64,000 nt of DNA. It comes from an uncultured Smithella sp. Lineage in GTDB: Bacteria > Desulfobacterota > Syntrophia > Syntrophales > Smithellaceae. A model generated the notes under the pieces. That model saw nothing but the letters and a program-made list of their open reading frames with translations. It searched no databases and was not told the DNA's origin. The DNA is taken from positions 12,413 through 76,412 of the forward strand of contig CAZIJZ010000004.1 of the NCBI GenBank assembly GCA_964539765.1, in the 5' to 3' direction. The position numbers were made by a program, and so were the translations under genes. How positions within the stretch are numbered: the first letter of the stretch is position 1; each line of letters opens with the position of its first letter. This document shows positions 1 to 64,000 of this stretch, one piece after another.

Positions 1-1
1 G

Positions 2-445
2 CATGAAATTCACGGCAGCCTGGAAGGCGATCAGGAGCAAACGCCCAAACTGATTTCATCCAGTGTTGTCGCCGTTCTAATTCAGATTGCACTGCTGGAT
101 ATTGTTTTTTCTCTTGATTCCGTCATCACGGCCGTCGGTCTGGCAAAGGATATCTCCATCATGGCCATCGCCATCATCTGTGCGGTCGGTGTCATGCTGT
201 TTGCCGCCAAACCCATCAGCAAATTCGTGGATGCCCACCCAACAATCAAGATTCTTGCTTTGTCATTCCTGCTTCTGGTCGGCGTGACACTGATGGCCGA
301 AGGATTTGACGTTCATGTTCCCAAAGGATATATCTACTTCGCCATGGCGTTTTCCGTGGGCGTGGAAATGCTCAATCTGCGCATGCGCGGCAAACAGATG
401 AAACCGGTTAAATTACACAAGACGGTATATAAGCCTGAATCATAA
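2..445 (+). CDS. TerC-family integral membrane protein, C-terminal part (5-prime end outside window)
   Basis: Frame 2 is open from base 2. The translation ...IALLDIVFSLDSVITAVGL...ILALSFLLLVGVTLMAEGF...YFAMAFSVGVEMLN looks like TerC/Alx-type membrane repeats. ORF-track entry 161..445 covers only the part after an internal Met. Confidence 0.7.
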   Translation, partial: HEIHGSLEGDQEQTPKLISSSVVAVLIQIALLDIVFSLDSVITAVGLAKDISIMAIAIICAVGVMLFAAKPISKFVDAHPTIKILALSFLLLVGVTLMAEGFDVHVPKGYIYFAMAFSVGVEMLNLRMRGKQMKPVKLHKTVYKPES

Positions 446-486
446 GTTACGGAAAGAATGCAGAATATTATAAAAAGGGGAGCGCA

Positions 487-1395
487 ATGAGTAAAATAAG
501 TTTTGAAGGTAAAGTCGTCATTGTGACCGGTGCCGGAGCCGGTCTTGGCCGCGAATATGCACTGGAATTTGCCAGAAGGGGCGCTTCCGTCGTTGTAAAC
601 GATCTGGGTGTCGCCCGTGACGGATCGGGATCAACAAACAACGCCGCCGATGCGGTGGTTACCGAAATAAAAAACTTCGGCGGAAAGGCGGTTGCCAGCT
701 ACGACAGTGTGGCAACGCCCGAAGGGGGCAGCAACATTGTCAAAACCGCGGTGGATACCTTCGGCACGGTCGATGTTCTCGTGAACAACGCCGGTTTTGT
801 ACGAGACAAGTCCCTGGCCAAAATGACGCTTGAGGAATGGGACGCTATCATAAGCGTCCATCTCCGCGGCGCGTTCTGCGTGACTCAACCGGCTCTCGCG
901 GTGATGCGTGAGCACAATTACGGACGGATCATTGTTACCTCTTCCACGTCGGGGCTCTTTGGAAATTTCGGCCAGATTAATTACGGCGCGGCCAAGATGG
1001 GCCTGGTGGGTTTCATGAATGTCCTCAAACTGGAAGCGTCGAAGTTCAACGTTCACATTAACGCCATCGCGCCGACCGCTTATTCCCGGATGACGGAGAA
1101 CCTGATTCCGAAAGAGCTTTCCCCGAAGCTGCAGGCGAAGTTCAATGTGCCTATGGTCGTTTATCTTTGTTCGGAAGAATGCCGAGAAAACGGTTCCATT
1201 TTTACCATGGGCGCCGGCTGGTATGCAAAGACGGCTGTTGTCTGCGCGGCTGGCGCATGCCTGGGAGATGGATCGCGCGACATTCCCGCCGAAGAAGTGC
1301 GCGAAAACTTTGCCAGGATCAGCGATCTGACAGACGCCAAGCCCTTGCACGATTCGATGGGAATTTTTGAGCTCATGGGACCTTTGCTTCAGTAA
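487..1395 (+). CDS. Short-chain dehydrogenase/reductase, MFE-2 (HSD17B4 N-domain)-like 3-hydroxyacyl-CoA dehydrogenase
   Basis: 302 aa. Motifs: VTGAGAGLGREYALEFARRGASVVVNDLG, NNAG and INYGAAK. Colinear from memory with the dehydrogenase domain of multifunctional enzyme type 2. GGGGAG RBS 4 nt upstream. Confidence 0.85.
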   Translation: MSKISFEGKVVIVTGAGAGLGREYALEFARRGASVVVNDLGVARDGSGSTNNAADAVVTEIKNFGGKAVASYDSVATPEGGSNIVKTAVDTFGTVDVLVNNAGFVRDKSLAKMTLEEWDAIISVHLRGAFCVTQPALAVMREHNYGRIIVTSSTSGLFGNFGQINYGAAKMGLVGFMNVLKLEASKFNVHINAIAPTAYSRMTENLIPKELSPKLQAKFNVPMVVYLCSEECRENGSIFTMGAGWYAKTAVVCAAGACLGDGSRDIPAEEVRENFARISDLTDAKPLHDSMGIFELMGPLLQ

Positions 1396-1552
1396 CTTCA
1401 ACACGAAAGATAATATCGCATCGGGCTGAATCACGGGGATGAACCCGGGTCAGGCTGTGGGGAATAGTTCCGCTTGCTCTTTAATGAGCCTTGATTTTAC
1501 GAAACGTAGTGTTCGGAAAATCTTAGAGCGAATAATCCCCTTCGTTAACGAA

Positions 1553-1593
1553 CCAAAATCCCCTTGACACGCAATCACCTGTCTCTTATACTC
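1553..1593 (+). promoter_or_regulatory. Sigma70-type promoter cassette (TTGACA 1564-1569, 17-nt spacer, TATACT 1587-1592) upstream of crotonase 1840
   Basis: Near-consensus -35/-10 with 17-nt spacing. The block AAATCCCCTTGACACGCAA...CTCTCTTATACTC recurs at 7686-7725 upstream of the second crotonase. Confidence 0.6.
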
Positions 1594-1839
1594 GAGCCCG
1601 CTGTAATCAACATCAATGACATAAAGAAAATCGTTTTCTCTGATCAGACGCATTGAACTGCGGATTTGCTCAAATCTGCATTAAGGTGATGTGAAGATCA
1701 GCGAAAGTTTTGATTTTCTAAAGTCCGGGCCAGAGAAAGATCAACGGCCCGTTCAAAATGATCGGAAGATAATTGATTACCGGTTCCCAAGCCTCTTCGG
1801 CAGGACGGAGCCAACCAATACCACACAAGGAGGACTATC

Positions 1840-2607
1840 ATGGGTGAAGCAGTAACAAAAGAAATAAGAGACGGAGTAGCCATATTAGCGATCGACAAAC
1901 CGAAGATGAACCAGCTGAGCGGAGAGGTTTTCGAAGCCATGCGGAAGCATCTCGACGCCGTCGAAGCCGACAAGGCCGTCCGGTGCGTGATCATCACGGG
2001 TGCGGGCGAAAAGGCCTTCAGCGCGGGCGCCGATCTGGCGAGCGGATTCGGTGATTTCAGCGCCGTCGATTTTCTGAAACGCGGACAAGATGTCTGGAAC
2101 AAGGTCGAGTATTTCCCCAAACCGGTCATCGCGGCGATCAACGGACACGCCCTGGGCGGCGGATGCGAACTGGCGATGGCCTGCCACATCCGGTTCATGA
2201 AGAAAGGCGCACGCATCGGCCTGACCGAAACGAATTTGGGAATCATGCCCGGCTACGGCGGAAGCCTGCGGCTGCCGCGGCTCGTCGGCAAATCGAAAGC
2301 CCTGGAAATGATCTACCTGGGCAAGCAGTGTGAGGCAGATGAAGCTCTCGCCATCGGCCTGGTGGACCATGTGACCGAAGGGAACGTCGTGGACACCGCG
2401 CTCGAACTGGCCAACAAGATCGTCAAGAGAGCGCCGCTGGCCGTCGCGGCGGTCACCAAGCTCTGCAACATCAGCCCGAGCATCTCAGCCGAAATACACC
2501 TGAAGATCGAGCGGGAAGAACTCGGAAAACTCTTCAACTCCAAGGACGCGCAGGAAGGCATCGGCGCCTTCTTCGAAAAGAGAGAAGCGAACTTCAAGGG
2601 AGAATAA
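1840..2607 (+). CDS. Enoyl-CoA hydratase/isomerase (crotonase family)
   Basis: 255 aa. Crotonase motifs ITGAGEKAFSAGADL and NGHALGGGCELAMACH. AAGGAGG RBS 6 nt upstream. Confidence 0.9.
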   Translation: MGEAVTKEIRDGVAILAIDKPKMNQLSGEVFEAMRKHLDAVEADKAVRCVIITGAGEKAFSAGADLASGFGDFSAVDFLKRGQDVWNKVEYFPKPVIAAINGHALGGGCELAMACHIRFMKKGARIGLTETNLGIMPGYGGSLRLPRLVGKSKALEMIYLGKQCEADEALAIGLVDHVTEGNVVDTALELANKIVKRAPLAVAAVTKLCNISPSISAEIHLKIEREELGKLFNSKDAQEGIGAFFEKREANFKGE

Positions 2608-2622
2608 GCCATCAACCAATGA

Positions 2623-2658
2623 CAGGAGAGGCGCTTCCTTCTGCAAGCGCCTCTCCTG
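2623..2658 (+). terminator. Terminator-like hairpin after crotonase gene
   Basis: Perfect 14-bp stem CAGGAGAGGCGCTT / AAGCGCCTCTCCTG with an 8-nt loop, 16 nt after the stop codon. No clear U-tract follows. Confidence 0.5.
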
Positions 2659-3263
2659 AACACCGTCAAAGAGTTCAACACAAAGTCGGATCTCTCAACC
2701 GGTCTTTCCCCAGCAAAATCCAGCGCAGGACGGCAATTCGTTGACTTGTAATAAAAAAGAGAGCATCAAACTAACTTTCTTCCTGGAAACAAAGCGTCAA
2801 AAGATTTTTATCGACATGCTTTGTTTCAAACGATACTCAATAATTTTGGGATAGTCCGGCCGGAGACAAAAGACCAGATTAGAATATTCACCCCCTTCAA
2901 GGCAGACCTCCATATGCTGCGGCTCCACCGCATATTGAGGCTAATCGAATCATTTTATACCTTAGGGGCTGTCCTCACCTATCAAGCTAACAACCCGTTA
3001 TTTAACCATTAATCCAATCTTCTCGTTCTAGCTCGGCTGTTGGCAGGCTATGTGCAATTACATTTATATAGTTTTGGTCATCTCAACCAAGATCAAATTA
3101 AAGGTTGAAGCTGATCCGATCGCGAGACGGAGAGGAGAAACTGATTCACGAAGATAGAGAGGTCGTTTTTGCAGCAATCTGTTTAGTTCCCGGAAACAGA
3201 CTGCCATACCTCTGCATTCCAATATTTAGTTAGCGCGCTAATGAAAAATTAGAGGAGGATGCT

Positions 3264-3524
3264 ATGAAAGAACAAACGAAAGAACTGCAAAAACTCAAAG
3301 GAATCGGAGAAATCCTATCGCGGCGCTTAGTCGAATCCAGTTATGATACAATTGCCAAGGTTGCTGCAGCAGAAAAAAAGGGGTTAGAGAGAATAGTGGG
3401 AATGAATCCGCAAACGGTAAGGTCTATCGTAACCCAGGCCAGGAAGATGACGGGAGAAGCTGAGAAAAGACGGCACACATGGTCGAAGGACATTCGCCCC
3501 CAACATTTACCAAATTCAATTTGA
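3264..3524 (+). CDS. Small helix-hairpin-helix domain protein
   Basis: 86 aa. LKGIGEILSRRLVESSYDTIAKVAAA...LERIVGMNPQTVRSIV resembles tandem HhH motifs. GAGGAGG RBS 5 nt upstream. Confidence 0.6.
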   Translation: MKEQTKELQKLKGIGEILSRRLVESSYDTIAKVAAAEKKGLERIVGMNPQTVRSIVTQARKMTGEAEKRRHTWSKDIRPQHLPNSI

Positions 3525-3735
3525 GACTCATCTCTTGTAGTAAAAAATGGATGCCTTAGGAACTGTGGGGTTTGAAATCCTAACCAGATGCAAAGTCAAA
3601 CAAGCTGTAGGCAACATGACCGAGAACAAAAAGTTCAAACGAAAGGGATGAACGAAAGGCCAAGACGAAGGAGTAGTCAAAGGAAGGATGTGAAACTGAA
3701 ATAGATGTTCAACAACGTAAATGGAGGAATTTACC

Positions 3736-3825
3736 ATGAGTACTACAGAAATCATCATTCTAGTCGTCGTGTTGTTCCTGGTGTTCGGCGGTGGCGGCGG
3801 TTACTGGTGGAGCAGACGAGGATAG
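3736..3825 (+). CDS. 29-aa hydrophobic peptide MSTTEIIILVVVLFLVFGGGGGYWWSRRG (below ORF-track cutoff)
   Basis: ATG with GGAGG 7 nt upstream. One TM helix followed by a Gly5-YWW-SRRG tail. A second copy of the coding sequence lies at 5162-5239. Confidence 0.5.
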   Translation: MSTTEIIILVVVLFLVFGGGGGYWWSRRG

Positions 3826-3895
3826 ACGTAACTTCTCACATATTATGACGCAGAAATACAAAATAATTTGAATAGAGGTATGAAAAGAGGAACCC

Positions 3896-4015
3896 GTGAA
3901 AAATTCGAAAATATTTTGTAATCAAGTGGGGAAAATTGGTTACATCCTGCTGTGGCTGTTAGGTGTTCCGATTCCTATTTTGATTGCGATATATCTGGTC
4001 CGTAGCTGCACGTAA
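3896..4015 (+). CDS. 39-aa putative small membrane protein (VKNSKIFCNQVGKIGYILLWLLGVPIPILIAIYLVRSCT)
   Basis: GTG start with GAGGAA upstream and a single strongly hydrophobic helix. Not in the ORF track (<60 aa). The start codon is uncertain. Confidence 0.3.
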   Translation: MKNSKIFCNQVGKIGYILLWLLGVPIPILIAIYLVRSCT

Positions 4016-4019
4016 CAGG

Positions 4020-4439
4020 ATGGAACTCAAAGCGCGCGAAAAGCGCGTTGAGGGCCTCACTATCATATCTTTGACGCCGGCTGAAGCCGCCAGATTCAGT
4101 CAGACCTGGAAAGATTTGCAGGGCCGCTTCGTTGATGACCCCAAGAGTGCGGTCGTCCAATCCGGCGAGTTGGTCCGGGAGTTGATGCTAAAGCGTGGCT
4201 ACCCCATGGGTGATTTTGAGCGCCGTGCGGCCGATATCTCAGTCGATCACCCTGCGGTTGTTGCAAATTACCGGGCGGCGCAGGCCATCACGGTGCGCGA
4301 TGAGCGCGGCGAAACTGACACCGAGGAGCTACGCAAAGCCGTGGTGCATTACCGCGCCCTCTTTGATGAGCTGCTTGAGGTAAAGAAAGCTTGGCAAGAA
4401 GTTGCGCCATTAAATCACCCTTTAAAGACCGCATGTTAA
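4020..4439 (+). CDS. Conserved hypothetical soluble protein
   Basis: The ORF track gives 3984..4439. I prefer ATG 4020 (MELKAREKR...) because 3984 overlaps the preceding small ORF. The codon usage is smooth and the gene is visibly more GC-rich than its flanks. No family recognised. Confidence 0.6.
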   Translation: MELKAREKRVEGLTIISLTPAEAARFSQTWKDLQGRFVDDPKSAVVQSGELVRELMLKRGYPMGDFERRAADISVDHPAVVANYRAAQAITVRDERGETDTEELRKAVVHYRALFDELLEVKKAWQEVAPLNHPLKTAC

Positions 4440-4669
4440 TGAATGATGGACTCCAGTTAAAGGACAAAACGGCCTATGCAGGGTTCGGTTGTTTTGCCAG
4501 GGGAAATTAACAATGAAGGATGAGAACGGTCAAGGATTCCTAAAGAGCGGCTGCAGTAGAATTGCCCGGTGCTGACTCAAACAGGAACATCATAGAGGCG
4601 TTGATAGACTCAAAGGAATGACTCAAAGAAACAAGAAGACTTATTTATAAAGCAAAAAAAGGGTAAGAA

Positions 4670-4855
4670 ACGGGAAAAGGATTGAATGGATTTAAAGACT
4701 ACAGGGATTATCAGTCTTACGCTAAAATATATTTATTCTGACTAGATGGGAATGAACGTAAATGAACATACAATTTTCTCCTTAAACGGCAAGGGGATAT
4801 CAACCCGATTTGTTAAATGCGTAAAATGAGTTTCGTAGCTCATAGTCTAATTTAA
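4670..4855 (+). pseudogene. Decayed paralog of the 61-aa gene at 5316..5501
   Basis: Same length and frame as 5316..5501, with ATG changed to ACG and the AAGGAGG RBS decayed to AAAGGGT. Three in-frame stops: TGKGLNGFKDYRDYQSYAKIYLF*LDGNERK*TYNFLLKRQGDINPIC*MRKMSFVAHSLI* versus MGKGLRGFKGYKDYLSYAQVCLSWMDD...MRQMSLLAHSQD. Confidence 0.75.
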
Positions 4856-4884
4856 ACAAAAGGAGAGTATCGAAAGCCGAAGTC

Positions 4885-5121
4885 ATGTTGTCTGGTAAAA
4901 TAAGAACGTTGCTGGGGAGTGAATCCGTGGATCATAAACAAAAAAAAGACCTGCAGAAGAAGACAGAAAGAAAGCGGAATAATAAGGATAAGAAACAAAG
5001 CGAGAAGACACAAGAACTGGAAGAGGCAAAGGGACCACTCGTCATTCGTCCCGCCTGGTTCGCCGTGGTGGGGTTCATTCTCTCGATGGTGGCATTGCTT
5101 TCCTGGTTTTTTTTCCTTTAG
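4885..5121 (+). CDS. Hypothetical Lys-rich protein with C-terminal TM anchor
   Basis: 78 aa. Highly charged K/E-rich N-terminal part followed by the hydrophobic helix WFAVVGFILSMVALLSWFFFL. No convincing RBS. Confidence 0.35.
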   Translation: MLSGKIRTLLGSESVDHKQKKDLQKKTERKRNNKDKKQSEKTQELEEAKGPLVIRPAWFAVVGFILSMVALLSWFFFL

Positions 5122-5134
5122 TCACAGGCGATTC

Positions 5135-5239
5135 TTGAATGGGCCGCATTCCACAACGTCAGGAATCATCATTTTAGTGGTGGTGTTATTCCCCGTGTTC
5201 GGCGGTGGCGGCGGTTACTGGTGGAGCAGACGCGGGTAG
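5135..5239 (+). CDS. Second copy of the GGGGGYWWSRRG small peptide (possible TTG start, possibly defunct)
   Basis: 5162-5239 encodes GIIILVVVLFPVFGGGGGYWWSRRG*, near-identical to 3736..3825. The ATG is replaced (CCATGAG to CCACAAC). The only in-frame start candidate is TTG 5135, and it lacks a good RBS. Confidence 0.2.
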   Translation: MNGPHSTTSGIIILVVVLFPVFGGGGGYWWSRRG

Positions 5240-5315
5240 GCATCATTTTTCACATATAAGGAATTATTCAAAGAAACAAGAGAACTTATCGATACAGCAA
5301 TAAAGGAGGTAAGAA

Positions 5316-5501
5316 ATGGGAAAAGGGTTGAGGGGATTTAAAGGCTACAAGGATTATCTTTCCTATGCTCAAGTATGTTTATCTTGGATGGACGATAAGG
5401 ACCATCAAAAGCTTTACGAGATGCTATTTAAAAGGAAGGGCGAGATAGAACCGTTTAGTTATATGCGACAAATGAGTTTACTTGCTCATAGTCAGGATTA
5501 A
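5316..5501 (+). CDS. Hypothetical 61-aa protein
   Basis: AAGGAGG RBS 6 nt upstream. It stays intact while its paralog at 4670..4855 is riddled with stops. Confidence 0.5.
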   Translation: MGKGLRGFKGYKDYLSYAQVCLSWMDDKDHQKLYEMLFKRKGEIEPFSYMRQMSLLAHSQD

Positions 5502-5697
5502 ACCAAAGCAGAAAATAAACAATGGGAGAGATGGTCAAACTTACAGGTGTGATTTTGAGTCCGAGCAGTAAGGTTATGGTAATATCTACAAAAAAACCGA
5601 GAAGGATCCCGATTATTTCTTTTACCTGGGGTCAACGAAAAGAAGGGACAGGTAAAACACTCCATCGTAAACGATTGATAACTGGAGGAAGGTTAAA

Positions 5698-5892
5698 ATG
5701 TGGCAAAAATTAAATGACATTAAAAATGGTCATACTGAAAGTGCCTTATTAGAAGTCCCTGGCGGATGGATAGTCAGAACAGTCGTCACCTATTATTCCT
5801 CCACCGGAAGAGGAGCGAGTTGCTCGGTAGCGCAAACCTTTGTGAGTGATCCAAAACATGAATGGGGAGATTTGGAGATAGAAAATCTCTAA
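5698..5892 (+). CDS. Hypothetical 64-aa protein
   Basis: GGAGGAAGG RBS 5 nt upstream and a non-repetitive globular-looking sequence (ALLEVPGGWIVRTVVTYYSS...). No family recognised. Confidence 0.45.
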   Translation: MWQKLNDIKNGHTESALLEVPGGWIVRTVVTYYSSTGRGASCSVAQTFVSDPKHEWGDLEIENL

Positions 5893-5914
5893 AGAAAGGG
5901 GAGAGGTACATCAA

Positions 5915-6541
5915 ATGACTACAAGTACCCCCAAAAAACCGTTCTCTATGATTCGAGAGTTCCAGTTGGCAGACTGGTTCACTCTCGCGAACGCTGTCTG
6001 TGGCACAAGTGCACTCTTCTCCATCATAACATATCTTGAACAGCATGATGTCAGACACATCTATTTTTCGTGCAGTCTCGTCTTGGTTGCACTGATATTC
6101 GACTTCTTAGACGGCCGCATCGCCAGATGGCGGAAGAAGACTTCAATATTAGGTCGGGAACTGGACTCACTTGCTGATATTATCTCCTTCGGCGTAGCCC
6201 CCGCAATCATCGGGTATGGCTGCGGTATGCAAGGTCTTTACGATCGCATCGTCTTGGTTTTCTTCGTTGCCTGCGGGGTCTCGCGCCTTGCCCGGTACAA
6301 CGTCACGGCAGAAACACTGTCCCAGGGAACTGACAAGGTGAAGTACTTCGAGGGGACACCAATACCGACTTCGATCCTCCTCGTCTTGATTCTCGCACTG
6401 GCGGCGCGGTCCGGTGCCATAAACCAGAATTTATGGTTCGGCGAGATCACTCTTTTCAGCTTCAAACTTCATCCACTCGTTCTCATGTTTGCACTTTCGG
6501 GTTCGCTGATGATCAGCCGATTCCATATCCCTAAGCCATGA
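5915..6541 (+). CDS. pssA: CDP-alcohol phosphatidyltransferase, most like CDP-diacylglycerol-serine O-phosphatidyltransferase
   Basis: 208 aa, multi-TM. Exact D-G-x2-A-R-x8-G-x3-D-x3-D motif in DGRIARWRKKTSILGRELDSLAD. GGGGAGAGG RBS upstream. Confidence 0.75.
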   Translation: MTTSTPKKPFSMIREFQLADWFTLANAVCGTSALFSIITYLEQHDVRHIYFSCSLVLVALIFDFLDGRIARWRKKTSILGRELDSLADIISFGVAPAIIGYGCGMQGLYDRIVLVFFVACGVSRLARYNVTAETLSQGTDKVKYFEGTPIPTSILLVLILALAARSGAINQNLWFGEITLFSFKLHPLVLMFALSGSLMISRFHIPKP

Positions 6542-7123
6542 GAATATAACAAGAGACCGAACCCTTTCGACAAGCATTAAGCTGACTTTCAAGCCGCTAT
6601 CATTGATTCTCAGTGATGCTGCCATATGTGACTTTGTAAGTAGTGGCAAGAACTTCCGGCAATCCTTAATTGTTTTAAACCTGACAATTGTTTCTTTGTA
6701 GGTGGAGACCAACATAGTTCATGTAATATTTTCGTAATAAATATTTGTTGATTAACGGCTGAAAGATGCGGCAGCAGAGTTACTGGTTTTTTATCTCTCC
6801 CTCTCATGGAAGCCTCCCTGTTATCCACACAACGTCAAGATCAAAAATTATACTGCCTTTCAATCCACAACAAATACAGTTCATATCAGACAAATACAGG
6901 CGCAGCTCTTGTATTCATGATGAGTCATGCTTATATTATAGATACGAGATACTGCGATGCCCGTATTGAGTCTATTCTACTGGAAGTTAACAAAAAAGAA
7001 GTAAAAGAGTCTTTGTGGTGATTATCACCCGTAAAAGACATAGAATTAGAATGATGGACTCCAGTAAAATGACAAGACGGCATATGCGGGTCTCGGTTTT
7101 TTTTAACAACAAAGGGATCACAA

Positions 7124-7510
7124 ATGGAAAAGCAAGCTGAACATCAAGTCTCGTCATCTGTTAATGAAGGAATATTAGAATTTATTTTAACAGGCGAAAT
7201 ATTAGAGAGAGAAATTGATTCAATGTTAAAAGAATTTAACGCTATTGTTTTAGCAAGTGGCGTAAATTATATTTTATTGGATGTCCGTGCTATAAAAGGA
7301 CGCTACGGATTAGCGGGAGCCTATGAGCGTGTCAGAAGTCATCCACCAGAATTTTACGGTAGAATAAAGGTGGCCATGGTAGACCTTCCAGAAAATTCTG
7401 ATTACCGTGATTTTCACGAGACTACAGCACGCAATGCAGGTCTTAACTTGAAATGGTTTAACGATACCGATAAGGCGAGAACCTGGCTGAAGAGCAAATC
7501 AAAGTATTAA
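7124..7510 (+). CDS. Hypothetical 128-aa soluble protein (possibly a STAS/SpoIIAA-like fold; not confirmed)
   Basis: Clean ORF with AAAGGGA upstream. An alternating alpha/beta pattern gives only a weak family impression. Confidence 0.55.
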   Translation: MEKQAEHQVSSSVNEGILEFILTGEILEREIDSMLKEFNAIVLASGVNYILLDVRAIKGRYGLAGAYERVRSHPPEFYGRIKVAMVDLPENSDYRDFHETTARNAGLNLKWFNDTDKARTWLKSKSKY

Positions 7511-7685
7511 AACATAAAATCTGCAAGGCTGCTCTCTTTCAACCCGTTATTATCAATTCAGACGACTGTTTGATATTGTCGATAAGTAGATATTAGAAAA
7601 AGTCAAACTAACTTCCTAAAATAAGCATATTACCATTCTCACCAAACGATACTGAACTTCAATTCTTCATTCTATTTTTTGCGTC

Positions 7686-7725
7686 CCAAATCCCCTTGAC
7701 ACGCAACAACCGCTCTCTTATACTC
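7686..7725 (+). promoter_or_regulatory. Second copy of the crotonase promoter cassette (TTGACA 7696-7701, 17-nt spacer, TATACT 7719-7724)
   Basis: CCAAATCCCCTTGACACGCAACAACCGCTCTCTTATACTC, about 115 nt upstream of ATG 7839. It shares about 35 of 40 positions with 1553-1593. Confidence 0.6.
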
Positions 7726-7838
7726 ACATCGTCAAGCGGTTAAATGATTTTATAAAACATAAAGTCGACCGACGGAGGAGCCGTTATTTGAAGCGCCGGT
7801 TAACTCAAGAAAATTCAGTATAGAAAAGGAGTGCATAC

Positions 7839-8606
7839 ATGGAACAATATAATACAATACAGTGGGAAATCGTTGAAAAAGGATTGGGCGTTCTGACGCT
7901 CAACCGGCCGAAAGCATACAACTCGGTGGATGGCGAGATGCTGGACGAATTGCAGGCTTTCTGGCATACGCGGTTGTACGATCTCGAGACCCTGGTTATC
8001 ATATTAAAAGGCGCCGGTGAAAAAGGTTTTTGCGCCGGCCTGGACATGAAATACACCGTTGAAAATATGGATCTGTTTCGTCAGGCCAATGAGTTCTATA
8101 AGTTTCAGGCCCGTCTGGGACGTTTAAATCTTGCCATGCGCAGGGCCCCCCAGCCCATCATCGGTCTGGTTCACGGAGCAGCGGCCGGCGTAGGATTCAG
8201 TTTTGCTTTAGCTTCCGATATCCGCATCATATCTCCCGATGCCCGGTTTTGCGCCGCTTATATTAACATCGGCCTGGGGGGAGCGGATATGTGCTGCAGC
8301 TACCTCCTGCCGCGTATCATTGGAGCCGGTCGGGCTTATGAGATTATGTATCTGGGCGAATTTATATCCAGCGAAGAAGCGATGAACCTGGGGATGATCA
8401 GCAGGATTGTTCCCCGGGAAGACCTGTATGCCACCGGCCTGCAAATAGCCCGAACCATGCTGAGCAAGAATCACTTTGCCTTAAGGCTGACCAAGGAAGC
8501 GATCAATATGAATCTGGATGCCGGCGGCATGGAGCAGGCATTGAACATGGAAGACAGAAATCAGGTTCTGATCACTCTGGCATCCGGGTTGAAATCGACC
8601 GTTTAG
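7839..8606 (+). CDS. Enoyl-CoA hydratase/isomerase (crotonase family), divergent paralog
   Basis: 255 aa. Motifs LKGAGEKGFCAGLDM and VHGAAAGVGFSFALASD. AAAGGAG RBS. Confidence 0.85.
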   Translation: MEQYNTIQWEIVEKGLGVLTLNRPKAYNSVDGEMLDELQAFWHTRLYDLETLVIILKGAGEKGFCAGLDMKYTVENMDLFRQANEFYKFQARLGRLNLAMRRAPQPIIGLVHGAAAGVGFSFALASDIRIISPDARFCAAYINIGLGGADMCCSYLLPRIIGAGRAYEIMYLGEFISSEEAMNLGMISRIVPREDLYATGLQIARTMLSKNHFALRLTKEAINMNLDAGGMEQALNMEDRNQVLITLASGLKSTV

Positions 8607-8648
8607 ACAAAAAACAAAAGCCATTTGTTCATCCGTAAAAGCATGATG

Positions 8649-8680
8649 GACCCCCGTGTCTCTCTTAGAGGACGGGGGTC
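8649..8680 (+). terminator. Terminator-like hairpin
   Basis: GACCCCCGT / ACGGGGGTC 9-bp GC-rich stem with a 14-nt loop, followed by TATGCTTTCGG. Located 43 nt after the stop codon. Confidence 0.5.
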
Positions 8681-8921
8681 TATGCTTTCGGATAAAACCG
8701 CAGCATCGAGCGATCGATTGATTGTTGTTGCCCCTGCTTGAACATAAAAGGCCGGGTGCGGGCAAAACCGTTATTATTCAACATTGATGATCAGCACTCT
8801 TTCCTGTTCATACTTTTCTGATAGCCACTTCTTGCAGGCCTGGTTCATATATCGATGAACCATAAAAGGTTGACATATATTTTCGATTATATTAATTGTA
8901 CGAATATCCCGAGAGAAAGAT

Positions 8922-9332
8922 ATGCTTAATTTTAAAAACATTTTATATCCTATTGATCTGGATTCCGACAATATTTCCTCCTTGGAAAAAGCTCTGGAGT
9001 TTGCCCGGTCGCTTAACTGTTCCATCCACATATTATACGTTAATGATGTTCTGGCCGGTTATCGTCATCCGGCAGACCACGAAGATGCCGTTGCCCTGAA
9101 AGTCAAGGATACCGTGGATGAATCCATTCTGGAAAACATGGACATTATTTATGCCGTATCGAAAGGCGACGCAGCGGAAGAAATTGTCAAATATGCACAA
9201 AATAACAGCATTGATCTGATCATCATCGGCCATAAGCACCGCGGCAAACTTTATGCGAATCTGTTTGACAGCACCGATGTGGACACGATCGATAAAGCGT
9301 CCTTGCCCGTTTTAGTTCTTCCGGAAAAGTAA
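8922..9332 (+). CDS. Universal stress protein (UspA family)
   Basis: 136 aa. ILYPIDLDS...HILYV...DLIIIGHKHRGKL...STDVDTIDKASLPVLVLP is typical Usp architecture. Confidence 0.8.
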   Translation: MLNFKNILYPIDLDSDNISSLEKALEFARSLNCSIHILYVNDVLAGYRHPADHEDAVALKVKDTVDESILENMDIIYAVSKGDAAEEIVKYAQNNSIDLIIIGHKHRGKLYANLFDSTDVDTIDKASLPVLVLPEK

Positions 9333-9409
9333 TTTCTAAAACCGAATCAGCAGCCGGGAAAATCGCATGATCCACGATGGTTAATCAATACGGACAACAA
9401 GGTGAAAAA

Positions 9410-10465
9410 ATGAATTTAATGAAGGACGTTTACTGGGGCAATATGGTACAAGATTGGCTGATCGCCCTATCCATATTCATCATCATATTTATCGTTCTAA
9501 AAATCATTCAAACGGCTGCTGTCCGGAAACTTTCACGCCTGGCCTTGTCCACGGATACTCAGGTTGACGACCTTCTGGTCAGCATGCTCAAACAAACAAA
9601 ATTTTTTATTCTGCTGATCGCTTCAGCTTATATCGCCACATTAACCATTACGTTTAAACCTTCCATCAACGGCTTATGGGAGAAAATTGTCATTCTGGCG
9701 TTAATATTACAGGCCGGTTTCTGGGCCAGTGCAGGAATCGCTTTCGTCATCGGCAATGTCGTCAAGAAACGTTCCGAAGAAGATTTCTCGAGCAAAACAA
9801 CCATTACCTTTCTGGGATTTGTTGCCCGTTTTGTTCTTTGGATTGTTATTCTGCTTCTGATCCTTGACAACCTCGGCGTCAATATTACCGGCCTGGTCGC
9901 GGGGCTGGGAATTGGAGGCGTCGCTGTGGCTCTTGCAGTTCAAAACATCCTGGGCGACCTGCTGGCTTCTCTTTCCATCGTTCTGGACAAACCCTTTGTC
10001 ATCGGCGATTTTATCGCCGTTGATTCTCTTTCCGGTACCATTGAACACATCGGGTTAAAAACCACAAGAATCCGCAGTCTCAGCGGAGAACAACTGATTT
10101 TCTCCAACAATGATCTCTTAAAGAGCCGTGTTCGCAATTACAGGCGAATGTCTGAAAGACGCATTATTTTCAGTTTCGGTGTGGTTTATCAAACGTCCCT
10201 GGAACAATTGAAAGAAATCAAAACCATCGTCAGGGGAATTATTGAAAAAACGGGAACCGCCCGATTCGACCGTGTTCATTTCAAGGAATACGGCAATTCA
10301 TCCCTCAACTTTGAAGCGTCGTATTTTGTCAAAAGCTCCGATTACAGCACCTATATGGATGTTCAGGAATCAATCAACCTGGAAATATTCCGAAGATTCC
10401 GGGAAGAAGGTATTGAATTCGCTTATCCGACCAGGACGGTTTTTATCCAGGACGAAAAACATTAA
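9410..10465 (+). CDS. Mechanosensitive ion channel (MscS family)
   Basis: MscS core GLGIGGVAVALAVQNILGDLLASLSIVLDKPFVIGDFI...GTIEHIGLKTTRIR preceded by N-terminal TM helices. I prefer ATG 9410 (AAGGTG upstream) over the track start 9377. Confidence 0.85.
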   Translation: MNLMKDVYWGNMVQDWLIALSIFIIIFIVLKIIQTAAVRKLSRLALSTDTQVDDLLVSMLKQTKFFILLIASAYIATLTITFKPSINGLWEKIVILALILQAGFWASAGIAFVIGNVVKKRSEEDFSSKTTITFLGFVARFVLWIVILLLILDNLGVNITGLVAGLGIGGVAVALAVQNILGDLLASLSIVLDKPFVIGDFIAVDSLSGTIEHIGLKTTRIRSLSGEQLIFSNNDLLKSRVRNYRRMSERRIIFSFGVVYQTSLEQLKEIKTIVRGIIEKTGTARFDRVHFKEYGNSSLNFEASYFVKSSDYSTYMDVQESINLEIFRRFREEGIEFAYPTRTVFIQDEKH

Positions 10466-10467
10466 AG

Positions 10468-11904
10468 ATGATGAAATTTCTCAATCTTGTTTTAATATCA
10501 TCCATGACGCTGACGTTCCCCGCCGCCGTTTTTGCAGGGGGGGGCGGATTGGAATCCGCTGAGACGGAAATCGGCACATTACTGCCTCTCTGGACAACAT
10601 TGCCTTTTACAGGCATACTGCTTTCCATCGCGCTGATCCCTCTTGTTTTCCCCCGATTCTGGCATCATCATTTTCCGAAGGTGTCTTTCTTCTGGGCAAT
10701 CGTCTTTGCTGTACCGTTTATTTATTTTTTCAGAGAAAGAGCGCTGTATGAAATCGCGCATATTATTATCATAGATTACGTCCCCTTTATTCTGCTCTTG
10801 TGGGCCTTGTTTACCGTATCCGGGGGAATTTATGTCGGAGGCACCCTAAAAGGAACTCCGGCCGTGAACACCATGATACTGCTCATCGGCACCTTACTGG
10901 CATCCGTCATCGGCACCACAGGCGCGTCCATGCTGCTCATACGCCCTATTCTGCGATCCAATGCCTGGCGGGTTTATAAAGTGCATACCATTGTGTTCTT
11001 TATTTTCCTGATCGGCAATATCGGCGGTTCGCTTACTCCCCTGGGAGATCCGCCTCTGTTTCTCGGATTTCTGCACGGTGTGCCTTTTTTCTGGACGCTG
11101 CATATTTTACCGGAAATGATTTTTGCCGGGGTGGTGCTGTTACTTCTTTATTTCATCCTCGATTCTTACTACTACCGCAAAGAAAGCAAAACAGCGGTGC
11201 CCGATACGGCATTTGAACCTTTAAAGATCGAGGGCGGCCGTAATTTTATTTTTCTGGCGGGAATTATCGGAGCCGTTTTATTCAGCGGCAGTATAAAACT
11301 GGGAGAAATAAATATCCTGGGTATCCATCAGACGATAGAAAACTTAATCAAAGACGCATTATTGATTCTGATGGGATGGGCATCGCTGAAATTGACACAA
11401 CAGGACGTCCGCAAAAACAACGAGTTCGGCTGGGCGCCGATTCTGGAAGTCGCTTATCTTTTTGCCGGAATTTTCATAACGATTATACCGGCGCTGGCCA
11501 TTCTGAAAGCCGGTGAAGAAGGCGCCCTGCACTGGCTGATAAAAGCGGTGGACTCCCCTGCGCAATATTTCTGGGCAGTCGGAATACTGTCCAGTTTTTT
11601 GGATAATGCCCCCACTTATCTTACTTTTTTCAACAGCATGCTGGGTAAATTCTATCCGGGAATGCCCGAACCTGCGGCGGTTGCTCTGTTAATTGTTGAA
11701 AAAATCCCCCATCTGGCCGCCATTTCCGTGGGCGCGGTTTTTATGGGCGCCAATACCTACATAGGCAATGCGCCGAATTTCATGGTCAAATCCATTGCTG
11801 AAGAGGCCGGCATCAAGATGCCCAGTTTCTTCGGCTATATGTTTAAATATTCAATTCCTGTCCTGCTTGTCCTGTTTATCGTTATGACCTTTATATTTTT
11901 CTAG
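10468..11904 (+). CDS. Polytopic ion transporter, ArsB/NhaD-superfamily-like (putative Na+/H+ antiporter)
   Basis: 478 aa with about 11-12 hydrophobic helices. It starts 2 nt after the MscS stop. The family call rests on overall resemblance only. Confidence 0.55.
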   Translation: MMKFLNLVLISSMTLTFPAAVFAGGGGLESAETEIGTLLPLWTTLPFTGILLSIALIPLVFPRFWHHHFPKVSFFWAIVFAVPFIYFFRERALYEIAHIIIIDYVPFILLLWALFTVSGGIYVGGTLKGTPAVNTMILLIGTLLASVIGTTGASMLLIRPILRSNAWRVYKVHTIVFFIFLIGNIGGSLTPLGDPPLFLGFLHGVPFFWTLHILPEMIFAGVVLLLLYFILDSYYYRKESKTAVPDTAFEPLKIEGGRNFIFLAGIIGAVLFSGSIKLGEINILGIHQTIENLIKDALLILMGWASLKLTQQDVRKNNEFGWAPILEVAYLFAGIFITIIPALAILKAGEEGALHWLIKAVDSPAQYFWAVGILSSFLDNAPTYLTFFNSMLGKFYPGMPEPAAVALLIVEKIPHLAAISVGAVFMGANTYIGNAPNFMVKSIAEEAGIKMPSFFGYMFKYSIPVLLVLFIVMTFIFF

Positions 11905-12012
11905 TTACCCGGAGACAAGCCATCCGGCTGACTTGCTAATTTCGTACTCACGGATAATCTTTATTTAACCGCGGATGATGAAAATTTTCTTGCTTTTACC
12001 TGCCTGAAGCCG

Positions 12013-12756
12013 TCATTTGACGGAATAACCGCGGCTTTCCAGACAGGCCGCGATGGCCCTTCTATATTCTGCTCTTGCCTGCATCATTTCATCGGCAGAA
12101 AGATCTGAAGGAATGTTTGTCGGATCATAATCGGTCTGTTCCATTGCCTCCTGATGGCATTCATACCGGTCGAAATCACGCTGTTTTTCACTTTGCCCCT
12201 TACTGGGATAGATAAAGAGCCGGTCATCAATGAAATCTTCGTCTTCTTCCTCCGTGGCCGGAGGATTTTCCACGACCTCACCCGGAGGCGGATTCACAAC
12301 CACATAGCCTCCCGGCGTTTGCGAGTAATAGGTTCCATTCGCGTAGTAGTAAGGCATTCCCTGCACCCGGAGGGTGGTGTAAAATAACGGTAAAAACGGC
12401 ACAAAAATTCCGATCGGCGGAGCGATCACCTCATACAACCCACGGTACGGTCTGTACCAGACGCCATGAGAAGAAGAATAATAACGAGAGCTTCCGTGAC
12501 GTATCACCCTGTGATCGCGAGGAAGAGATCTGAAATAATGACCACGGGTGGGATATGCGCGATTATGGCTGTGACGTGCATCAAAAATTTTCTTCTGGTG
12601 GAAGGTTGATCCTCTTTTAACGGCGCGCATGGACGATTTTTTGGGAGGCTGCGCCTGTGACGCAGGGACAGAAACCAATGCGCTCACGAAAATCAACATT
12701 AATAAGGAAAGCGCAATGGCAAAACACTTTTTTAAGTTGAAATTTCCTGAAATCAT
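12013..12756 (-). CDS. Secreted protein with C-terminal two-Cys motif (paralogous C-terminus to 12781..13365)
   Basis: Start moved to ATG 12756 (AAGGAGG 5 nt upstream). Signal peptide ends in ...ASQAQ. The C-terminus DRYECHQEAMEQTDYDP...RRAIAACLESRGYSVK is shared with the neighbouring gene. Confidence 0.65.
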   Translation of the reverse strand: MISGNFNLKKCFAIALSLLMLIFVSALVSVPASQAQPPKKSSMRAVKRGSTFHQKKIFDARHSHNRAYPTRGHYFRSLPRDHRVIRHGSSRYYSSSHGVWYRPYRGLYEVIAPPIGIFVPFLPLFYTTLRVQGMPYYYANGTYYSQTPGGYVVVNPPPGEVVENPPATEEEDEDFIDDRLFIYPSKGQSEKQRDFDRYECHQEAMEQTDYDPTNIPSDLSADEMMQARAEYRRAIAACLESRGYSVK

Positions 12757-12780
12757 CGTAACCTCCTTAGGCATGAGAAA

Positions 12781-13365
12781 CTATTTTACCGTATATCCGC
12801 GACCTTCCATGCAGGCGGACATGGCCCGCCGAAACTGCAGGGCTTTTTTCTCCCTGTGGAAATCGCGTCCCTGATTGCGGTTACTATAAGCCTCTTCCAT
12901 TTGTCTGGCGGCTTCAACCCGGGAAGCGTCAGAAATCATTCCGGCCATGGCGCCACCGGCCGCTCCGATCAAAGCCCCGCCGCCGACATGCCTCGGTCCG
13001 GCAATTAACGCACCCAGCACCGCTCCGGCAATCGACATGGCCAGTGTATCCTGTCCCGGCGGCGGCATGGGAACAACACGGACACGCTGTTCCGGTACAA
13101 TGGACGACACGCTGGGATCAAAACCGGTTTGTTCCATGGCCCAGTCATAGCACGCGTAATGATCACGTGATTGCAGATCCGCAGACTGATTACGATTGGG
13201 ATAAAAATAAATTTGAGTAATGGCTCTGATGTTTTCATCCTGGACCGGCTGGCTGATGATTTGCTCCTGCGGGTAATAATAACAGGAACTGACTATAAAA
13301 ATGACGGCAAGAGAAAAAAATATTTTCCATTTTTCATTCATTTTTCCGAAGAATATCTTGTGCAT
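12781..13365 (-). CDS. Lipoprotein with glycine-zipper segment and the same C-terminal two-Cys motif
   Basis: Lipobox IVSSC. Gly-zipper AGAVLGALIAGPRHVGGGALIGAAGGAMAGMI. DHYACYDWAMEQTGFDP...RRAMSACMEGRGYTVK. GGGAGG RBS. Confidence 0.7.
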   Translation of the reverse strand: MHKIFFGKMNEKWKIFFSLAVIFIVSSCYYYPQEQIISQPVQDENIRAITQIYFYPNRNQSADLQSRDHYACYDWAMEQTGFDPSVSSIVPEQRVRVVPMPPPGQDTLAMSIAGAVLGALIAGPRHVGGGALIGAAGGAMAGMISDASRVEAARQMEEAYSNRNQGRDFHREKKALQFRRAMSACMEGRGYTVK

Positions 13366-13594
13366 GGTTTTTCCTCCCTGGCCCTGTTAAATTTTTTCAC
13401 TGTTTGTATTAATGATAGCACTTTTTGATTTTTAATTAAATCAATTAAAATAATGCATCAAAAGGATTCGTTTTGGTTTATACTACCAGTACATGGCTCA
13501 ATCATCATTTTACGATTGACATACATATTCGTCGTCTTTATGTTTACCTGCCGGCATCAACGTTTTCGTTCAGGCAGATTCGCGGAGCGCAATC

Positions 13595-14932
13595 ATGAAT
13601 AACATTATAATGAAAATTCGACGGCTCGTAAATTTCATCGCCAATGACATCTGGAGAATCCGCCGCTCTCAGCTTTCTTCCGGCAAATCTTTCCTGATCA
13701 AACAAATGAGGGTTCTGATTCTTTCCGTCAAAGGTTTTCACGAGGATAAATGTCAGTTGCGCGCTTCCGCCCTGACATTTTACACTCTGATTTCGATCGT
13801 TCCCGTTGCCGCCATGGCCTTCGGCATTGCGAAAGGTTTCGGGCTGGAGAAAGTCCTGGAAACACAACTGCGAAGCAAACTGACCGGGCAGGAGGAAATC
13901 GTTGCCAGCATCATAAAATTTTCTCATTCTCTTCTGGAAAAAACCCAGGGAGGTCTGGTCGCCGGCGTCGGTCTGATTATTCTTGTCTGGGCCGTTTTCA
14001 AACTTCTGGGACAGATTGAGTCTTCTCTCAACGATGTCTGGAAAATAAAAGAAAAACGCTCGATCAGCCGCATGTTTGGCGATTATTTAGCTCTGATGAT
14101 CATTTGTCCCGTCCTGCTCATTCTTTCCAGCAGCACAACTGTATTCATCACCACCCAGGTGAATGTGATTCTGGAAAAATTCACGATTCTGGGAAGTTTC
14201 AGCGCCTTCATCTTCTTTTTACTGAAGCTTCTGCCCTATGTGCTAATGTGGCTTCTTTTCACCTTTCTTTATATTTTTATGCCGAATACCAAAGTCCGTT
14301 TTGCTTCCGGACTCGTTGCCGGCATTATCGCCGGGACCATTTTTCAGATTTTGCAATGGTCGTACATCACCTTTCAAATCGGCGTGGTTCATTATAATAC
14401 CATCTACGGAAGTTTTGCCGCGTTGCCGCTTTTTCTGGTCTGGCTCCAACTGAGCTGGACCATTGTTTTATACGGAGCGGAAATATCGGTTGCCTATCAG
14501 AATGCGGACATCTACGAATTTGAGCCGGATTTTCTGCAAGCCAGCCATCGCCTCCGGAAAACGCTTTCTCTTCTGGTAACGAGCCGTTTGATCAAAAATT
14601 TTGTCCGCGGCGAAAAACCGTTGACAGCGCTGGAAATTTCCGACCAGTTGGAAATTCCTATTCGTTTTGTCAATGAAATCCTTTTCGATCTGGTAAAAAG
14701 TCAAATCCTTTCTGTTGCGGAAATCGAGGGGAAAGGCAGGCGCGGTTATCAGCCGGCGATCGATGTCGGCTCCCTGACCATTCAGTACGTCATCGACGCC
14801 CTCGAAACAAAAGGACTCAACTCGCTATCCGTCGCTGATCATGATGGACTCCAATCACTGGCCGAGTCCATGGACGCTTTCCGCAGAAAGATTGAAACGC
14901 TTCCCGAAAACAAATTTTTAAAGGATATTTGA
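13595..14932 (+). CDS. YihY/BrkB-family inner membrane protein with soluble C-terminal extension
   Basis: 445 aa. LRASALTFYTLISIVPVAAMAFGIAKGFG plus six TM helices, then a roughly 130-aa hydrophilic tail. Confidence 0.8.
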   Translation: MNNIIMKIRRLVNFIANDIWRIRRSQLSSGKSFLIKQMRVLILSVKGFHEDKCQLRASALTFYTLISIVPVAAMAFGIAKGFGLEKVLETQLRSKLTGQEEIVASIIKFSHSLLEKTQGGLVAGVGLIILVWAVFKLLGQIESSLNDVWKIKEKRSISRMFGDYLALMIICPVLLILSSSTTVFITTQVNVILEKFTILGSFSAFIFFLLKLLPYVLMWLLFTFLYIFMPNTKVRFASGLVAGIIAGTIFQILQWSYITFQIGVVHYNTIYGSFAALPLFLVWLQLSWTIVLYGAEISVAYQNADIYEFEPDFLQASHRLRKTLSLLVTSRLIKNFVRGEKPLTALEISDQLEIPIRFVNEILFDLVKSQILSVAEIEGKGRRGYQPAIDVGSLTIQYVIDALETKGLNSLSVADHDGLQSLAESMDAFRRKIETLPENKFLKDI

Positions 14933-14966
14933 GTTCATCATCGCAGAATTATAAATAAGGATAACC

Positions 14967-15548
14967 ATGGAAACAATACTGGGAATAGCGGTGGGCATCG
15001 GGTTGAGTGCGGCATGCGGATTCAGGATTTTCGTTCCGCTGCTGATCATGAACCTGGCGGTTCTGAGCGGACAGATTCAACTGCCGGCGGGATTTGCCTG
15101 GATCGGCAGCATCTACGCGACCATTGCTTTTGCTTCCGCCACCTTTATCGAAGTGCTCGGCTATTACATACCCGGCGTTGATCATATTCTGGACATCATC
15201 GCCACACCCGCCGCGGTCATTGCCGGAACAATCACCACGGCGTCCATGAGCATGCAGATATCGCCATTTCTGAAATGGACCCTGGCGCTCATTGCCGGCG
15301 GCGGGATAGCAGGGCTGGTGCAAGGCTCCACAGTTGCTCTGCGCGCAAAATCCTCCGTGACAACGGCGGGAACCGGTAATGTCATCGTCGCCACGCTGGA
15401 ACTGATCGGAGCGGTCATCATTGCCGTCATGGCTATTCTTCTTCCCCTTGTCTGTCTGGCAATGATCCTGTTATTTATCGTCTTTGTTTTTAAGAAAGTT
15501 GGCGCATTCCTATTCAGAAAACCTGAAAAATCCGATAAAGCAACCTGA
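14967..15548 (+). CDS. DUF4126-family membrane protein
   Basis: 193 aa. GLSAACGFRIFVPLLIMNLA followed by Gly/Ala-rich TM helices, as is typical of DUF4126. Confidence 0.7.
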   Translation: METILGIAVGIGLSAACGFRIFVPLLIMNLAVLSGQIQLPAGFAWIGSIYATIAFASATFIEVLGYYIPGVDHILDIIATPAAVIAGTITTASMSMQISPFLKWTLALIAGGGIAGLVQGSTVALRAKSSVTTAGTGNVIVATLELIGAVIIAVMAILLPLVCLAMILLFIVFVFKKVGAFLFRKPEKSDKAT

Positions 15549-15688
15549 CAAAATTATATCATCACCGAACGGCAACCGCTGGATTTTTCAGATGCCTGAT
15601 TTTATGCCTTCCAAAAGCTCTAAACAAAAGGGGATATGCTCCCTTTATATCAGGAGCATATCCCTTTCGTCTGATTCGAATCTATTGA

Positions 15689-16291
15689 TTATTTCGCCGG
15701 AGCCGCTTCAGGAGCGCTCATGCCCAAAGTCTCCATAATCTTGAGAGCCTTGTCTTTTAAAGCGGTGGCCATGCTGACTGCGTTACTGAAATCGCCGCTG
15801 GTAAAACTCGTCTGAGCGTTGGCCCATTCATCCTTGGCCGAAGCCAGAGTGGCTTTCGCTTCTTCAAACTTTTCCTTGGTCAGGTCTGCCGGCAGCTTTT
15901 TAAGTTTGGAAAGACCATCAACCTTGCCCTGAATGTCTTCAAACATCTGGGGAAGCCCCTGACTTATTTCCGTCCATTTCCTGGTCAGTTCTTCCTTCTT
16001 CGCTTTTGCCGCGTCCAGAACTTCCTTGGCCTTAGCGGAAAGAGCAGTCGCTTCTTCCAAAGCGGCTTTGTATTCGCCTTTAACAAATTTTTCTTTTACA
16101 ACGGCAAGTGAATCCTCAAGGGATTTGACTTCGTCCGGGACAACTTTGACTGCTTCAGCCTTGGTGACATTAACGGCTTCTTCCGCTGCTTTGATCGCGA
16201 TATCTGCCGCGTTTTTTCCACCGGAACACGAAATCAAAAAGAATACACTCACGCACAACGCAACTGCCAAACAAAAAGTCTTCTTATTCAT
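15689..16291 (-). CDS. Alpha-helical lipoprotein, function unknown
   Basis: Signal peptide with lipobox LISC, then an Ala/Lys/Glu-rich helical repeat-like sequence. Confidence 0.7.
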   Translation of the reverse strand: MNKKTFCLAVALCVSVFFLISCSGGKNAADIAIKAAEEAVNVTKAEAVKVVPDEVKSLEDSLAVVKEKFVKGEYKAALEEATALSAKAKEVLDAAKAKKEELTRKWTEISQGLPQMFEDIQGKVDGLSKLKKLPADLTKEKFEEAKATLASAKDEWANAQTSFTSGDFSNAVSMATALKDKALKIMETLGMSAPEAAPAK

Positions 16292-16797
16292 AGAAATTCA
16301 TCCTTTCAATTTTTTAAAAGTATGGAACTTATTTAATCTTTACCAGATATTTTGTACTGCACGTTTTTCCCCACACTTAATTCTTTTCGATTTCTTCAAT
16401 TTGCGCCCCGGCGTCACCCCCTTCTTGCGTTTTTCTGTCTTATTAATCATTTTTTCCACGCCGGTCAACTGAAAAGAGCAAGTATTTTTCAGTTGTTTTG
16501 GAGAGGAAATACACATCGGGCAAGTCCCTTTCAGTGCTTTGGCTAAAACGCGATCCTATTTCTCCATGAAACTTTTTCCGCAAACATTTCATTTTAGACT
16601 ATTCATGGTCTTGACTTTAAGACGTTTTATAAGATATGCAGTATCCGGTTTTTTTCATTTTTACAAACAGGCTGAAGCAACTCGCGGCAACAGCCCAAAC
16701 GTGTACGTTCAGATTGAAGAAAATACTTCTGAAAAGTCTGTCTGAAAATCCAGATTCAAAAGAAGAAAAATAATTATAAGGATAAGGAGATTGGAAA

Positions 16798-18051
16798 ATG
16801 AAGGATGTAGTCATTGTTTCAGCGTGCAGAACGGCCATAGGAACATTCGGGGGATCATTAAAAAACATAATCGGAGCCCGTATTGCGGCGGTCGTCATGA
16901 AGGAAGCCATCAAACGGGCCGGAATAGAGCCCGGTATCATTGATGATGTTCGATTCGGCTGTTGTATTGAAGATTGTAACACTCTGAACACCGCCAGGGT
17001 GGGAGCCCTTCTGGCCGGCATTCCGGAAAGTGTGACCGCCGTTACGATGAATCGTGTTTGTATCTCCGGCATGGAAGCCGTGCTTTCCGGTGCGGCTATG
17101 ATTCAGGCCGGGATGGCCGATGTTATTCTGGCGGGCGGTGTGGAGCATATGTCCGGTGTGCCTTATGTGAGTTTTGGCGCCCGGTGGGGATGTCGTCTTC
17201 AGGACTCCGTTTTTGTCGATGCCATGATCCGCGCACTGCATTGCGGTTCCTATATCATGCCGCTTTCCGACGACGGCCCCGTTAAATCAGGCCAGCCTTA
17301 TGAAAGTTTAAAGGGCAAACCCTACATTATGGGACATACCACGGAATTGATCGCCCAGTTGTTGAACATCAGCCGTGAAGAAATGGACGAGGTCGCCCTG
17401 CGCAGCCATAACAATGTCGAACGCGCCACTAAGAATGGTGACTTTAAAGATGAAATCGTGCCGATAGAGCTCCCGCAGAAAAAGGGCAAACCGCCTGTCA
17501 TTTTCGACAAGGATGAACATTTCCGCCCCGGCTTGACCATGGATCAGTTGAAGGCCCTGCCGTCTGCTTTTATCCCCAAAGTCGGCAAAGTAACAGCCGG
17601 CAATTCCTCAGGGCTTAACGACGGCGCTTCCGCCATGATCATTATGTCGGCGGAGAAAGCCAAGGAATTGGGACTGAAACCGATCGCCAGAATCCGCTCC
17701 TGCGGACGGGGCGGCTGCCATCCATCCGTGATGGGCTTAAGTCCGGTTCCGGCCGTAAAAAACCTGCTCAAAAACGACCCGAAACTGAGTTTGGATGCTT
17801 TTGAACTGCTGGAAGTCAACGAAGCCTTTGCCGGCCAGTATCTCGGTTGTGAAAAAGAACTCGGAATAAATCGTGAAATTACCAATATCAACGGCAGCGG
17901 CATCGGACTTGGCCACCCGGTTGGCTCCACGGGCTGCCGGATAATGGTTACGCTGATTCATGCCATGCAAAAACACGGCAAGACTCTTGGATTGGCCACG
18001 CTTTGCGGCGGCGGCGGTGTTTCCATGGCCACGGCTATTGAAATTTTATAA
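16798..18051 (+). CDS. Acetyl-CoA C-acyltransferase (thiolase)
   Basis: 417 aa. VIVSACRTAIG, the active-site region NRVCISGMEA, GHPVGSTGCRI and LCGGGGVSMA. AAGGAGA RBS. Confidence 0.9.
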   Translation: MKDVVIVSACRTAIGTFGGSLKNIIGARIAAVVMKEAIKRAGIEPGIIDDVRFGCCIEDCNTLNTARVGALLAGIPESVTAVTMNRVCISGMEAVLSGAAMIQAGMADVILAGGVEHMSGVPYVSFGARWGCRLQDSVFVDAMIRALHCGSYIMPLSDDGPVKSGQPYESLKGKPYIMGHTTELIAQLLNISREEMDEVALRSHNNVERATKNGDFKDEIVPIELPQKKGKPPVIFDKDEHFRPGLTMDQLKALPSAFIPKVGKVTAGNSSGLNDGASAMIIMSAEKAKELGLKPIARIRSCGRGGCHPSVMGLSPVPAVKNLLKNDPKLSLDAFELLEVNEAFAGQYLGCEKELGINREITNINGSGIGLGHPVGSTGCRIMVTLIHAMQKHGKTLGLATLCGGGGVSMATAIEIL

Positions 18052-18063
18052 GACTGATTTCCT

Positions 18064-18978
18064 TCAGGGAGTTGATTTATTTTCCGTTTCCGGAAGAACA
18101 GGGCTTGTTTTTTGTTCTTCCGGAACGGTTTCTTCCTTTTGCGTTTCAGCCTGCTCAACGGATTCACTTTCCAGTTCGGTTACTTCAGGAACATTTGCTC
18201 CGACTTGTTCTTCAGCTTCTTCCTCCGTTTCTGCCTCACTTTCATCCGCTTCGGAGATCATTTCTTCATATTCCTGAATGACAATGCCGCGGCGCACCAT
18301 GATCTGATAAATCCGTGCCGAGCGATAAGCCACGTATTTTGAAGAACCATTCGGCTTATATTTGACGGGATTGGGCAAAACCGATGCCAGAACCGCGGCT
18401 TCCCGGGGTCCTAGGGAGGCAGCGCTTTTTCCGAAATGTTTTCGGGCTGCTGCTTCGATTCCGAAAATCCCGTCACCCCATTCCGCAACATTCAGATAAA
18501 GCTCCATGATCCTTTTTTTGCTTAAATTACGCTCCATGCGCCAGGTCAGAATGGCTTCCTTGATTTTCCGGACAGGATTTTTTGACGGGGAGAGATACAG
18601 ATTTTTTGCCAGTTGCTGAGAAATGGTGCTTCCGCCGGCCTTGAATTTCTTTTTGGCGATGTCTTTCTCCAACGCTTTTTGCATGGCGTCAAAATCAAAC
18701 CCCTCATGCGACCAGAACTTATCGTCTTCGGCTATAATGACCGCCTTCATGACATAAGGAGATATTCTGGACAGGGGCACCCAGAATTTCGTAATTTTTT
18801 TATTGACCCCTTCTTTTTTCCATATCTTTTCTCTGTATTTCATAAAAGCCGTTTTTTCAGGACAACTTTTTTCTAAAGAGCCTACCCACGGATAAACAAA
18901 ATAACGTCCTACATCAACGACAAAAAATATTATGATTAACAACAAGGTTATCGAAATAATTTTCCAAAGCAGTCGCAT
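18064..18978 (-). CDS. mtgA: Monofunctional peptidoglycan glycosyltransferase with acidic C-terminal tail
   Basis: N-terminal TM helix. GT51 motifs IIAEDDKFWSHEGFD, GGSTISQQLAKNL and RKIKEAILTWRMERNLSKKRIMELYLN. The last 69 aa are Glu/Ser/Thr-rich low complexity. Confidence 0.85.
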   Translation of the reverse strand: MRLLWKIISITLLLIIIFFVVDVGRYFVYPWVGSLEKSCPEKTAFMKYREKIWKKEGVNKKITKFWVPLSRISPYVMKAVIIAEDDKFWSHEGFDFDAMQKALEKDIAKKKFKAGGSTISQQLAKNLYLSPSKNPVRKIKEAILTWRMERNLSKKRIMELYLNVAEWGDGIFGIEAAARKHFGKSAASLGPREAAVLASVLPNPVKYKPNGSSKYVAYRSARIYQIMVRRGIVIQEYEEMISEADESEAETEEEAEEQVGANVPEVTELESESVEQAETQKEETVPEEQKTSPVLPETENKSTP

Positions 18979-19361
18979 AACAATCCTTTTAATCTTTTAT
19001 AGCATAATCATTTTATACAAACTTAAGATCAGTTTCGGCAGGAACTGCCATAACCGAAAATTAACATAAAATCCAATAATAATTTAACCGGGCAACCGCG
19101 AACATTTATGACCAAAAAACAAATAGATTTAATGACTTGCTATAAAATAATGGCCGCTTCCCGCAAAATAAATTTGACAGAGGGTGTTTTTTTTAGTAAG
19201 TATCTCGCCAATATATATTTCGTTGTGTATTTTTTGTCAAAATGCACGGCAGGTGTGCAAACAACAAGTTACAAGTTTTTCGGTTAAAAAAATGATATTA
19301 AATCGAAATATGTACACCGTTAATAGGATAATACCCCCAATCAAAAAGGAGGCATTTCATT

Positions 19362-20339
19362 ATGAAACGGCGAATAATTGTATTTTCGGGACTCTTTGCC
19401 CTTTTTTTGTTGTTCGGTCTTAGTTTCAACGCTTTCGCAACACATTATAAAGTAAGGAACGGAGACACTCTCTATAGCATTTCTAAAAAATTCAACGTTA
19501 GCGTCAATGAAATCAAGAAAGCTAACAATCTTCGCAAATCAACCATTAAAGCCCATCAAGTTTTGAAAATCGCCCCGGTAAAAAAAAGGGCATCAAAATC
19601 AGTTGCTTCCAAAAAACATGATTCCTCGTATCACATAGTCAAAAGAGGAGACACCCTTTCTCAAATCGCGCAAAGGAATCATATTCCGTTAAAGAAATTA
19701 ATGGCGCTAAACAACATTAAATCCAAGACAATCAGGGCCGGTCAGAAAATCATTCTGGCTAAAGCCATTCCGGAAGCCCCTCCAAAAACAGAAACGACCG
19801 AAAATCAGAATGAAGCAATCATTGCAGACGCAACGGAAGACGCTGGTGCAAATGAAGATATGGAAACAGGGAAAGATTCCGATGCAGAAGAAGGCTTCTT
19901 CTCCCATGTTTTTAGTTTTGGGCAGGATGAATTTTTAGGAAAATGGAGAAGCACCAATGAAATGCAAAGGTTGATTAAAAAGGCGACCGGATTTCTGGGT
20001 TCACCTTACAGACTTGGCGGCAATTCCAAAAGAGGAATTGATTGCTCCGCCCTTGTCCAGAAGGTTTACGGCAGTTTTAATGTAAAATTACCGCGCGTCG
20101 CCCGCGACCAATCGAAAGTAGGCGTTGAAGTAGATATTAATGAACTGGTAGAAGGAGATCTGGTATTTTTCCATACGAATCGCTCTTTCGGACATGTCGG
20201 AATTTACATAGGCAACAACGAATTCATCCATGCATCTTCAAAGAGCAAACGGGTCCGTATTGACAGCATGGATCATCCTTTCTATCAGGAAAGATTTCAG
20301 CGGGCCGTCAGGATCAAAGAATTGCCCATGGGAGGCTAA
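19362..20339 (+). CDS. Cell-wall hydrolase: two LysM repeats plus NlpC/P60 peptidase domain
   Basis: Signal peptide. LysM repeats YKVRNGDTLYSISKKFNVSVNEIKKAN and YHIVKRGDTLSQIAQRNHIPLKKLMALN. NlpC/P60 motifs GIDCSALV...GHVGIYIG...FIHA. Confidence 0.9.
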   Translation: MKRRIIVFSGLFALFLLFGLSFNAFATHYKVRNGDTLYSISKKFNVSVNEIKKANNLRKSTIKAHQVLKIAPVKKRASKSVASKKHDSSYHIVKRGDTLSQIAQRNHIPLKKLMALNNIKSKTIRAGQKIILAKAIPEAPPKTETTENQNEAIIADATEDAGANEDMETGKDSDAEEGFFSHVFSFGQDEFLGKWRSTNEMQRLIKKATGFLGSPYRLGGNSKRGIDCSALVQKVYGSFNVKLPRVARDQSKVGVEVDINELVEGDLVFFHTNRSFGHVGIYIGNNEFIHASSKSKRVRIDSMDHPFYQERFQRAVRIKELPMGG

Positions 20340-20393
20340 GTAATCGGACGAAATGGTCTTTATATGATCATTAAAATATCTATGCATGCAAAA

Positions 20394-20436
20394 ACAAAGG
20401 GCTTTGTGAAAATATTCCAAAGCCCTTTGTTTTTTA
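20394..20436 (+). terminator. Intrinsic terminator
   Basis: 13-bp perfect stem ACAAAGGGCTTTG / CAAAGCCCTTTGT followed by TTTTTT. Confidence 0.8.
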
Positions 20437-20635
20437 TAATTTTTTACCTTTTGCCAGTTGATTATCGGCTGGGTTTATTATATAAGTTCGCGGTCGTAAA
20501 TGCTTTCTTTAGTTCCGAAAAAATATAGATGGTATTGTAAATATTAACAATCCGCAGGCTGGAGGGTATAAACACCGTAACGTTTATCAGTTTATGCCGT
20601 TGATAAAATTAACTTTTCTGTTCAAGGACTAACCA

Positions 20636-22570
20636 ATGGGAAAAAACCTGGTGGAAAAAATTCTGGCAAAACATTTAGTTTCCGGCATTCTCAATGCCGG
20701 TGAAGAAATTGGTATCAGCATTGACCAGACCCTGACTCAGGATGCCACAGGCACCATGGCGTACCTGCAGTTTGAATCCATGAACGTACCCAGGGTAAAA
20801 ACAGAATTGTCCGTCAGTTACGTTGATCACAATACCATTCAGATCGGTTTTGAAAACGCAGACGATCATCTTTATTTACAAAGCGTGGCACAGAAATACG
20901 GAATCGTTTTTTCCCGGGCGGGCAATGGTATTTGCCATCAGGTTCATCTGGAACGATTCGGCAAACCCGGGAAAACCATGATCGGTTCGGACAGCCACAC
21001 CCCCACCTGCGGAGCACTGGCTATGATCGCCATAGGCGCAGGAGGTCTGGATGTCGCCCTTGCTCTGGCGGGGAAACCGTTTTATCTGATCTGTCCGAAA
21101 GTTAGTAAAATAAATCTGACCGGGAAACTCAAGCCCTGGGTCTCCGCCAAGGACATCATTCTGAAAGTGCTGGAAATATTTACCACGAAAGGAAACGTCA
21201 ACACGGTATTCGAATATGGCGGGAAAGGGGTGGAGTCATTAACTGTCCCCGAACGCGCCACCATCGCCAACATGGGTGCGGAATGCGGCGTAACAACTTC
21301 TGTTTTCCCCAGTGACAAAGTAACGCGTCTTTTCCTTCGTTCACAGCGCAGAGAAAAGGATTTCATCGAATTGAAACCGGATAAAGACGCCCAATACGCC
21401 AAAGTCGTCAACATTGACTTATCTAAACTTGAACCATTGACGGCCGGGCCACACAGCCCGGATAATATCAGTACGGTCAGAAAGATGAAGAAAATTGATG
21501 TGAACCAGGTTTGTCTGGGAAGTTGCACCAATTCCTCCTACAAGGATCTGGCTACGGTGGCCAAGATCTTAAAGGGCAAAACGGTTCACCCCGGTGTAAG
21601 TTTTATTCTGGCGCCGGGTTCAAGGCAGGTTCTGAAAGAATTGTCGAAAAACGGGTATCTGACCGACCTGATTGCCTCCGGAGCAAGGTTAATGGAAAGC
21701 GCCTGTGGTTTCTGCATCGGCAACAGCCAGAGTCCTCAATCAGCCGCCGTTTCACTGCGCACCTCCAACCGCAACTTTCTGGGTCGCTCCGGAACCATGG
21801 ATGCCAATGTTTATCTGGTCAGTCCGGAAACAGCCGCGGCGGCGGTTATCACCGGTAAATTTACCGATCCACGGGATTTGAAAATGAGTTATCCGAGAAT
21901 CACTCTCCCGAAAAAATTTACCATTGATGATTCGATGATGATGCGGCCGGATAAAAAAAAGAAGGATATCGAGGTCCTGCGAGGTCCGAACATCGGCATA
22001 TTACCCCGCAGTCCGGAGCTCACCGATACCCTGCACGGGCCGGTAACCATTAAGGTCGGCGATAAGATTACAACAGACCACATTATTCCTGCCGGTGCCC
22101 GGATGAAATACCGCTCCAATATTCCAAAGTACTCCGAATTTGTGTTTGAAAATGTCGATCCGACATTCGCCAAACGCGCCATGTCCATCAGACAGGACGG
22201 AAAACAAAATATTATCGTGGCCGGACATTCCTACGGACAGGGTTCTTCCCGCGAACATGCCGCCTTGTGTCCGATGTATTTGGGCGTCCGCGCGGTTATC
22301 GCCAAATCCTTCGAGAGAATTCACGCGGCCAACCTGATCAATTTCGGCATACTGCCCTTAACGTTTTGCGCTGAAAGTGATTACGATTACATTGATCAGG
22401 AAGATTTACTGGAAATTACCGAGACAAAAAGAATAATCGCCGAAGACGGAAAGTTTATGATGAGAAACAAGACAAAAGGCACTGCTTTTTATGTAAGCTG
22501 CACTTTGTCCGCAAGACAGAAGCAGATCATTCTGGCCGGAGGGGCGCTTAACATCAGCAACACAAAATAA
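20636..22570 (+). CDS. Aconitate hydratase (short, about 640-aa type)
   Basis: Aconitase Fe-S and substrate motifs [23 protein letters not shown] and NRNFLGRSG. Confidence 0.9.
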
Positions 22571-22596
22571 CAAGAAGAGGGAATGTTCAATTTTTT

Positions 22597-23817
22597 ATGA
22601 CAGAAAAAATTAAAGTTAAAACCACCGTCGTCGAAATGGACGGCGATGAAATGACCCGAGTTATGTGGCAGATGGTGAAGGATAAACTCCTCATTCCCTA
22701 TCTGGACATGAATATCGATTATTACGATCTGCATGTCAAACATCGCGATGACACGGATGATAAAGTGACCGTTGATTCAGCCAAAGCGATCATGAAATAC
22801 GGTGTCGGAATCAAGTGCGCCACCATCACGCCTAATGAAGACCGGGTCAAAGAATACAATCTCAAAAAAGCCTGGAAAAGCCCGAATGGCACCATCCGCG
22901 CCATGCTCGACGGCACGGTTTTCAGGAAACCCATTTTGGTCAATAATATAAGCCCGAATGTTTCTTCCTGGAAGAGACCGATTATTATCGGCCGTCACGC
23001 TTATGGCGATGTTTACAGCAATGTGGAATTTGATATTCCTGCCGCGGGGAAGCTCGAAATGGTCTTTACCCCGCAGAATGGAAGTAAGACAATCAGCGTG
23101 CCGGTTTTTAATTTCCCGGGCAAAGGGATTGCGCAAGTTAATTATAATCTGGAACGATCCATAGTTAGCTTTGCGCAGGCTTGTTTTGCCTATGCTTTGA
23201 GCGAAAAAATTGATTTATGGTTTTCCACCAAGGATACGATTTCCAAAATATACGATGCCGGGTTCCGCGAAATCTTCCGGCAGGAATTTGAAAAGAACTG
23301 GAAGGAAAAATTCGATCAAGCGGGAATCGAATATTTTTTCACGCTGATTGACGACGCCGTTGCCCGGATTATGAAAAGCGAGGGCGGCATGCTCTGGGCG
23401 CTGAAAAATTATGACGGCGATGTCATGTCGGATATGGTCGCTTCCGCCTGCGGCTCACTGGCGATGATGACGTCGGTTCTTGTATCACCCCATGGCTGGT
23501 TTGAATACGAAGCGGCTCACGGCACTGTGCAGAAGCACTACTATAAACATTTGAACGGCGAAGAAACGTCCAGTAACTCGATGGCACTCATTTTTGCCTG
23601 GACCGGTGGTCTTCGCAAGCGTGGTGAAATGGACGGCACACCCGACGTCGTCCGGTTTGCCGACACATTGGAAGAAGCGGCCATAGCCACCGTTGAGAGC
23701 GGCATCATGACCGGCGATCTTCTGGCGCTCGCTGAAAAAAAAGCGTCCAACAAAAAAGTGAACACGGAAGGCTTTATCGACGCCATTGCCGCAACATTAC
23801 AAGATAAGCTTCAATGA
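22597..23817 (+). CDS. icd: NADP-dependent isocitrate dehydrogenase, eukaryote-like (IDH1/IDH2-type) subfamily
   Basis: 406 aa. Motifs [18 protein letters not shown] and [10 protein letters not shown], colinear with the dimeric subfamily II IDH. Confidence 0.9.
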
Positions 23818-24863
23818 CCGGTCGCGCTGAACATTCGCTTCCCAACCTGCTGGATTTTACGCAGGAGGAATTGCAGGACTTTATTTCCTCGCTGGGCAAG
23901 GAGAAATTCCGCGCGCAACAGATCATGAAATGCCTGTATCAGTCCGGCAGCACGTCCTTCGATGAGATGACCACCCTTTCCCGCGACTTCCGCGCCGGTC
24001 TTTCTCAAATTGCCCGCATCAGCCGTCCGCAAATTGTCAAGGTTCAGGAATCCAAAGACGGGACGAAAAAAGCGCTTTTGCGTCTGGAAGACGGACTTTT
24101 TATTGAAAGTGTCCTCATTCCGGGAAAAAACAACTGGACGATCTGCGTATCCACCCAGGCCGGCTGCGCCATGGACTGCAAGTTCTGTCTGACGGCACAC
24201 CAGGGCTTTAAAAGAAACCTGAATCCTTCGGAAATTACAGGGCAGATCCTGACGCTGAAACATGAATTGCCCGGATGCCCGGACATCAAAAATATCGTTA
24301 TGATGGGCATGGGCGAACCGCTGGCTAATTACGACAATGTCGTGGCGGCGATTAAAAATATCACCGGCGACTTCGGTCTGGGATTTTCCAACCGCAAGGT
24401 GACCGTTTCTACCTGCGGTCTTGCCCCGCAGATTATCCGGCTGGGAAAAGACATTTGCATTAATCTGGCCGTATCGCTCAACGCTCATGATAATGACACC
24501 AGAAGCGGTTTAATGCCGGTTAACAAAAAATACCCCCTGGAAATTCTGCTGGATGCCTGCCGGCAATATCCCATGCCCGGTCGTCGATTGCTGACTTTCG
24601 AATATATTTTAATGGACGGAATAAACTCTTCCGTGCAGGATGCTAAAAAACTGGCTGCATTGCTGAAAGGACAGCGCTGTAAACTGAATCTGATCGTTTT
24701 TAACGAATATCCGGGGTCGCCTTTTAAATCGCCGTCGCCGAAAACAGTGGAAGCTTTTCAGAAAATCCTGATTGACGCCCACTACACAACCATGCTTCGT
24801 GCCAGTAAAGGGAGCGATATTCTGGCCGCCTGCGGGCAATTGAGCGGAACCTACAAAAATTAG
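23814..24863 (+). CDS. rlmN: 23S rRNA/tRNA (adenine-C2)-methyltransferase, radical SAM
   Basis: 349 aa. CAMDCKFC radical-SAM cluster, GMGEPLAN and the C-terminal ACGQL. Its ATG overlaps the icd stop (ATGA). Confidence 0.9.
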
Positions 24864-25035
24864 TCAGGTTTTTCAGGGGTCGTTTCAGAATTACTTATAA
24901 TTTTAAAACCTGATTATCGCGTGTCCCGGTTCAATATTTTTACCCATTGACACTGAATGTTAAATCCTTTACAAGTATTAGAAAGTTCTGTTTTTTTACG
25001 CAATCCGCTTTGACTGAACCATCAAGGAGGTAAAG

Positions 25036-25563
25036 ATGATGAATGTCTTTCGTGAAAAAACGTGGTCACCCTATGTCGCCGGCGCCCTGGCGGGACTTTT
25101 GCTCATCCTTTCAGTTTTCATCACAGGAAAGTATTTTGGCGCCTCAACAACTTTTGTCCGCGTTGCCGGTTATGTCGAACAGACCGTAACGCCGGAAAAA
25201 ATTGCCGGCATGGAATACTTCATCAAAAACAAAGCAAAAATCGACTGGCAGGTCATGTTTGTTGTCGGAATTTTCTTCGGCGCTTTGGCCGCGGCCTGGC
25301 TTTCCGGAGATAAACGCATGGTCTCCGTCCCGAAGATGTGGGAAGAACGGTTCGGCTCGTCGCGCGCAAGGCGGTGGACTGCTGCGTTTCTGGGAGGCAT
25401 CGTCCTGATGTTCGGAGCCCGGCTTGCCGATGGCTGACCGAGCGGACACGGACTGAGCGGTCTGGCTCAGATAGCCTTCAGCGGTTATGTTTCATTAATT
25501 TGTTTCTTTCTGGGCGGCATGCTTATCGCCCGGATTTTATATGGAGGGAATCATCATGAATGA
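25036..25563 (+). CDS. YeeE/YedE-family (sulfur transport domain) membrane protein, first half of a split pair; proposed selenocysteine at UGA 25435-25437
   Basis: The track ORF stops at TGA 25435-25437, yet the frame continues for 41 more codons (PSGHGLSGLAQIAFSGYVSLICFFLGGMLIARILYGGNHHE) to TGA 25561-25563. The UGA sits where the family has a conserved Cys (GARLADG-U-PSGHG). A SECIS-like hairpin follows. AAGGAGG RBS before ATG 25036. Confidence 0.65.
25453..25470 (+). promoter_or_regulatory. Candidate bacterial SECIS hairpin
   Basis: CTGAGC-GGTCTG-GCTCAG, a perfect 6-bp stem beginning 16 nt after the UGA. From memory, the hexaloop GGUCUG matches the apical GGUCUG of the E. coli fdhF SECIS, which lies at a similar distance from its UGA. 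Confidence 0.55.
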
Positions 25564-26083
25564 GCTGGTTATTGGGGCAGTCACGGGAATTCTCTTCGGT
25601 TTTGTAATGCAGAAAGCCCAGGTCATCCGGTATGACCGCCAACTGGGTGCTTTACGTTTCCAAGATATGACCATTGTTAAATTCATGCTGACCACCATAC
25701 TGGTCGCCATGGTGGGGATTTATCTGCTTTTTGATCTTGGGCTTGTCAAGCTCTCCATCAAGCCGCTCATTCTTGGTGGAAACGTGCTGGGCGGTCTGAT
25801 TTTCGGCATCGGCTGGGGTATTGTGGGATATTGTCCCGGAACGGCAATGGGCGCCCTGGGAGAAGGCCGGTATGATGCGGTCTTTGGTTTACTGGGAATG
25901 ATTCTGGGAGCCGGCATTTACGCCGAACTGTATCCGACAATAAAAACAACGGTTCTCACCTGGGGAAATTTTGGAAAAATCACCCTGCCATCCGTGCTGG
26001 GAATCAACCACTGGTTTGTTATTATCATCGTGAGTGCGGTTTTCTTAGGTCTTTTCCGCTGTTTTGAAAAAAAAGGCGTTTAA
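25556..26083 (+). CDS. YeeE/YedE-family membrane protein, second half of the split pair
   Basis: MNELVIGAVTGILFGFVMQKA...GIVGYCPGTAMGALGEG. I prefer ATG 25556 (GGAGGG 7 nt upstream) over the track start 25541. It overlaps the extended upstream gene as ATGAATGA. Confidence 0.8.
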   Translation: MNELVIGAVTGILFGFVMQKAQVIRYDRQLGALRFQDMTIVKFMLTTILVAMVGIYLLFDLGLVKLSIKPLILGGNVLGGLIFGIGWGIVGYCPGTAMGALGEGRYDAVFGLLGMILGAGIYAELYPTIKTTVLTWGNFGKITLPSVLGINHWFVIIIVSAVFLGLFRCFEKKGV

Positions 26084-26102
26084 GACGGAATATACAAAAC
26101 GT

Positions 26103-26140
26103 CATCTCTGTCACGGCAGTATCCGGCCGTGACAGAGATG
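26103..26140 (+). terminator. Terminator-like hairpin after the YeeE/YedE pair
   Basis: Perfect 15-bp stem CATCTCTGTCACGGC / GCCGTGACAGAGATG with an 8-nt loop, 20 nt after the stop codon. No U-tract. Confidence 0.45.
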
Positions 26141-26342
26141 GACGCGGATTAAAAGATTCTGTTTGAAGAATAAATTCATCTTGCCGTCTTTTTAAAAGAA
26201 AAATCTTTTCCTTTTTACTCGTCACTCAAGGTAAAAGCAAAAATTGCGGATTTTCTTCTTTCAAATAATACGATTAGTGCTATGATATGACAATAAAATC
26301 ACAGGCACAAAGAAGGAATCACAGGTACCGGGAGAAGAAACG

Positions 26343-26831
26343 ATGAGAAATATTCATTTTCTGATCATCATTATTTTGACCGCCTTTTTGTTATCTGCTA
26401 ATGATTCCTGGGCGAAAAACTGGGTCTTACTGGGGGCAAACCCCTATGGCACGGAATATTACAACCCAATTGATGCGAAAAATGTCAATAAAAATATTAT
26501 ACGTGTAAGAACCAAAACGATCTATAACGAAAGGGGAAAGTTCAAGAATTTCTCCCTGCTCAAAAAAACGGACGAAGATCCCCGCAACCCTTACGTTTTG
26601 AGTTTTGAAATGCAACGGATTGAATTCAACTGTACGAGCGGGAAACACCGGTTACATTCAGGCGGTATTTATGACAAACGAGGCAACCTTATTGCTGATT
26701 TAACGCAACCAAGTGAAAAATGGAGCAAGGTTCCTGCCAAGTCCAATATTGAAAAGCTTAAGGATATCATTTGCGGTGATAAAGCTATTGCTAAAAAAAA
26801 TTATCCCAAAAACAAAGGGCTCAATCAGTAG
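26343..26831 (+). CDS. Secreted hypothetical protein (possibly surface-adhesin-E-like domain)
   Basis: 162 aa with the signal peptide ...SANDSWA. The W-x-L-L...YY-x-P-x-D...I-x-V pattern is reminiscent of Adhesin_E-like proteins, but the call is weak. Confidence 0.55.
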   Translation: MRNIHFLIIIILTAFLLSANDSWAKNWVLLGANPYGTEYYNPIDAKNVNKNIIRVRTKTIYNERGKFKNFSLLKKTDEDPRNPYVLSFEMQRIEFNCTSGKHRLHSGGIYDKRGNLIADLTQPSEKWSKVPAKSNIEKLKDIICGDKAIAKKNYPKNKGLNQ

Positions 26832-26872
26832 TGAATGATGGAGACTTCCATCGAAGCAGGAGAGACAAGATC

Positions 26873-27226
26873 ATGATAAAAAAATTATCCGTATTACTGG
26901 CTGTAATATTTTTGTTTTCTTGCGCGCAGATTGTCAGAAATCCGGTCAAATACGACCAACAGGTCTTTATCAATCATTACGAAAAAATGTTTTCAGCTGC
27001 CATGAATCAAGGCACCCGAATGTCATACAAAATTGATTATCAAAACAGGGAATATGGTTTGTTGAAAATGAGCCGTAAAGTCGGCGTCAGCACTTACAGG
27101 ATAACGGTAAAGTTTGATGATGACAATTTTACAATCAAGGGAGATATAGACACCGATATCTTTAATCCCTTTATCGGGGAAGATGCCAAAATCATCGAAG
27201 AAGCCATCAAAAATGCCGTAAAATAA
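26873..27226 (+). CDS. Small lipoprotein, function unknown
   Basis: Start at ATG 26873 (AGGAGA upstream). Signal peptide with lipobox LFSC. Confidence 0.6.
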   Translation: MIKKLSVLLAVIFLFSCAQIVRNPVKYDQQVFINHYEKMFSAAMNQGTRMSYKIDYQNREYGLLKMSRKVGVSTYRITVKFDDDNFTIKGDIDTDIFNPFIGEDAKIIEEAIKNAVK

Positions 27227-27296
27227 TCGTTTGCGGCCCAAACAGACCATTTTTGATTTTCACATCCGCGTGGGATCGGCAAACATTCAACAGGAT

Positions 27297-28034
27297 ATGA
27301 ATCAGAAAAACAGACAAACGGAAAATCAGAAGCGCTATTATATCATCTGGGCAATTCGATTACTGCTGATCACCTCGATACTAGCCAGTGTTGTTTTCAT
27401 CACCCTGCATCTTTTCAGTGACGATCTCGTCACCAAAAGAGAAATTATAGAAGAATTAAGCCAAAGAATTGAACTGCTTTTCTGGTCGGTTGTGACACTG
27501 ACATTGACATTCTTGCCCGATTATATCGAATACAAAAATATTCATCTTCCCCATATTCTGGAAATCATTATCGTGATCTTTATCTTTGCCGGAATTTTCT
27601 TAAGTGTCCGTTTTGAACTGTATTACAATGTCTTCTGGTGGGACGATGTTCTGCATACCCTTTCCGGAGTCATTATCGGGTTCTTAGGATTCATCATCAT
27701 TTACAAAATAAACAGTAAATACAGCATGGATATCAGCCCGCTTCTGGTGGCCGTATTTGCTTTTACATTTGCGATGACCATGGGGGTCATCTGGGAAATT
27801 TTTGAATTTGCCATGGACGTATTTTTCGGAACAACCATGCAGTCCTGGGATTTACCCCACAATACAACGCTTATCGGCCGGGCGTTTCAGGGCAGCGGCC
27901 TGCGCGATACCATGTCCGACCTCATTGTCAATAGCTTAGGAGCTCTTCTGACATCGGTTATCTGCTACTTTTTATATAAAAGAGAAAAGAAAAAAGCGCT
28001 GGCGCTGATGCATGAAATATTTCCTGACGCTTAA
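27297..28034 (+). CDS. Polytopic membrane protein, function unknown (YjdF/DUF2238-like impression only)
   Basis: About 6 TM helices, with WWDDVLHTLSG and VIWEIFEFAMD motifs. I prefer ATG 27297 over the TTG 27231 of the ORF track. Confidence 0.6.
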   Translation: MNQKNRQTENQKRYYIIWAIRLLLITSILASVVFITLHLFSDDLVTKREIIEELSQRIELLFWSVVTLTLTFLPDYIEYKNIHLPHILEIIIVIFIFAGIFLSVRFELYYNVFWWDDVLHTLSGVIIGFLGFIIIYKINSKYSMDISPLLVAVFAFTFAMTMGVIWEIFEFAMDVFFGTTMQSWDLPHNTTLIGRAFQGSGLRDTMSDLIVNSLGALLTSVICYFLYKREKKKALALMHEIFPDA

Positions 28035-28155
28035 ATCAACAAACTCAAAAACAGATTATTTTTAAACCTTTGTGCCGCCATGGTCTTATTATTTCTGAAT
28101 TTTGAAGCAAAAAAACTTATAGACGGATCCCGACAGACATCCGTTAAAAAAATGC

Positions 28156-28184
28156 TTGACAATGATTGGGTGTCTGTTTAGTAT
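28156..28184 (+). promoter_or_regulatory. Sigma70-type promoter of the TetR/RND operon (TTGACA 28156-28161, 17 nt, TAGTAT 28179-28184)
   Basis: Consensus -35 and a good -10 with 17-nt spacing. A short inverted repeat CTGAG-N6-CTCAG lies just downstream and is a possible operator. Confidence 0.55.
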
Positions 28185-28266
28185 TCCTGAGCAAACACTC
28201 AGCATGGGATATCATTTTCAGGACATTAATTTTCTCATTTATGCTCGAATTTTCGGGAATCTCCAG

Positions 28267-28881
28267 ATGATCAATAATCGACAAAATATCATCAACGCCA
28301 CGGATCGGCTGCTGCTAACGCATGGTCTCGCGCGACTTACCACCAGAGCAATTGCGCGCGAGGCAAAGGTTGCCGAGGGCTTAATTTATCACCACTTCAA
28401 AGACAAGGCGGAGTTGATCTTTGAAGTCGTGGAAACACGCGTGCGGGAAACGAAAAACATTATGCAAAATCTGCCGCTTGAGGTGGGCAAACACACACTC
28501 TTAAAAAATCTGGAAGATGTTTTGCTTTCGGTCTATCATGCCCACTATGAAATAACGCCTATTATTAATTCTATTTTCGCCGATCAAAAGTTACACATCC
28601 GTATTCAGGAAATCGTGAGAGAACGGAACATGGGTCCGCAATATGCCGTCGAAGGACTGGATGTTTATCTGGCTGCGGAGCAGCGACTGGGAAGGCTCTC
28701 AGATACCGTTGACACCAAAGTACTTGCTAAATGCCTGTGGATGCTCAGCACCCAGGCCGCTATGCTTGACCGATTGATGGAAATCGAATCTGACAAAACA
28801 CGTGCCAGCAGGGAAATCCGCGGGTACCTGCAAACGCTTATGAAGGGTTTTGAACCGCGTGAAAAAGTGAAGAAAAAATAA
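28267..28881 (+). CDS. TetR/AcrR-family transcriptional repressor
   Basis: N-terminal HTH LARLTTRAIAREAKVAEGLIYHHFKDKAEL. Start set at ATG 28267, because the ORF-track start 28156 is the promoter -35 TTG. Confidence 0.85.
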   Translation: MINNRQNIINATDRLLLTHGLARLTTRAIAREAKVAEGLIYHHFKDKAELIFEVVETRVRETKNIMQNLPLEVGKHTLLKNLEDVLLSVYHAHYEITPIINSIFADQKLHIRIQEIVRERNMGPQYAVEGLDVYLAAEQRLGRLSDTVDTKVLAKCLWMLSTQAAMLDRLMEIESDKTRASREIRGYLQTLMKGFEPREKVKKK

Positions 28882-28915
28882 GCAATATTTTCATGATCTA
28901 TAAAAGAGGTGCCTG

Positions 28916-30112
28916 ATGAAAAGAAACAAACACGTTGTGCCGTTGATTGCCGTAATCATTCTTCTAAGTTGTCTGATGATAAACGGTTGCGGAAAGAAAG
29001 AGAACGCTATGGCTCCGCCAAGCCCGGAAGTTGCCGTGGTGACAATTCAGTCCGGACAGGTGGCGACGACGGCCGAACTGGCCGGCCGGACGTCGGCCAA
29101 TCTCGTCGCGGAAGTACGCCCGCAGGTGGGCGGCATTATCCAGAAACGTCTGTTTACGGAAGGCGCGGAAGTCAAAGCCGGTCAACCGCTTTTTCAGATC
29201 GATCCGGCCCTTTATCAGGTTGCCCTGGATAACGCCAGGGCGGCTCTGGCCCGGTCGGAAGCGCAACTGTCCACAATGCAATTGAGGGCTTCCCGCTTCA
29301 AGGATTTGCTGGAAGAGAAAGCGGTCAGCCGGCAGGATTACGATGACGCCGCCGCCGCGCTGAAACAGGTTCAGGCCGATATTCAGTACGGCAGGGCTTC
29401 CGTTGAAACGGCCCGCATCAATCTGCAATATACAACGATTGCCGCGCCTATTTCCGGCCGCATCGGGAGATCCACTGTAACGGAAGGCGCTCTCGTCACC
29501 GCCCATCAACCTTCAGCGCTGGCCACCATACAAAAAATCGATCCCATGTACGTGGATGTGACCCAGTCCACTGCTGACATTCTCAAACTTCGCCGTCAGT
29601 TTCAGGAAGGACGGTTATCCAGAAACGGTGAAAGTCAGCAGCAGGTCCGCCTCATGCTGGATGATAATTCGGAATACCCTTTAAAAGGAAAGCTTCAATT
29701 CCAGGATGTCACCGTCGATCCAACCACCGGATCGGTCATTTTGCGCATTGTATTTCCCAATCCCAGAGGCGTATTGCTGCCGGGGATGTTTGTCCGGGCA
29801 ATTATCCAGGAAGGCGTTCATCAAAATGCCATGCTCGTTCCCCAGCAAGCCGTGTTCCGCGATCCCAAGGGAAATCCACTGACATTCATTGTGGACAAAA
29901 ATGACAAAGTCGAGCAGCGCTCTCTTACGCTCGACCGCGCCATTGGTGATGCCTGGCTGATTTCTTCCGGCATTGCTCCCGGAGAAAGGGTCATCGTCGA
30001 AGGAATGCAAAAGGTGAAACCGGGCATTAACGTCAAAGCAGTGCCTTTGGAAAAAAAGGAAAAACGCGGCGGAGAAAACAACCATGAAACGCCGCCTTCA
30101 AAAACAAACTAG
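28916..30112 (+). CDS. RND efflux periplasmic adaptor (AcrA/MexA family)
   Basis: Lipobox INGC. Conserved QIDPALYQ, coiled-coil segment, TTIAAPISGRIGRS and FPNPRGVLLPGMFVRA. Confidence 0.9.
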   Translation: MKRNKHVVPLIAVIILLSCLMINGCGKKENAMAPPSPEVAVVTIQSGQVATTAELAGRTSANLVAEVRPQVGGIIQKRLFTEGAEVKAGQPLFQIDPALYQVALDNARAALARSEAQLSTMQLRASRFKDLLEEKAVSRQDYDDAAAALKQVQADIQYGRASVETARINLQYTTIAAPISGRIGRSTVTEGALVTAHQPSALATIQKIDPMYVDVTQSTADILKLRRQFQEGRLSRNGESQQQVRLMLDDNSEYPLKGKLQFQDVTVDPTTGSVILRIVFPNPRGVLLPGMFVRAIIQEGVHQNAMLVPQQAVFRDPKGNPLTFIVDKNDKVEQRSLTLDRAIGDAWLISSGIAPGERVIVEGMQKVKPGINVKAVPLEKKEKRGGENNHETPPSKTN

Positions 30113-30124
30113 CGGGAGCAACTG

Positions 30125-33100
30125 ATGTTATCGAAATTTTTTCTTGAACGACCTGTTTTTGCGTGGGTTATCGCCATTATCATCATGGCGATCGGCGTGA
30201 TTGCAATTTATAATCTTCCGGTATCCCAGTATCCGGAGATGGCCCCGCCCTCGATTTCTATTTCCGCATCTTATCCGGGTTCTTCAGCCCAAACGGTTGA
30301 GAACAGCGTCACGCAAACTATCGAACAGAAGATGACCGGTTTGGACAATCTGATCTACATGTCTTCCTCGAGCGATTCGGCAGGCGCTTCCCGTCTGGAA
30401 TTAACCTTCGCACCGGGAACCGACGTGGATATTGCCTGGTCCAAAGTCCAGAATAAAGTTCAATCCACCCTGCCCAGTCTCCCCGATGTCGTGCAAAACA
30501 GGGGAGTCACCGTTGCCAAATCCACGCGAAATTACCTGATGGTCGTAGGTTTTGTTTCAGAAGACGGCCGGATGGACCATATCGATCTGGCCGATTATGC
30601 CGTCACCAATCTGGAATCGGTCCTGGCGCGTGTGCCCGGTGTGGGCGAAGTGGAAATATTTGGTGGCGGTTACACCATGCGTGTCTGGCTTAATCCGGAC
30701 AAACTGACGGATTATCATCTGACCGTGACGGATGTGATCACCGCACTCCGATCCTACAACGTGGAGGTATCCGCCGGTCAGTTCGGCGGGGCGCCGGCGG
30801 TGAAAGGTCAGCGGTTGAACGCCCCTATCATTGTCCAGAATATGCTTACGACGCCTGAAGAGTTTGCCAACATTCCCCTGCGCATCAATCCGGACGGGTC
30901 CATCGTGCGCATCGGCGACGTGAGCCGTACAGAACTGGGCGCCGAAATTTATGACATCAAGGGATTGGTCAACGGGAAAGAAGCGGTGGGCATCGCCATT
31001 CGTCAGGCCGCAGGCGCCAACGCCCTGGATGTGGCTGAAGCCGTGAAAGCCAAACTGGCGGAAATGAGCCGGTACTTTCCCGCCGGCATCAAAGTAACCT
31101 ACCCCATGGATACAACACCTTTTATCAAGGTATCTATCGATGAAGTGGTAAAGACCCTCTTGATAGCGATTTTCCTGGTTTTTCTGGTTATGCTGCTTTT
31201 TCTGGGCAACCTGCGGGCCACCCTTATTCCCACGATCGCGGTGCCGGTGGTGCTCCTGGGAACGTTCGCCGTTTTGTGGCTCTTCGGGTTCTCCGTCAAT
31301 ATGCTGACGATGTTTGCCATGGTTCTGGCCATCGGCCTGCTGGTTGATGATGCTATCGTCGTTGTGGAAAACGTGGAACGGATCATGAGCGAGGAAGGAC
31401 TGTCCCCAAAGGAAGCTACCGCCAAGTCCATGGATCAAATCACCAGTGCGCTGATTGGTATCGGGCTTGTATTGTCCGCCGTTTTTGGTCCCATGATTTT
31501 CTTCCCCGGCTCCACCGGCGTTATCTATCGCCAGTTCTCCGTAACCATCATTTCCGCTATGCTTCTCTCTGTGGTCGTCGCGTTGATCCTGACGCCGGTT
31601 TTATGCGCTTCCCTGCTAAAACCGGTTGCTGCAGGACACGAAGCAGCGGAACATGCCCATCCTCTCGTCCGCCCGTTTTTCCTGTGGTTTGACAAGGCAT
31701 TCTTCCGGATTCGGGACCGGTATGTCGGGGTGGTAAATCATTCCCTTTCCCGGATGAAACGCTACTTTGTCGTTTTTCTGATCATGATTGTCGTTATGGC
31801 TGTCCTTTTTCTACGCATGCCCACCGCCTACCTCCCGGACGAAGATCAGGGAATCGTGTTGGCTCAGGTCATGATGCCAACCGGCTCGACCATGGAGCAG
31901 ACTCTGGAGATTTCCAGAGGGATTGATCGCTATTTCAAGGAAAATGAAAAAGATTCCGTAGCGGACGTCATGACCCTTACCGGTGTCAGCTTTTCCGGAC
32001 GTTCACAGAACAACGGAATGGTGTTTGCAAAGCTAAAGGACTGGGATCTTCGCGACGAAGAGGAGCAAAAAGCCCCAAACATTGCGTTAAGGGCAACGAT
32101 AGCCTTTTCGCAAATCCGCAACGCGCTGATTTACGCCTTTACGCCGCCGGCGGTAGTCGAGTTGGGCATGTCCAAGGGGTTCGACTTTCAATTGCTGGAC
32201 CGGGGCGCATTGGGCCATCAGGCGCTGATGGACGCGCAAAACCAGCTCCTGGGAATTATCTCGAATGATCCGAGAGTAACTAAAGTTCGTCCCAACAGCA
32301 GGGAAGATGTGCCGGAATACCGTGTCGATGTGGACTGGAAGAAAGCCGGCACCCTGGGTATCCCAATAACGTCCATCCACACCACACTTTCGGCGGCCTT
32401 CGGCAGCGCCTATATCAATGAATTCGTTCAGGGCGGTCGGGTGAAAAGAGTATACATCCAGGCGGATGCTCCCTATCGGATGCTCCCCAAGGATCTGGAG
32501 AAAATTTATGTCCGCAACACCAAAGGAGAGATGGTTCCCTTTTCTTCTTTTGCTTCCGGCCACTGGACGTCGGGCGCTCCCCAACTGAATCGTTTCAACG
32601 GATTTCCGTCCATTAATATATGGGGGGAACCGGCGCCGGGAAGAAGTACGGGAGAAGCCATGCAGGCGATGGAAGAAGCGGTGGCCAAACTGCCTCAGGG
32701 ATTCGGTTTTGACTGGACAGGCCTTTCCTACCAGGAACAGATGTCGAGGTCCCAGGCTCCGCTGCTCTACGCTTTTTCCGTTTTCGTGATTTTCCTTTGC
32801 CTGGCCGCTCTTTACGAAAGCTGGACAATTCCCATTGCCATTCTGCTGGTTTTGCCGCTCGGGGTTATTGGCGGCATCATAGCCTCAAGTTTAAGGGGAA
32901 TGGCCAACGATGTCTATTTTCAGATCGCCTTACTCACCACTCTGGGATTGACCACCAAAAATGCGATCCTGATTGTCCAGTTCGCCAAAGGTGGCGTGGA
33001 ACAGGGAATGGGCCTTATTGAAGCCACCATCAAAGGGGTCAAGCTGCGTTTTCGTCCGATCGTCATGACCTCTCTGGCCTTTGGTTTCGGTATCCTGCCT

Positions 33101-33298
33101 CTCACCTTCACCTCCGGAGCGGGTGCCGGTGCCCAGAACGCTATTGGTACCGGTGTGCTGGGCGGAATGATTACGGCTACGATTCTGGTCCTGATTTTTG
33201 TACCTCTGTTTTATGTTCTGATCGAACAGATCTTCGGCAGAAAACAGAAGCAAAAACCGACCGAGACAGAGAACACGAATCCTTCAGAGGTTAAATGA
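30125..33298 (+). CDS. RND multidrug efflux permease (AcrB/MexB family)
   Basis: 1057 aa. MLSKFFLERPVFAWVIAIIIM N-terminus, 12 TM helices and two large periplasmic loops. AIGLLVDDAIVVVENVER motif. Confidence 0.95.
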   Translation: MLSKFFLERPVFAWVIAIIIMAIGVIAIYNLPVSQYPEMAPPSISISASYPGSSAQTVENSVTQTIEQKMTGLDNLIYMSSSSDSAGASRLELTFAPGTDVDIAWSKVQNKVQSTLPSLPDVVQNRGVTVAKSTRNYLMVVGFVSEDGRMDHIDLADYAVTNLESVLARVPGVGEVEIFGGGYTMRVWLNPDKLTDYHLTVTDVITALRSYNVEVSAGQFGGAPAVKGQRLNAPIIVQNMLTTPEEFANIPLRINPDGSIVRIGDVSRTELGAEIYDIKGLVNGKEAVGIAIRQAAGANALDVAEAVKAKLAEMSRYFPAGIKVTYPMDTTPFIKVSIDEVVKTLLIAIFLVFLVMLLFLGNLRATLIPTIAVPVVLLGTFAVLWLFGFSVNMLTMFAMVLAIGLLVDDAIVVVENVERIMSEEGLSPKEATAKSMDQITSALIGIGLVLSAVFGPMIFFPGSTGVIYRQFSVTIISAMLLSVVVALILTPVLCASLLKPVAAGHEAAEHAHPLVRPFFLWFDKAFFRIRDRYVGVVNHSLSRMKRYFVVFLIMIVVMAVLFLRMPTAYLPDEDQGIVLAQVMMPTGSTMEQTLEISRGIDRYFKENEKDSVADVMTLTGVSFSGRSQNNGMVFAKLKDWDLRDEEEQKAPNIALRATIAFSQIRNALIYAFTPPAVVELGMSKGFDFQLLDRGALGHQALMDAQNQLLGIISNDPRVTKVRPNSREDVPEYRVDVDWKKAGTLGIPITSIHTTLSAAFGSAYINEFVQGGRVKRVYIQADAPYRMLPKDLEKIYVRNTKGEMVPFSSFASGHWTSGAPQLNRFNGFPSINIWGEPAPGRSTGEAMQAMEEAVAKLPQGFGFDWTGLSYQEQMSRSQAPLLYAFSVFVIFLCLAALYESWTIPIAILLVLPLGVIGGIIASSLRGMANDVYFQIALLTTLGLTTKNAILIVQFAKGGVEQGMGLIEATIKGVKLRFRPIVMTSLAFGFGILPLTFTSGAGAGAQNAIGTGVLGGMITATILVLIFVPLFYVLIEQIFGRKQKQKPTETENTNPSEVK

Positions 33299-33299
33299 T

Positions 33300-34712
33300 A
33301 TGAATAGAAAAATAATTTATCTATTGTCTATCGTCGCCATTTTTACGGCCGGCTGTACCATGGCCCCTCAATATTCGCGTCCGGACGCGCCGGTGCCTTC
33401 CGAATGGCCGACGGGACCGGCCTATCAGGAAACAAAAGCTGATTCGATTGAAAAAACGGCTGCGAAACTGCCCTGGCGGGAATTCATTCCGGATGAAAAA
33501 TTACAAAAGGTCATTGAAACCGCTCTGCTTAACAACCGAGATCTCCGGATAGCCGCTCTCAACGTTGAAAGAGCAAGAGCTTACCACGGCATTCAACGCG
33601 CGGAGCTTCTTCCGTCCGTCCATGGGGTCGGCAGCATGTATAAAGAACGCACACCGGCTGATTTCTCATCAACCGGCAGCGCGTTCACCGCGGAACGATA
33701 TGACGTCAATCTCGGCATGGCTTCCTGGGAAATCGATTTTTTCGGTCGTATCCGCAATCTGAAAGATGCGGCGCTGGAACAATACCTGGCCACCGAAGAG
33801 GCGCGCCGCAGCGCCCAAATCATGCTTATATCATCGATCTCACAAATCTATATGGCTCTGGCTGCGGACAGGGAAGCCAGTCAGATGGTAACCTCAACGC
33901 TGAATACGCAAGAGTCCTTCTATAATCTGATTAAAAAAAGGGCTGACGCCGGAATAGCCTCGGAACTGGATCTCCGCCGGTCCCAAAGCCAGGTGGACGT
34001 CGCCCGGGGGGATGTCGCGCGTTACACACAACTGGTCGCGCAGGATGAAAACGCTCTGAATCTCCTGGCGGGTTCGTCCGTCCCCCGCGAACTTTTGCCC
34101 GTGGATTTGAAAAACGTTACACCTCCCCGGGAATTTTCTGCCGGCTTGTCATCCACAGTGCTTTTGTCAAGGCCGGACATTCTGGCGGCGGAACATCGAC
34201 TGCAAGGAGCCAATGCCAATATCGGGGCGGCCCGCGCGGCTTTTTTCCCCCGCATCACCCTGACGGCTTCCGCGGGAACGGCCAGTGATGAATTATCCGG
34301 TCTTTTCAAATCCGGATCAGGCACATGGCTTTTCTCACCCCAGATTATCGTACCGATTTTCGATGCCCGGACCTGGCACGCCTATGATGTCACCAAGATT
34401 GAAAAAGAAATTTCTATTGCAGAGTATGAAAAAGCAATTCAAACCGCTTTCCGGGAAGTGGCCGATGCTCTGGCTGAAAAGGGAACCATCCATCAGCGTA
34501 TTGCGGCTCAACAATCGCTGGTTGATGCCCTGGCCGTAACCTATCAGTTGTCTGAATCGCGATATAACAAGGGTGTGGACAGCTACCTCTCTGTTCTTGA
34601 TGCGCAGCGGTCTCTTTACGGAGCGCAGCAGGGACTGATTATGCTTCGTTTGGCGAGCATCAACAGCCTCATCAATCTTTATAAATCTCTGGGGGGAGGG
34701 AAAGATCAGTAG
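33300..34712 (+). CDS. RND efflux outer-membrane factor lipoprotein (OprM/NodT family)
   Basis: Lipobox TAGC. Two OEP repeats. Starts 1 nt after the permease stop. Confidence 0.9.
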   Translation: MNRKIIYLLSIVAIFTAGCTMAPQYSRPDAPVPSEWPTGPAYQETKADSIEKTAAKLPWREFIPDEKLQKVIETALLNNRDLRIAALNVERARAYHGIQRAELLPSVHGVGSMYKERTPADFSSTGSAFTAERYDVNLGMASWEIDFFGRIRNLKDAALEQYLATEEARRSAQIMLISSISQIYMALAADREASQMVTSTLNTQESFYNLIKKRADAGIASELDLRRSQSQVDVARGDVARYTQLVAQDENALNLLAGSSVPRELLPVDLKNVTPPREFSAGLSSTVLLSRPDILAAEHRLQGANANIGAARAAFFPRITLTASAGTASDELSGLFKSGSGTWLFSPQIIVPIFDARTWHAYDVTKIEKEISIAEYEKAIQTAFREVADALAEKGTIHQRIAAQQSLVDALAVTYQLSESRYNKGVDSYLSVLDAQRSLYGAQQGLIMLRLASINSLINLYKSLGGGKDQ

Positions 34713-34726
34713 GAAAGGATTGTCCC

Positions 34727-35776
34727 ATGAGCAAAAGACTGCTGCCGCTTGCCGTTGTGATTCTTGCGATTGTATTTGCACCGCAGATATCTTGCGCATC
34801 TGATCACAAAGCGCGCAGGGCCGATACCTTTACTTTTTACATGGAGAATGATCTCTTTGAGAACCTGGACCGCTACTACACCCACGGAACAAAATTCTCC
34901 TGGATTTCCCGGGATCTTTCAAACTACCGGGAGATCACATCCATCCCGCACTGGATGCAGGGCCTCATCGAAAAGGTTCCTCTGATCAATGATCCCCAAC
35001 AACAGCATTCGGTTTCCGTATCCTTTGGACAGAGCATCTACACACCCGAAGACAAAAAGAAAAAGAGACTGATCAGGGATGACCGCCCCTATGCCGGCGT
35101 CACTTACCTGGGATTCGGTCTGCACAGCAGAAATACAGAGCACATGGACACTTTGGAACTGGGCGTCGGCATCGTCGGACGTCATTCCTACGCGGAAGAT
35201 ATCCAGACTAAAATTCACGAATGGACGGATTCCGAAATCGCCAGGGGCTGGAAAAATCAACTCCGCGACGAACCTGTTCTGAACCTGTATTTCGAGCGGA
35301 AATGGAGAATGCTGCAATTAAAAAGTTCTTCCGGTTTTGGCCTGGACTTTATCCCTCACACCGGCCTGGCCCTGGGAAACGCTTTTACAGGCGCCAATAT
35401 TGGCGGTCAGGTGCGTTTCGGCTGGAACGTCCCGAACGATTTCGGAACGTATCTGATCCGTCCGGGCTCCGACAGCAGCGCCCCCCTGGACGATACGGAC
35501 CCGCGTTTCTTTGCGCCCCTGCACCGTTTCGGCATGCACGTTTTCTTCGCGGCCGACGGAAAAGCTGTCGCCCATAATATTCTGTTTGACGGAAACACGT
35601 TCCGCGACAGTCACAGCGTCGAAAAAGAATCTTTCGTCGCCGAATTCATCGGCGGCCTGGGCATGATCATTCACCGGGTCAAAATCACCTACTCTTACGT
35701 TCACCGCACAAAAGAATTTGAAAAACAAAAAGATGCTCAGCATTTTGGAGCACTCGCGCTTTCCTTCACCTTTTAA
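34727..35776 (+). CDS. Outer-membrane lipid A deacylase, LpxR (DUF2219) family
   Basis: Signal peptide. MENDLFENLDRYYTHGTKFSW and DDRPYAGVTYLG motifs typical of DUF2219/LpxR, with a beta-barrel-like alternating pattern ending in F. Starts 14 nt after the OMF stop. Confidence 0.65.
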   Translation: MSKRLLPLAVVILAIVFAPQISCASDHKARRADTFTFYMENDLFENLDRYYTHGTKFSWISRDLSNYREITSIPHWMQGLIEKVPLINDPQQQHSVSVSFGQSIYTPEDKKKKRLIRDDRPYAGVTYLGFGLHSRNTEHMDTLELGVGIVGRHSYAEDIQTKIHEWTDSEIARGWKNQLRDEPVLNLYFERKWRMLQLKSSSGFGLDFIPHTGLALGNAFTGANIGGQVRFGWNVPNDFGTYLIRPGSDSSAPLDDTDPRFFAPLHRFGMHVFFAADGKAVAHNILFDGNTFRDSHSVEKESFVAEFIGGLGMIIHRVKITYSYVHRTKEFEKQKDAQHFGALALSFTF

Positions 35777-35849
35777 TTTCCCGACAGCCCATTCTTCATG
35801 AATTCCCTTTCCCCATCATCAGACGCCCCAAAATCATTCCGGCGGGAAT

Positions 35850-35887
35850 AATATTGCCTTGACAGACAGGTCAGCGTTCTTTATGTT
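35850..35887 (+). promoter_or_regulatory. Promoter cassette (TTGACA 35859-35864, 17 nt, TATGTT 35882-35887) upstream of GT2 gene 35929
   Basis: AATATTGCCTTGACAGACAGGTCAGC...TATGTT. The same 26-nt block and the same -10 recur at 38493-38530. Confidence 0.6.
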
Positions 35888-35928
35888 TTATCTGTTTAAA
35901 TCCAGAGCATTTTGGAAGAATAAGTCTT

Positions 35929-36783
35929 ATGAATAAAAATGATTATAAAGTAAGCATCATCACGCCCGTCTATTGTCCCAGTCAATATTTGATTGATCTA
36001 ACGGAAAAGATGTTTCTGGAAAGCCTGGCCGGTAGTTCTATGAAAAATGATCTTGAGATCATTATCGTCGACGACGCATCGCCGAAACGGAATGAATTAA
36101 AAGCCATGGTCGAAAAAACGGCAAAAGAAAAGGGCCTGAACATAACGCTGATAAGAAACGAGATCAATCAGGGTATCGCAAAATCACAGAACCGTGGCGT
36201 TGATCAAAGTAAAGCGCCCTATCTGTTATTAACAAATAATGACATCTATGCGCCGAAAGACGCCATTTCCCGTTTGTTGAATCTGCTCCGCAGCGACAGT
36301 CAATATGGCGCCGTAGGCCCCAAACTCAGCTTTGCTTTTGGACACAGGATCCAGGAGATTGATACGGGGATCATCTTGAACGATTTTACAACCGATGAAT
36401 TCAAGAAAATCGATGCGGCAGCAGAACGTCTAGCCAAAATGCATGACGGGGACATCACACCGGTCAACAGTCTGGTCGGCTGTTTTCTGATGACGCCCCG
36501 GTCTGTCTTCGGGGAAGCCGGCGGAAGAAATGAAATTTACGGCCTGGGATATCACACCGAAAGCGAATTTCTCATCCGGGTGCGGAAGAAAGGGTTCAAA
36601 GTGGCCGTCGATCAGGGCACGCTTGTTTTTCATGGCGATGTGGGGAAAAGAGATTTTTACGGCCCCAGCATGAAATCCGTACAAAAGAAGGCGACGTACA
36701 ATCTCCTGCGCAATTACGCCTATTTTGTTTTCAGAAACGGATGGAAAGAACTTTTCTCTTTGTTGAACGACTACAAAAAGTAA
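35929..36783 (+). CDS. Glycosyltransferase family 2
   Basis: 284 aa. VSIITPVYCP...IIVDDASP...QNRGV...LLLTNNDIY is a typical GT-A/GT2 N-terminal domain. Confidence 0.85.
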   Translation: MNKNDYKVSIITPVYCPSQYLIDLTEKMFLESLAGSSMKNDLEIIIVDDASPKRNELKAMVEKTAKEKGLNITLIRNEINQGIAKSQNRGVDQSKAPYLLLTNNDIYAPKDAISRLLNLLRSDSQYGAVGPKLSFAFGHRIQEIDTGIILNDFTTDEFKKIDAAAERLAKMHDGDITPVNSLVGCFLMTPRSVFGEAGGRNEIYGLGYHTESEFLIRVRKKGFKVAVDQGTLVFHGDVGKRDFYGPSMKSVQKKATYNLLRNYAYFVFRNGWKELFSLLNDYKK

Positions 36784-36925
36784 TCCGCTGCTTCGGAATG
36801 GTTTGTTTTTCCAGATTGCGGACAAGATAATGCTCAAGTTTTTTCGAATCATTAAAAACATAGATAATTGAAAATCCTTTTGCCGCCTCAGGCATTTCGA
36901 GGGTTCCTCCCAAGATCATCAAAAT

Positions 36926-38206
36926 TTAAATATTCTGCATGCCGATTTTGCAGGCCCTGCGCCAGGATTCAAGCGCATCGGGCGAAACCGTCGAGATGTC
37001 GATATCGTCCAGCGTAATTCGATGATCGCGGGCAATAGCCTGAACAAGTTTTACCCCTTCACATAAAATAATGGGTAATCCGGTGGGCAGACCGCTGTCG
37101 CTGTTTTCGATCAATCCGTAAGAGGCGAATCCTCCCGGACCGTCAAGCAGATGGCCCGCTTCCAGCGCCTTTTTGGCATAACAGATGACCTCCGTTCTCA
37201 TGCCGAATCTCGGCGCCATTAGTGATCGATGACCACGGGCAACTTCCAGGACGGTTCTCATGGTCTCAAAATGGACCAGATGATATGGGCGAGTCAAAAC
37301 ATAAAAGGGACCCGGACCTATCTCAGATGGGAACCAGTCCAGCATGCGACGCTGGTAGGCATCGTCAGTACAGCCGACGGCAAACACGCCTCCTTTGGGT
37401 CGGGCTCCTAAAACATAATCGACCAGCGGCGCCTGACCGGGTTTCCATAGATCTGAAAGAGGAAAATGATCAAAAAGTTCCGTTGACTCATTCATTTTCG
37501 GTCCGATCATTCCCGGTTGAACAACAGAGCATCCGAGGGCATTGGCGACGATGGACATTTCTACGCAGAGTTTTGTTCCATCCGTAAACGAAGAACACAT
37601 TTTATGATCAAGAAATCGTTTATCGGCTTCTGGAATGATTTTTACGGGATCTGTGTAACGATCAAGGAAACCTTTGATGTTGCCAGCCATCACAAGTTCG
37701 AGACCGTAAAATCGCAATTCTTCCACCAAACGCGCGATAACGGCAGGTTGATCACCGTCGCTGCTCGTATAGGCAACGCCGTATTTCTGTGCCAGATGCC
37801 AGAACCAGGGACCGAAAACGGCGTCCGCTTCGGCATTCATCATGACAACGTGTTTCCCCGAACGCATGGCGAATTCTATTATTTGGGGAGCGGAATCGAT
37901 CGCTGTTGATGCGTCGAAGAAAACATCGACGCCGGGGGCGGTTGCCGCCATTTGAGCGTCCTCGCAAACGGCTATCTTCCCCGCGTTTAAAGCATCGGCA
38001 AGTTCTCCTTCGGTTGAGACGATTTTGAAGTGCCGTCGGGGATCTTCCAAAGCCATCACCTTCTCCATATCCTTGTCGCAAATGACTTTGCAATCCACGT
38101 CCCGAGTCAGTAAAGATTGATGGAAAACCCCTTTGCCAACCGAACCAACTCCCAGCAGCACAAAACTGACCGGGTCTGTGTTTTCAACTTTTATAGATTT
38201 CTTCAT
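36926..38206 (-). CDS. NAD(P)-binding oxidoreductase, homoserine-dehydrogenase-like with C-terminal SAF-like domain
   Basis: Start moved to ATG 38206 (GAGG 6 nt upstream). N-terminal Rossmann VSFVLLGVGSVGKG. The size and layout resemble COG4091-type predicted dehydrogenases. Confidence 0.6.
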   Translation of the reverse strand: MKKSIKVENTDPVSFVLLGVGSVGKGVFHQSLLTRDVDCKVICDKDMEKVMALEDPRRHFKIVSTEGELADALNAGKIAVCEDAQMAATAPGVDVFFDASTAIDSAPQIIEFAMRSGKHVVMMNAEADAVFGPWFWHLAQKYGVAYTSSDGDQPAVIARLVEELRFYGLELVMAGNIKGFLDRYTDPVKIIPEADKRFLDHKMCSSFTDGTKLCVEMSIVANALGCSVVQPGMIGPKMNESTELFDHFPLSDLWKPGQAPLVDYVLGARPKGGVFAVGCTDDAYQRRMLDWFPSEIGPGPFYVLTRPYHLVHFETMRTVLEVARGHRSLMAPRFGMRTEVICYAKKALEAGHLLDGPGGFASYGLIENSDSGLPTGLPIILCEGVKLVQAIARDHRITLDDIDISTVSPDALESWRRACKIGMQNI

Positions 38207-38492
38207 AGAAAACCTCAAAAAATAAAAAATACCTTCTTTCCCGGCGAAAACATACTTGAATTTCTGCCGGGCGTCAATGGATTCCAAACAATGATACGAC
38301 CGGATACGATGAGACTGTTTAAAATAGCTTCATCGCGGTATCCTGTTTAAAATTGAAACAGCCTATTATAATTTTTCAGTCGCAGAAAATAATTTTAACC
38401 GACGACTCCCGCAGAAACTCCTCTCACCCATTTTATGATGTGACGTTCCGATACCGATAGCCGGATTTTTATTATCTCTTAAAAATTCAATC

Positions 38493-38530
38493 AATATTGC
38501 CTTGACAGACAGGTCAGCATCGATTATGTT
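38493..38530 (+). promoter_or_regulatory. Second copy of the GT promoter cassette (TTGACA 38502-38507, 17 nt, TATGTT 38525-38530)
   Basis: AATATTGCCTTGACAGACAGGTCAGC is identical to 35850-35875. It lies about 150 nt upstream of ATG 38681. Confidence 0.6.
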
Positions 38531-38680
38531 CCCGCAGAAATTTGTTAACTTTATCAAAATGGATTTCTTACGTAATGCAGGATGAAGGCCGTTTTAAGGT
38601 AAAGATTTTTTTCATTTCACCTGATGATAACCCGGATGAAATCGAATCACCTTCTCTCCTCTTTGCAATCCATGAACTGA

Positions 38681-39979
38681 ATGGGCTTGGACGTTTCTGT
38701 GGTTGAATACATTGGATATTTTTGCGCTTCTCTGGCAATTGCCAGCTCCATAATAGGATTACTGTCTGTTTTTATTTTCCGAGCCCATATTAGAAACTGG
38801 ACCAGGAAAAAGCCTGAAAAATATCCGGCGTTGACCGTTGTCGCTCCGCAACGGGGGAAAATCGATTCTAAAAATATCGACGCTGTCCTGGAACAGAATT
38901 ATCCCGGCCCGTGGGAAGTAATTTTTGTAACAACAAAAGATGATGCTTCCCTGCCACAACTGCAACAATATTTACAAAAATATAAAAAAGTAAGAATAGC
39001 CATAGCCGACGACGTCGTTCAACTGGCAGCGACAAAAGAGATTCATCGATGCCAGAAAAACCATAACTTATTAACAGCGATAGAAGCCGCCTCTCCGGAA
39101 ACAGAAGTTTATGTCATCGTCGATGCCGACGCCCGCCCCTTTAGCGACTGGTTGAAGAATCTTGTTGCCCCTCTTGCTGACGGCAATACCAAACTGGGCG
39201 CCGTTACTTCCGCAAGAATTTACCTTCCCGGAAAAGGGTTGGCCTCTCTGGTTCAAGTCTTGTGGATTCTGATCTCCGCCATGTTTCTTGTCGGAAAACA
39301 TAGCTACATATGGGGTGGCGGACTCGCCATACCGAAAGCGGTTTTTGAAAAAGCACACCTTGGACGGAGCATAGACGGGCAGGGAGGATGCTCCATAACC
39401 ACCGATGACATGAATATATTAAACGCCTTGCGAGAACAGGGGTACGAAACTCTTTTTGTGCCTGACTGCATTGTGCTCAGGCATCCTCCGGGAAAAAAGG
39501 AAAATCTGGCAAATGTCATAACGTTTACCAACCGTCAGGTATTGCAAACCTGGTGGACAACCAAAGCCATATGGATTTTCCTCTCCAATATCGGCATCAG
39601 ATTGCCGATGCTCTTGTGCGCTCTGGTTATCGCCTGGTGGTATCCCTGGTGTTTGCTGGCCTTATTATCCATAGCGATTGACGTCATCATGGGGATAACG
39701 GCTTTAAAAACCATCATCGATGCGGAACCAAGGTTGAGCGCCAAATTGATTTTCTGGGTGTTGAACTCGAATGGAAATCACTCAAGCTGCTTGCCGGAAC
39801 CGCCAATAATGATCCATGTGAATTTCTGGGTTATTTTACTTCCCATTGTTACTCCGCTGGTCGTAACAATCAACTCCATTGTTGTACCGTTCTTTAGAAA
39901 AATGCAATGGAGCGGTATCGAATATACCAGAAGAAAAGTGGTCGGATACACCGGTAATTTCTCCTGGCGGGCAAAATAA
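38681..39979 (+). CDS. Membrane-integrated glycosyltransferase family 2 (GT21/ceramide-glucosyltransferase-like layout)
   Basis: 432 aa. N-terminal TM helix, then the GT-A domain LTVVAPQRG...VIFVTT...VIVDADARP, then C-terminal TM helices. Confidence 0.7.
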   Translation: MGLDVSVVEYIGYFCASLAIASSIIGLLSVFIFRAHIRNWTRKKPEKYPALTVVAPQRGKIDSKNIDAVLEQNYPGPWEVIFVTTKDDASLPQLQQYLQKYKKVRIAIADDVVQLAATKEIHRCQKNHNLLTAIEAASPETEVYVIVDADARPFSDWLKNLVAPLADGNTKLGAVTSARIYLPGKGLASLVQVLWILISAMFLVGKHSYIWGGGLAIPKAVFEKAHLGRSIDGQGGCSITTDDMNILNALREQGYETLFVPDCIVLRHPPGKKENLANVITFTNRQVLQTWWTTKAIWIFLSNIGIRLPMLLCALVIAWWYPWCLLALLSIAIDVIMGITALKTIIDAEPRLSAKLIFWVLNSNGNHSSCLPEPPIMIHVNFWVILLPIVTPLVVTINSIVVPFFRKMQWSGIEYTRRKVVGYTGNFSWRAK

Positions 39980-40198
39980 TCTGACTTGTTCCCATCTATA
40001 ATCTTGATACGACCGGCAGGCTGCTTTTATTTTCTTCCTTTCCGCTTTCTCATCATCAAAATATTTTGGCGATCTCCCTTCGTTAAAATCAGACAGGACT
40101 TCCGTGGAAGAACGGCCATCAAAGATATTTATTTTTCATTTGAATTATGGTTATATAAAAAGCAATTCTACACGAACGAATGTCAAGATGGTGAGAAA

Positions 40199-41716
40199 AT
40201 GAATCTGGAAAAAATGTCCAAGAAAAACCTGATAGAAATGGTGGACAATCTCCAGAACCAACTGGCCCATGCCGATGCTTCTTCCCTGTCCGGCACATCG
40301 GGAGAAGATCTCTACAAGTTTCTCGCACAAAGCTCTCAGGTCGGTTTCTATATTATGCAGAACGGCCGTTTTAAATTCATCAATTCTCATTTCCGCGACT
40401 ACACCGGTTACCCCGAAGAAGAAATGTTCAAGATGAATCCGACATCCTTTATTCTACCGGAAGACCGCCGTAAAACGGCAAGAAACGCCGTCATGATGCT
40501 CAAAGAACAGCGCTTTTCTCCTTACGAATTCCGCATCGTCACCAGAGACGGCCGGATCAAGTGGATTATGGAAACGGTCATGTCCATTAAATTCAAGGGA
40601 AGACGAGCCATCCTGGGAAATTCTATGGATGTCACCGAACGGAAAGAAGCCAGCCGTCGGCTGGAGGAACTGGAAGCGCTGGAATCATCCATTCTTGATG
40701 CAATTCCTCAGGCGGTAGTCGGGTTACACGAACGACGGATTAATTTCGCCAATCACGCGGTGAAAGTCATTTTCGGCTGGCACCGGGAGGAACTCATCGG
40801 CAAAAGCATCCGGATGATTTACCGCAATGAGGAAGAAGCCGACAAAATCGGCGAAATATTTTATTCATCACTGGAAAAACAACGGACATATGAAACCGAA
40901 TTCCCCTGCCGGTGCAAGGACGGGCGGGAAATTGTCTGCCGCATGAAAGCCTCGCGGATCGGTGAAAAATTGCGCGAAAAACGCATCGTGGTGACTTTCG
41001 AAGACATTACGGCGCAAAAGAAAGCGCAGGAGGAACTCGAGCGCTCGCAGCAGGACCTGAGAAACCTTTCCGCGCATCTTCAGTCGGTCAGGGAAGAAGA
41101 GAGTACGCGCGTGGCTCGCAAAATTCATGATGAGCTGGGTCAGTCACTGACCGCTTTGCAGATGGATTTGTCATGGCTGGAAAACCGTCTGCCGAACAAC
41201 AGTAAAAATATCCGGGAAAAGACCAAAAGCATGTCGGAACTCGTTGATGCGACGATTGAAAGCGTGCACAAAATCACGATGGAGTTGCGTCCCAGTCTGC
41301 TTGATGATCTGGGACTCCCGGCAGCCATTGAATGGCAGGCCGGTGATTTTCAGAAACGTTCCGGTATTCGCTGTCAGGCCAATATCAACTGCAATGTGGA
41401 CATCATCGGCAAGAATCTCGCCACGTCCATTTTTCGCATTTTCCAGGAAACGCTGACCAACATTGCCCGTCATTCCAAAGCCACGCAATGTAAAGTCACC
41501 CTCATGGAAAAAGGCAAAGAGCTGTGTCTGGAAGTCACGGACAACGGCATCGGCATCACGCAATGGCAGATAGAAGATCCGCAATCTTTCGGCATGATCG
41601 GCATGCGGGAAAGAGCGCATCTCTGGGGAGGCACCGTCCATATCCGCAATGTCAAACCTTCCGGAACAATGGTCAGGGTTATCATCCCGATCGACAAAGG
41701 AGAAAAACCGTCATGA
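40199..41716 (+). CDS. PAS-domain sensor histidine kinase (HisKA_3 / NarX-DegS type)
   Basis: Two PAS-like segments. H-box KIHDELGQSLTAL. ATPase boxes QETLTNIARHS, DNGIGI and FGMIGMRERA. I prefer ATG 40199 over the track start 39986. Confidence 0.85.
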   Translation: MNLEKMSKKNLIEMVDNLQNQLAHADASSLSGTSGEDLYKFLAQSSQVGFYIMQNGRFKFINSHFRDYTGYPEEEMFKMNPTSFILPEDRRKTARNAVMMLKEQRFSPYEFRIVTRDGRIKWIMETVMSIKFKGRRAILGNSMDVTERKEASRRLEELEALESSILDAIPQAVVGLHERRINFANHAVKVIFGWHREELIGKSIRMIYRNEEEADKIGEIFYSSLEKQRTYETEFPCRCKDGREIVCRMKASRIGEKLREKRIVVTFEDITAQKKAQEELERSQQDLRNLSAHLQSVREEESTRVARKIHDELGQSLTALQMDLSWLENRLPNNSKNIREKTKSMSELVDATIESVHKITMELRPSLLDDLGLPAAIEWQAGDFQKRSGIRCQANINCNVDIIGKNLATSIFRIFQETLTNIARHSKATQCKVTLMEKGKELCLEVTDNGIGITQWQIEDPQSFGMIGMRERAHLWGGTVHIRNVKPSGTMVRVIIPIDKGEKPS

Positions 41717-42345
41717 TACGCATTCTGGTTGCAGATGATCACGCCGTCGTGCGTCAGGGAGTCAAACAGATCCTGGCGGACGTCCAGGATATGACCGTCA
41801 AGGATGAAGCGCAAAACGGATCTGAAACATTAAAGAAAGTCACTGAAAATGAATATGATGTTGTCCTGCTGGATATTTCCATGCCGGGTCGCAGCGGCCT
41901 GGAAATACTGGAGGACATTAAAACCCAGCATCCGAAACTGGCGGTATTGATTTTAAGCATGCATCCGGAAGAACAGTACGCTGTTCGCGCGCTGCGCGCC
42001 GGAGCTTCGGGCTATCTCACCAAAGCCAGCGCTCCTCAGGAATTGATCGGCGCCATTCGCAAGGTGGCGGGAGGCGGTAAATACGTCACGTCATCGCTGG
42101 CTGAAAAACTGGCCGACGAGTTGGAAATCGATATGGAGAAATTGCCCCATGAGCGTCTGTCCAACCGCGAACACCAGGTGATGCTGATGCTTGCGGAAGG
42201 CAAGTCTGTTTCCGACATTGCCGATGAACTGTGTTTGAGCGTTAAAACCATCAGCACCTACCGCACACGCGTCATGTCAAAAATGGGCATGAAGAAAAAT
42301 GCCGAGCTGACGCTTTATGCCGTTCATAATAAATTAATCAATTAG
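41713..42345 (+). CDS. NarL/FixJ-family response regulator (REC + LuxR HTH)
   Basis: MIRILVADDHAVVRQG...VLLDISMPG...; LSNREHQVMLMLAEGKSVSDIADELCLSVKTISTYR. ATG 41713 overlaps the kinase stop (ATGA). Confidence 0.9.
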   Translation: MIRILVADDHAVVRQGVKQILADVQDMTVKDEAQNGSETLKKVTENEYDVVLLDISMPGRSGLEILEDIKTQHPKLAVLILSMHPEEQYAVRALRAGASGYLTKASAPQELIGAIRKVAGGGKYVTSSLAEKLADELEIDMEKLPHERLSNREHQVMLMLAEGKSVSDIADELCLSVKTISTYRTRVMSKMGMKKNAELTLYAVHNKLIN

Positions 42346-42385
42346 TTTCCCCTCTCCCGGACCCGGAAAAGATTGAGCAATAATT

Positions 42386-42402
42386 TATTTGTCAGACAAA
42401 TA
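42386..42402. promoter_or_regulatory. Perfect 8-1-8 palindrome TATTTGTC-A-GACAAATA (candidate operator); related half-site CTGACAAACAAATAA at 42426-42440
   Basis: Read directly from the intergenic region between the NarL-type regulator and the Pat-like gene. Confidence 0.4.
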
Positions 42403-42554
42403 CCGTCATCCTGTTTGGTGGTGTTCTGACAAACAAATAAGTCTCGCGCCGATGTTATCTTTTCAAACACCGTGTTAATCCGTTAGCATGTTCAGAATCG
42501 GCATGATTGTAATGCAGCATCATAAAAAGGGGATAAGTTTATGCAGGAGGGAGC

Positions 42555-45239
42555 ATGAATCAGGCATTTTCAACACCACGAAATTCGAAACCGGCAAACA
42601 GTCATTCATTCGGAGATTTATCTTCAACGAAGGATAAACTTCTCAAGGATGAACTGGCGGAAATCATTCATCAGGCCGTGCGGGATAACCGCAGTTACCT
42701 GATGGAACATGAAACCAAGGAAATTTTGGAAGGCGTCGGAATCCCGACCACCGGCTTTCTGGTGGCGAGATCAGAGGATGAAGTGCTGACTATGAGCGAA
42801 AAAACAGGATACCCTGTTGTGTTGAAAATCGTTTCACCCGACGTTATTCACAAAACAGATGCGGGCGGCGTGAAATTGAATTTGCATTCCGCCGAAGAAG
42901 TCCGCCAGGCTTATCAGGAAATTCTCGAAACATTTAAATACCAGCATATCGAAGGAGTCACGGTCCAGAAAATGGCCAGGCCGGGCATCGAAGCCATCAT
43001 CGGCGTAACGCGCGATCCCAGTTTCGGCCCGTTGATCATGTTCGGTCTGGGCGGTGTTTTTGTGGAAGTGTTACGTGATGTGTCCTTCCGTGTTCTGCCG
43101 ATCACGGAAAAGGACGCCTCCGAAATGATCGCGGAAATCCGGGGCGCCGCCATTCTGGAAGGGTACCGCGGCCAGGCCGTCGATCTCGAATCCCTCGGCA
43201 AACTGCTTTTGAAAATATCTCAGCTGGTCGTTGAAAATCAGGAAATCAGCGAACTGGATCTCAATCCGCTTTTCTTGTATCCGGATGGTTATCTCACGGT
43301 TGACGCCCGGATGTTTGTCAAAGAACCTTTACCGGGAGAAAATATCACGGCGACAGGCCGGGAGAGTCTGCGGGATTTCTTTTATCCGAAAAGCATCGCC
43401 GTCATCGGCGCGTCGGACGTCAGGGGGAAACTCGGTTACAATGTGTTCTGGAATCTGATTAATCATGATTTCCCCGGCCGATTGTATCCGATTAATCCGA
43501 AAAAAGAGTCCATCAAGGGCATTAAATCTTATAAGTCAATCCTGGACGTTCCCGATCCGGTAGATATGGCCATTGTTATTGTTCCGGCCAAAGCGGTGGA
43601 GGAGGCCATTTCCGAATGCTGCGCCAAGGGCGTAAAGTATGTGGTGGTAGAAGCCGCCGGGTTCGCTGAAACCGGTGAAGAAGGAAAACAGGCGCAGGAA
43701 AGAATCGAGAAAATCATCCGTGCCCATAGCTGCCGGGTTCTGGGGCCCAATTGTTCCGGCGTCATCAACACGCATCATAACATGGTGCAGTCCATCGGCT
43801 TGCTTTCCGATTTGCGCAAAGGAAATGTCGGCATGGTTGCCCAGGCCGGAGTTTACGCCGCGGGAATTCTAACCGGATTGAGCAATGTTCTTGATTTCGG
43901 TATTGTTGCCACCATCGGCAACAAGATGGATATCAATGAAACGGATATTCTGGAATACTTAAGCGACGATGATCATATTTCCGTCATCGTCATGTACATG
44001 GAAGATATCCGCAGCGGCAAACGTTTTGTGGACGTTGCCGGACGCGCCGCCGTGCGTAAACCGGTGATTATTTTAAAATCAGGAAGGACGGAGGCCGGCA
44101 AAAAGGCCGTTTCATCCCATACCGCGTCGCTGGCCGGAAACGATGTCATCAACAGCGCGGCATTCAAGCAGAGCGGCATTATTCGTGCCCGGGACAATGA
44201 ACATTTATTCGCGCTGACCCGTGCTTTTTCCAAACAACCCGTTCCAAAAGGGAACGGGGTTCTGGTCGTCACCTACACCGGCTCACTCGGCGTTGCCGCA
44301 ACGGATATGCTTTATCTCTCCGATATGCGCCTCTCCACACTGGAACCTTATTTTCAAAAACGTCTGAAAAATGCTCTGCCCGACTATGCCAGCATCGGCA
44401 ATCCCATCGATTGCTCTTTTTCCATGACACCCAAACAGGTGAAAGATTTGATTGAAATAGGCGTGGAAAGCAACGATGTTCATAGTTTCATCGTCATTAT
44501 TCAGGGTGAAATGCTAAATGCGTTTGTGGATGTCATGAAAAATATCGACTACAAGGATAAACCGGTCGTTTGCTGCGTCGCCTGCAAGGAGTTCATGATT
44601 GATGACGTCGTGAAAATGGAGCAGGCAGGGATTCCCGTTTATTCCACGGCAGAAACAGCGGCGGAGGTATTGAGCCAGATGTATCACTACGGGGTCAGAC
44701 GTCAGAGCGCCATTGCCGATTCCATCGCCCGCCATATTACCAGGAATTCGCTTTCCGTCGATGACCGACCGGTACGTTTGCGTCTTATCAATCCGAAAGA
44801 CATCGGCCTGTGGACAGACTTCGTTAACAATTGTTCGGAAAAATCTCTATGGCTCCGGTTTCTGTCTCCTTTTTCCGCGACCCCGGAAAGAGCTCAGCGT
44901 TTCTGCAACGTGAATCCGGAAGAGGAAATCGCTGTTGTCGCCGAAATGAAGGACGGAGACAAGTATAAATTCCTCGGCATTGCGCGTTTAATCAAAAATA
45001 AGCGATGTGAGGGCGAAGCGGAATACGCCATTATTGTTTCAGACCTCTGGCAGAACAAGTCACTGGGTCATACCCTCTCTGAGCAATGTATCGAACTGGC
45101 CAGGAAAGAAGGGTACAAAACCATTCGTGCGGAAACGCTTCAGGAGAATTACGCCATGTTAAGAATTTTCCGCAATTGCGATTTTGTGCTCGATTCCAAA
45201 GATGAAAACATGGTCTCCCTGTCACTGAAACTACTGTAG
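42555..45239 (+). CDS. Acetyl-CoA synthetase (ADP-forming)-like / GNAT fusion: Pat-type protein lysine acetyltransferase
   Basis: 894 aa. ATP-grasp segment (YPVVLKIVSPDVIHKTDAGGVKLNL), CoA-binding/ligase segment (KSIAVIGASDVRGKLGYNV...) and a C-terminal GNAT (AIIVSDLWQNKSLGHTLSEQCIELARKEGYKTIRAETL). Confidence 0.8.
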   Translation: MNQAFSTPRNSKPANSHSFGDLSSTKDKLLKDELAEIIHQAVRDNRSYLMEHETKEILEGVGIPTTGFLVARSEDEVLTMSEKTGYPVVLKIVSPDVIHKTDAGGVKLNLHSAEEVRQAYQEILETFKYQHIEGVTVQKMARPGIEAIIGVTRDPSFGPLIMFGLGGVFVEVLRDVSFRVLPITEKDASEMIAEIRGAAILEGYRGQAVDLESLGKLLLKISQLVVENQEISELDLNPLFLYPDGYLTVDARMFVKEPLPGENITATGRESLRDFFYPKSIAVIGASDVRGKLGYNVFWNLINHDFPGRLYPINPKKESIKGIKSYKSILDVPDPVDMAIVIVPAKAVEEAISECCAKGVKYVVVEAAGFAETGEEGKQAQERIEKIIRAHSCRVLGPNCSGVINTHHNMVQSIGLLSDLRKGNVGMVAQAGVYAAGILTGLSNVLDFGIVATIGNKMDINETDILEYLSDDDHISVIVMYMEDIRSGKRFVDVAGRAAVRKPVIILKSGRTEAGKKAVSSHTASLAGNDVINSAAFKQSGIIRARDNEHLFALTRAFSKQPVPKGNGVLVVTYTGSLGVAATDMLYLSDMRLSTLEPYFQKRLKNALPDYASIGNPIDCSFSMTPKQVKDLIEIGVESNDVHSFIVIIQGEMLNAFVDVMKNIDYKDKPVVCCVACKEFMIDDVVKMEQAGIPVYSTAETAAEVLSQMYHYGVRRQSAIADSIARHITRNSLSVDDRPVRLRLINPKDIGLWTDFVNNCSEKSLWLRFLSPFSATPERAQRFCNVNPEEEIAVVAEMKDGDKYKFLGIARLIKNKRCEGEAEYAIIVSDLWQNKSLGHTLSEQCIELARKEGYKTIRAETLQENYAMLRIFRNCDFVLDSKDENMVSLSLKLL

Positions 45240-45270
45240 GTCATACTGAAATTTCATGCCCGTTTCAAAA

Positions 45271-45300
45271 GAAGGAGAACGGTAATCACCGTTCCCCTTC
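45271..45300 (+). terminator. Terminator-like hairpin after the Pat-like gene
   Basis: GAAGGAGAACGGT-AATC-ACCGTTCCCCTTC, a 13-bp stem with one mismatch, 32 nt after the stop. Confidence 0.45.
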
Positions 45301-45776
45301 TGAGACGAGATTTGAACCAGCATAGCATGTCAATACAAGCATAGGTAAGCATTGACAAAAAAATGTTCCCTGCGTTGATAGCCAGCCATCGCAATCCAAA
45401 CAAATCATGCACATCCCCTTAATTTACATGCAAGCTATTAATATTATTATAATATTATATATAGCATGCGTTTTAAGCATTCTGCTAAAAAACACTGTCT
45501 TTCTATGGTTTAGCTAACTTATCAACAGGCATATCAACAATCATTTCCACAAAACTGTTGATTGAAGATTATAACTTTCAATTTCTTAATTTCGCAATTC
45601 TATAAACCTTACATCAATCATAATCATTCTCACCGTTTCTCAACGGAAAGCGATCATCGCTTGACACACCAAATCAAATATTCTATACGCTCTTCCACAA
45701 AAGGGATGGGGGCGTTCATTGAAAACATAGCAAGGACACAATGCCCTGATCACAATATACAGGAATATGAAGAAAA

Positions 45777-46472
45777 ATGTTTCGTCGAACGCCTGCAGTT
45801 TTTCTGATACCGCTAACCGCACTTTTTATTATTGTTTTTTCATATAATCCGGGTTACTCAACAGGAAAACATCTTCATGCGGCGGATTATGCTTCCCCGG
45901 AGAACAACTCGCAAGAACAACCTGACCCGGCAAATTCCGTTCTCTCTGACAATAAGCCAAAAAAGCCGTACTCTCTTAACATCTACGGGGGAGAAATATC
46001 TAAAAATCATGCGGACGATTTTGTCCTCCACACGAACAGGCTTAGACTGACCGACTCACGCCTGCTGGCCGTTACACTGGCAAGACGGCTCGGCACCTAT
46101 AAAAACAGGGCCAGTCTGGAAATAGAAGGCCAGGTTGTTAAGCATTTCTATGACATTCAGGACCATTGGGAAATAAACGCCATATTAACCGCCCGCTGGG
46201 ACGCATTTTTCTGGGACAAGTATTTGGACACAAGCGTAGCTTTCGGCCTCGGCCCTTCTTACGCAACGGAAAAACCGGAAATCGAAGCTATTCTGGACCG
46301 AGAGACATCCCAATGGTTAGCTTACTGGATGATAGAACTGGAAATGGGTCTTCCGGCCTATCCCGGCGTGTCATTCATTACGCGCCTTCATCACCGCTCA
46401 GATGCTTTTCGCATCGTCGCACCGGGCGGTGCTTCCACGGCCCCTGTTATCGGCCTGAAAATCCGGTTCTGA
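45777..46472 (+). CDS. Outer-membrane acyloxyacyl hydrolase / lipid A 3-O-deacylase (PagL)-like protein
   Basis: Signal-like N-terminus and beta-strand periodicity. ...FGLGPSYAT...ITRLHHRSDAF contains the H-x-S dyad pattern of PagL-family enzymes. Terminal F. The family call is tentative. Confidence 0.5.
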   Translation: MFRRTPAVFLIPLTALFIIVFSYNPGYSTGKHLHAADYASPENNSQEQPDPANSVLSDNKPKKPYSLNIYGGEISKNHADDFVLHTNRLRLTDSRLLAVTLARRLGTYKNRASLEIEGQVVKHFYDIQDHWEINAILTARWDAFFWDKYLDTSVAFGLGPSYATEKPEIEAILDRETSQWLAYWMIELEMGLPAYPGVSFITRLHHRSDAFRIVAPGGASTAPVIGLKIRF

Positions 46473-46804
46473 CAGACCGCTGGCACAAACACCATAAATC
46501 GCTATTTTATAATAGTTTTAATTATTTTTTCATTCCTGTAAAAAATCTTACACCTGTAGATTTCAACGCAGCGGAATGAAAAAGGCCGGCAATGAACAGT
46601 TCGTGAAGCAAGACACGCGATTGTAAATATTATATTGACTATTGCATTTCTTTTCGCTATCGTACACGCCAATCACCCAGAACAATTTATAGAAACTTAA
46701 AGAGTCCAGGCATACTGTATGTTGCGTTATTCAGAACTTTAATCGTTGACAGCAACGAAAGGGTTTGCGTTAAAAGATTTTAACAAGACCAAGGGGAGGG
46801 GCAG

Positions 46805-48349
46805 ATGAAAGACGTGATGAGGTGTATGAGTATGAGTTTTTGGAGTAAATTAACTTTTTACAAAAATCTGTTGATCATGATGATTGCAACGATGCTGATT
46901 TTTACAGCATCGGGATTGAGTCAGGCCTCAGGCGTGCCGTTGAACTCCAGCGGTATCTACAGCACGACGGCCGATGATGGCAGCAAAATCTTTTTATATC
47001 GATACGCGCCATACACAACCGGAACTCCACAGTTCCGAACCAGCGGGACGCCGGTGGTTGTTTTCACGGGTATCTGCATGAACATGAACCAATACCTTTC
47101 CGTCACACCCTCCGATATGAAGGATGCGTACAGCGGTGTTTACGTTCCTGATGTCTCCGGCGCTCCGGACTGGGCATTAAATGCAGACGGGACAGACTAC
47201 GAAGCATACATCAAGGCCGACAAGATGCGTTATTACAGTCTGGCGCATTACCTCTGGCTTCAGGGTTTTGATCCATGGTTTGTAAATTACCGCGATACAG
47301 GCCGTGGCGATGTAAAAAGCACGGGAACCAACCCCAGAAGTATGAATACACTGGACACCTGGGCGACGCTTGATGCTCCGGCAGCGATTGCCAAAGTAAA
47401 ATCGGTTACGGGAAAAAGAATGTTCATTGGCGGCCACAGCACAGGAGGTTTGGTTGCGTATAATTACCTGCAGGGCGCCTATATGGAATATGGCATTTCC
47501 AGTGCGTCCTGGGCAAAGAAAGCCTACTATCAGTTATGCTATAAACTGGGATATCAGCCGCATGTCAGAGCCAGTGCTACACTTGCCCAGGCCAGAAACG
47601 CTGATGTCAAGGGCTTTATCGGCCTTGATCCTGCCGGTGTGCCGGCATTGCCGAATCTTCTGGACACACCTCTTTTTTGGACAATCGTCGGCTCCAAGTT
47701 ATTTCTGCCGCTGGATTACATTTCCGATAATTTAATCTCGTTGTTCCCGGAAAAACCGCTCGTCAGCATGCTGGAAGGCGTCTTTGGACTGCTGAACAAG
47801 GCGGCTGCGGGAGATTCCGCGGTGAGCGACTTTTTTGACTATCTGAACTTCTGGGTGGTCGAGGATATGGATCCTTGCCTGGAGGACTGGACGGTCCGCT
47901 ATAGTATCGGCGGCGCTGCAATTCGCGGTTTCGGTCATTATATGGATATGGGTTTGCACAACACCCTTCGTGAACACTATGCCAACGGAAAAGAAAACTA
48001 TCTGAAGTATTTGATCAAGGGAGCTCCGACACCCAATCCCGGCAACGACGGGTATTACTACTTCAGCGAGAACATGTCGCGCATGACCGTCCCGCTGATT
48101 GTTTTCTCGTCGAGTGCGGGATCACTAGTGGATCCGGAGGGGACTTACGACTTCATCATATCGAAAAAGTCTCCCACGGCTTACGACGAATGGTATGTTC
48201 TCAGCGGCACCGGTCATTTCGATTTGGCGATGGGCAAAAGAATGCCGACCACGGTTTTCCCGCAGTTAGGCGATTGGCTCAAAGGGGTTGATGCTCTTCC
48301 GGGCAATCCGCCAAACATCACCACGCCGGCTTCACGGATTGACGAATAG
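46805..48349 (+). CDS. Secreted alpha/beta-hydrolase (lipase/esterase-like)
   Basis: 514 aa. Signal peptide ...ASGLSQA. Nucleophile elbow GGHSTGG. GGGGAGGGG RBS. Confidence 0.7.
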   Translation: MKDVMRCMSMSFWSKLTFYKNLLIMMIATMLIFTASGLSQASGVPLNSSGIYSTTADDGSKIFLYRYAPYTTGTPQFRTSGTPVVVFTGICMNMNQYLSVTPSDMKDAYSGVYVPDVSGAPDWALNADGTDYEAYIKADKMRYYSLAHYLWLQGFDPWFVNYRDTGRGDVKSTGTNPRSMNTLDTWATLDAPAAIAKVKSVTGKRMFIGGHSTGGLVAYNYLQGAYMEYGISSASWAKKAYYQLCYKLGYQPHVRASATLAQARNADVKGFIGLDPAGVPALPNLLDTPLFWTIVGSKLFLPLDYISDNLISLFPEKPLVSMLEGVFGLLNKAAAGDSAVSDFFDYLNFWVVEDMDPCLEDWTVRYSIGGAAIRGFGHYMDMGLHNTLREHYANGKENYLKYLIKGAPTPNPGNDGYYYFSENMSRMTVPLIVFSSSAGSLVDPEGTYDFIISKKSPTAYDEWYVLSGTGHFDLAMGKRMPTTVFPQLGDWLKGVDALPGNPPNITTPASRIDE

Positions 48350-48596
48350 CGCTCGTTAAAGCGATATAATGCGTTTTGCGGAGGTGCCCCATACCCACGG
48401 GGCACCTCCGCAAAATATAAAAGAACCCTTTCTCACAGCAATACCTTTCGACTCACATTGTTAAAAATATTTCGAGGATTAATGGCATCTTCGAAAATAT
48501 AACTCATCAACCACCCGGTGGAATAACAAAGCAGCCCATCGCTCTTTCCCTGAGATAATCGCCTTTATGATATTAAGACCTGTTATTGCAAAAAGA

Positions 48597-48633
48597 GAAA
48601 TGCCGTTTCCTTTTTGAAGGGAAACGGCATTTT
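48597..48633 (-). terminator. Intrinsic terminator of acs (second of two)
   Basis: 14-bp stem GAAATGCCGTTTCC / GGAAACGGCATTTC. On the minus-strand RNA it is followed by UCUUUUUGC. Confidence 0.7.
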
Positions 48634-48644
48634 CAGGAAGGAAA

Positions 48645-48683
48645 TTCTACGCGAAGAAAAAGCCCTGCCTTCTTCGCGTAGAA
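48645..48683 (-). terminator. Hairpin immediately after the acs stop (first of two)
   Basis: 14-bp stem TTCTACGCGAAGAA / TTCTTCGCGTAGAA. On the minus-strand RNA it is followed by UUUCCUUCC. Confidence 0.6.
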
Positions 48684-48689
48684 AAAATG

Positions 48690-50669
48690 TTAACCGAGTG
48701 TCTTCCTATTGGCGACCAGATCATCAACCACGGCCGGATCAGCCAAAGTTGACGTGTCACCGAAGTCACCGAATGTCTTGGCGGCGACGTTTCTCAGAAC
48801 ACGGCGCATAATCTTGCCGGATCTGGTTTTGGGCAGACCGTCCGCCCACTGAATCTGATCAGGCGACGCGATCGGACCGACGACCTTGCGGACGTGAGCG
48901 ACCAGGGCCTTTTTGAGATCATCCGTCTTGGCCACATTATTGTTCAATGTGACATAGGCGAAGATACCCTGACCTTTGATGTCATGCGGGAATCCAACAA
49001 CCGCCGCTTCGGCTACATCCGGATGAGAGGTGAGCGCCGCTTCAACTTCCGCAGTACCTAATCTGTGACCGGAAACATTGATAACATCGTCAACACGACC
49101 GGTGATCTTGTAGTCACCATCGGCGTCACGTTCCGCGCCGTCGCCGGAGAAGTAAGTGCCGGGGAACTGCGAGAAGTAATTTTCGACGAACCGGCCCTCT
49201 TTGTCATCCCACAAACCGCGGGCAATGCCGGGCCATGAGTTTTTAATACAGAGCGCGCCTTTGCCGACGCCTTTGATTTCTTTTCCTTCTTCATCAAACA
49301 ATACGGGAACAACACCGAAGAACGGAACCATGGCCTTGGCCGGTTTGATGTCAATTGCACCGGGCAGAGGCAGGATCATATGTCCGCCTGTCTCCGTCTG
49401 CCACCAGGTATCGGAAATCGTGCAACGGCCGCCGCCGATCTTATTGTAGTACCACCACCAGGCTTCGGGATTGAGCGGTTCGCCGACCGAACCCAGAACG
49501 CGCAGAGAAGAAATATCATGCATATCGACCCATTTGTCGCCTTCTTTGGCGATGGAGCGAATAGCAGTAGGTGCGGTGTAGAAGTTATTAACATTGTATT
49601 TCTCAACGACTGCCCAGAAACGGCCGAAATCCGGATAGTTGGGAACACCCTCGAAAAGAATGCTGGAGTGACCGTTGCACAGCGGACCGTAAACGATGTA
49701 GCTGTGACCGGTGACCCAGCCGATGTCGGCGGTGCACCAGTAAGTATCATCTTCGCGCACATCAAAAGCGAGCTGCTGGGTCATCGACGCATAAAGCAGA
49801 TAACCTGCCTGGGTATGCACCACGCCCTTGGGTTGTCCGGTGGAACCGGAGGTATAAAGGATGAACAGCGGATCTTCCGCGTCCATTTCTTCCGGCTTGC
49901 AGTAAGGTTTGGCGTCAGCCATCAGTTTTTCATACCAGATGTCGCGGCCTTCTTTCATGGCCACTTCCGTTCCGGTGCGTTTTACAACCACCATGGTTTT
50001 TACACCGGGGCACTGATCGACAGCTTTGTCGCAGGTGGCTTTCTGGGGAACGGCCTTGGCGCCACGGTAGGTGCCGTCGCAGGTAATAACGACTTGTGAG
50101 CCGGAGTTGTTGATGCGATCTCTTAACGCTTCCGCCGAGAACCCTCCGAAAACGATGGCATGAACGGCGCCGATGCGGGCACAGGCCAGCATGACGATGG
50201 ACAGCTCCGCGATCATGGGCAGGAAGATGGTAACGCGGTCGCCCTTCTTAACTCCCAAGCCCTTCAGGACATTGGCAAATTTGTTGACTTCGCGATACAT
50301 GTCGTAATAGGTGTAAACCTTCCAATCGTTGGGATCGTTGCCTTCGAAAATGATCGCGGCTTTGTTTTTCTTGGTTGCCAGGTGACGGTCCAGGCAGTTG
50401 TAACTGACGTTGATCTTGCCACCTTCAAACCATTTGGAATGAACGTCTTTGGCGTCAAATGACCAGTCCGACACTTTCTTTTTGTCAAAAGGTTTAAACC
50501 AGGTCAGTCTTTCATTGGCCATTTTGGCCCAGAAGGCATTGGGATCGGTGATCGATTCTTTGTAAAGTTTGTCGTACTCCGCTCTGCTCTTGATGTAAGA
50601 TTTCTCTCTTACCCTATCAGGGACAGGAAATACCTTGTCATAAAAATCTTTTTCGTTTGCTTCAGCCAT
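48690..50669 (-). CDS. acs: Acetyl-CoA synthetase (AMP-forming)
   Basis: 659 aa. YTSGSTGQPKG AMP-binding motif, WWQTETGG, and C-terminal GLPKTRSGKIMRRVLR carrying the acetylatable lysine. Confidence 0.95.
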   Translation of the reverse strand: MAEANEKDFYDKVFPVPDRVREKSYIKSRAEYDKLYKESITDPNAFWAKMANERLTWFKPFDKKKVSDWSFDAKDVHSKWFEGGKINVSYNCLDRHLATKKNKAAIIFEGNDPNDWKVYTYYDMYREVNKFANVLKGLGVKKGDRVTIFLPMIAELSIVMLACARIGAVHAIVFGGFSAEALRDRINNSGSQVVITCDGTYRGAKAVPQKATCDKAVDQCPGVKTMVVVKRTGTEVAMKEGRDIWYEKLMADAKPYCKPEEMDAEDPLFILYTSGSTGQPKGVVHTQAGYLLYASMTQQLAFDVREDDTYWCTADIGWVTGHSYIVYGPLCNGHSSILFEGVPNYPDFGRFWAVVEKYNVNNFYTAPTAIRSIAKEGDKWVDMHDISSLRVLGSVGEPLNPEAWWWYYNKIGGGRCTISDTWWQTETGGHMILPLPGAIDIKPAKAMVPFFGVVPVLFDEEGKEIKGVGKGALCIKNSWPGIARGLWDDKEGRFVENYFSQFPGTYFSGDGAERDADGDYKITGRVDDVINVSGHRLGTAEVEAALTSHPDVAEAAVVGFPHDIKGQGIFAYVTLNNNVAKTDDLKKALVAHVRKVVGPIASPDQIQWADGLPKTRSGKIMRRVLRNVAAKTFGDFGDTSTLADPAVVDDLVANRKTLG

Positions 50670-51290
50670 ATTATTCTCCTTTATCTAAATTATTTTTAAT
50701 GCCTTTCGCTTTCGCTGAAAAAAGCATTTTTTAAACATCCGTAGCTTGTTCCTTTCGTTGATCCCTTTTAATCTCATTTTTTCAACTTTTCAGGAGGGGT
50801 ACGCCCCAGGCTTTGGCCTCGTTCCTGTTAGAAAAAAACGTTCATGATTCAACGGCCGCAAGGTGGGGCGTATTACATGGCTGATGCAATACATATACCC
50901 CCTGAAAAGCGATTACTGAATACACCTTTTGACAGGTTTGCGGTATCAGCTTGAGTCCTAATTAAAAGTGGGATTTTATCCTACGAGGCGTAAGTGTTTG
51001 TCTTACAGCGATATGTTTCCAATTCAGCATAAAGAGGAGGCAGGCTTTACATGACATGATTTATAGAAGAAATTCTGATATTTATAATACAAAAAACGGA
51101 TGAAGCTTATTGAATTTCAAAAGCCCTGTTTTACCTGCTCCGTTTTTTCGACGAAAACGGATTCTCCTTCCCGGCACGCCGCGAAGGACTGTACTTTTTC
51201 TCGCGCAGAAGCCTGGAAATATCTTTTTGCCTTCTGGTCGTTTTTTGTTCGGCCATAAAAATTCTCTTTCATCTATTTGTTATATCCTGA

Positions 51291-52058
51291 TCATTGGGGC
51301 GGCATGCGCAGCGCACCGTCCAGCCGGATGCAACAGCCGTTGAGCATCGTGTTCTCAATGATATGCAACACCATGCGGGCAAACTCCACCGGGTTCCCCA
51401 AACGTTTCGGAAAAGGAACCATTTGGGCCATGCCTTCCTTGACCGCCAAGGGCAATCCGGCCATCATCGGCGTATCGAAAATGCCCGGAGCGACTGTGAC
51501 AATCCTTATGCCATAATCGGCAATTTCGCGCGCAATGGGCAGCGTCATTCCGACAATACCGGCCTTGGAAGCGCTATAGGCAACCTGGCCTACCTGTCCC
51601 TCAAATGCCGCGATCGACGCGGAGTTGACAATCACGCCTTTTTCTCCTTCTTCGCCGGGAGTATTTTTCATCATCTGCTCCACTGCCAACCTGATCACGT
51701 TGAGCGTTCCCACCAGATTAATTTGCAGAACTTTATTGAAAGCTTCCAAGGGCAGAGGTCCTTTTCTACCGACGAGTTTCCCGGGATTAACAACCCCGGC
51801 GCAGTTCACCACCACATTTATTTTACCGAAAGTTTCAACAGTTTGTTGTATAACCTGTCTGACCTCCGTTTCGCTGGTTATATCCGTTTTCACAAATATG
51901 GCATTGCGGCCAATTACCCCTGCCAGTTTTTCGCCTTTTTCCGCATCGACATCGATGATGACAACTTTGGCGCCTTTTTTAGTCAGTTCCTGAATGCAAG
52001 CTTCACCCAGTCCCGAAGCGCCTCCTGTCACGAATGCCACGACATCCCGATGATTCAT
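51291..52058 (-). CDS. 3-hydroxyacyl-CoA dehydrogenase type 2 (HSD17B10-like SDR)
   Basis: 255 aa. VTGGASGLG, NCAG, AAFEGQVGQVAYSASKAGIVGMTLPIARE and NGCCIRLDGALRM are colinear with HSD10 from memory. Confidence 0.85.
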   Translation of the reverse strand: MNHRDVVAFVTGGASGLGEACIQELTKKGAKVVIIDVDAEKGEKLAGVIGRNAIFVKTDITSETEVRQVIQQTVETFGKINVVVNCAGVVNPGKLVGRKGPLPLEAFNKVLQINLVGTLNVIRLAVEQMMKNTPGEEGEKGVIVNSASIAAFEGQVGQVAYSASKAGIVGMTLPIAREIADYGIRIVTVAPGIFDTPMMAGLPLAVKEGMAQMVPFPKRLGNPVEFARMVLHIIENTMLNGCCIRLDGALRMPPQ

Positions 52059-52108
52059 ATCTCCTCCAGAGTTTTATTGAAATGTATGCTTCACTGATGT
52101 TTCAAAAT

Positions 52109-53497
52109 TCATTCTGTTCTCTTCACCGCGTTGGCTGCGGGTTTTATCATTTCCTTTTTTATTCTTTTGATAAACTCGCGGCGAAAAACGGGGGTTTTCG
52201 TCAGCAACACCAGTGTGCTGTTGATCAGCCGCCATTTGTAATATTTTTGAGGAAAATTATACATTCCGTGTTCTTTGTAATACCGGTGATCGGCCTGGAA
52301 AACAACCCGCAGCCTCCCGAAAATAGCGTCCCGAAATAACTTGGTTCCCGCGACCTGATAGAATGTCGGCGGCTGGATATAGTCCAGTTGACTCTGCAAG
52401 ACGGAACTTGAAGCCATCGTCTGCAGAGCGGCATTGATTTCAGATGCGTTCACCAGATCATCACTGACAAAACCGGCCAGATTGCAATGTTGCATTTCAA
52501 TGGAGGCTTTCATAATTTCTCGAAGATTGGCCATCTGATTGAGCGACCCGGCAATAACCAATCCGATCTGTTTGCCCATTAACGCGGGTGTATGACCATT
52601 GAAAAAACTGCGGTCAAAAAAACATTTCCAGAGCGACGAAAGATAACGGTCGTGAACGGCACCGGCGATAAACAAAATGTCCGCTGGCTTAACTGTGTTA
52701 TTATAAAAATCAATATAGCCGTCTTTACCTTCGTAAACGCAGACGTTATCAAAGCCACACTGCATACAGCCGATACAGCCGCCTTTGATATCAACATCCT
52801 TCAGTTGCACCAGTTCGGCGGCAGGAGAAAAGGTCTTTTGCAATCTTTCCACCATTTTCTGAAGGTTGGAATTTGCCGCAAGATCATCCGCCACGATTAA
52901 GACTTTTTTACCGGCCACATCCACAGGGTGAATCGCCTCCGCTTCAAAAACAACTTCCGGCGTGACCAGCGGTTTGTAGCTTCTGATCGCCGGCGTTTCT
53001 TCCTTGATCGCTTTCAGAAACAATTCGCCGAAAGTTTTCAGTCGGCGGCGTTCTCTGACTTTCAGCAGATCATTCATTTCCGCCGAATAGGAACCGAAAT
53101 AATTCATTGCCAGATCGTCGCAGACGGCATGGATATAATTATGGGCCGTATAGTCAAAGAAATTGATGGACGTTGTCAAACAGGCCGCCGGTTTGCCGTG
53201 AAAAGCGGAAACGGCGTTTTTTTCGAAAATTAATTCAATAAATCTTTTATACTGCGAACAAACCAGCAGAAAATAAAGCGGGAACGCCCAGAACACCGCA
53301 TCCGCGGCGGCCACTTCAGCGATGACCTCCTGAAAAGCCCCGTCGTCATTCTCCAGCTTTTTAATTTTCAACGCCACGTCAAAAATTTTAAATTCCGTTT
53401 CCGGAAATCTCTGCTGCAGGAAACGGACATACTGCATGGTAACGCTGACGTCACCTTTCGGCGAACCGTTTAAAACGGCGATTTTCATACTTGTCAC
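52109..53497 (-). CDS. Tandem flavodoxin-like-fold NAD(P)H-dependent oxidoreductase family protein
   Basis: 462 aa. N-terminal MKIAVLNGSPKGDVSVT (FMN-reductase-like), a second similar module KKVLIVADDLAANSN..., and the Cys cluster GGCIGCMQCGFDNVC. Confidence 0.6.
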   Translation of the reverse strand: MTSMKIAVLNGSPKGDVSVTMQYVRFLQQRFPETEFKIFDVALKIKKLENDDGAFQEVIAEVAAADAVFWAFPLYFLLVCSQYKRFIELIFEKNAVSAFHGKPAACLTTSINFFDYTAHNYIHAVCDDLAMNYFGSYSAEMNDLLKVRERRRLKTFGELFLKAIKEETPAIRSYKPLVTPEVVFEAEAIHPVDVAGKKVLIVADDLAANSNLQKMVERLQKTFSPAAELVQLKDVDIKGGCIGCMQCGFDNVCVYEGKDGYIDFYNNTVKPADILFIAGAVHDRYLSSLWKCFFDRSFFNGHTPALMGKQIGLVIAGSLNQMANLREIMKASIEMQHCNLAGFVSDDLVNASEINAALQTMASSSVLQSQLDYIQPPTFYQVAGTKLFRDAIFGRLRVVFQADHRYYKEHGMYNFPQKYYKWRLINSTLVLLTKTPVFRREFIKRIKKEMIKPAANAVKRTE

Positions 53498-53602
53498 CTG
53501 CTATTACGTATTGGATTTGCAAGGACCCTTATCACAGGGGAAGTCTCATCTCAAGAAAATACCCGGCAAAACAGAATGCATCATCGTTTGCAAACAGGCA
53601 GG

Positions 53603-53797
53603 TTACCTGTTCGTGTTCACTCCGATTTTTGTATAAAGGGGACAGTAACCGCTTACCACGCTGGAAAGAAGCGATCCGCTGATAATCAGCAACAATCCCG
53701 CGACGCCCGGAAGCATCCCCCCCAGATACGCTATAATAATAATAAAAGCGACAACGGCCCTTATCCCTTTGTCAACCGTGCCCATATTTTTTTCCAT
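53603..53797 (-). CDS. DUF2892 (YgaP-like) small membrane protein
   Basis: 64 aa. VDKGIRAVVAFIIIIAYL...LLLIISGSLLSSVVSGYCPLY is the typical DUF2892 pattern. GGAGG RBS. Confidence 0.7.
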   Translation of the reverse strand: MEKNMGTVDKGIRAVVAFIIIIAYLGGMLPGVAGLLLIISGSLLSSVVSGYCPLYTKIGVNTNR

Positions 53798-54228
53798 GTC
53801 CCCTCCTCTTTCTGGTCTCTGTTTTCTTGTTTTTCTCGAAATTCATGGATCATTATTCCGCGTTGTTTAGTGCTTTTCTGCTTGTGCTGCGATGCAATGT
53901 AATCCGCAATTTTTCTGATTGCTTCCGCCGGTGTATTGACGAATTCAACTCCGGCATCATAAGCTTCGCCCTCACAGATGACTTTGATCCACTTCACTTT
54001 CCCCATGGCGGTGATCATCTGTTGAAGGTTTTTTAATTTAAAATCTATCTTGAGAAGGGTATCGATCGGCAAAAATATATTGGAATGAACGCTGGTTCCT
54101 GATTCCGAAATATCCTTACTAGTGTTGTAAATAACTTTTTCCCGGAGAAACTTTTTGCCTCCGGCAATCAGGGTGATGGTCACCTCATTTTCTTCCGTCA
54201 GGCGCTTCGCTTTTCTTTTATCGTTCAT
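53761..54228 (-). CDS. PilZ-domain protein (putative c-di-GMP receptor)
   Basis: 155 aa. RKAKR (RxxxR) followed by DISESG (D-x-S-x-x-G) at the canonical spacing. Its 3-prime end overlaps the DUF2892 gene by 37 nt. Confidence 0.7.
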   Translation of the reverse strand: MNDKRKAKRLTEENEVTITLIAGGKKFLREKVIYNTSKDISESGTSVHSNIFLPIDTLLKIDFKLKNLQQMITAMGKVKWIKVICEGEAYDAGVEFVNTPAEAIRKIADYIASQHKQKSTKQRGIMIHEFREKQENRDQKEEGTWKKIWARLTKG

Positions 54229-54348
54229 AACAACCCGTAATTTTTTGGTAATCGTTTTTGTTTAATTACACGTTCGGGAGCTAAAAAACATTTGGTGTGC
54301 TTTGTTGGTTATTATCCCAAAAGAAATCTAAAAAACAAGGATTTTTTA

Positions 54349-54625
54349 GTGAGACTCTCTGATAATGAGACCCAAGCTTCAGAAACGAAGTGAACTGAAG
54401 CTTGCTGGACGAATTATACCGGGCACGTCGTGACGCGGTAAAACGAGCTTAGCGAAGTTTGAAGAGTTAGTCGAACTATCCCCTGAACGCAGTGAATGGG
54501 GATGTGAGACTCTCTGATAGTGAGACAAGCCGAAGACAAATGCAATGAAGTTTGAGGCGTAAGTCGAACTATAGCGGGCACGTTGTGCCGTGGTGAAACG
54601 AGCGCAGTGAAGTTTTCAGCTGGTT
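54349..54625. repeat. Structured tandem repeat: two units of about 155 nt, each built from shorter sub-repeats
   Basis: GTGAGACTCTCTGATA(A/G)TGAGAC occurs at 54349 and 54504. GAAGTTTGA.G.GT.AGTCGAACTAT occurs three times (two close copies plus a more divergent one at about 54398). CGGGCACGT.GTG.CG.GGT.AAACGAGC occurs twice. Located between the PPTase stop and the PilZ gene. Confidence 0.8.
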
Positions 54626-55285
54626 TCATTGAAAGGCATACGCAACGAAACGGCCGTCATGGCTCAGGCTGACGTCGAGGTCTGTTTCTTTTCCGCAGAT
54701 GCAAACTCGCGGCGGCAGAAGCTCTCCTTGTTGTTTTCTTCGTTTGATTTTTATTTGATGGGAATTCAGGGCAAAATGTTCTGCCAGACTTTTTACAAGG
54801 CATTGACGCGAAAAAAGCGATGGGCAGGTTCCTTCATCCGGCAGGGTTTCAACGTTCCAGATTAATTTATCCAGCGTTGCTTTATCATCAGAACCGGCGC
54901 AATGAATGTAGTCGGAACCGGAGAAAAGGCGGATAAAGACGCCGTCTTTTCCCAGTATTCCGACTTCCCCTTCCGCGTATCCCGACTTCGTTTTTTTAAA
55001 AACCGCCGGCCACCGCCCCGGAACAAAGGCGATCGCTGGAAATAATTTTTTGATGACTTTATAAGCGGTTTCCTTGCAGGCCCAGAACGACCAAAGCGCG
55101 GCATCAGGATTTTCAGCGTTTTTCACGTATTCAATTTCAGCATCTGTGAGGATTTTTCTTAGAAAGCGCGAATCTCCGCTTTTGCCCGTATTCGCCGCTT
55201 CCCGCAAATCCACCACATCGTTCCCGACGTGAGGCAAAATAGTTCTCCTCCATTTTCGCAAGTCTGTCAATGATCTGCGTGGCAT
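54626..55285 (-). CDS. 4-prime-phosphopantetheinyl transferase (Sfp-type)
   Basis: VGNDVVDL..., WSFWACKETAYKV (W/F-x-x-KE-x-x-K motif), DVSLSHDGRFVAYA. There is an alternative TTG start at 55237 with GGAGGAG 7 nt upstream. Confidence 0.75.
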   Translation of the reverse strand: MPRRSLTDLRKWRRTILPHVGNDVVDLREAANTGKSGDSRFLRKILTDAEIEYVKNAENPDAALWSFWACKETAYKVIKKLFPAIAFVPGRWPAVFKKTKSGYAEGEVGILGKDGVFIRLFSGSDYIHCAGSDDKATLDKLIWNVETLPDEGTCPSLFSRQCLVKSLAEHFALNSHQIKIKRRKQQGELLPPRVCICGKETDLDVSLSHDGRFVAYAFQ

Positions 55286-55961
55286 ATTCCCGTTGTGCCC
55301 TCAATTCGCTACCTTGGGCGGGTTGCGGTGTGAAGATTTCTATCTGTACTGAAAATTTCTCGCGCCAGGCGGGAATGATGCTGTAATGATCCTGCTTGTC
55401 GCCCCGCAGATACAGGCACATCACTTTGCAGTTCTCCACGTTCTTAATAAAACGTCCGACCCCGTAAGAGAAGCCTTCTTGATCTACTCTTCCGGTACGG
55501 GAGCGCTTGCCTTCGGGGAAAATCATGATCGTTTCTCCGCTTCTCAAAAGGTAAGCGCATTTGTCGAGAGACGCTTTCATCTTCTCACGAGCGCCGCCAC
55601 GGTTTATGGGAATGCACTTCGAAAGATAACACAATATGGTCAGAAAAATATTATCTTTGTAGTTAGTCCATTCGGGCAGATTCCAGGGCATTTTTTTATA
55701 ATGAATGATATGCTGGCCAAGATTGAACATGGCATAGCTCAAAATAAAAGAATCTATCATGGTTAAATGATTGGAACAGATAATCCATCCGCCTTTGTGC
55801 TTTCCAAATTCAGCGGCACACAGGCTTCGAATTTCTTTCAAATTCCTGACCCGGTAAAAGAAAACTTTTGCGGCAAAAAAATACAGAGGCGCAATGATTA
55901 ATATGGCAATGCGTCCGACAATTTTTTGCAAATACAAAAGTATTCGGGCTTTCTTACTCAT
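55137..55961 (-). CDS. Lysophospholipid/1-acylglycerol-3-phosphate acyltransferase family (PlsC-like)
   Basis: 274 aa. N-terminal TM helix, HX4D box NHLTMID and the FPEGKRSRTG box. Its 3-prime end overlaps the PPTase ORF by 100-149 nt. Confidence 0.8.
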   Translation of the reverse strand: MSKKARILLYLQKIVGRIAILIIAPLYFFAAKVFFYRVRNLKEIRSLCAAEFGKHKGGWIICSNHLTMIDSFILSYAMFNLGQHIIHYKKMPWNLPEWTNYKDNIFLTILCYLSKCIPINRGGAREKMKASLDKCAYLLRSGETIMIFPEGKRSRTGRVDQEGFSYGVGRFIKNVENCKVMCLYLRGDKQDHYSIIPAWREKFSVQIEIFTPQPAQGSELRAQREYATQIIDRLAKMEENYFASRRERCGGFAGSGEYGQKRRFALSKKNPHRC

Positions 55962-55964
55962 CTT

Positions 55965-56213
55965 TTACCCAAGCTTTTGTTTGATGATTCTGACGGCGTC
56001 GCCGATGGTGCGAATTTTATCAGCCTCATCGTCATCCACGCTAATGCCGTAAACGTCTTCACATTTTATAATGACATCAACCAGACGCGCCGAGTTTACT
56101 TTCAAATCATTTAAAATATGCGTGTCCAGTGTCGCCGTTGCCAAAAGATCCTGGTTCTTGGCGTATGGTCTTAAAATGTTAATCATTTCTTCCAAAATTT
56201 TCTTGTCATCCAT
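55965..56213 (-). CDS. Acyl carrier protein
   Basis: 82 aa. DLKVNSARLVDVIIKCEDVYG with Ser at the phosphopantetheine attachment position. Acidic helical protein. Confidence 0.8.
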   Translation of the reverse strand: MDDKKILEEMINILRPYAKNQDLLATATLDTHILNDLKVNSARLVDVIIKCEDVYGISVDDDEADKIRTIGDAVRIIKQKLG

Positions 56214-56238
56214 AAAGCAATTTCTCCTTCACTATGTA

Positions 56239-57519
56239 TTATTTTTCTTCCCATTTTTTAAATATGATGCAGCTGTTGACATCGCCGAAACCAAAACCGG
56301 CTTTTGCGATTATTTTCATTTCAGGAAATTCCAGACATTTTTGCGGAATCTTTGGCGCGAATTTTACGATATCGGGATGCACATCCTCGCTGTTCATGGA
56401 CGGATGCACAAATCCCTTATAAAGTTCAAGAGCAACGGCAACACATTCGATGGCCCCGGCAGCTCCCAGGCAATGACCGACCAGTGATTTGGTGGACTGA
56501 ATATAGGGGAAATTTTCCGGAGTCCTCTCCAGCGCTTCCGCCCAGTTTCTTACCTCGTGAGGATCGGCATAGGTTGCCGTCAGATGTCCGTTAATGGCGT
56601 CAATTTCCGCGGGATCAATACCCGCATCGGCTACCGCGCCGCGAATGCATCTTTTCACCCCTTCCGGATTGGGCGCCGTCATGGAACCGCCCATTCTCTG
56701 GCCGCCGCAGTTAACGTAGCCACCAAGTATTTCAGCATAAATGCGTGCGCCTCTTTCTATCGCTGTTTCCAGTTCTTCCAGGACAAGCATGGCTCCGCCG
56801 GAACCGGGAACAAAACCGGCCGCTGTAGCGCTGAGCGGGCGCGAACCGGCCGCGGGATTGTCGTTGAATTTACGGCAAAGCACGCGCATGGCATCGAATC
56901 CTCCCCAGATGTAAGGCGTTGCGCCTTCGGATCCGCCGGCCACCATACGTTTGGCCAGTCCCGTTCTGATTCTCCACATGGCATCAATGATGGCTTCATT
57001 GCCGGTGGAGCAAGCCGAAGAGTTCGACGTTACTTGATTGCCGGTAGCCAGTAAACCGGAGATGCGCGCGCTGGTTCCGCTGCTCATGACCTGTTCGACA
57101 ATGCGGCTGCCTAATCTCCTGACCTTGCCTTCATTAATCACCGGGACTATGGTATTGGCTATCGTGTCCATGCCGCCGATTCCCGAACCGGCAATGACCC
57201 CGGTATCCCAGTCTACGGAATCATCATCATCGCTTTTCAGATTAAATCCGGCGTCCTTCCAGGCGTCCACCGCGGAAACAGAGGCATAACCGATATTGTC
57301 ATTTATGGATAAAAGTTTTTCCCGGTCGAAATAACTTGATCTGATCTCATCAAAATTTTCCGGGACACCGGCAATCTGACAGCCGAAGTTCAATTCCTTC
57401 AGTTGCGGGATAAAACGAATCCCGGAAACTCCTTCTCTAATGGCTTTCTCAAAACTATCCAGACCGTGCGCATTAGGAGCGGCGACTCCCATGCCTGTAA
57501 TGACAATTCTTTTTTTCAT
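56239..57519 (-). CDS. fabF: Beta-ketoacyl-ACP synthase I/II family
   Basis: 426 aa. ITGMGVAAPN, active-site SSACSTG, INGHLTAT and KSLVGHCLGAAG. Confidence 0.85.
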   Translation of the reverse strand: MKKRIVITGMGVAAPNAHGLDSFEKAIREGVSGIRFIPQLKELNFGCQIAGVPENFDEIRSSYFDREKLLSINDNIGYASVSAVDAWKDAGFNLKSDDDDSVDWDTGVIAGSGIGGMDTIANTIVPVINEGKVRRLGSRIVEQVMSSGTSARISGLLATGNQVTSNSSACSTGNEAIIDAMWRIRTGLAKRMVAGGSEGATPYIWGGFDAMRVLCRKFNDNPAAGSRPLSATAAGFVPGSGGAMLVLEELETAIERGARIYAEILGGYVNCGGQRMGGSMTAPNPEGVKRCIRGAVADAGIDPAEIDAINGHLTATYADPHEVRNWAEALERTPENFPYIQSTKSLVGHCLGAAGAIECVAVALELYKGFVHPSMNSEDVHPDIVKFAPKIPQKCLEFPEMKIIAKAGFGFGDVNSCIIFKKWEEK

Positions 57520-57986
57520 TGATCAACCCCCACTCCCGATAATTCCCCTCTGCAAATTATTTCGCCGTTTTCCTTTTCCATGGAAACACTGGCTTTGATG
57601 GTAATTTTACGAAAATAAATTTTTTTCGCTTTGACGATAACCCTTTCCCCCGGTTTCACAATCTGTTTGAACTCCACGCTGTCGGCCAGAGCGAACAGGC
57701 TGATCGGCATTTTCATTGCTCCGGGCCGCATATTTTTCTGACGCGACAGAAGATATATCCCGAAAGCGACAACGCCGATCTGCGCCATCGTTTCAATCAG
57801 AATAACGCCCGGCGTTATGGGATTGCCGGGGAAATGCCCGCGATAAAAATATTCGTCTTCGCGAAAACGGTAAGCCCCGACGATCTGTTCATCATCCAGG
57901 CTGATAATTTCATCAATAAAACGGAACGGCTCCTGCTGCGGCACAAGCCGCAGAACTTCCTGTTTCAGGCTTGCGTCAGCCTCCAT
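57516..57986 (-). CDS. fabZ: FabA/FabZ-type hotdog 3-hydroxyacyl-ACP dehydratase
   Basis: LVPQQEPFRFIDEI...YFYRGHFPGNPITPGVILIETMAQ. Start set at ATG 57986 (GGAGG upstream), overlapping the KR stop. The track start 58085 would overlap the KR gene by 110 nt. Confidence 0.8.
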   Translation of the reverse strand: MEADASLKQEVLRLVPQQEPFRFIDEIISLDDEQIVGAYRFREDEYFYRGHFPGNPITPGVILIETMAQIGVVAFGIYLLSRQKNMRPGAMKMPISLFALADSVEFKQIVKPGERVIVKAKKIYFRKITIKASVSMEKENGEIICRGELSGVGVDQ

Positions 57987-58707
57987 AAAGACCTCCGTTG
58001 ACGTGGATGACCGAACCGTTGATGTAACTTCCCTTTTTCGCCAGAAAGGCGACAACTTCAGCAACTTCCTCCGGCTTGCCGACACGCCCCAGAAGAATTT
58101 CTTCTGTGGCTTTATTTTTTATTTCCTCCGGCAGTTCTTTCGTCATTTCCGTGTCAATGAAACCGGGAGCCACGGAGTTAACCAGAATGTTTCTTCCTTT
58201 CATCTCCCGGGCCAGCGATTTGGTAAAGGCGTCCAGTGCCGCTTTTTCCATCGTGTAGGGAATCTGTCCGGCATTGCCTGTATGACCGACAACGCTGGAA
58301 ATATTGATGATACGACCGGCGGAACTCCGAATCATGAATTGTCGCAAAACCTTTTTGGTCAGATACCAGACGCCCCGCATCAACGACCTTTGCGCATCGA
58401 ACTGTTCCACCTTCATGGAAATAATATCAGCGTTAATGGAATGGCCGGCGTTATTCACCAGCACATCAATACGCCCTGCGGTATCTTTAATCTTGCCGAT
58501 CATCGCGTCCACCTGCTCAATATTGGACAAGTCGGCCTGAACTAAAAATCCTTCTTTTATCTCATCCAGCAACTGCTGAGCGTTCGCGGCACTTTGATGA
58601 TAATGGATACCGACATGAAATCCTTCAACGGCCAGAGCACGACAACACGCGGCGCCTATGCCTTTGGCACCTCCTGTAACCAATGCCACCGGTTTTTCAA
58701 TCATCAT
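57976..58707 (-). CDS. fabG: 3-oxoacyl-ACP reductase (SDR)
   Basis: 243 aa. VTGGAKGIG, NNAG, YTMEKAALDAFTKSLA, HVNGGLY. Confidence 0.85.
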   Translation of the reverse strand: MMIEKPVALVTGGAKGIGAACCRALAVEGFHVGIHYHQSAANAQQLLDEIKEGFLVQADLSNIEQVDAMIGKIKDTAGRIDVLVNNAGHSINADIISMKVEQFDAQRSLMRGVWYLTKKVLRQFMIRSSAGRIINISSVVGHTGNAGQIPYTMEKAALDAFTKSLAREMKGRNILVNSVAPGFIDTEMTKELPEEIKNKATEEILLGRVGKPEEVAEVVAFLAKKGSYINGSVIHVNGGLYGG

Positions 58708-59693
58708 TTATCCTCCACTTTCAGCATGGCGTAAGCCCAGGCCAGTCCGGCGCCGACAATCACCATGGCAATATTGTCTCCCGGCTGAATTTTATCCCAG
58801 TTCATACTTAACACCGCCGGAGCGCCGCAACAGCCGACATTCCCGAACTGATCAACATTGTACCAGTGGTTTTCGGGTTTTATGCCTCTTCGCTCGCATA
58901 CTGTTTTAAGCATCATGTAATTGGCCTGATGGGCAATGAAAATAAAACGCTTGGCTTCAGCCTCATATTGATCCTGAAGCGTTTTAAGACATTCCGTTGT
59001 TGTTCTGATGGCAAAACCCTGAACGGCGTTGCCATCCTGGCTGAAAACCCAATCTCCGGTGACACCGACTTTTGCCCAACCCGAAGGACGGGCATCGAAT
59101 TCACTGCTGATGAAAGCAGCTCGCGCGGGCATTGTTGCCGAAACTATCGCCGCTGATGCGCCGTCACCGAACAGCACCGCCGAATTGCGATCAGTATAAT
59201 TAATCACTTTTGTTGTTGATTCCGCTCCGACAAGAAGAATGTAAGGCGGCAGCATCTCCGGCTGCATGCGTCGCAGAAAATTGATCTGCGTGCCGAAAGT
59301 TGAACAGGCGGAATTCAAGTCAAAACAGGGCACTTCAATTCCCAGCTCCGCGGCAACCGCTGAAGCCTCCGCGGGCGTAATATTATCCGGCGATGAAGAG
59401 CCGGAAATAAGAAGTCCGATATCCTCCGGTTTCAATCCGGCGCGCTCCAGCGCCATCCGTGCCGCTTTGGCCGACATTTGGGAATTTGTATACTGCCTGA
59501 CTGCAAATGCTTCAAAGGGATTAACGTTTTTTGTCCGCCGGACATAGTCCAGCGGAAGAACTGTGCGGCGGTTTTGAATTCCAACGCGCTCCATAATCCA
59601 TTGTTCGGTTGTGCCGATATCGAGCTCTTCCAGAAGTTTATTGGAAAGAACATTTTCGGGGTGAAAGTGCCCCATGGCATGAAGATAAAGCAT
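58704..59693 (-). CDS. fabH: Beta-ketoacyl-ACP synthase III family
   Basis: 329 aa. The Cys-His-Asn triad context NSACSTF, AHQAN and FGNVGCCG. Confidence 0.8.
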   Translation of the reverse strand: MLYLHAMGHFHPENVLSNKLLEELDIGTTEQWIMERVGIQNRRTVLPLDYVRRTKNVNPFEAFAVRQYTNSQMSAKAARMALERAGLKPEDIGLLISGSSSPDNITPAEASAVAAELGIEVPCFDLNSACSTFGTQINFLRRMQPEMLPPYILLVGAESTTKVINYTDRNSAVLFGDGASAAIVSATMPARAAFISSEFDARPSGWAKVGVTGDWVFSQDGNAVQGFAIRTTTECLKTLQDQYEAEAKRFIFIAHQANYMMLKTVCERRGIKPENHWYNVDQFGNVGCCGAPAVLSMNWDKIQPGDNIAMVIVGAGLAWAYAMLKVEDK

Positions 59694-59695
59694 TT

Positions 59696-60895
59696 TTAAA
59701 CAATCTCCCGTCCTATAATCATATTCTGAACTTCCCGGACACCTTCATAAATATCGATAATGTGAGCGTCACGCGCAAGTTTGGAAATTTCATACTCATT
59801 AGTAAAACCATAGCCTCCGTGCAGATGCAGGCCTTCCGTCGCACAGAAGACCGCTGCTTCGGCGGCAGTGTTCTTCGCCAGCGACGCGTAAATGCCGGCG
59901 TCTTTGGCTTTTTCCTGGATTTTAAAAATTGCCTTGAACAGAGCCATCTCGGCCAATTCAACTTTTTTCCACATGGTGGTCAGCATCTCCCGGGCCACCG
60001 GCAAATCACAAATCCGGCTGCCGAACTGTTTGCGTTCCCGTGTATATTCCAGCGTCACATCGAAGGCTCTTTTGGCCAGCCCCAGACCAATCGCCGCCAC
60101 CATCGGGCGGGCGTAATCCAGAACGTCAATAATGTATTTGAAACCCAGGCGTCTGTCGCCAATGATCTGATTCGGCGTAATAACGACGTCCTCAAATGTC
60201 ACGCTGGCTGTGTTGGAAAGTCTCTGCCCCAGCTTGTCCTCGGGTTTGCCGATGACGATTTTTCCACCGGCGGGAACGTTTATTTCTCTGGGAGAGGTTC
60301 CGATATCAGGAATGTCGGCGGAAGTGGCGTGATCAACCGGAATGACAACGCAGGCCATGAAATTGCCCGTCGGTTTGCCTGTTTTGCAAACCACAGTGAA
60401 CTGCGAGGCGTAGGAAGCATTCGTAATAAAACATTTCGAACCATTTAAAACATAGTTCCCGTCGTCTCTTTTACTGATAAAGGTGGTCATCATCGAATTA
60501 TCCGACCCGGCATTGGGTTCCGTCAGACAAAAAGAGGCCAGGATCGGCTTTTCAACAAAGGGCCCTAAAAATAATGTCCTCTGTTCATCCGTGCCATGCA
60601 GGCCGATGACCACATTGGCCAGGTCGTTGCACATGGCTGACGTGGAGATACCCGTGTCGCCGTAGGAAAGTTCCTCAACAATCAGGGCGGACGTAAACAG
60701 ATCAATTTCGTAACCCCGAACTGACTCGGGAATGCACAAGTTTATCAGACCGGTTTTCCAGGCCTTGTTGATAATCTCCCAGGGGAAGACATGCTCCTTT
60801 TCCATTTCCAGAATACACGGTGTAATTTCATTTTTGACAAATTTGCGAACAGTATCCAGATAGGATAACTGGCTCTCATTGAGACTGAAATCCAT
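59696..60895 (-). CDS. Acyl-CoA (or acyl-ACP) dehydrogenase
   Basis: 399 aa. CLTEPNAGSD, NGSKCFITNA, and the C-terminal DIYEGVREVQ catalytic-Glu context. Confidence 0.9.
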   Translation of the reverse strand: MDFSLNESQLSYLDTVRKFVKNEITPCILEMEKEHVFPWEIINKAWKTGLINLCIPESVRGYEIDLFTSALIVEELSYGDTGISTSAMCNDLANVVIGLHGTDEQRTLFLGPFVEKPILASFCLTEPNAGSDNSMMTTFISKRDDGNYVLNGSKCFITNASYASQFTVVCKTGKPTGNFMACVVIPVDHATSADIPDIGTSPREINVPAGGKIVIGKPEDKLGQRLSNTASVTFEDVVITPNQIIGDRRLGFKYIIDVLDYARPMVAAIGLGLAKRAFDVTLEYTRERKQFGSRICDLPVAREMLTTMWKKVELAEMALFKAIFKIQEKAKDAGIYASLAKNTAAEAAVFCATEGLHLHGGYGFTNEYEISKLARDAHIIDIYEGVREVQNMIIGREIV

Positions 60896-61002
60896 AATTA
60901 AACCTTTTGCTGCTTTTATTTTTTTAGAGATGAGTTTTTAAAAAACTCCTTTAATGAAAAAATATCTCTTCAAAAAAGGAGTTTATTTCTATTTCAATAT
61001 TT

Positions 61003-62448
61003 CTAAGCGACCGCGCCTTTTTTGCGGGCATTTTCATCACCCGTGGTCTTGGGCAGTTCAATGCCATACTTCGTCTGTAAAAATTTCGTCATGGTTGCCG
61101 GATATAAAATATAGGCCAGCACATCTTCATCGCTGCGGGCCAGCTCGCCCATGGCTTTCTTTGCCGCTTCGATTTCCGGTTCCAGATAATCAGCCGGTCT
61201 TCCGGATACCGGTTCCTGCCCGCGCTTGTAGTTCTTCAGTATTTTTTTGGTCAGTTCAGCATCAATCGGCATCGGGGTTTTCCCGTACAACCCCAAAACC
61301 AGATCCTTGAGCTGATTGGACACTCTCACATAACGTCCGAAAAGAACATTGAGCACCGCCTGCGCACCGATAATCTGCGAAACAGGTGTGACCAGCGGAG
61401 GCGACCCCATGTCTTTTCGTGTCTGGACGACTTCTTTGTAAATTTCACCCAGTCTGTCCAACGCGTTCATTTCTTTGAGCTGACCGGTGAGGTTGGAAAT
61501 CATACCGCCGGGAATCTGATGAGCCAGAACACCGTTATCGATAATCGAAAGTTTATGCGTGGCCAGATGGCAGTTATATTTCGGAGCGATGGCTTCCAAA
61601 TGCTCGCCCAGCGCAAGCAGTTTGTACAGATCAATGCCTGTATCGTGCGCTGTGCCTCTGAGGGCGGCGACAATCGGCTCAATGGCGGGCATCGACGTTC
61701 TGAGCGCGAAAGGCGCCAGACACGTATCCACCACGTCAACCCCTGCTTCTATCGCTTTTAAATACGTCATGGAAGCCATACCGCTGGTGTAGTGAGAATG
61801 CAGATGCAACGGCAGTTTAATTTCTTTCTTAATGGCCGTCACCAGATCATAGGCATCGAAAGGAGACATAATGCCACCCATGTCTTTGATGCAAATGGCA
61901 TCCGCGCCCATCCGCTCCAGTTCTTTGGCTTTCCGGACAAAATATTCCAGATTATAAACTTCTCCGCCTAGACGGATATCCGTGAGCGAATAGCAAACGG
62001 CTCCCTGAAAGATCTTGCCGTTAGCCTTGATTCTTTCCGCGCAGGATTCCATATTGCGAAAATCATTTAAAGCGTCGAAACAGCGGAACACATCAATGCC
62101 GATTTCGCAGGCCTTATCCACAAAAGCGCGCACAACATCATCAGCGTAGTGACGGTAACCGACCAGATTCTGGCCGCGGATCAGCATGGCGAAAGGCGTT
62201 TTTTTGATATATTTTTTGAGAATTCTCGGACGCATCCAGGGATCTTCTCCCAGGAATCTGTGCATGGTGTCAAACGTCGCGCCGCCCCAGACTTCCATCG
62301 CATGGAAACCACAGCTGTCCATCTCTTCGGCGATGGGAATCATGTCTTCCGTTTTCATTCTGGTGGCGTAAATCGACTGATGACCGTCCCGGAAGGTGTT
62401 ATCCTGAATTTTCAGCGGACTGTTTTTTATATTGTTATCATGGATCAA
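61003..62448 (-). CDS. Carboxyltransferase of the PycB / OadA / transcarboxylase-5S type, without a biotinyl domain
   Basis: 481 aa. IQDNTFRDGHQSIYATRMKTEDM...MEVWGGATFD...HLHSHYTSGMA. The C-terminus ends in ...KTTGDENARKKGAVA with no AMKM biotinylation motif. Confidence 0.8.
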   Translation of the reverse strand: MIHDNNIKNSPLKIQDNTFRDGHQSIYATRMKTEDMIPIAEEMDSCGFHAMEVWGGATFDTMHRFLGEDPWMRPRILKKYIKKTPFAMLIRGQNLVGYRHYADDVVRAFVDKACEIGIDVFRCFDALNDFRNMESCAERIKANGKIFQGAVCYSLTDIRLGGEVYNLEYFVRKAKELERMGADAICIKDMGGIMSPFDAYDLVTAIKKEIKLPLHLHSHYTSGMASMTYLKAIEAGVDVVDTCLAPFALRTSMPAIEPIVAALRGTAHDTGIDLYKLLALGEHLEAIAPKYNCHLATHKLSIIDNGVLAHQIPGGMISNLTGQLKEMNALDRLGEIYKEVVQTRKDMGSPPLVTPVSQIIGAQAVLNVLFGRYVRVSNQLKDLVLGLYGKTPMPIDAELTKKILKNYKRGQEPVSGRPADYLEPEIEAAKKAMGELARSDEDVLAYILYPATMTKFLQTKYGIELPKTTGDENARKKGAVA

Positions 62449-62493
62449 GATATGTACTCCTTTGCGATCATAAACCGCATTCTTTTCAGTTCA

Positions 62494-63444
62494 TTAATTC
62501 GTTGCCCTAAAAATTTTCTCTGCCGCGTTAAGGCCTGTAATGGATTGGCAGGTAACCCCTATCGACTTAAAAAAGTCGCGCAAGGGTCTGCCCGGTCCCA
62601 CTTCGTAAATATCTGCGGCTTTTTCCGCCAGGCTCTGCATATTTTTACGCCAGTTCACGGTATGGCTGATCTGGTTGACAAGATTTCGTTTTACTTCGGC
62701 AACATCATCCGCATGAAAACCACCGGTAAAATTTGAGGTGACGCGGGTTGCGTTTACCGGATTAAGATGATTGCCGAATTTTTCCAGCGTTTCTGAAAAA
62801 CGGCCCTCGATGGTTTTCATCAACGTGCTATGGAAGGGAGCGCTGACATTCAAACGTATGAAACGAAAACTTTTCCCCGTCGGAAAATTTTCCGTTAGAC
62901 GCTTTTCCGCTTCGTCGATAGCCGGGAGTTCTCCGCTGATCACAATCTGATTGGCGGAATTGATATTAGCAATGCCGGCATTTAAACCGCCCATGGTTCT
63001 GCCCAGCACGTCCATATCGATGTTTTCCGAAATGACGGCTGCCATACCGCCGACACCGACCGGCACGGCTTCCTGCATCAAACGGCCGCGTGTCTGAACT
63101 ATTTTTACGGTGTCAGCCAGAGGCATCACACCGGCAGCAACCAGCGCCGTAAATTCTCCCAGCGAATGACCGCCGAAATAATCGGGCTCAAAACCGTAAC
63201 GTTCAGCCAATCCGCACAGCATGCATATCTCCGTTGTTACAATGCAGGGTTGGGTAAATTCGGTAAGATTAAGTTTTTCATCTTCGCCGAAACACATCGC
63301 GGCAACATCCCAGCCCAGAGCATCGGCCGCTTCTTCAAACGTCCGGCGGCAGACAGGAATCTGTTCATAAAAATCTTTTCCCATGCCGGGCCTCTGCGAA
63401 CCCTGACCGGGGAAAACAATCGCTATATTTTTACCATCCCTCAT
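62494..63444 (-). CDS. fabD: Malonyl-CoA:ACP transacylase
   Basis: 316 aa. IVFPGQGSQRPGMG, GHSLGEFTALV, and a later SAPFHS. Confidence 0.9.
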   Translation of the reverse strand: MRDGKNIAIVFPGQGSQRPGMGKDFYEQIPVCRRTFEEAADALGWDVAAMCFGEDEKLNLTEFTQPCIVTTEICMLCGLAERYGFEPDYFGGHSLGEFTALVAAGVMPLADTVKIVQTRGRLMQEAVPVGVGGMAAVISENIDMDVLGRTMGGLNAGIANINSANQIVISGELPAIDEAEKRLTENFPTGKSFRFIRLNVSAPFHSTLMKTIEGRFSETLEKFGNHLNPVNATRVTSNFTGGFHADDVAEVKRNLVNQISHTVNWRKNMQSLAEKAADIYEVGPGRPLRDFFKSIGVTCQSITGLNAAEKIFRATN

Positions 63445-63709
63445 TTAGACAGTTATTTCCTTTCTTTATTTTTTGTTAATGTACAGCAAAATATATGCAA
63501 TAACAATATAAAGTGTTTTAAAAAGAAGCACAATCCATGCCGCAGAGGCATTATAAATTCCGGCATTACATCAAGCTGTATTTACTGTGTATTTTACAAC
63601 GACCCGGAAAAATAAAACCGAAGGATCAGGGATTGAGTGCGTAAAATACTTCACACCGCGAACAGAAGTTTACCGCGGCCATTCAATAAGAATTGCCACC
63701 GGAATTCAT

Positions 63710-63994
63710 TTAACGCAGTTCCACTTTTTTATTTGCCGGAATTCTCTTGGTTTCCTCAGAATTACTGTCTTTTTGGTTTTGATTACAAGAGGCCATGCAT
63801 TTATCAAATTGAGCTTCGCAGCGCCTCCAGTCAGCGTACCTGTTCCGGCAGACCTGCATATTGTCATCACAGGATTTTATGCATGGAGCGGAATTGTTTT
63901 CCTCCGCAATGGCAGTTCCGGAAATGGGGAAAGCCAATCCGCCGAGAATCAATACGGCAGCAACAATAAAGAAATAATTTCTCAAAAGACTCAT
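63710..63994 (-). CDS. Small secreted Cys-rich protein, function unknown
   Basis: 94 aa. Signal peptide ...GTAIA, then six Cys residues in CIKSCDDNMQVCRNRYADWRRCEAQFDKCMASC. Confidence 0.55.
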   Translation of the reverse strand: MSLLRNYFFIVAAVLILGGLAFPISGTAIAEENNSAPCIKSCDDNMQVCRNRYADWRRCEAQFDKCMASCNQNQKDSNSEETKRIPANKKVELR

Positions 63995-64000
63995 GATTTT

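What the first reader, a model, noticed from the sequence alone, without database searches (positions are those of the whole stretch)
25036..25563. In-frame UGA at the conserved-Cys position of a split YeeE/YedE sulfur-transport protein, followed by a SECIS-like hairpin: candidate selenoprotein
Taken at face value the ORF ends at TGA 25435-25437 (133 aa). That would cut the protein just before the family loop motif and its last TM helix.

The same frame stays open for 41 more codons (PSGHGLSGLAQIAFSGYVSLICFFLGGMLIARILYGGNHHE). It ends at TGA 25561-25563, which overlaps ATG 25556 of the second-half gene (ATGAATGA), a typical coupled-operon junction.

The UGA sits in GARLADG-U-PSGHGLSG. YeeE/YedE proteins carry a conserved Cys there (G-G-C-x-x-G-type loop), and the partner gene has the equivalent GYCPGT.

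Sixteen nt after the UGA lies a perfect hairpin, CTGAGC-GGTCTG-GCTCAG (25453-25470). From memory, its loop GGUCUG is the same hexamer as the apex of the E. coli fdhF SECIS, at a similar distance from the UGA.

A Sec in the substrate-relay position of a chalcogen transporter would be functionally interesting. I cannot say whether Sec forms of this family are already catalogued.
Basis: partly seen in the sequence, partly recalled or inferred. Interest (0 to 1): 0.85.

Follow-up and report, generated by a model that had tools for sequence, protein, structure and literature searches.

The report
Selenocysteine codon in split YeeE transporter
The apparent stop codon inside this small sulfur-transporter gene is almost certainly read as selenocysteine, so the gene is a real but already catalogued type of bacterial selenoprotein that gene callers cut short.

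Summary

- **The gene.** ORF 25036-25437 stops at TGA 25435-25437. The same frame runs 41 more codons to TGA 25561-25563, which overlaps ATG 25556 of the partner gene.
- **The Cys position.** The UGA aligns with an invariant Cys (G-C-P-S-G-H-G) of full-length relatives. It also aligns with C293 of the crystallised Spirochaeta thermophila YeeE, the periplasmic thiosulfate-binding cysteine.
- **Relatives.** Of 110 non-redundant related loci, 63 carry TGA at this codon and 47 carry TGC or TGT. All keep the downstream frame under purifying selection.
- **The hairpin.** CUGAGC-GGUCUG-GCUCAG (25453-25470) behaves as a bacterial SECIS. Its synonymous sites are almost frozen in TGA forms and free in Cys forms. 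Its outer pair covaries C-G to U-A in three separate lineages. Its GGUCUG lies one codon further from the UGA than in E. coli fdhF.
- **Novelty.** The YeeE/YedE family (PF04143, motif GUxSG) is already listed as a predicted selenoprotein family (Peng 2016; reviews of 2022 and 2026). This is therefore a new, mis-annotated member of a known kind. Nobody has characterised it experimentally.
- **Not tested.** The window holds no sel genes. Their presence in this genome rests on literature about Smithella and Syntrophus.

Interest is modest.

The parts
25024..25030 (+). Ribosome-binding site AAGGAGG of the first gene, 5 nt before ATG 25036
   Evidence: Read from the sequence.
25036..25434 (+). Codons 1-133 of the PmpA-like (YeeE C-terminal-half-like) subunit. 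This is the part gene callers annotate as a 133-aa protein.
   Evidence: ORF list. PF04143 match. The identical 133-aa product is called on 17 public contigs.
25435..25437 (+). UGA read as selenocysteine (residue U134, motif G-U-P-S-G)
   Evidence: It aligns with an invariant Cys of full-length homologues and with StYeeE C293. It is TGA in 63 and TGC/TGT in 47 of 110 related loci.
25438..25563 (+). Codons 135-175 plus the true stop TGA 25561-25563. They encode the loop motif PSGHG and the last transmembrane helix.
   Evidence: The frame is open. The Pfam match extends to residue 163. The amino-acid sequence is conserved in all relatives, with dN/dS 0.03-0.3.
25453..25470 (+). SECIS hairpin. 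Stem 25453-25458 pairs with 25465-25470; apical loop GGUCUG is 25459-25464.
   Evidence: Fold. 93.6% of cells paired and C-G/U-A covariation at the outer pair. Synonymous sites are frozen only in Sec forms. GGUCUG lies one codon further from the UGA than in E. coli fdhF.
25543..25548 (+). Ribosome-binding site GGAGGG of the partner gene. It lies inside the Sec-dependent extension.
   Evidence: Read from the sequence.
25556..26083 (+). Partner gene: PmpB-like (YeeE N-terminal-half-like) subunit of 175 aa. Cys93 (TGT 25832-25834) corresponds to StYeeE C91. Its start overlaps the stop of the extended first gene (ATGAATGA).
   Evidence: PF04143 profile positions 15-146. Alignment to 6LEO. The Cys codon is TGY in about 90 related loci and never TGA. 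The ATGAATGA junction is present in 22 loci.
26103..26140 (.). Perfect 15-bp inverted repeat just after the partner gene. It probably marks the end of the two-gene operon. The T-run lies on the - strand side only.
   Evidence: Terminator scan and the sequence. Its role is inferred, not tested.

Best explanation
Window 25036-25563 is one gene for a 175-residue membrane protein of the YeeE/YedE sulfur-transport family (PF04143). Its residue 134 is selenocysteine.

**Decoding (inferred).** UGA 25435-25437 is decoded by Sec-tRNA(Sec) delivered by SelB. SelB is recruited by the mRNA hairpin 25453-25470, a 6-bp stem with apical loop GGUCUG that begins 21 nt after the UGA. Translation then continues through the PSGHG loop and the last transmembrane helix. 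It stops at TGA 25561-25563, inside the start region of the partner gene (ATGAATGA), so the partner is translationally coupled to successful Sec insertion.

**Architecture.** The two half-size products correspond to the C-terminal half (first gene, PmpA-like) and the N-terminal half (second gene, PmpB-like) of full-length YeeE. They most likely form a pseudo-symmetric heterodimer. Its narrow central passage would be lined by U134 (equivalent to StYeeE C293, the periplasmic substrate-capture site) and by partner C93 (equivalent to C91).

**Function (inferred).** The transporter probably imports a reduced sulfur or selenium anion, such as thiosulfate or zero-valent sulfur. The more nucleophilic selenol would replace the thiol at the entry position.

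**What is shown and what is inferred.** Shown here: the recoding signature, the homology and the residue mapping. Inferred: SelB dependence, heterodimer formation, the substrate and the chemical role of Sec.
For: 1. PF04143 matches across the UGA (residues 5-163, E 2.5e-25).
2. All full-length homologues have Cys at the aligned column in ...RLADG-C-PSGHGLSG. Many database proteins of 132-134 aa end exactly at ...RLADG.
3. In one-genome-per-species representatives, 34 of 36 close relatives have TGA and 2 have TGT or TGC. Over 110 non-redundant loci the counts are 63 TGA, 35 TGC and 12 TGT. TGA forms also occur in Syntrophorhabdus (including the isolate S. aromaticivorans UI) and in Nitrospirota, Desulfobacteraceae, Synergistetes, Anaerolineales and Veillonellaceae MAGs.
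4. Downstream of the UGA, dN is 0.03-0.4 while dS is saturated. dN/dS is 0.03-0.3, the same as upstream. The stop/start overlap at the end of the extended frame is conserved.
5. Third-position entropy at codons +6 to +9 (CUG AGC GGU CUG) is 0.28, 0, 0.12 and 0.48 bits in Sec forms against 1.38, 0.96, 1.75 and 1.69 in Cys forms. Flanking four-fold sites are equally free in both (about 1.7-1.9 bits). The loop Gly codon is GGT in 62 of 63 Sec forms against 19 of 47 Cys forms.
6. With the identical peptide LSGSLQ, 21 Sec forms all read CTGAGCGGTTCGCTNCAG. Of 12 Cys forms with that peptide (or ISGSLQ), only one has that string.
7. The outer pair changes C-G to U-A in a 13-sequence Syntrophales clade. 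It does so independently in L089 and L092.
8. Local folding is stronger in Sec forms than in Cys forms (-12.2 vs -9.6 kcal/mol, Mann-Whitney p = 8e-5).
9. The exact 133-aa product, and therefore the TGA, is present on 17 contigs from at least four independent samples.
10. U134 aligns with StYeeE C293 and partner C93 with C91. Both are essential, and C293 contacts thiosulfate (PMC7449682).
11. The family is already listed as a selenoprotein family with motif GUxSG (PMC13188914 and PMC9312934; supplement of PMC5029168).
12. A Smithella composite genome is reported to carry selA, selB, selC and selD (PMC5389517). Syntrophus aciditrophicus is listed with 16 selenoprotein genes.
Against: - No selA, selB, selC or selD, and no second selenoprotein gene, lies in the 64-kb window. 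The capacity of this particular genome to decode Sec is therefore not shown directly.
- No Rfam family matches. No bacterial SECIS matched, so this is uninformative.
- The hairpin alone is not thermodynamically unusual (z = -0.9).
- RNAalifold on the 35-sequence alignment preferred a different, weak consensus structure.
- A few Cys-form relatives (L004, L028, L086, L097) keep the same hairpin. The hairpin is thus not strictly exclusive to TGA forms. These are close relatives and may be recent conversions.
- There is no experimental evidence for selenium in any member of this family.
Confidence: 0.88

Rival explanations
1. The UGA is recoded, wholly or partly, as cysteine rather than selenocysteine. 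The agent would be a tRNA(Sec)-like tRNA(Cys) (selC*), possibly with a dedicated SelB paralogue. Such tRNAs were described in deltaproteobacteria, including a Smithella composite genome. The hairpin would still serve as the recruiting element.
For: PMC5389517 reports selC* tRNA(Cys) genes in a Smithella composite genome. [quoted passage not shown] The closest genome representative of the window gene is a Smithella MAG (94% identity).
Against: The same paper reports complete selABCD sets in all selC*-containing genomes, so Sec insertion remains available. TGA forms occur in many phyla where selC* is not reported. Keeping a costly UGA plus SECIS merely to insert Cys, when TGC/TGT alleles exist in relatives, is hard to explain. 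No selC* gene could be looked for here.
Confidence: 0.07
2. The UGA is a genuine stop. The gene would make a truncated 133-residue protein, or be a pseudogene. The 41 downstream codons would be untranslated spacer.
For: Every public gene call for this protein and its relatives stops there, giving 132-134 aa products. Termination is the default reading of UGA. Other genes of the window end normally in TGA.
Against: The downstream frame is open in all 63 TGA loci. It is conserved as protein with saturated synonymous change. The Pfam match continues through it. Truncation would remove the invariant PSGHG loop and the last transmembrane helix. The stop/start overlap with the partner lies at the end of the extended frame.
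Confidence: 0.02
3. The UGA is read through without SelB, for example by near-cognate tRNA(Trp) or tRNA(Cys). The hairpin would be only a by-product of the conserved peptide LSGLAQ.
For: Some Cys-form relatives with the same peptide also carry the hairpin (L004, L028, L086, L097). The hairpin is not thermodynamically exceptional.
Against: Synonymous sites of the hairpin are frozen only in TGA forms. With an identical peptide, Cys forms vary freely at the nucleotide level while Sec forms do not. There are compensatory double changes in three lineages. The GGU of the apical loop sits at fdhF-like spacing.
Confidence: 0.02
4. The TGA is a sequencing or assembly error for TGC or TGT.
For: A single-base change would restore Cys.
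Against: The identical product is found on 17 contigs from at least four independent samples. TGA is present in 34 species-level relatives.
Confidence: 0.005

Closest known systems
YeeE/YedE-family predicted selenoprotein (PF04143, motif GUxSG, example WP_012471001.1). Listed in Peng et al. 2016 (supplement) and in the reviews PMC9312934 (2022) and PMC13188914 (2026).
   Same: Same Pfam family. Same motif around the Sec (G-U-P-S-G here). One Sec per protein. Predicted by comparative genomics only.
   Different: The example sequence itself could not be fetched and aligned here, so identity of subfamily and length is inferred from the motif and family name. Peng 2016 counted only 5 genes in 5 organisms. 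Here TGA forms were found in 63 loci, including 34 of 36 Syntrophales/Smithella species representatives.
PmpA/PmpB short YeeE-family pair (Serratia sp. ATCC 39006; analysed in PMC11582611)
   Same: Two adjacent half-size genes. The first-type subunit matches the C-terminal half of YeeE, with a Cys equivalent to C293. The other matches the N-terminal half, with a Cys equivalent to C91. A heterodimer is proposed.
   Different: PmpA and PmpB are described as about 130 aa; the proteins here are 175 aa each. Here the C293-equivalent is Sec. No pmpC-like or regulator gene is adjacent. Direct sequence comparison with Serratia PmpAB was not possible.
TsuA/YeeE thiosulfate transporter (Spirochaeta thermophila structures 6LEO, 6LEP, 8J4C; E. 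coli YeeE)
   Same: Homologous fold halves (phmmer E 7e-6 and 6e-12). Conserved G-G-C-x-x-G loops. U134 and partner C93 align with the essential C293 and C91.
   Different: TsuA is a single chain of 330-350 aa with a third Cys (C22; it aligns with Ile in the partner here) and a central extra helix. It needs the adjacent TusA-like YeeD/TsuB, and no such gene is near this pair. NCBIfam TsuA scores are far below the cut-offs (44-53 vs 400-645 bits).
E. coli fdhF SECIS (bacterial Sec insertion element)
   Same: A hairpin directly downstream of the UGA inside the coding region. GGUCUG is at the apex. The distance from the UGA differs by exactly one codon.
   Different: In fdhF the loop is GGUC on a longer interrupted stem. 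Here there is a plain 6-bp stem with a 6-nt loop. A second variant in relatives is CUGAGCG-GUU-CGCU(U/C)CAG, with a bulge on the 3' side.

Membership tests
Bacterial selenoprotein gene (Sec-UGA with SECIS) | In-frame UGA at a position occupied by Cys in homologues | tested here: met
   Cys is invariant in 19 full-length homologues. The counts are 47 TGC/TGT against 63 TGA at the same codon.
Bacterial selenoprotein gene (Sec-UGA with SECIS) | Reading frame open and conserved as protein downstream of the UGA | tested here: met
   The frame is open in all TGA loci. dN/dS is 0.03-0.3 with saturated dS, as upstream. The Pfam match spans the UGA.
Bacterial selenoprotein gene (Sec-UGA with SECIS) | Stem-loop shortly downstream of the UGA with a G/GU-containing apical loop, conserved at RNA level | tested here: met
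   The hairpin is at 25453-25470 and the loop GGUCUG starts 21 nt after the UGA. Pairing is 93.6% with covariation. Synonymous sites are frozen only in Sec forms. Spacing resembles fdhF. No dedicated bSECIS program or Rfam model was available.
Bacterial selenoprotein gene (Sec-UGA with SECIS) | selA, selB, selC (tRNA-Sec) and selD present in the same genome | not testable with these tools
Literature only: a Smithella composite genome has all four (PMC5389517). Syntrophus aciditrophicus has 16 selenoprotein genes.
Bacterial selenoprotein gene (Sec-UGA with SECIS) | Selenium demonstrably incorporated in the protein | not testable with these tools
   This needs 75Se labelling or mass spectrometry.
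YeeE/YedE-family selenoprotein (PF04143, GUxSG) | PF04143 domain above the gathering score | tested here: met
   90.1 bits against a cut-off of 27.
YeeE/YedE-family selenoprotein (PF04143, GUxSG) | Sec within the motif G-U-x-S-G | tested here: met
   Residues 133-137 are G-U-P-S-G. The motif is as listed in PMC13188914.
PmpA/PmpB-type split YeeE transporter | Two adjacent half-size genes, one matching the C-terminal and one the N-terminal half of YeeE, each with one conserved Cys (C293- and C91-equivalent) | tested here: met
   Pfam profile positions are 172-310 for gene 1 and 15-146 for gene 2. The definition comes from PMC11582611.
PmpA/PmpB-type split YeeE transporter | About 130 aa with four transmembrane helices | tested here: inconclusive
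   Both proteins are 175 aa. The AlphaFold2 model of a 78%-identical Cys form shows four long helices plus short ones, but at mean pLDDT 54.8.
TsuA/YeeE thiosulfate transporter (NCBIfam NF041049 / NF052577) | Score above the curated cut-off; single-chain protein of about 340 aa | tested here: not met
   Scores of 44-53 bits against cut-offs of 400-645. The protein is split into two genes.
TsuA/YeeE thiosulfate transporter (NCBIfam NF041049 / NF052577) | Adjacent TusA-like partner gene (yeeD/tsuB) | tested here: not met
   Neighbours in the window are rlmN and an Adhesin_E-like lipoprotein gene. Neighbourhoods vary in relatives and show no TusA-like gene.
YedE/FdhT selenium-metabolism membrane protein (NF033796, TIGR04112) | Score above the curated cut-off | tested here: not met
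   Scores of 28-33 bits against cut-offs of 200-350.

The most novel reading that the evidence does not exclude
Sec sits exactly at the position of StYeeE C293, the outward-facing residue that first captures the substrate. Its recurrence there in many anaerobic lineages, while the inner C91-equivalent always stays Cys, may mean that this class of transporter works by transient covalent chalcogen chemistry. The substrate would be handed as a selenosulfide or persulfide from U134 to Cys93, rather than by hydrogen-bond relay. The natural substrate might be zero-valent sulfur, polysulfide or a selenium species rather than thiosulfate. A related possibility follows from the position of the partner's ribosome-binding site and start, which lie inside the Sec-dependent extension. 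Synthesis of the second subunit could then be gated by selenium supply.
Probability: 0.2. Interest if true: 0.6.

Novelty: new member of a known kind. Interest (0 to 1): 0.3.

Why it matters
**Annotation.** The gene and dozens of orthologues in public MAGs are annotated as 132-134-residue truncated proteins followed by a 120-nt "intergenic" gap. The correct product is 175 residues with Sec at position 134.

**Biology.** This is one of the few predicted selenoproteins that is an integral membrane transporter. The Sec replaces a cysteine that structural and mutational work on YeeE showed to be essential and in direct contact with thiosulfate.

A natural Cys-to-Sec series at that one site gives a ready-made set of variants. 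The partner cysteine never changes, and at least one MAG carries both a Sec and a Cys paralogue. Such a series can be used to test whether the conserved cysteines of YeeE-type transporters act chemically or only as hydrogen-bond donors.

None of this changes the fact that the family is already in the selenoprotein catalogues.

Tried and rejected
- **Rfam.** Searches at gathering threshold on the whole window and at E <= 10 on 25300-25650 gave nothing. No bacterial SECIS family matched, so this is uninformative.
- **ARAGORN.** No tRNA was found in the window, hence no selC.
- **Other selenoprotein genes.** I scanned the window for TGA-terminated ORFs with long in-frame extensions, or with an ORF upstream of a TGA. 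Only this gene stood out. The 82-codon extension after 13595-14932 is low-complexity and overlaps the next gene.
- **Pfam annotation.** The remaining window genes include no sel genes and no sulfur-trafficking genes.
- **RNAalifold.** On the 35-sequence post-UGA alignment it returned a different, weak consensus (-7.6 kcal/mol). I judged the named hairpin by pair counts instead.
- **Terminator-like hairpin 25509-25534.** It lies inside the extension, and I considered it as a possible attenuator. The equivalent regions of five relatives do not fold better than shuffles, so I dropped it as chance.
- **AlphaFold2.** The model of a 78%-identical Cys form from a 30-sequence alignment reached mean pLDDT 54.8 and pTM 0.32. 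That is too poor for a fold search, so none was run.
- **Sec in the partner gene.** A search at the C91-equivalent codon gave one pattern hit, in L092. It proved to be an unrelated frame.
- **Neighbourhood.** No conserved sulfur or selenium partner gene turned up; only the two-gene pair is conserved.
- **Sel genes in the same MAGs.** I found no workable route to them. Protein-seeded scans return only the closest 80-120 relatives of the seed, and no Syntrophales Sel protein was available as a seed.
- **Tool failures.** The scripting machine was lost, so a tblastn survey of the partner gene was replaced by pattern searches. Searches failed for formal reasons.
Full report
**1. What is in the sequence.**

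Reading the window confirms every coordinate in the finding.
- An ORF starts at ATG 25036, with AAGGAGG at 25024-25030.
- It reaches TGA at 25435-25437 after 133 codons.
- The same frame stays open for 41 more codons (PSGHGLSGLAQIAFSGYVSLICFFLGGMLIARILYGGNHHE) to TGA 25561-25563.
- That stop overlaps ATG 25556 of the next gene (ATGAATGA). The next gene has its own GGAGGG 7 nt upstream and runs to 26083.
- The hairpin CTGAGC-GGTCTG-GCTCAG occupies 25453-25470 and forms in the minimum-energy fold. The 66-nt stretch is not more stable than shuffles (z = -0.9).

**2. Family and architecture.**

With Cys placed at the UGA, the 175-residue product matches Pfam PF04143 (Sulf_transp) over residues 5-163. 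That is straight across the UGA, on profile positions 172-310. The partner matches profile positions 15-146. The first gene is therefore the C-terminal-half equivalent of a full-length YeeE and the second the N-terminal-half equivalent.

NCBIfam models for TsuA/YeeE and for YedE/FdhT hit only far below their cut-offs. The pair belongs to neither of those defined subfamilies.

Against solved structures, the first protein aligns with residues 231-328 of Spirochaeta thermophila YeeE (6LEO/6LEP, E about 7e-6). That alignment places U134 on C293 (ARLADG-U-PSGH against AVTAGG-C-NIGH). The partner aligns with residues 5-120 (E 6e-12), placing its Cys93 (GYCPG) on C91. The third YeeE cysteine, C22, aligns with Ile.

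In the YeeE structure paper, C293 lies in the periplasmic indentation in direct contact with thiosulfate ("position I"). C91 and C293 are indispensable (PMC7449682).

A 2024 analysis describes short YeeE-family pairs, PmpA and PmpB. They match the C- and N-terminal halves with one Cys each (C293- and C91-equivalent) and are proposed to be heterodimers (PMC11582611). The window pair has this architecture but with longer subunits (175 against about 130 aa).

**3. Is the UGA a Sec codon? Protein-level evidence.**

A homology search returned many full-length relatives of about 175 aa. It also returned many 132-134-aa proteins from Smithella, Syntrophaceae and other deltaproteobacterial MAGs that end exactly at ...RLADG. 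In the alignment every full-length relative has Cys at the UGA column, within an invariant G-C-P-S-G-H-G.

I fetched the DNA of 36 species-representative genomes seeded with the 133-aa product.
- 34 have TGA at that codon and 2 have TGT or TGC.
- In all of them the frame continues to a stop about 41 codons later, with a well-conserved peptide.

A second scan, seeded from Cys forms, added 80 loci. After removing duplicates there are 63 TGA, 35 TGC and 12 TGT. These proportions are shaped by the search patterns and are not a census.

TGA forms also occur outside Syntrophales. They are found in Syntrophorhabdus (including the isolate S. aromaticivorans UI) and in Nitrospirota, Desulfobacteraceae, Synergistetes, Anaerolineales and Veillonellaceae MAGs.

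Pairwise Nei-Gojobori estimates between the window and each TGA locus give dN of 0.03-0.4, with dS at or beyond saturation. This holds both for the 35 codons upstream and the 35 downstream of the UGA, and dN/dS is about 0.03-0.3 in both. The downstream segment therefore evolves as translated protein.

The stop/start overlap at the end of the extended frame is also conserved. ATGAATGA occurs in 22 loci and ATGA-type overlaps in many others.

The exact window product lies on 17 contigs from at least four independent samples. That excludes a sequencing error.

**4. Is the hairpin a SECIS? RNA-level evidence.**

- *Pairing.* In the 35-sequence alignment of the 66 nt from the UGA, the named stem is paired in 93.6% of cells. 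Slid registers give 9-42%. The outer pair is C-G in 18 sequences and U-A in 13, with no half-changed intermediates. The 13 form one clade, so this is one event. The same double change recurs independently in L089 (Desulfonatronovibrio) and L092 (Anaerolineales).
- *Second variant.* Relatives with the peptide LSGSLQ carry CUGAGCG-GUU-CGCU(U/C)CAG. It is shifted in register but still presents GGU at the apex.
- *Synonymous sites.* The strongest evidence is the contrast between Sec and Cys forms at synonymous sites. Third-position entropy at codons +6 to +9 is 0.28, 0.00, 0.12 and 0.48 bits in the 63 Sec forms. It is 1.38, 0.96, 1.75 and 1.69 bits in the 47 Cys forms. Four-fold sites just outside the hairpin (codons +3, +5, +13, +16) are equally free in both groups (1.7-1.9 bits). 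The loop glycine is GGT in 62 of 63 Sec forms and 19 of 47 Cys forms.
- *Same-peptide control.* All 21 Sec forms with LSGSLQ read CTGAGCGGTTCGCTNCAG. Of 12 Cys forms with LSGSLQ or ISGSLQ, 11 differ from that string at synonymous sites.
- *Fold strength.* Local fold energies are lower in Sec forms (-12.2 against -9.6 kcal/mol, p = 8e-5).
- *Comparison with fdhF.* In E. coli K-12 fdhF the UGA is codon 140, and GGTCTG starts 21 nt from the T of the TGA. In the window it starts at 24 nt, one codon further. In fdhF the loop proper is GGUC.
- *Caveats.* RNAalifold preferred another, weak consensus. Four close Cys-form relatives (L004, L028, L086, L097) retain the hairpin, most simply as recent Sec/Cys conversions. 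L003 (TGA) and L086 (TGT) come from the same MAG, so Sec and Cys paralogues can coexist.

**5. What could not be shown.**

The window contains no tRNA, no sel genes and no second candidate selenoprotein gene. I found no way to reach the rest of this genome or to seed a search for Syntrophales Sel proteins.

Support is therefore from the literature only.
- A Smithella composite genome is reported to hold selA, selB, selC and selD (PMC5389517).
- Syntrophus aciditrophicus SB is listed with 16 selenoprotein genes (supplement of PMC5029168).

The closest genome representative of the window gene is a Smithella MAG (94% identity). The window's taxonomic assignment is an inference from that.

The paper PMC5389517 also describes selC*, a tRNA(Sec)-like tRNA(Cys), in Smithella. 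It reports a second selB copy in related orders and suggests UGA recoding with Cys. This is the only rival I consider alive. It would change the inserted residue, not the fact of recoding.

**6. Mechanism proposed.**

*Shown:* one gene of 175 codons with a recoded UGA, a constrained hairpin 15 nt downstream of it, and a coupled partner gene.

*Inferred:*
- SelB bound to Sec-tRNA(Sec) recognises the hairpin apex (GGU) and inserts Sec at codon 134.
- The ribosome then translates the PSGHG loop and the last helix. It terminates within the partner's start region, which favours re-initiation. The partner's ribosome-binding site and ATG lie inside the Sec-dependent extension, so partner translation may depend partly on successful Sec insertion.
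- The two subunits assemble into a YeeE-like pseudo-symmetric heterodimer. U134 would sit at the outer substrate-capture position and C93 below it.
- The substrate is unknown. Thiosulfate (YeeE), zero-valent sulfur (PmpAB-like proteins, as cited in PMC11582611) and selenium species are candidates.

Gene neighbourhoods give no help. The window has rlmN upstream and an Adhesin_E-like lipoprotein gene downstream. One relative has a methyltransferase and rpsT as neighbours. Another has thioredoxin plus a pyridine-nucleotide disulfide oxidoreductase. Only the pair itself is conserved. The partner's Cys codon is TGY in about 90 loci and never TGA.

**7. Comparison with what is known, and novelty.**

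They are.
[quoted passage not shown] It credits Zhang & Gladyshev 2008 and Peng et al. 2016 (reference list).
- The 2022 review lists the same family (PMC9312934).
- The supplement of Peng et al. gives "YeeE/YedE family: 5 genes in 5 organisms".
- The main texts of the two primary papers do not discuss the family. I found no experimental work on a Sec form.

The window gene carries exactly the listed motif (G-U-P-S-G). It is therefore a new, mis-annotated member of a known predicted selenoprotein family.

This analysis adds several incremental points:
- the Sec form is the rule rather than the exception in Syntrophales/Smithella (34 of 36 species representatives);
- the Sec maps onto the thiosulfate-contacting C293 of the YeeE structure, within a PmpA-type subunit;
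- there are two SECIS variants, with a clear synonymous-site signature;
- only the outer of the two pore cysteines is ever replaced.

**8. Verdict.**

I put the probability that the UGA is recoded and the 175-residue protein is made at about 0.95, and that the inserted residue is Sec via SelB and SECIS at about 0.88. Novelty is low because the kind is known, and interest is modest at 0.3. The most novel reading still open is that Sec at the entry site reflects covalent chalcogen-relay chemistry in this transporter class. I give that a probability of about 0.2.

Noticed in passing
window 25509-25534 (+), T-run to about 25544: A terminator-like hairpin (9-bp stem, then TTTTATAT) lies inside the Sec-dependent extension, just before the partner's ribosome-binding site. 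The equivalent regions of five relatives do not fold better than shuffles, so it is probably chance.
   Followed up: yes
window 26084-26342 (hairpin 26103-26140; promoter-like site 26293-26265 on the - strand): The 259-nt gap after the partner gene holds a perfect 15-bp inverted repeat whose T-run is on the - strand side. A 10/12 sigma-70-like site on the - strand lies about 125 nt away, which could define a short - strand transcript. There is no Rfam match.
   Followed up: no
L003 (contig CAVSCG010000006.1, TGA) and L086 (contig CAVSCG010000026.1, TGT): One MAG carries two paralogues of the first gene, one with TGA and one with TGT at the same codon. Both have the type-A hairpin.
   Followed up: partly
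L004, L028, L086, L097 (Cys forms): These Cys-codon relatives keep the SECIS-like hairpin CTGAGC-GG(T/C)CTG-GCTCAG. This looks like recent Sec/Cys conversion that left a fossil or pre-adapted SECIS.
   Followed up: partly
L125 3006-4828 and L126 1054-2876: In the Syntrophaceae PtaU1.Bin231-like lineage, a thioredoxin gene and a pyridine-nucleotide disulfide oxidoreductase gene lie directly upstream of the pair on the same strand. A redox partner is possible. They are absent from the window.
   Followed up: no
All public gene calls: L117-L126 (e.g. L117 10001-10402, then 10521): Gene callers stop the first gene at the UGA (132-134 aa) and leave a gap of about 120 nt before the partner. Names given include 'putative inner membrane protein' and 'hypothetical protein'. 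This is systematic mis-annotation.
   Followed up: yes
L120 7564-8782: In one assembly of the same organism the isocitrate dehydrogenase gene is called as two pieces (162 + 252 aa) instead of 406 aa. This is probably a frameshift or an assembly error in that sample.
   Followed up: no
window 13595-14932 (+): This BrkB-family gene ends in TGA followed by an 82-codon open frame. The extension is low-complexity and overlaps the next gene (DUF4126, 14967-15548), so I judged it chance and not a second selenoprotein.
   Followed up: partly

Follow-up and report, generated by a model that had tools for sequence, protein, structure and literature searches.

The minus-strand operon at positions 54,626 to 63,444 of the window (the whole 64,000-nucleotide stretch of uncultured Smithella sp. 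DNA that was analysed) may, with about an even chance in our judgement, be an auxiliary type II fatty acid synthase (FAS) that is expressed conditionally, is largely self-contained and is coupled directly to its own lipid acyltransferase. Comparison with related clusters suggests that its "missing" enoyl reductase (ER) is best explained by non-orthologous replacement by an acyl-CoA dehydrogenase (ACAD).

Organization and conservation of the operon

Ten minus-strand ORFs were confirmed at the coordinates assigned to them in the preliminary description, and their domain content was confirmed with Pfam and NCBIfam:

62494..63444, minus strand: FabD-like malonyl-CoA:ACP transacylase, 316 aa (Pfam Acyl_transf_1)
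61003..62448, minus strand: biotin-less carboxyltransferase (OadA-alpha / PycB / transcarboxylase-5S type), 481 aa, optional (Pfam HMGL-like and PYC_OADA)
59696..60895, minus strand: ACAD-family flavoenzyme, 399 aa, candidate enoyl-ACP reductase (three ACAD Pfam domains)
58704..59693, minus strand: KASIII (FabH-like), 329 aa, optional (Pfam ACP_syn_III and ACP_syn_III_C)
57976..58707, minus strand: FabG-type 3-ketoacyl-ACP reductase (KR), 243 aa (Ser138/Tyr151/Lys155 (YxxxK) triad)
57516..57986, minus strand: FabZ-type 3-hydroxyacyl-ACP dehydratase (DH), 156 aa (Pfam FabA-like domain)
56239..57519, minus strand: elongating ketosynthase (KS), KAS I/II type, 426 aa (Pfam ketoacyl-synt N and C domains)
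55965..56213, minus strand: private ACP, 82 aa (Pfam PP-binding, 22 bits)
55137..55961, minus strand: LPLAT/GPAT-fold acyltransferase, 274 aa, with an N-terminal membrane helix (Pfam Acyltransferase)
54626..55237, minus strand: dedicated 4'-phosphopantetheinyl transferase (PPTase), 203 aa, TTG start (Pfam ACPS domain, residues 4-64)

From FabD to PPTase, the intergenic spacings are 45, 107, 2, -4, -11, -4, 25, 3 and -101 nt, which matches the earlier account of genes that overlap or lie 0-110 nt apart. Conservation of synteny, proposed there as a check, was observed in 80 of 80 related loci from Smithellaceae species representatives, and the arrangement is far beyond chance. The operon is nevertheless not the fixed ten-gene unit first described. 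Counting for each gene only those loci whose contig extends far enough, the conserved Smithellaceae core consists of FabD, ACAD (61/62), KR (69/70), FabZ-type DH, KS (75/75), ACP, LPLAT and PPTase (59/60), with FabD itself present in 55 of 56 loci, while the carboxyltransferase (38/57) and KASIII (52/65) are optional.

Distinctness from housekeeping FAS and from known clusters

Motif inspection found the catalytic motifs intact in the operon's enzymes, and all components score under the NCBIfam equivalog cut-offs for their housekeeping counterparts. The FabD-like protein (36% identity to E. coli FabD) carries the AT motifs GHSLGE, Arg119, His205 and SAPFHS and reaches 244 bits against TIGR00128 fabD (cut-off 260.9). 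KASIII has the Cys130, His255, Asn285 triad and shares 25% identity with E. coli FabH; for the KR, identity to E. coli FabG is 40% and the score against TIGR01830 is 243 bits (cut-off 298). The dehydratase, which probably starts at 57986 and is then 156 rather than 189 aa long, has the His51/Glu65 motif (HFPGNPITPG...LIETMAQ) and scores 78-84 bits against FabZ models, under their cut-offs. The elongating ketosynthase retains the Cys170/His312/His349 triad, shares 31% identity with E. coli FabF and 27% with ApeR, and scores 291 bits against TIGR03150 fabF (cut-off 494); in a neighbour-joining tree its family is monophyletic and separate from FabF and Ape KS proteins.

The private ACP, with its Ser within VNSARL, scores 38.7 bits against TIGR00517 (cut-off 70.45) and shares about 24% identity with E. 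coli AcpP; the latter found no match in any locus by tblastn at 1e-3. In the acyltransferase, HX4D (NHLTMID) and FPEG are invariant. It forms a small, distinct subfamily (496 representatives at E <= 1e-3 among 1.84 billion), did not match E. coli PlsC significantly, and its AF2 model (pLDDT 86) has GPAT1, PatA and squash (plastid) GPAT as top fold matches. The PPTase gene overlaps that of the acyltransferase by 101 nt and encodes 203 aa from the TTG, not 219 aa; the motifs GNDVVD and WACKETAYK are present. The domains originally assigned are thus found in all ten genes, except that the "Sfp-type" label of the PPTase is not demonstrable by sequence: the protein looks AcpS-like, with its catalytic ACPS half N-terminal and AcpS 3qmn as sole PDB match (E = 0.14).

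These results support a dedicated FAS-like system that builds on a carrier protein and has an ACP, a PPTase and a GPAT/LPLAT-fold acyltransferase of its own, and the sub-cut-off scores throughout, together with the low identity of its ACP to AcpP, set the operon apart from canonical fab genes. The view that it is not an aryl-polyene (APE), DAR, PUFA or Ole cluster was likewise upheld; relative to the APE system, the dehydratase matches ApeI-like proteins only at E = 0.04 and the acyltransferase shares 24% identity with ApeD (E = 2e-8). No paper describing the operon was found in the literature searched, in agreement with the statement that its gene order was not recognised as any described family.

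An ACAD in the enoyl reductase slot

As first reported, no FabI/K/L/V-type reductase was found, either in the cluster or among the scanned ORFs of at least 150 aa in the 64-kb window. The enoyl-reducing step could instead be provided in trans by a FabI, K or V of the housekeeping set. The DH-KS-ACP-LPLAT-PPTase core also turns up in other phyla (Oligoflexus, an Omnitrophica MAG, a Bacteroidetes MAG) and on further metagenome contigs, where it must work beside housekeeping FAS because FabD, KR or ER is often missing there. Replacement by the ACAD, the reading we prefer, draws on collinear clusters with the gene order FabD-X-KASIII-FabA-KR-DH-KS-ACP-LPLAT-PPTase. Slot X holds an ACAD in eight loci of other Syntrophales and a 311-323-aa FabL-like SDR in five full clusters; the SDR also occurs in three shorter clusters. 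FabL is the best NCBIfam match of this SDR, which, aligned to B. subtilis FabL 3oic, shows the enoyl-reductase Y-x6-K dyad (GYAAVSAAK). Since one or the other fills the same slot between FabD and KASIII and the two were found together in no locus, the ACAD would be the counterpart of the enoyl reductase; a FabL-like ortholog was absent from every Smithellaceae locus searched. A KS tree gathers every ACAD-type cluster into a single clade, with FabL-type clusters branching around it. Because the exchange is phylogenetically a single event, the mutual exclusivity is suggestive rather than statistical proof.

The ACAD is closest to MCAD 1ege (244 bits), followed by Bcd (about 200 bits), retains the catalytic Glu within IYEGV and carries an insertion of about 20 aa that is specific to its subfamily. 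Its best NCBIfam match is acryloyl-CoA reductase AcrC (251 bits, under cut-off). Known carrier-protein-dependent ACADs (MbtN, PigA/RedW) oxidise rather than reduce. Butyryl-CoA dehydrogenase and acryloyl-CoA reductase work reductively in anaerobes. No ETF genes lie within the cluster. Enoyl reduction as the direction of catalysis, and the substrate of this ACAD, are what we infer.

Of the roles originally offered for the ACAD, the reverse, enoyl-reducing one thus gains comparative support from the Y-x6-K reductase in its slot. An ACAD that is universal, next to a KASIII that is optional, makes desaturation of the starter unit unlikely. Substitution for FabA was also considered and is unlikely, because the two coexist in other Syntrophales. 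Nor does the gene content imply a "special acyl chain", as had been proposed, since the sister clusters carry FabA and an ordinary ER, the enzymes with which normal saturated and monounsaturated chains are made.

Promoter, upstream palindrome and two-component system

Three features absent from the preliminary description are a sigma-54-type promoter, an upstream palindrome and an associated two-component system. The first two lie in the window at:

63527..63542, minus strand: sigma-54-type promoter (CGGCATGGATTGTGCT; GG-N10-GC), 83 nt upstream of the FabD ATG
63638..63662, minus strand: palindrome-like element (TTCGCGGTGTGAAGTATTTTACGCA), candidate enhancer-binding-protein site, upstream of the promoter

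Of 55 Smithellaceae loci, 47 have the strict motif TGGCA[CT]-N5-NTGC[ATC] at a distance of 74-107 nt upstream of FabD (background 0.0069 per 320 nt); it is likewise present in 16/16 ACAD-type metagenome loci, against 0/8 FabL-type loci. In both the window and the relative nearest to it (L007), the first promoter base is C where the motif has T, the window's -24 element being CGGCAT rather than TGGCAT. An element related to the palindrome, [AG]TG[TC]GAA-N4-8-T[TA][TC][AG]C[AG], was found in 44 of 49 Smithellaceae upstream regions (background 0.004 per 170 nt) at a fixed position, -114 or -134 nt relative to the promoter, and similar TGCGAA...TTCGCA palindromes occur in other Syntrophales loci.

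All seven other-Syntrophales loci (7/7) carry a divergent 7TM histidine kinase, and five of them also have a sigma-54 (NtrC-type) activator; the kinase occurs in 15 Smithellaceae loci and the L066 mini-cluster as well. Neither kinase nor activator adjoins the cluster in the clade to which the window belongs. Together, promoter, palindrome and two-component system point to conditional expression rather than a housekeeping FAS.

Carboxyltransferase and downstream neighbours

The carboxyltransferase matches 5ks8 PycB (432 bits) and 1rqb 5S (385 bits) in the PDB, keeps the metal and KCX motifs (RDGHQS, KDMGG and HLHSH intact) and has no biotinyl domain by Pfam. It sits between FabD and ACAD in the 38 of 57 Smithellaceae loci that have it and after PPTase in other Syntrophales; it thus accompanies ACAD-type clusters, in one of two positions, and never FabL-type clusters. 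Any role for it is a guess, because neither a biotin carrier nor a CoA-side carboxyltransferase is encoded near the operon.

Two further genes of uncertain membership follow the PPTase gene:

52109..53497, minus strand: flavodoxin-fold FMN_red protein, 462 aa, with a CxxCxxC...C motif (Pfam FMN_red and Flavodoxin_2)
51291..52058, minus strand: type II (HSD10-like) 3-hydroxyacyl-CoA dehydrogenase (PDB 4o5o, E = 3e-87)

The former, without an NCBIfam or PDB match, comes after PPTase in 31 of 60 Smithellaceae loci, and the latter is a neighbour in 43 of 60. The HSD10-like protein was rejected as an enoyl reductase on its classical YxxxK dyad and its match to the 3-hydroxyacyl-CoA dehydrogenase 4o5o.

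Proposed pathway

In the proposed mechanism, an enhancer-binding protein would switch on the sigma-54 promoter upstream of FabD in response to an inducing signal; in relatives, a 7TM histidine kinase partners the NtrC-type regulator next to the cluster. The PPTase would convert the private apo-ACP to holo-ACP, onto which the FabD-like transacylase would load malonate. Malonyl supply would be helped by the optional carboxyltransferase, most plausibly by transfer of CO2 from oxaloacetate to a biotin carrier, an ATP-independent transcarboxylase half-reaction. The chain would be primed by KASIII where present and elongated by the single KAS I/II, with the first two reductive steps performed by the FabG-type KR and FabZ-type DH. 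Enoyl reduction would fall to the ACAD-family flavoenzyme, running in the reductive direction like the butyryl-CoA dehydrogenase and acryloyl-CoA reductase of anaerobes; its immediate electron donor would be a partner flavoprotein, of ETF type or similar, and not NAD(P)H. The finished acyl-ACP would then pass to the membrane-anchored GPAT/LPLAT-fold acyltransferase, which would esterify a glycerol-phosphate, lyso-lipid or glycolipid acceptor, yielding a dedicated membrane-lipid pool.

To our knowledge, an ACAD has never been demonstrated as the enoyl-ACP reductase of any type II FAS. The enoyl-ACP reductase (ENR) types given in a 2022 ENR review are FabI, K, V, L, L2, I2 and MG only. If the proposed reading is true, the ACAD of this operon may represent a novel type of enoyl-ACP reductase.

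Composition of the operon

Open reading frame calls bear out the ten minus-strand genes at 54626-63444, and the Pfam and NCBIfam matches of their products fit the list drawn up in the preliminary description. In gene order, the operon encodes a FabD-like protein, a carboxyltransferase, an acyl-CoA-dehydrogenase-family flavoenzyme (ACAD), a KASIII, a FabG-type ketoreductase (KR), a FabZ-type dehydratase (DH), a KAS I/II ketosynthase (KS), an acyl carrier protein (ACP), an HX4D acyltransferase (LPLAT) and a phosphopantetheinyl transferase (PPTase). Translations and PDB alignments revealed intact catalytic motifs in every one of these proteins. The genes are packed as tightly as originally described, with successive spacings of 45, 107, 2, -4, -11, -4, 25, 3 and -101 nt. 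The most likely start of the DH gene lies at 57986, yielding a 156-aa protein, and that of the PPTase gene is a TTG codon at 55237, yielding 203 aa and a 101-nt overlap with the LPLAT gene. An overlap of about 100 nt between these two frames (55137-55237) is also seen in relatives and appears to be real, since the 274-aa length of the LPLAT is kept in more than 100 homolog clusters; on two contigs of the same strain (L001 and L002), it made the gene caller omit the LPLAT.

The reported absence of FabI, FabK, FabL and FabV holds for both the cluster and the scanned ORFs of at least 150 aa in the 64-kb window. The cluster encodes no Y-x5-8-K SDR and no NMO/FabK or FabV domain, the latter two being absent also from the scanned ORFs, and its sole SDR is the YxxxK FabG-type KR. 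The sequence lends no support to the designation of the PPTase as Sfp-type. Sfp-type enzymes (kin to Sfp, AcpT and EntD) are pseudo-dimeric proteins of around 230 aa with catalytic motifs in their C-terminal half. Here, the recognizable ACPS half is N-terminal, with the ACPS domain and its GxD and W..KE..K motifs at residues 4-64, and the only PDB match is AcpS (3qmn, E = 0.14), so that the Sfp label is unsupported.

Conservation across Smithellaceae and a wider cluster family

A scan of GTDB species representatives returned 476 relatives, of which the best 80, all of them Smithellaceae or Syntrophaceae MAGs, were taken for comparison. The conservation of synteny that the preliminary description had proposed to check was evident in all of these best 80 relatives by tblastn with the window proteins. 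Homologs of the acyltransferase carry the names of Smithella, Syntrophaceae or Deltaproteobacteria MAGs. The presence of individual genes was counted only over loci in which the contig extends far enough.

Presence of operon genes among the relative loci with sufficient contig extension
KS: 75 of 75 loci
KR: 69 of 70 loci
ACAD: 61 of 62 loci
PPTase: 59 of 60 loci
FabD: 55 of 56 loci
KASIII: 52 of 65 loci
Carboxyltransferase: 38 of 57 loci

The description of a ten-gene set therefore holds for the core, which is kept, and not for the carboxyltransferase (38/57) and KASIII (52/65), which are optional; as a whole, the preliminary observation was confirmed and its interpretation is partly supported. 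The sole exception for core genes is a KS-ACP-LPLAT mini-cluster (locus L066, 5124-10822; contig 30 of Smithella MAG JBKQWB01) that lacks PPTase, KR, DH, ACAD and FabD; genes for a 7TM kinase and a sigma-54 activator lie next to it in divergent orientation. A full cluster (L014) is found in this MAG as well, and the mini-cluster could be either a second module or the result of bin contamination by another Smithella.

The acyltransferase subfamily is small and distinct, with 496 representatives at E ≤ 1e-3 among 1.84 billion. Its distant members (33-45% identity) come from MAGs of Oligoflexus, Bdellovibrionota, Omnitrophica, Bacteroidetes, Polyangiaceae and Syntrophus, as well as from further contigs. 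In the genomic contexts of these distant members and in 80 metagenome loci, a DH-KS-ACP-LPLAT-PPTase core recurs with variable upstream genes, the fullest form being FabD-X-KASIII-FabA-KR-DH-KS-ACP-LPLAT-PPTase. Several clusters outside the Syntrophales are devoid of FabD, KR or any enoyl reductase (ER), and must therefore work with a housekeeping fatty acid synthase (FAS). A neighbor-joining tree of KS sequences, which is rough and carries no support values, places the whole family apart from E. coli FabF and from ApeO/ApeR. Full-text literature searches returned no description of this cluster, and a comparative paper on ladderanes does not mention it. This multi-phylum family, with its core of private ACP, DH, KS, LPLAT and PPTase, appears to be undescribed.

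Relationship to housekeeping fatty acid synthesis

From loading through dehydration, the operon shares its protein families and catalytic residues with canonical type II FAS (E. coli plsX-fabH-fabD-fabG-acpP-fabF, fabZ/fabA and fabI, plus PlsC and AcpS), and both systems have a phosphopantetheinylated ACP and an HX4D acyltransferase as exit. Identities to the E. coli proteins amount to 36% for FabD, 40% for FabG, 31% for FabF and 25% for FabH. The operon departs from the canonical system in that every window protein falls below the NCBIfam equivalog cut-offs (bits versus cut-off: FabD 244/260.9, FabH 155/292, FabG 243/298, FabZ 78/155, FabF 291/494, ACP 38.7/70.45). Its ACP is not AcpP-like, bearing the motif NSARL and about 24% identity to E. 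coli AcpP, whereas the AcpP type is defined by a highly conserved DSLD helix II; a tblastn search with E. coli AcpP at 1e-3 gave no match in the window or in 176 loci. Further differences are the presence of the ACAD in the ER slot in place of FabI/K/L/V, the location of acyltransferase and PPTase inside the operon, the linked biotin-less carboxyltransferase, and a predicted sigma-54 promoter with a two-component regulator.

These comparisons bear on the possibility that the operon is the sole, if divergent, housekeeping type II FAS of Smithellaceae, with PlsC-like and AcpS-like genes co-located. Its catalytic set is complete, including FabD, KR, DH, KS, ACP, acyltransferase and PPTase; all Smithellaceae species representatives analysed (the best 80 of 476 relatives) possess the operon, with KS and ACP strongly kept at 78-99% identity; and neither the 64-kb window nor the flanking sequence of 173 loci contains a canonical fab gene. 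On the other side, a housekeeping role is at odds with the scores below curated equivalog cut-offs for all components and with the coming and going of KASIII and carboxyltransferase. AcpP is near-universal and is needed by LpxA/D, LipB and others. The un-AcpP-like ACP is hard to reconcile with such a role in an organism equipped with machinery for lipid A (LpxR). In other phyla, homologous modules are without FabD, KR or ER and so must operate beside another FAS, and one MAG holds both the full cluster and the mini-cluster. Together with the predicted activator-dependent transcription described below, the sub-cut-off scores, the ACP and the lipid A machinery argue that this is not a housekeeping FAS, and we consider that alternative very improbable.

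The ACAD as a candidate enoyl-ACP reductase

All three ACAD Pfam domains (N-terminal, middle and C-terminal) score above their cut-offs in the window ACAD. The protein is MCAD/Bcd-like, and in its alignment to 1ege the catalytic Glu (MCAD Glu376 position) is kept within an IYEG(V/T) motif that is invariant in 18 cluster ACADs. All 18 also have in common an insertion, about 20 aa long, with no counterpart in MCAD. The best NCBIfam match is the reductive acryloyl-CoA reductase AcrC (251 bits), and Bcd (1buc, 5ol2, 4l1f) and CarC (6fah) are among the top PDB matches (~170-205 bits). Physiologically, Bcd, AcrC and CarC reduce enoyl thioesters, in the form of CoA esters in catabolism, and they are encoded with etfAB. 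The window ACAD shares the fold and the catalytic Glu of these anaerobe enzymes, but it differs from them in its setting within an ACP-based biosynthetic operon, in the subfamily insertion and in having no adjacent etf genes.

The variable position X of the fullest clusters, between FabD and KASIII, is occupied in one of two ways. In five full and three shorter clusters it holds an SDR of 311-323 aa whose best NCBIfam match is FabL and which, aligned to B. subtilis FabL (3oic), displays the enoyl-reductase Y-x6-K dyad (GYAAVSAAK). In eight clusters from other Syntrophales it holds an ortholog of the window ACAD, with 68-74% identity; the kin of the acyltransferase from one such cluster (L111) are named Syntrophales. 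ACAD and FabL-like SDR were found together in no locus, and no Smithellaceae locus has a FabL-like ortholog. In the KS tree, all ACAD-type clusters form one clade nested among FabL-type clusters, a pattern that fits a single replacement of the SDR reductase by an ACAD in Syntrophales, after which the in-cluster FabA would have been lost in Smithellaceae. The equivalence of slots with the Y-x6-K reductase is the strongest available argument that the ACAD acts as an ER, and we infer it from what would be one evolutionary event. A role for the ACAD on the starter unit is unlikely because the ACAD is universal and KASIII is optional. Judging from these sequence comparisons, the ACAD is somewhat more probably than otherwise the enoyl reductase of the system. 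Bacterial enoyl-ACP reductase classes comprise FabI, K, V, L, L2, I2 and MG, with no ACAD-type enzyme, according to a 2022 review (PMC9260719).

The FabL-like SDRs (L091 4692-5627, L089 6949-7920 and L087 4935-5882, as well as those in relative loci L106, L112, L130, L131 and L092) have, besides the Y-x6-K dyad, an extra insertion of about 60 aa, and they reach 112-129 bits against a FabL cut-off of 328. On sequence grounds, they may constitute an undescribed SDR enoyl-ACP reductase subclass tied to non-Syntrophales ACP-LPLAT-PPTase clusters.

Alternatively, the ACAD could be an acyl-ACP dehydrogenase that introduces a 2,3-double bond into the carrier-bound chain, with enoyl reduction supplied by a housekeeping FabI/K/V. 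Its product would be a trans-2-enoyl chain, as for MbtN in mycobactin synthesis, or, with isomerisation, the cis-3 intermediate of anaerobic unsaturated fatty acid synthesis, as for H. pylori FabX. The MCAD-like character of the protein, with its catalytic Glu, is compatible with this activity. MbtN, PigA/RedW and FabX are flavoenzymes that act on ACP- or PCP-tethered acyl groups in biosynthetic clusters, as the window ACAD would to judge by its gene context. All of these known enzymes oxidise, FabX not being of ACAD fold. The oxidising carrier-protein-dependent ACADs MbtN, PigA and RedW are among the weaker NCBIfam matches of the window protein (37 bits for MbtN, ~160 bits for PigA/RedW), below those to CoA-dependent ACADs. 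The FabX report (PMC8626469) describes this dehydrogenase as an integral part of a type II FAS, a flavoenzyme that 'backtracks' on acyl-ACP. Smithellaceae clusters, moreover, have no in-cluster FabA while sister clusters do, and in other phyla KR, ER or FabD is supplied in trans to many related clusters. Yet in other Syntrophales the same ACAD (68-74% identical) and a bona fide FabA reside in one operon, so the ACAD is no replacement for FabA there, and a role as a FabA/FabX substitute is unlikely. The dehydrogenase reading also leaves unaccounted for the exact position of the ACAD in the slot of the Y-x6-K reductase, with which it never co-occurs, and it would leave the otherwise complete Syntrophales clusters as the only ones with FabD and KR and no ER. 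We regard it as improbable.

The exit acyltransferase and the nature of the acyl chain

The NHLTMID (HX4D) and FPEG motifs are invariant in 56 acyltransferase sequences. A PDB sequence search with the LPLAT gave no match. Its AlphaFold2 model (mean pLDDT 86) matches human GPAT1 (8e4y), mycobacterial PatA (7ojt) and squash GPAT (1k30) with E-values of 5e-5 to 2e-4 and TM-scores of about 0.4-0.47, confirming a GPAT/LPLAT fold at the level of the predicted structure. The acceptor could be glycerol-3-phosphate, a lyso-lipid or a glycolipid.

Among the proteins compared, the nearest named relative of the LPLAT is ApeD (24% identity, E = 2e-8), E. coli PlsC giving no significant match. The aryl polyene (APE) and flexirubin systems, as exemplified by apeA-R of E. 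coli CFT073, have in common with the operon a private ACP, KS, KR, hotdog DH and an LPLAT-family enzyme of about 273 aa, for which lipid anchoring of the product has been proposed in APE synthesis (PMC8253772). The operon could be a highly reducing type II PKS of this kind, working without enoyl reduction to make a polyene or multiply unsaturated chain that the LPLAT anchors to a lipid, with the ACAD tailoring chain or starter. The absence of a canonical ER in the cluster, the combination of private ACP and LPLAT that characterizes the APE design (PMC8253772), the closer match to ApeD than to PlsC, the ApeP-like and ApeI-like assignments of the DH in precomputed Pfam annotation, and a Polyketide_cyc2 gene beside the LPLAT in one Bacteroidetes relative all lend some weight to this reading. 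The remaining APE parts are nevertheless missing: the window cluster has no chain-length factor (ApeC), no ApeH adenylating enzyme (acyl-ACP synthetase) and no second ACP. FabD, KASIII, an ACAD and a dedicated PPTase, on the other hand, are encoded in the window cluster and are no part of the APE cluster. No chain-length factor, AMP-ligase or ammonia lyase was found in or beside the operon, whose single elongating KS has the active-site Cys, and no thioesterase, glycosyltransferase, LolA/LolB-like protein, DUF3261 protein or MMPL exporter was found in the cluster or its conserved flanks. By sequence, the KS and KR lie no further from E. coli FabF and FabG than from ApeR and ApeQ, and the FabA and FabL-like ER of sister clusters make up a fatty-acid toolkit. 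We consider a polyene-forming PKS quite improbable. Membership in the APE family, suggested by the precomputed ApeP/ApeI matches, was rejected: a direct Pfam scan yielded ApeI-like only at E = 0.04, and comparison with the CFT073 APE proteins revealed no special affinity beyond the weak LPLAT-ApeD match.

The preliminary placement of the cluster outside the aryl-polyene, dialkylresorcinol, PUFA-synthase and Ole families agrees with the absence of their hallmark genes. The KASIII reaches 38.5 bits against DarB (cut-off 550), FabD and KS match PfaA at domain level only (98 and 41 bits versus 1010), and no multidomain PKS or Ole gene is present.

In its design, the operon resembles, by analogy, the rhizobial AcpXL system (acpXL-fabZXL-fabF2XL-fabF1XL-adhA2XL-lpxXL), which makes a very-long-chain fatty acid. 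There too, a private ACP and its own FabZ/FabF-type enzymes build a particular chain that a co-encoded acyltransferase delivers to a membrane lipid, while the housekeeping FAS supplies the steps that the cluster does not encode. The LpxXL acyltransferase is a member of the lipid A lauroyl/myristoyl-acyltransferase family and not of PF01553. Genes for PPTase, FabD, ACAD and carboxyltransferase are, to our knowledge, absent from the rhizobial cluster, and we know of no sigma-54 link.

A linked biotin-less carboxyltransferase

The carboxyltransferase is of the OadA/PycB/5S type, with the RDGHQS, KDMGG and HLHSH motifs kept and no biotinyl/carrier domain, and it scores below all NCBIfam equivalog cut-offs. 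It has the same two-domain organization as transcarboxylase 5S, OadA-alpha and PycB, with metal and carbamylated-lysine motifs intact, and the 5S subunit likewise has no fused biotin carrier. Unlike those systems, it is part of a FAS-like operon, and no 12S or 1.3S partner and no Oad beta or gamma subunit is found near it. The gene occurs only with ACAD-type clusters, never with FabL-type ones. It takes either of two places there: Smithellaceae have it between FabD and ACAD, whereas other Syntrophales have it behind the PPTase. This pattern argues for a functional link. The enzyme would use oxaloacetate to form carboxybiotin and so provide an ATP-independent malonyl supply. This role is a tentative proposal, rather less likely than not to be correct, and confidence in the malonyl supply is low because partner subunits are not encoded nearby.

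A predicted sigma-54-dependent regulatory circuit

In the other Syntrophales, a divergent 7TM histidine kinase gene lies directly upstream of FabD in all seven loci, and an NtrC-type activator with a Sigma54_activat domain lies upstream of FabD in five of the seven. The kinase is also found in 15 deeper Smithellaceae loci and beside the KS-ACP-LPLAT mini-cluster. The divergent genes beside the other Syntrophales clusters had been candidates for ACC subunits, an assignment rejected on their identification as histidine kinase and sigma-54 activator. Of 55 Smithellaceae loci, 47 have a strict sigma-54 motif at a distance of 74-107 nt upstream of FabD (background rate, 0.007 per 320 nt), and the motif (-24 GG / -12 GC, 10-nt spacing) is present in 16/16 ACAD-type and 0/8 FabL-type metagenome loci. 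In 44 of 49 regions, a palindromic element precedes the promoter at -114 or -134 nt (background 0.004), and a conserved AT-rich block separates the two. The window copies are as follows:

63542-63527, minus strand: predicted sigma-54-type promoter, CGGCATGGATTGTGCT
63662-63638: upstream palindrome, candidate activator site

The signal emerged only when the strict motif was sought across relatives at a position tied to FabD, on its upstream side; window-wide, the sigma-54 pattern with two mismatches gave 27 matches versus 31.6 expected. A generic promoter and terminator scan of 51-64 kb returned counts equal to shuffle expectation, and an Rfam scan of the window gave no match. No bEBP gene is adjacent to the operon in the window itself, though promoter and palindrome are present. 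As predicted from the sigma-54 motif, transcription would be activator-dependent and expression hence conditional; the sub-cut-off equivalog scores and the un-AcpP-like ACP point the same way. This mode of control, with sensor kinase and activator genes adjacent in relatives, is a further point against a housekeeping FAS. For Syntrophales, the 7TM kinase, sigma-54 activator, palindromic site and promoter would make up a complete, testable regulatory circuit.

Neighboring genes

An SDR gene (51291-52058) follows the PPTase in 43 of 60 loci. It was considered as a FabI/FabL-type ER and rejected, since it is an HSD10-type 3-hydroxyacyl-CoA dehydrogenase (4o5o, E = 3e-87) with a YxxxK dyad, and is thus not the absent enoyl reductase. 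A 462-aa flavoprotein (52109-53497), whose N-terminal domain is of FMN_red/flavodoxin fold and whose central part carries the cysteine motif CIGCMQCGFDNVC, is found after the PPTase in 31 of 60 Smithellaceae loci. It gave no NCBIfam or PDB sequence match, and it may be a redox partner of the ACAD. Between this gene and the PPTase lies a 155-aa PilZ-domain gene (53761-54228), at that position in only about ten close Smithella relatives, which could indicate a c-di-GMP link or may be a lineage-specific insertion. Directly 3' of the PPTase stop, an element of about 155 bp is present as two direct copies in tandem (54349-54615), with sub-blocks that are 82-96% identical, such as GTGAGACTCTCTGATARTGAGAC; the element overlaps a 71-aa ORF with no Pfam match. 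The 22-mer is absent from the rest of the window and, among 176 loci, was seen only on contigs L001 and L002 of the same strain.

The gene next upstream of the sigma-54 promoter region (63710-63994), which is on the strand of the operon, encodes a 94-aa, signal-peptide-bearing, cysteine-rich protein with no Pfam match and with recognizable homologs (30-71% identity) in only about eight close relatives. Farther away, a protein that joins an ADP-forming acetyl-CoA synthetase-like part to a GNAT domain (42555-45239), an architecture of Pat-type protein acetyltransferases, lies a few kb from an AMP-forming acetyl-CoA synthetase (48690-50669; TIGR02188, 972 bits); the two may be an acetylation-control pair for Acs. 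In Syntrophus, Acs is reported to be used for ATP formation (PMC4992975). At 28156-35776, genes for a TetR regulator, an RND efflux pump (MFP, AcrB-type, OEP) and a homolog of the lipid A 3'-O-deacylase LpxR stand in a row, and the LpxR homolog shows the presence of lipid A in this organism, along with the capacity for its remodelling.

A probable auxiliary FAS with its own acyltransferase

The operon probably encodes an auxiliary FAS that feeds the LPLAT. The complete proposal, in which a sigma-54-controlled auxiliary type II FAS feeds a dedicated acyltransferase with the ACAD as its likely enoyl reductase, we hold to be about evenly balanced between right and wrong. A more far-reaching version is unlikely. 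In it, the ACAD would have replaced the NAD(P)H-dependent SDR as an eighth ER class, with ETF-like or ferredoxin-linked electrons and possibly bifurcating like Bcd/EtfAB; the carboxylation step yielding malonyl units would be driven by oxaloacetate and not by ATP; and a 7TM kinase/sigma-54 switch would remodel a membrane lipid.

Enoyl-ACP reductase is the most variable step of bacterial fatty acid synthesis and a major antibiotic target, and its known classes are either SDRs (FabI, L, V and variants) or the FabK flavoprotein. If the proposed function is true, an ACAD-fold enoyl reductase would be a new class, tying lipid synthesis to the flavin- and ETF-based transfer of electrons in organisms whose way of life is at the thermodynamic limit. 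The biotin-less carboxyltransferase linked to the operon suggests, as a concrete hypothesis, how malonyl units might be supplied independently of ATP. In methanogenic digesters and in the breakdown of hydrocarbons, Smithella and related organisms are key syntrophs, so that membrane lipids made on a conditional programme may matter both for the stress physiology of these bacteria and for lipid biomarkers.
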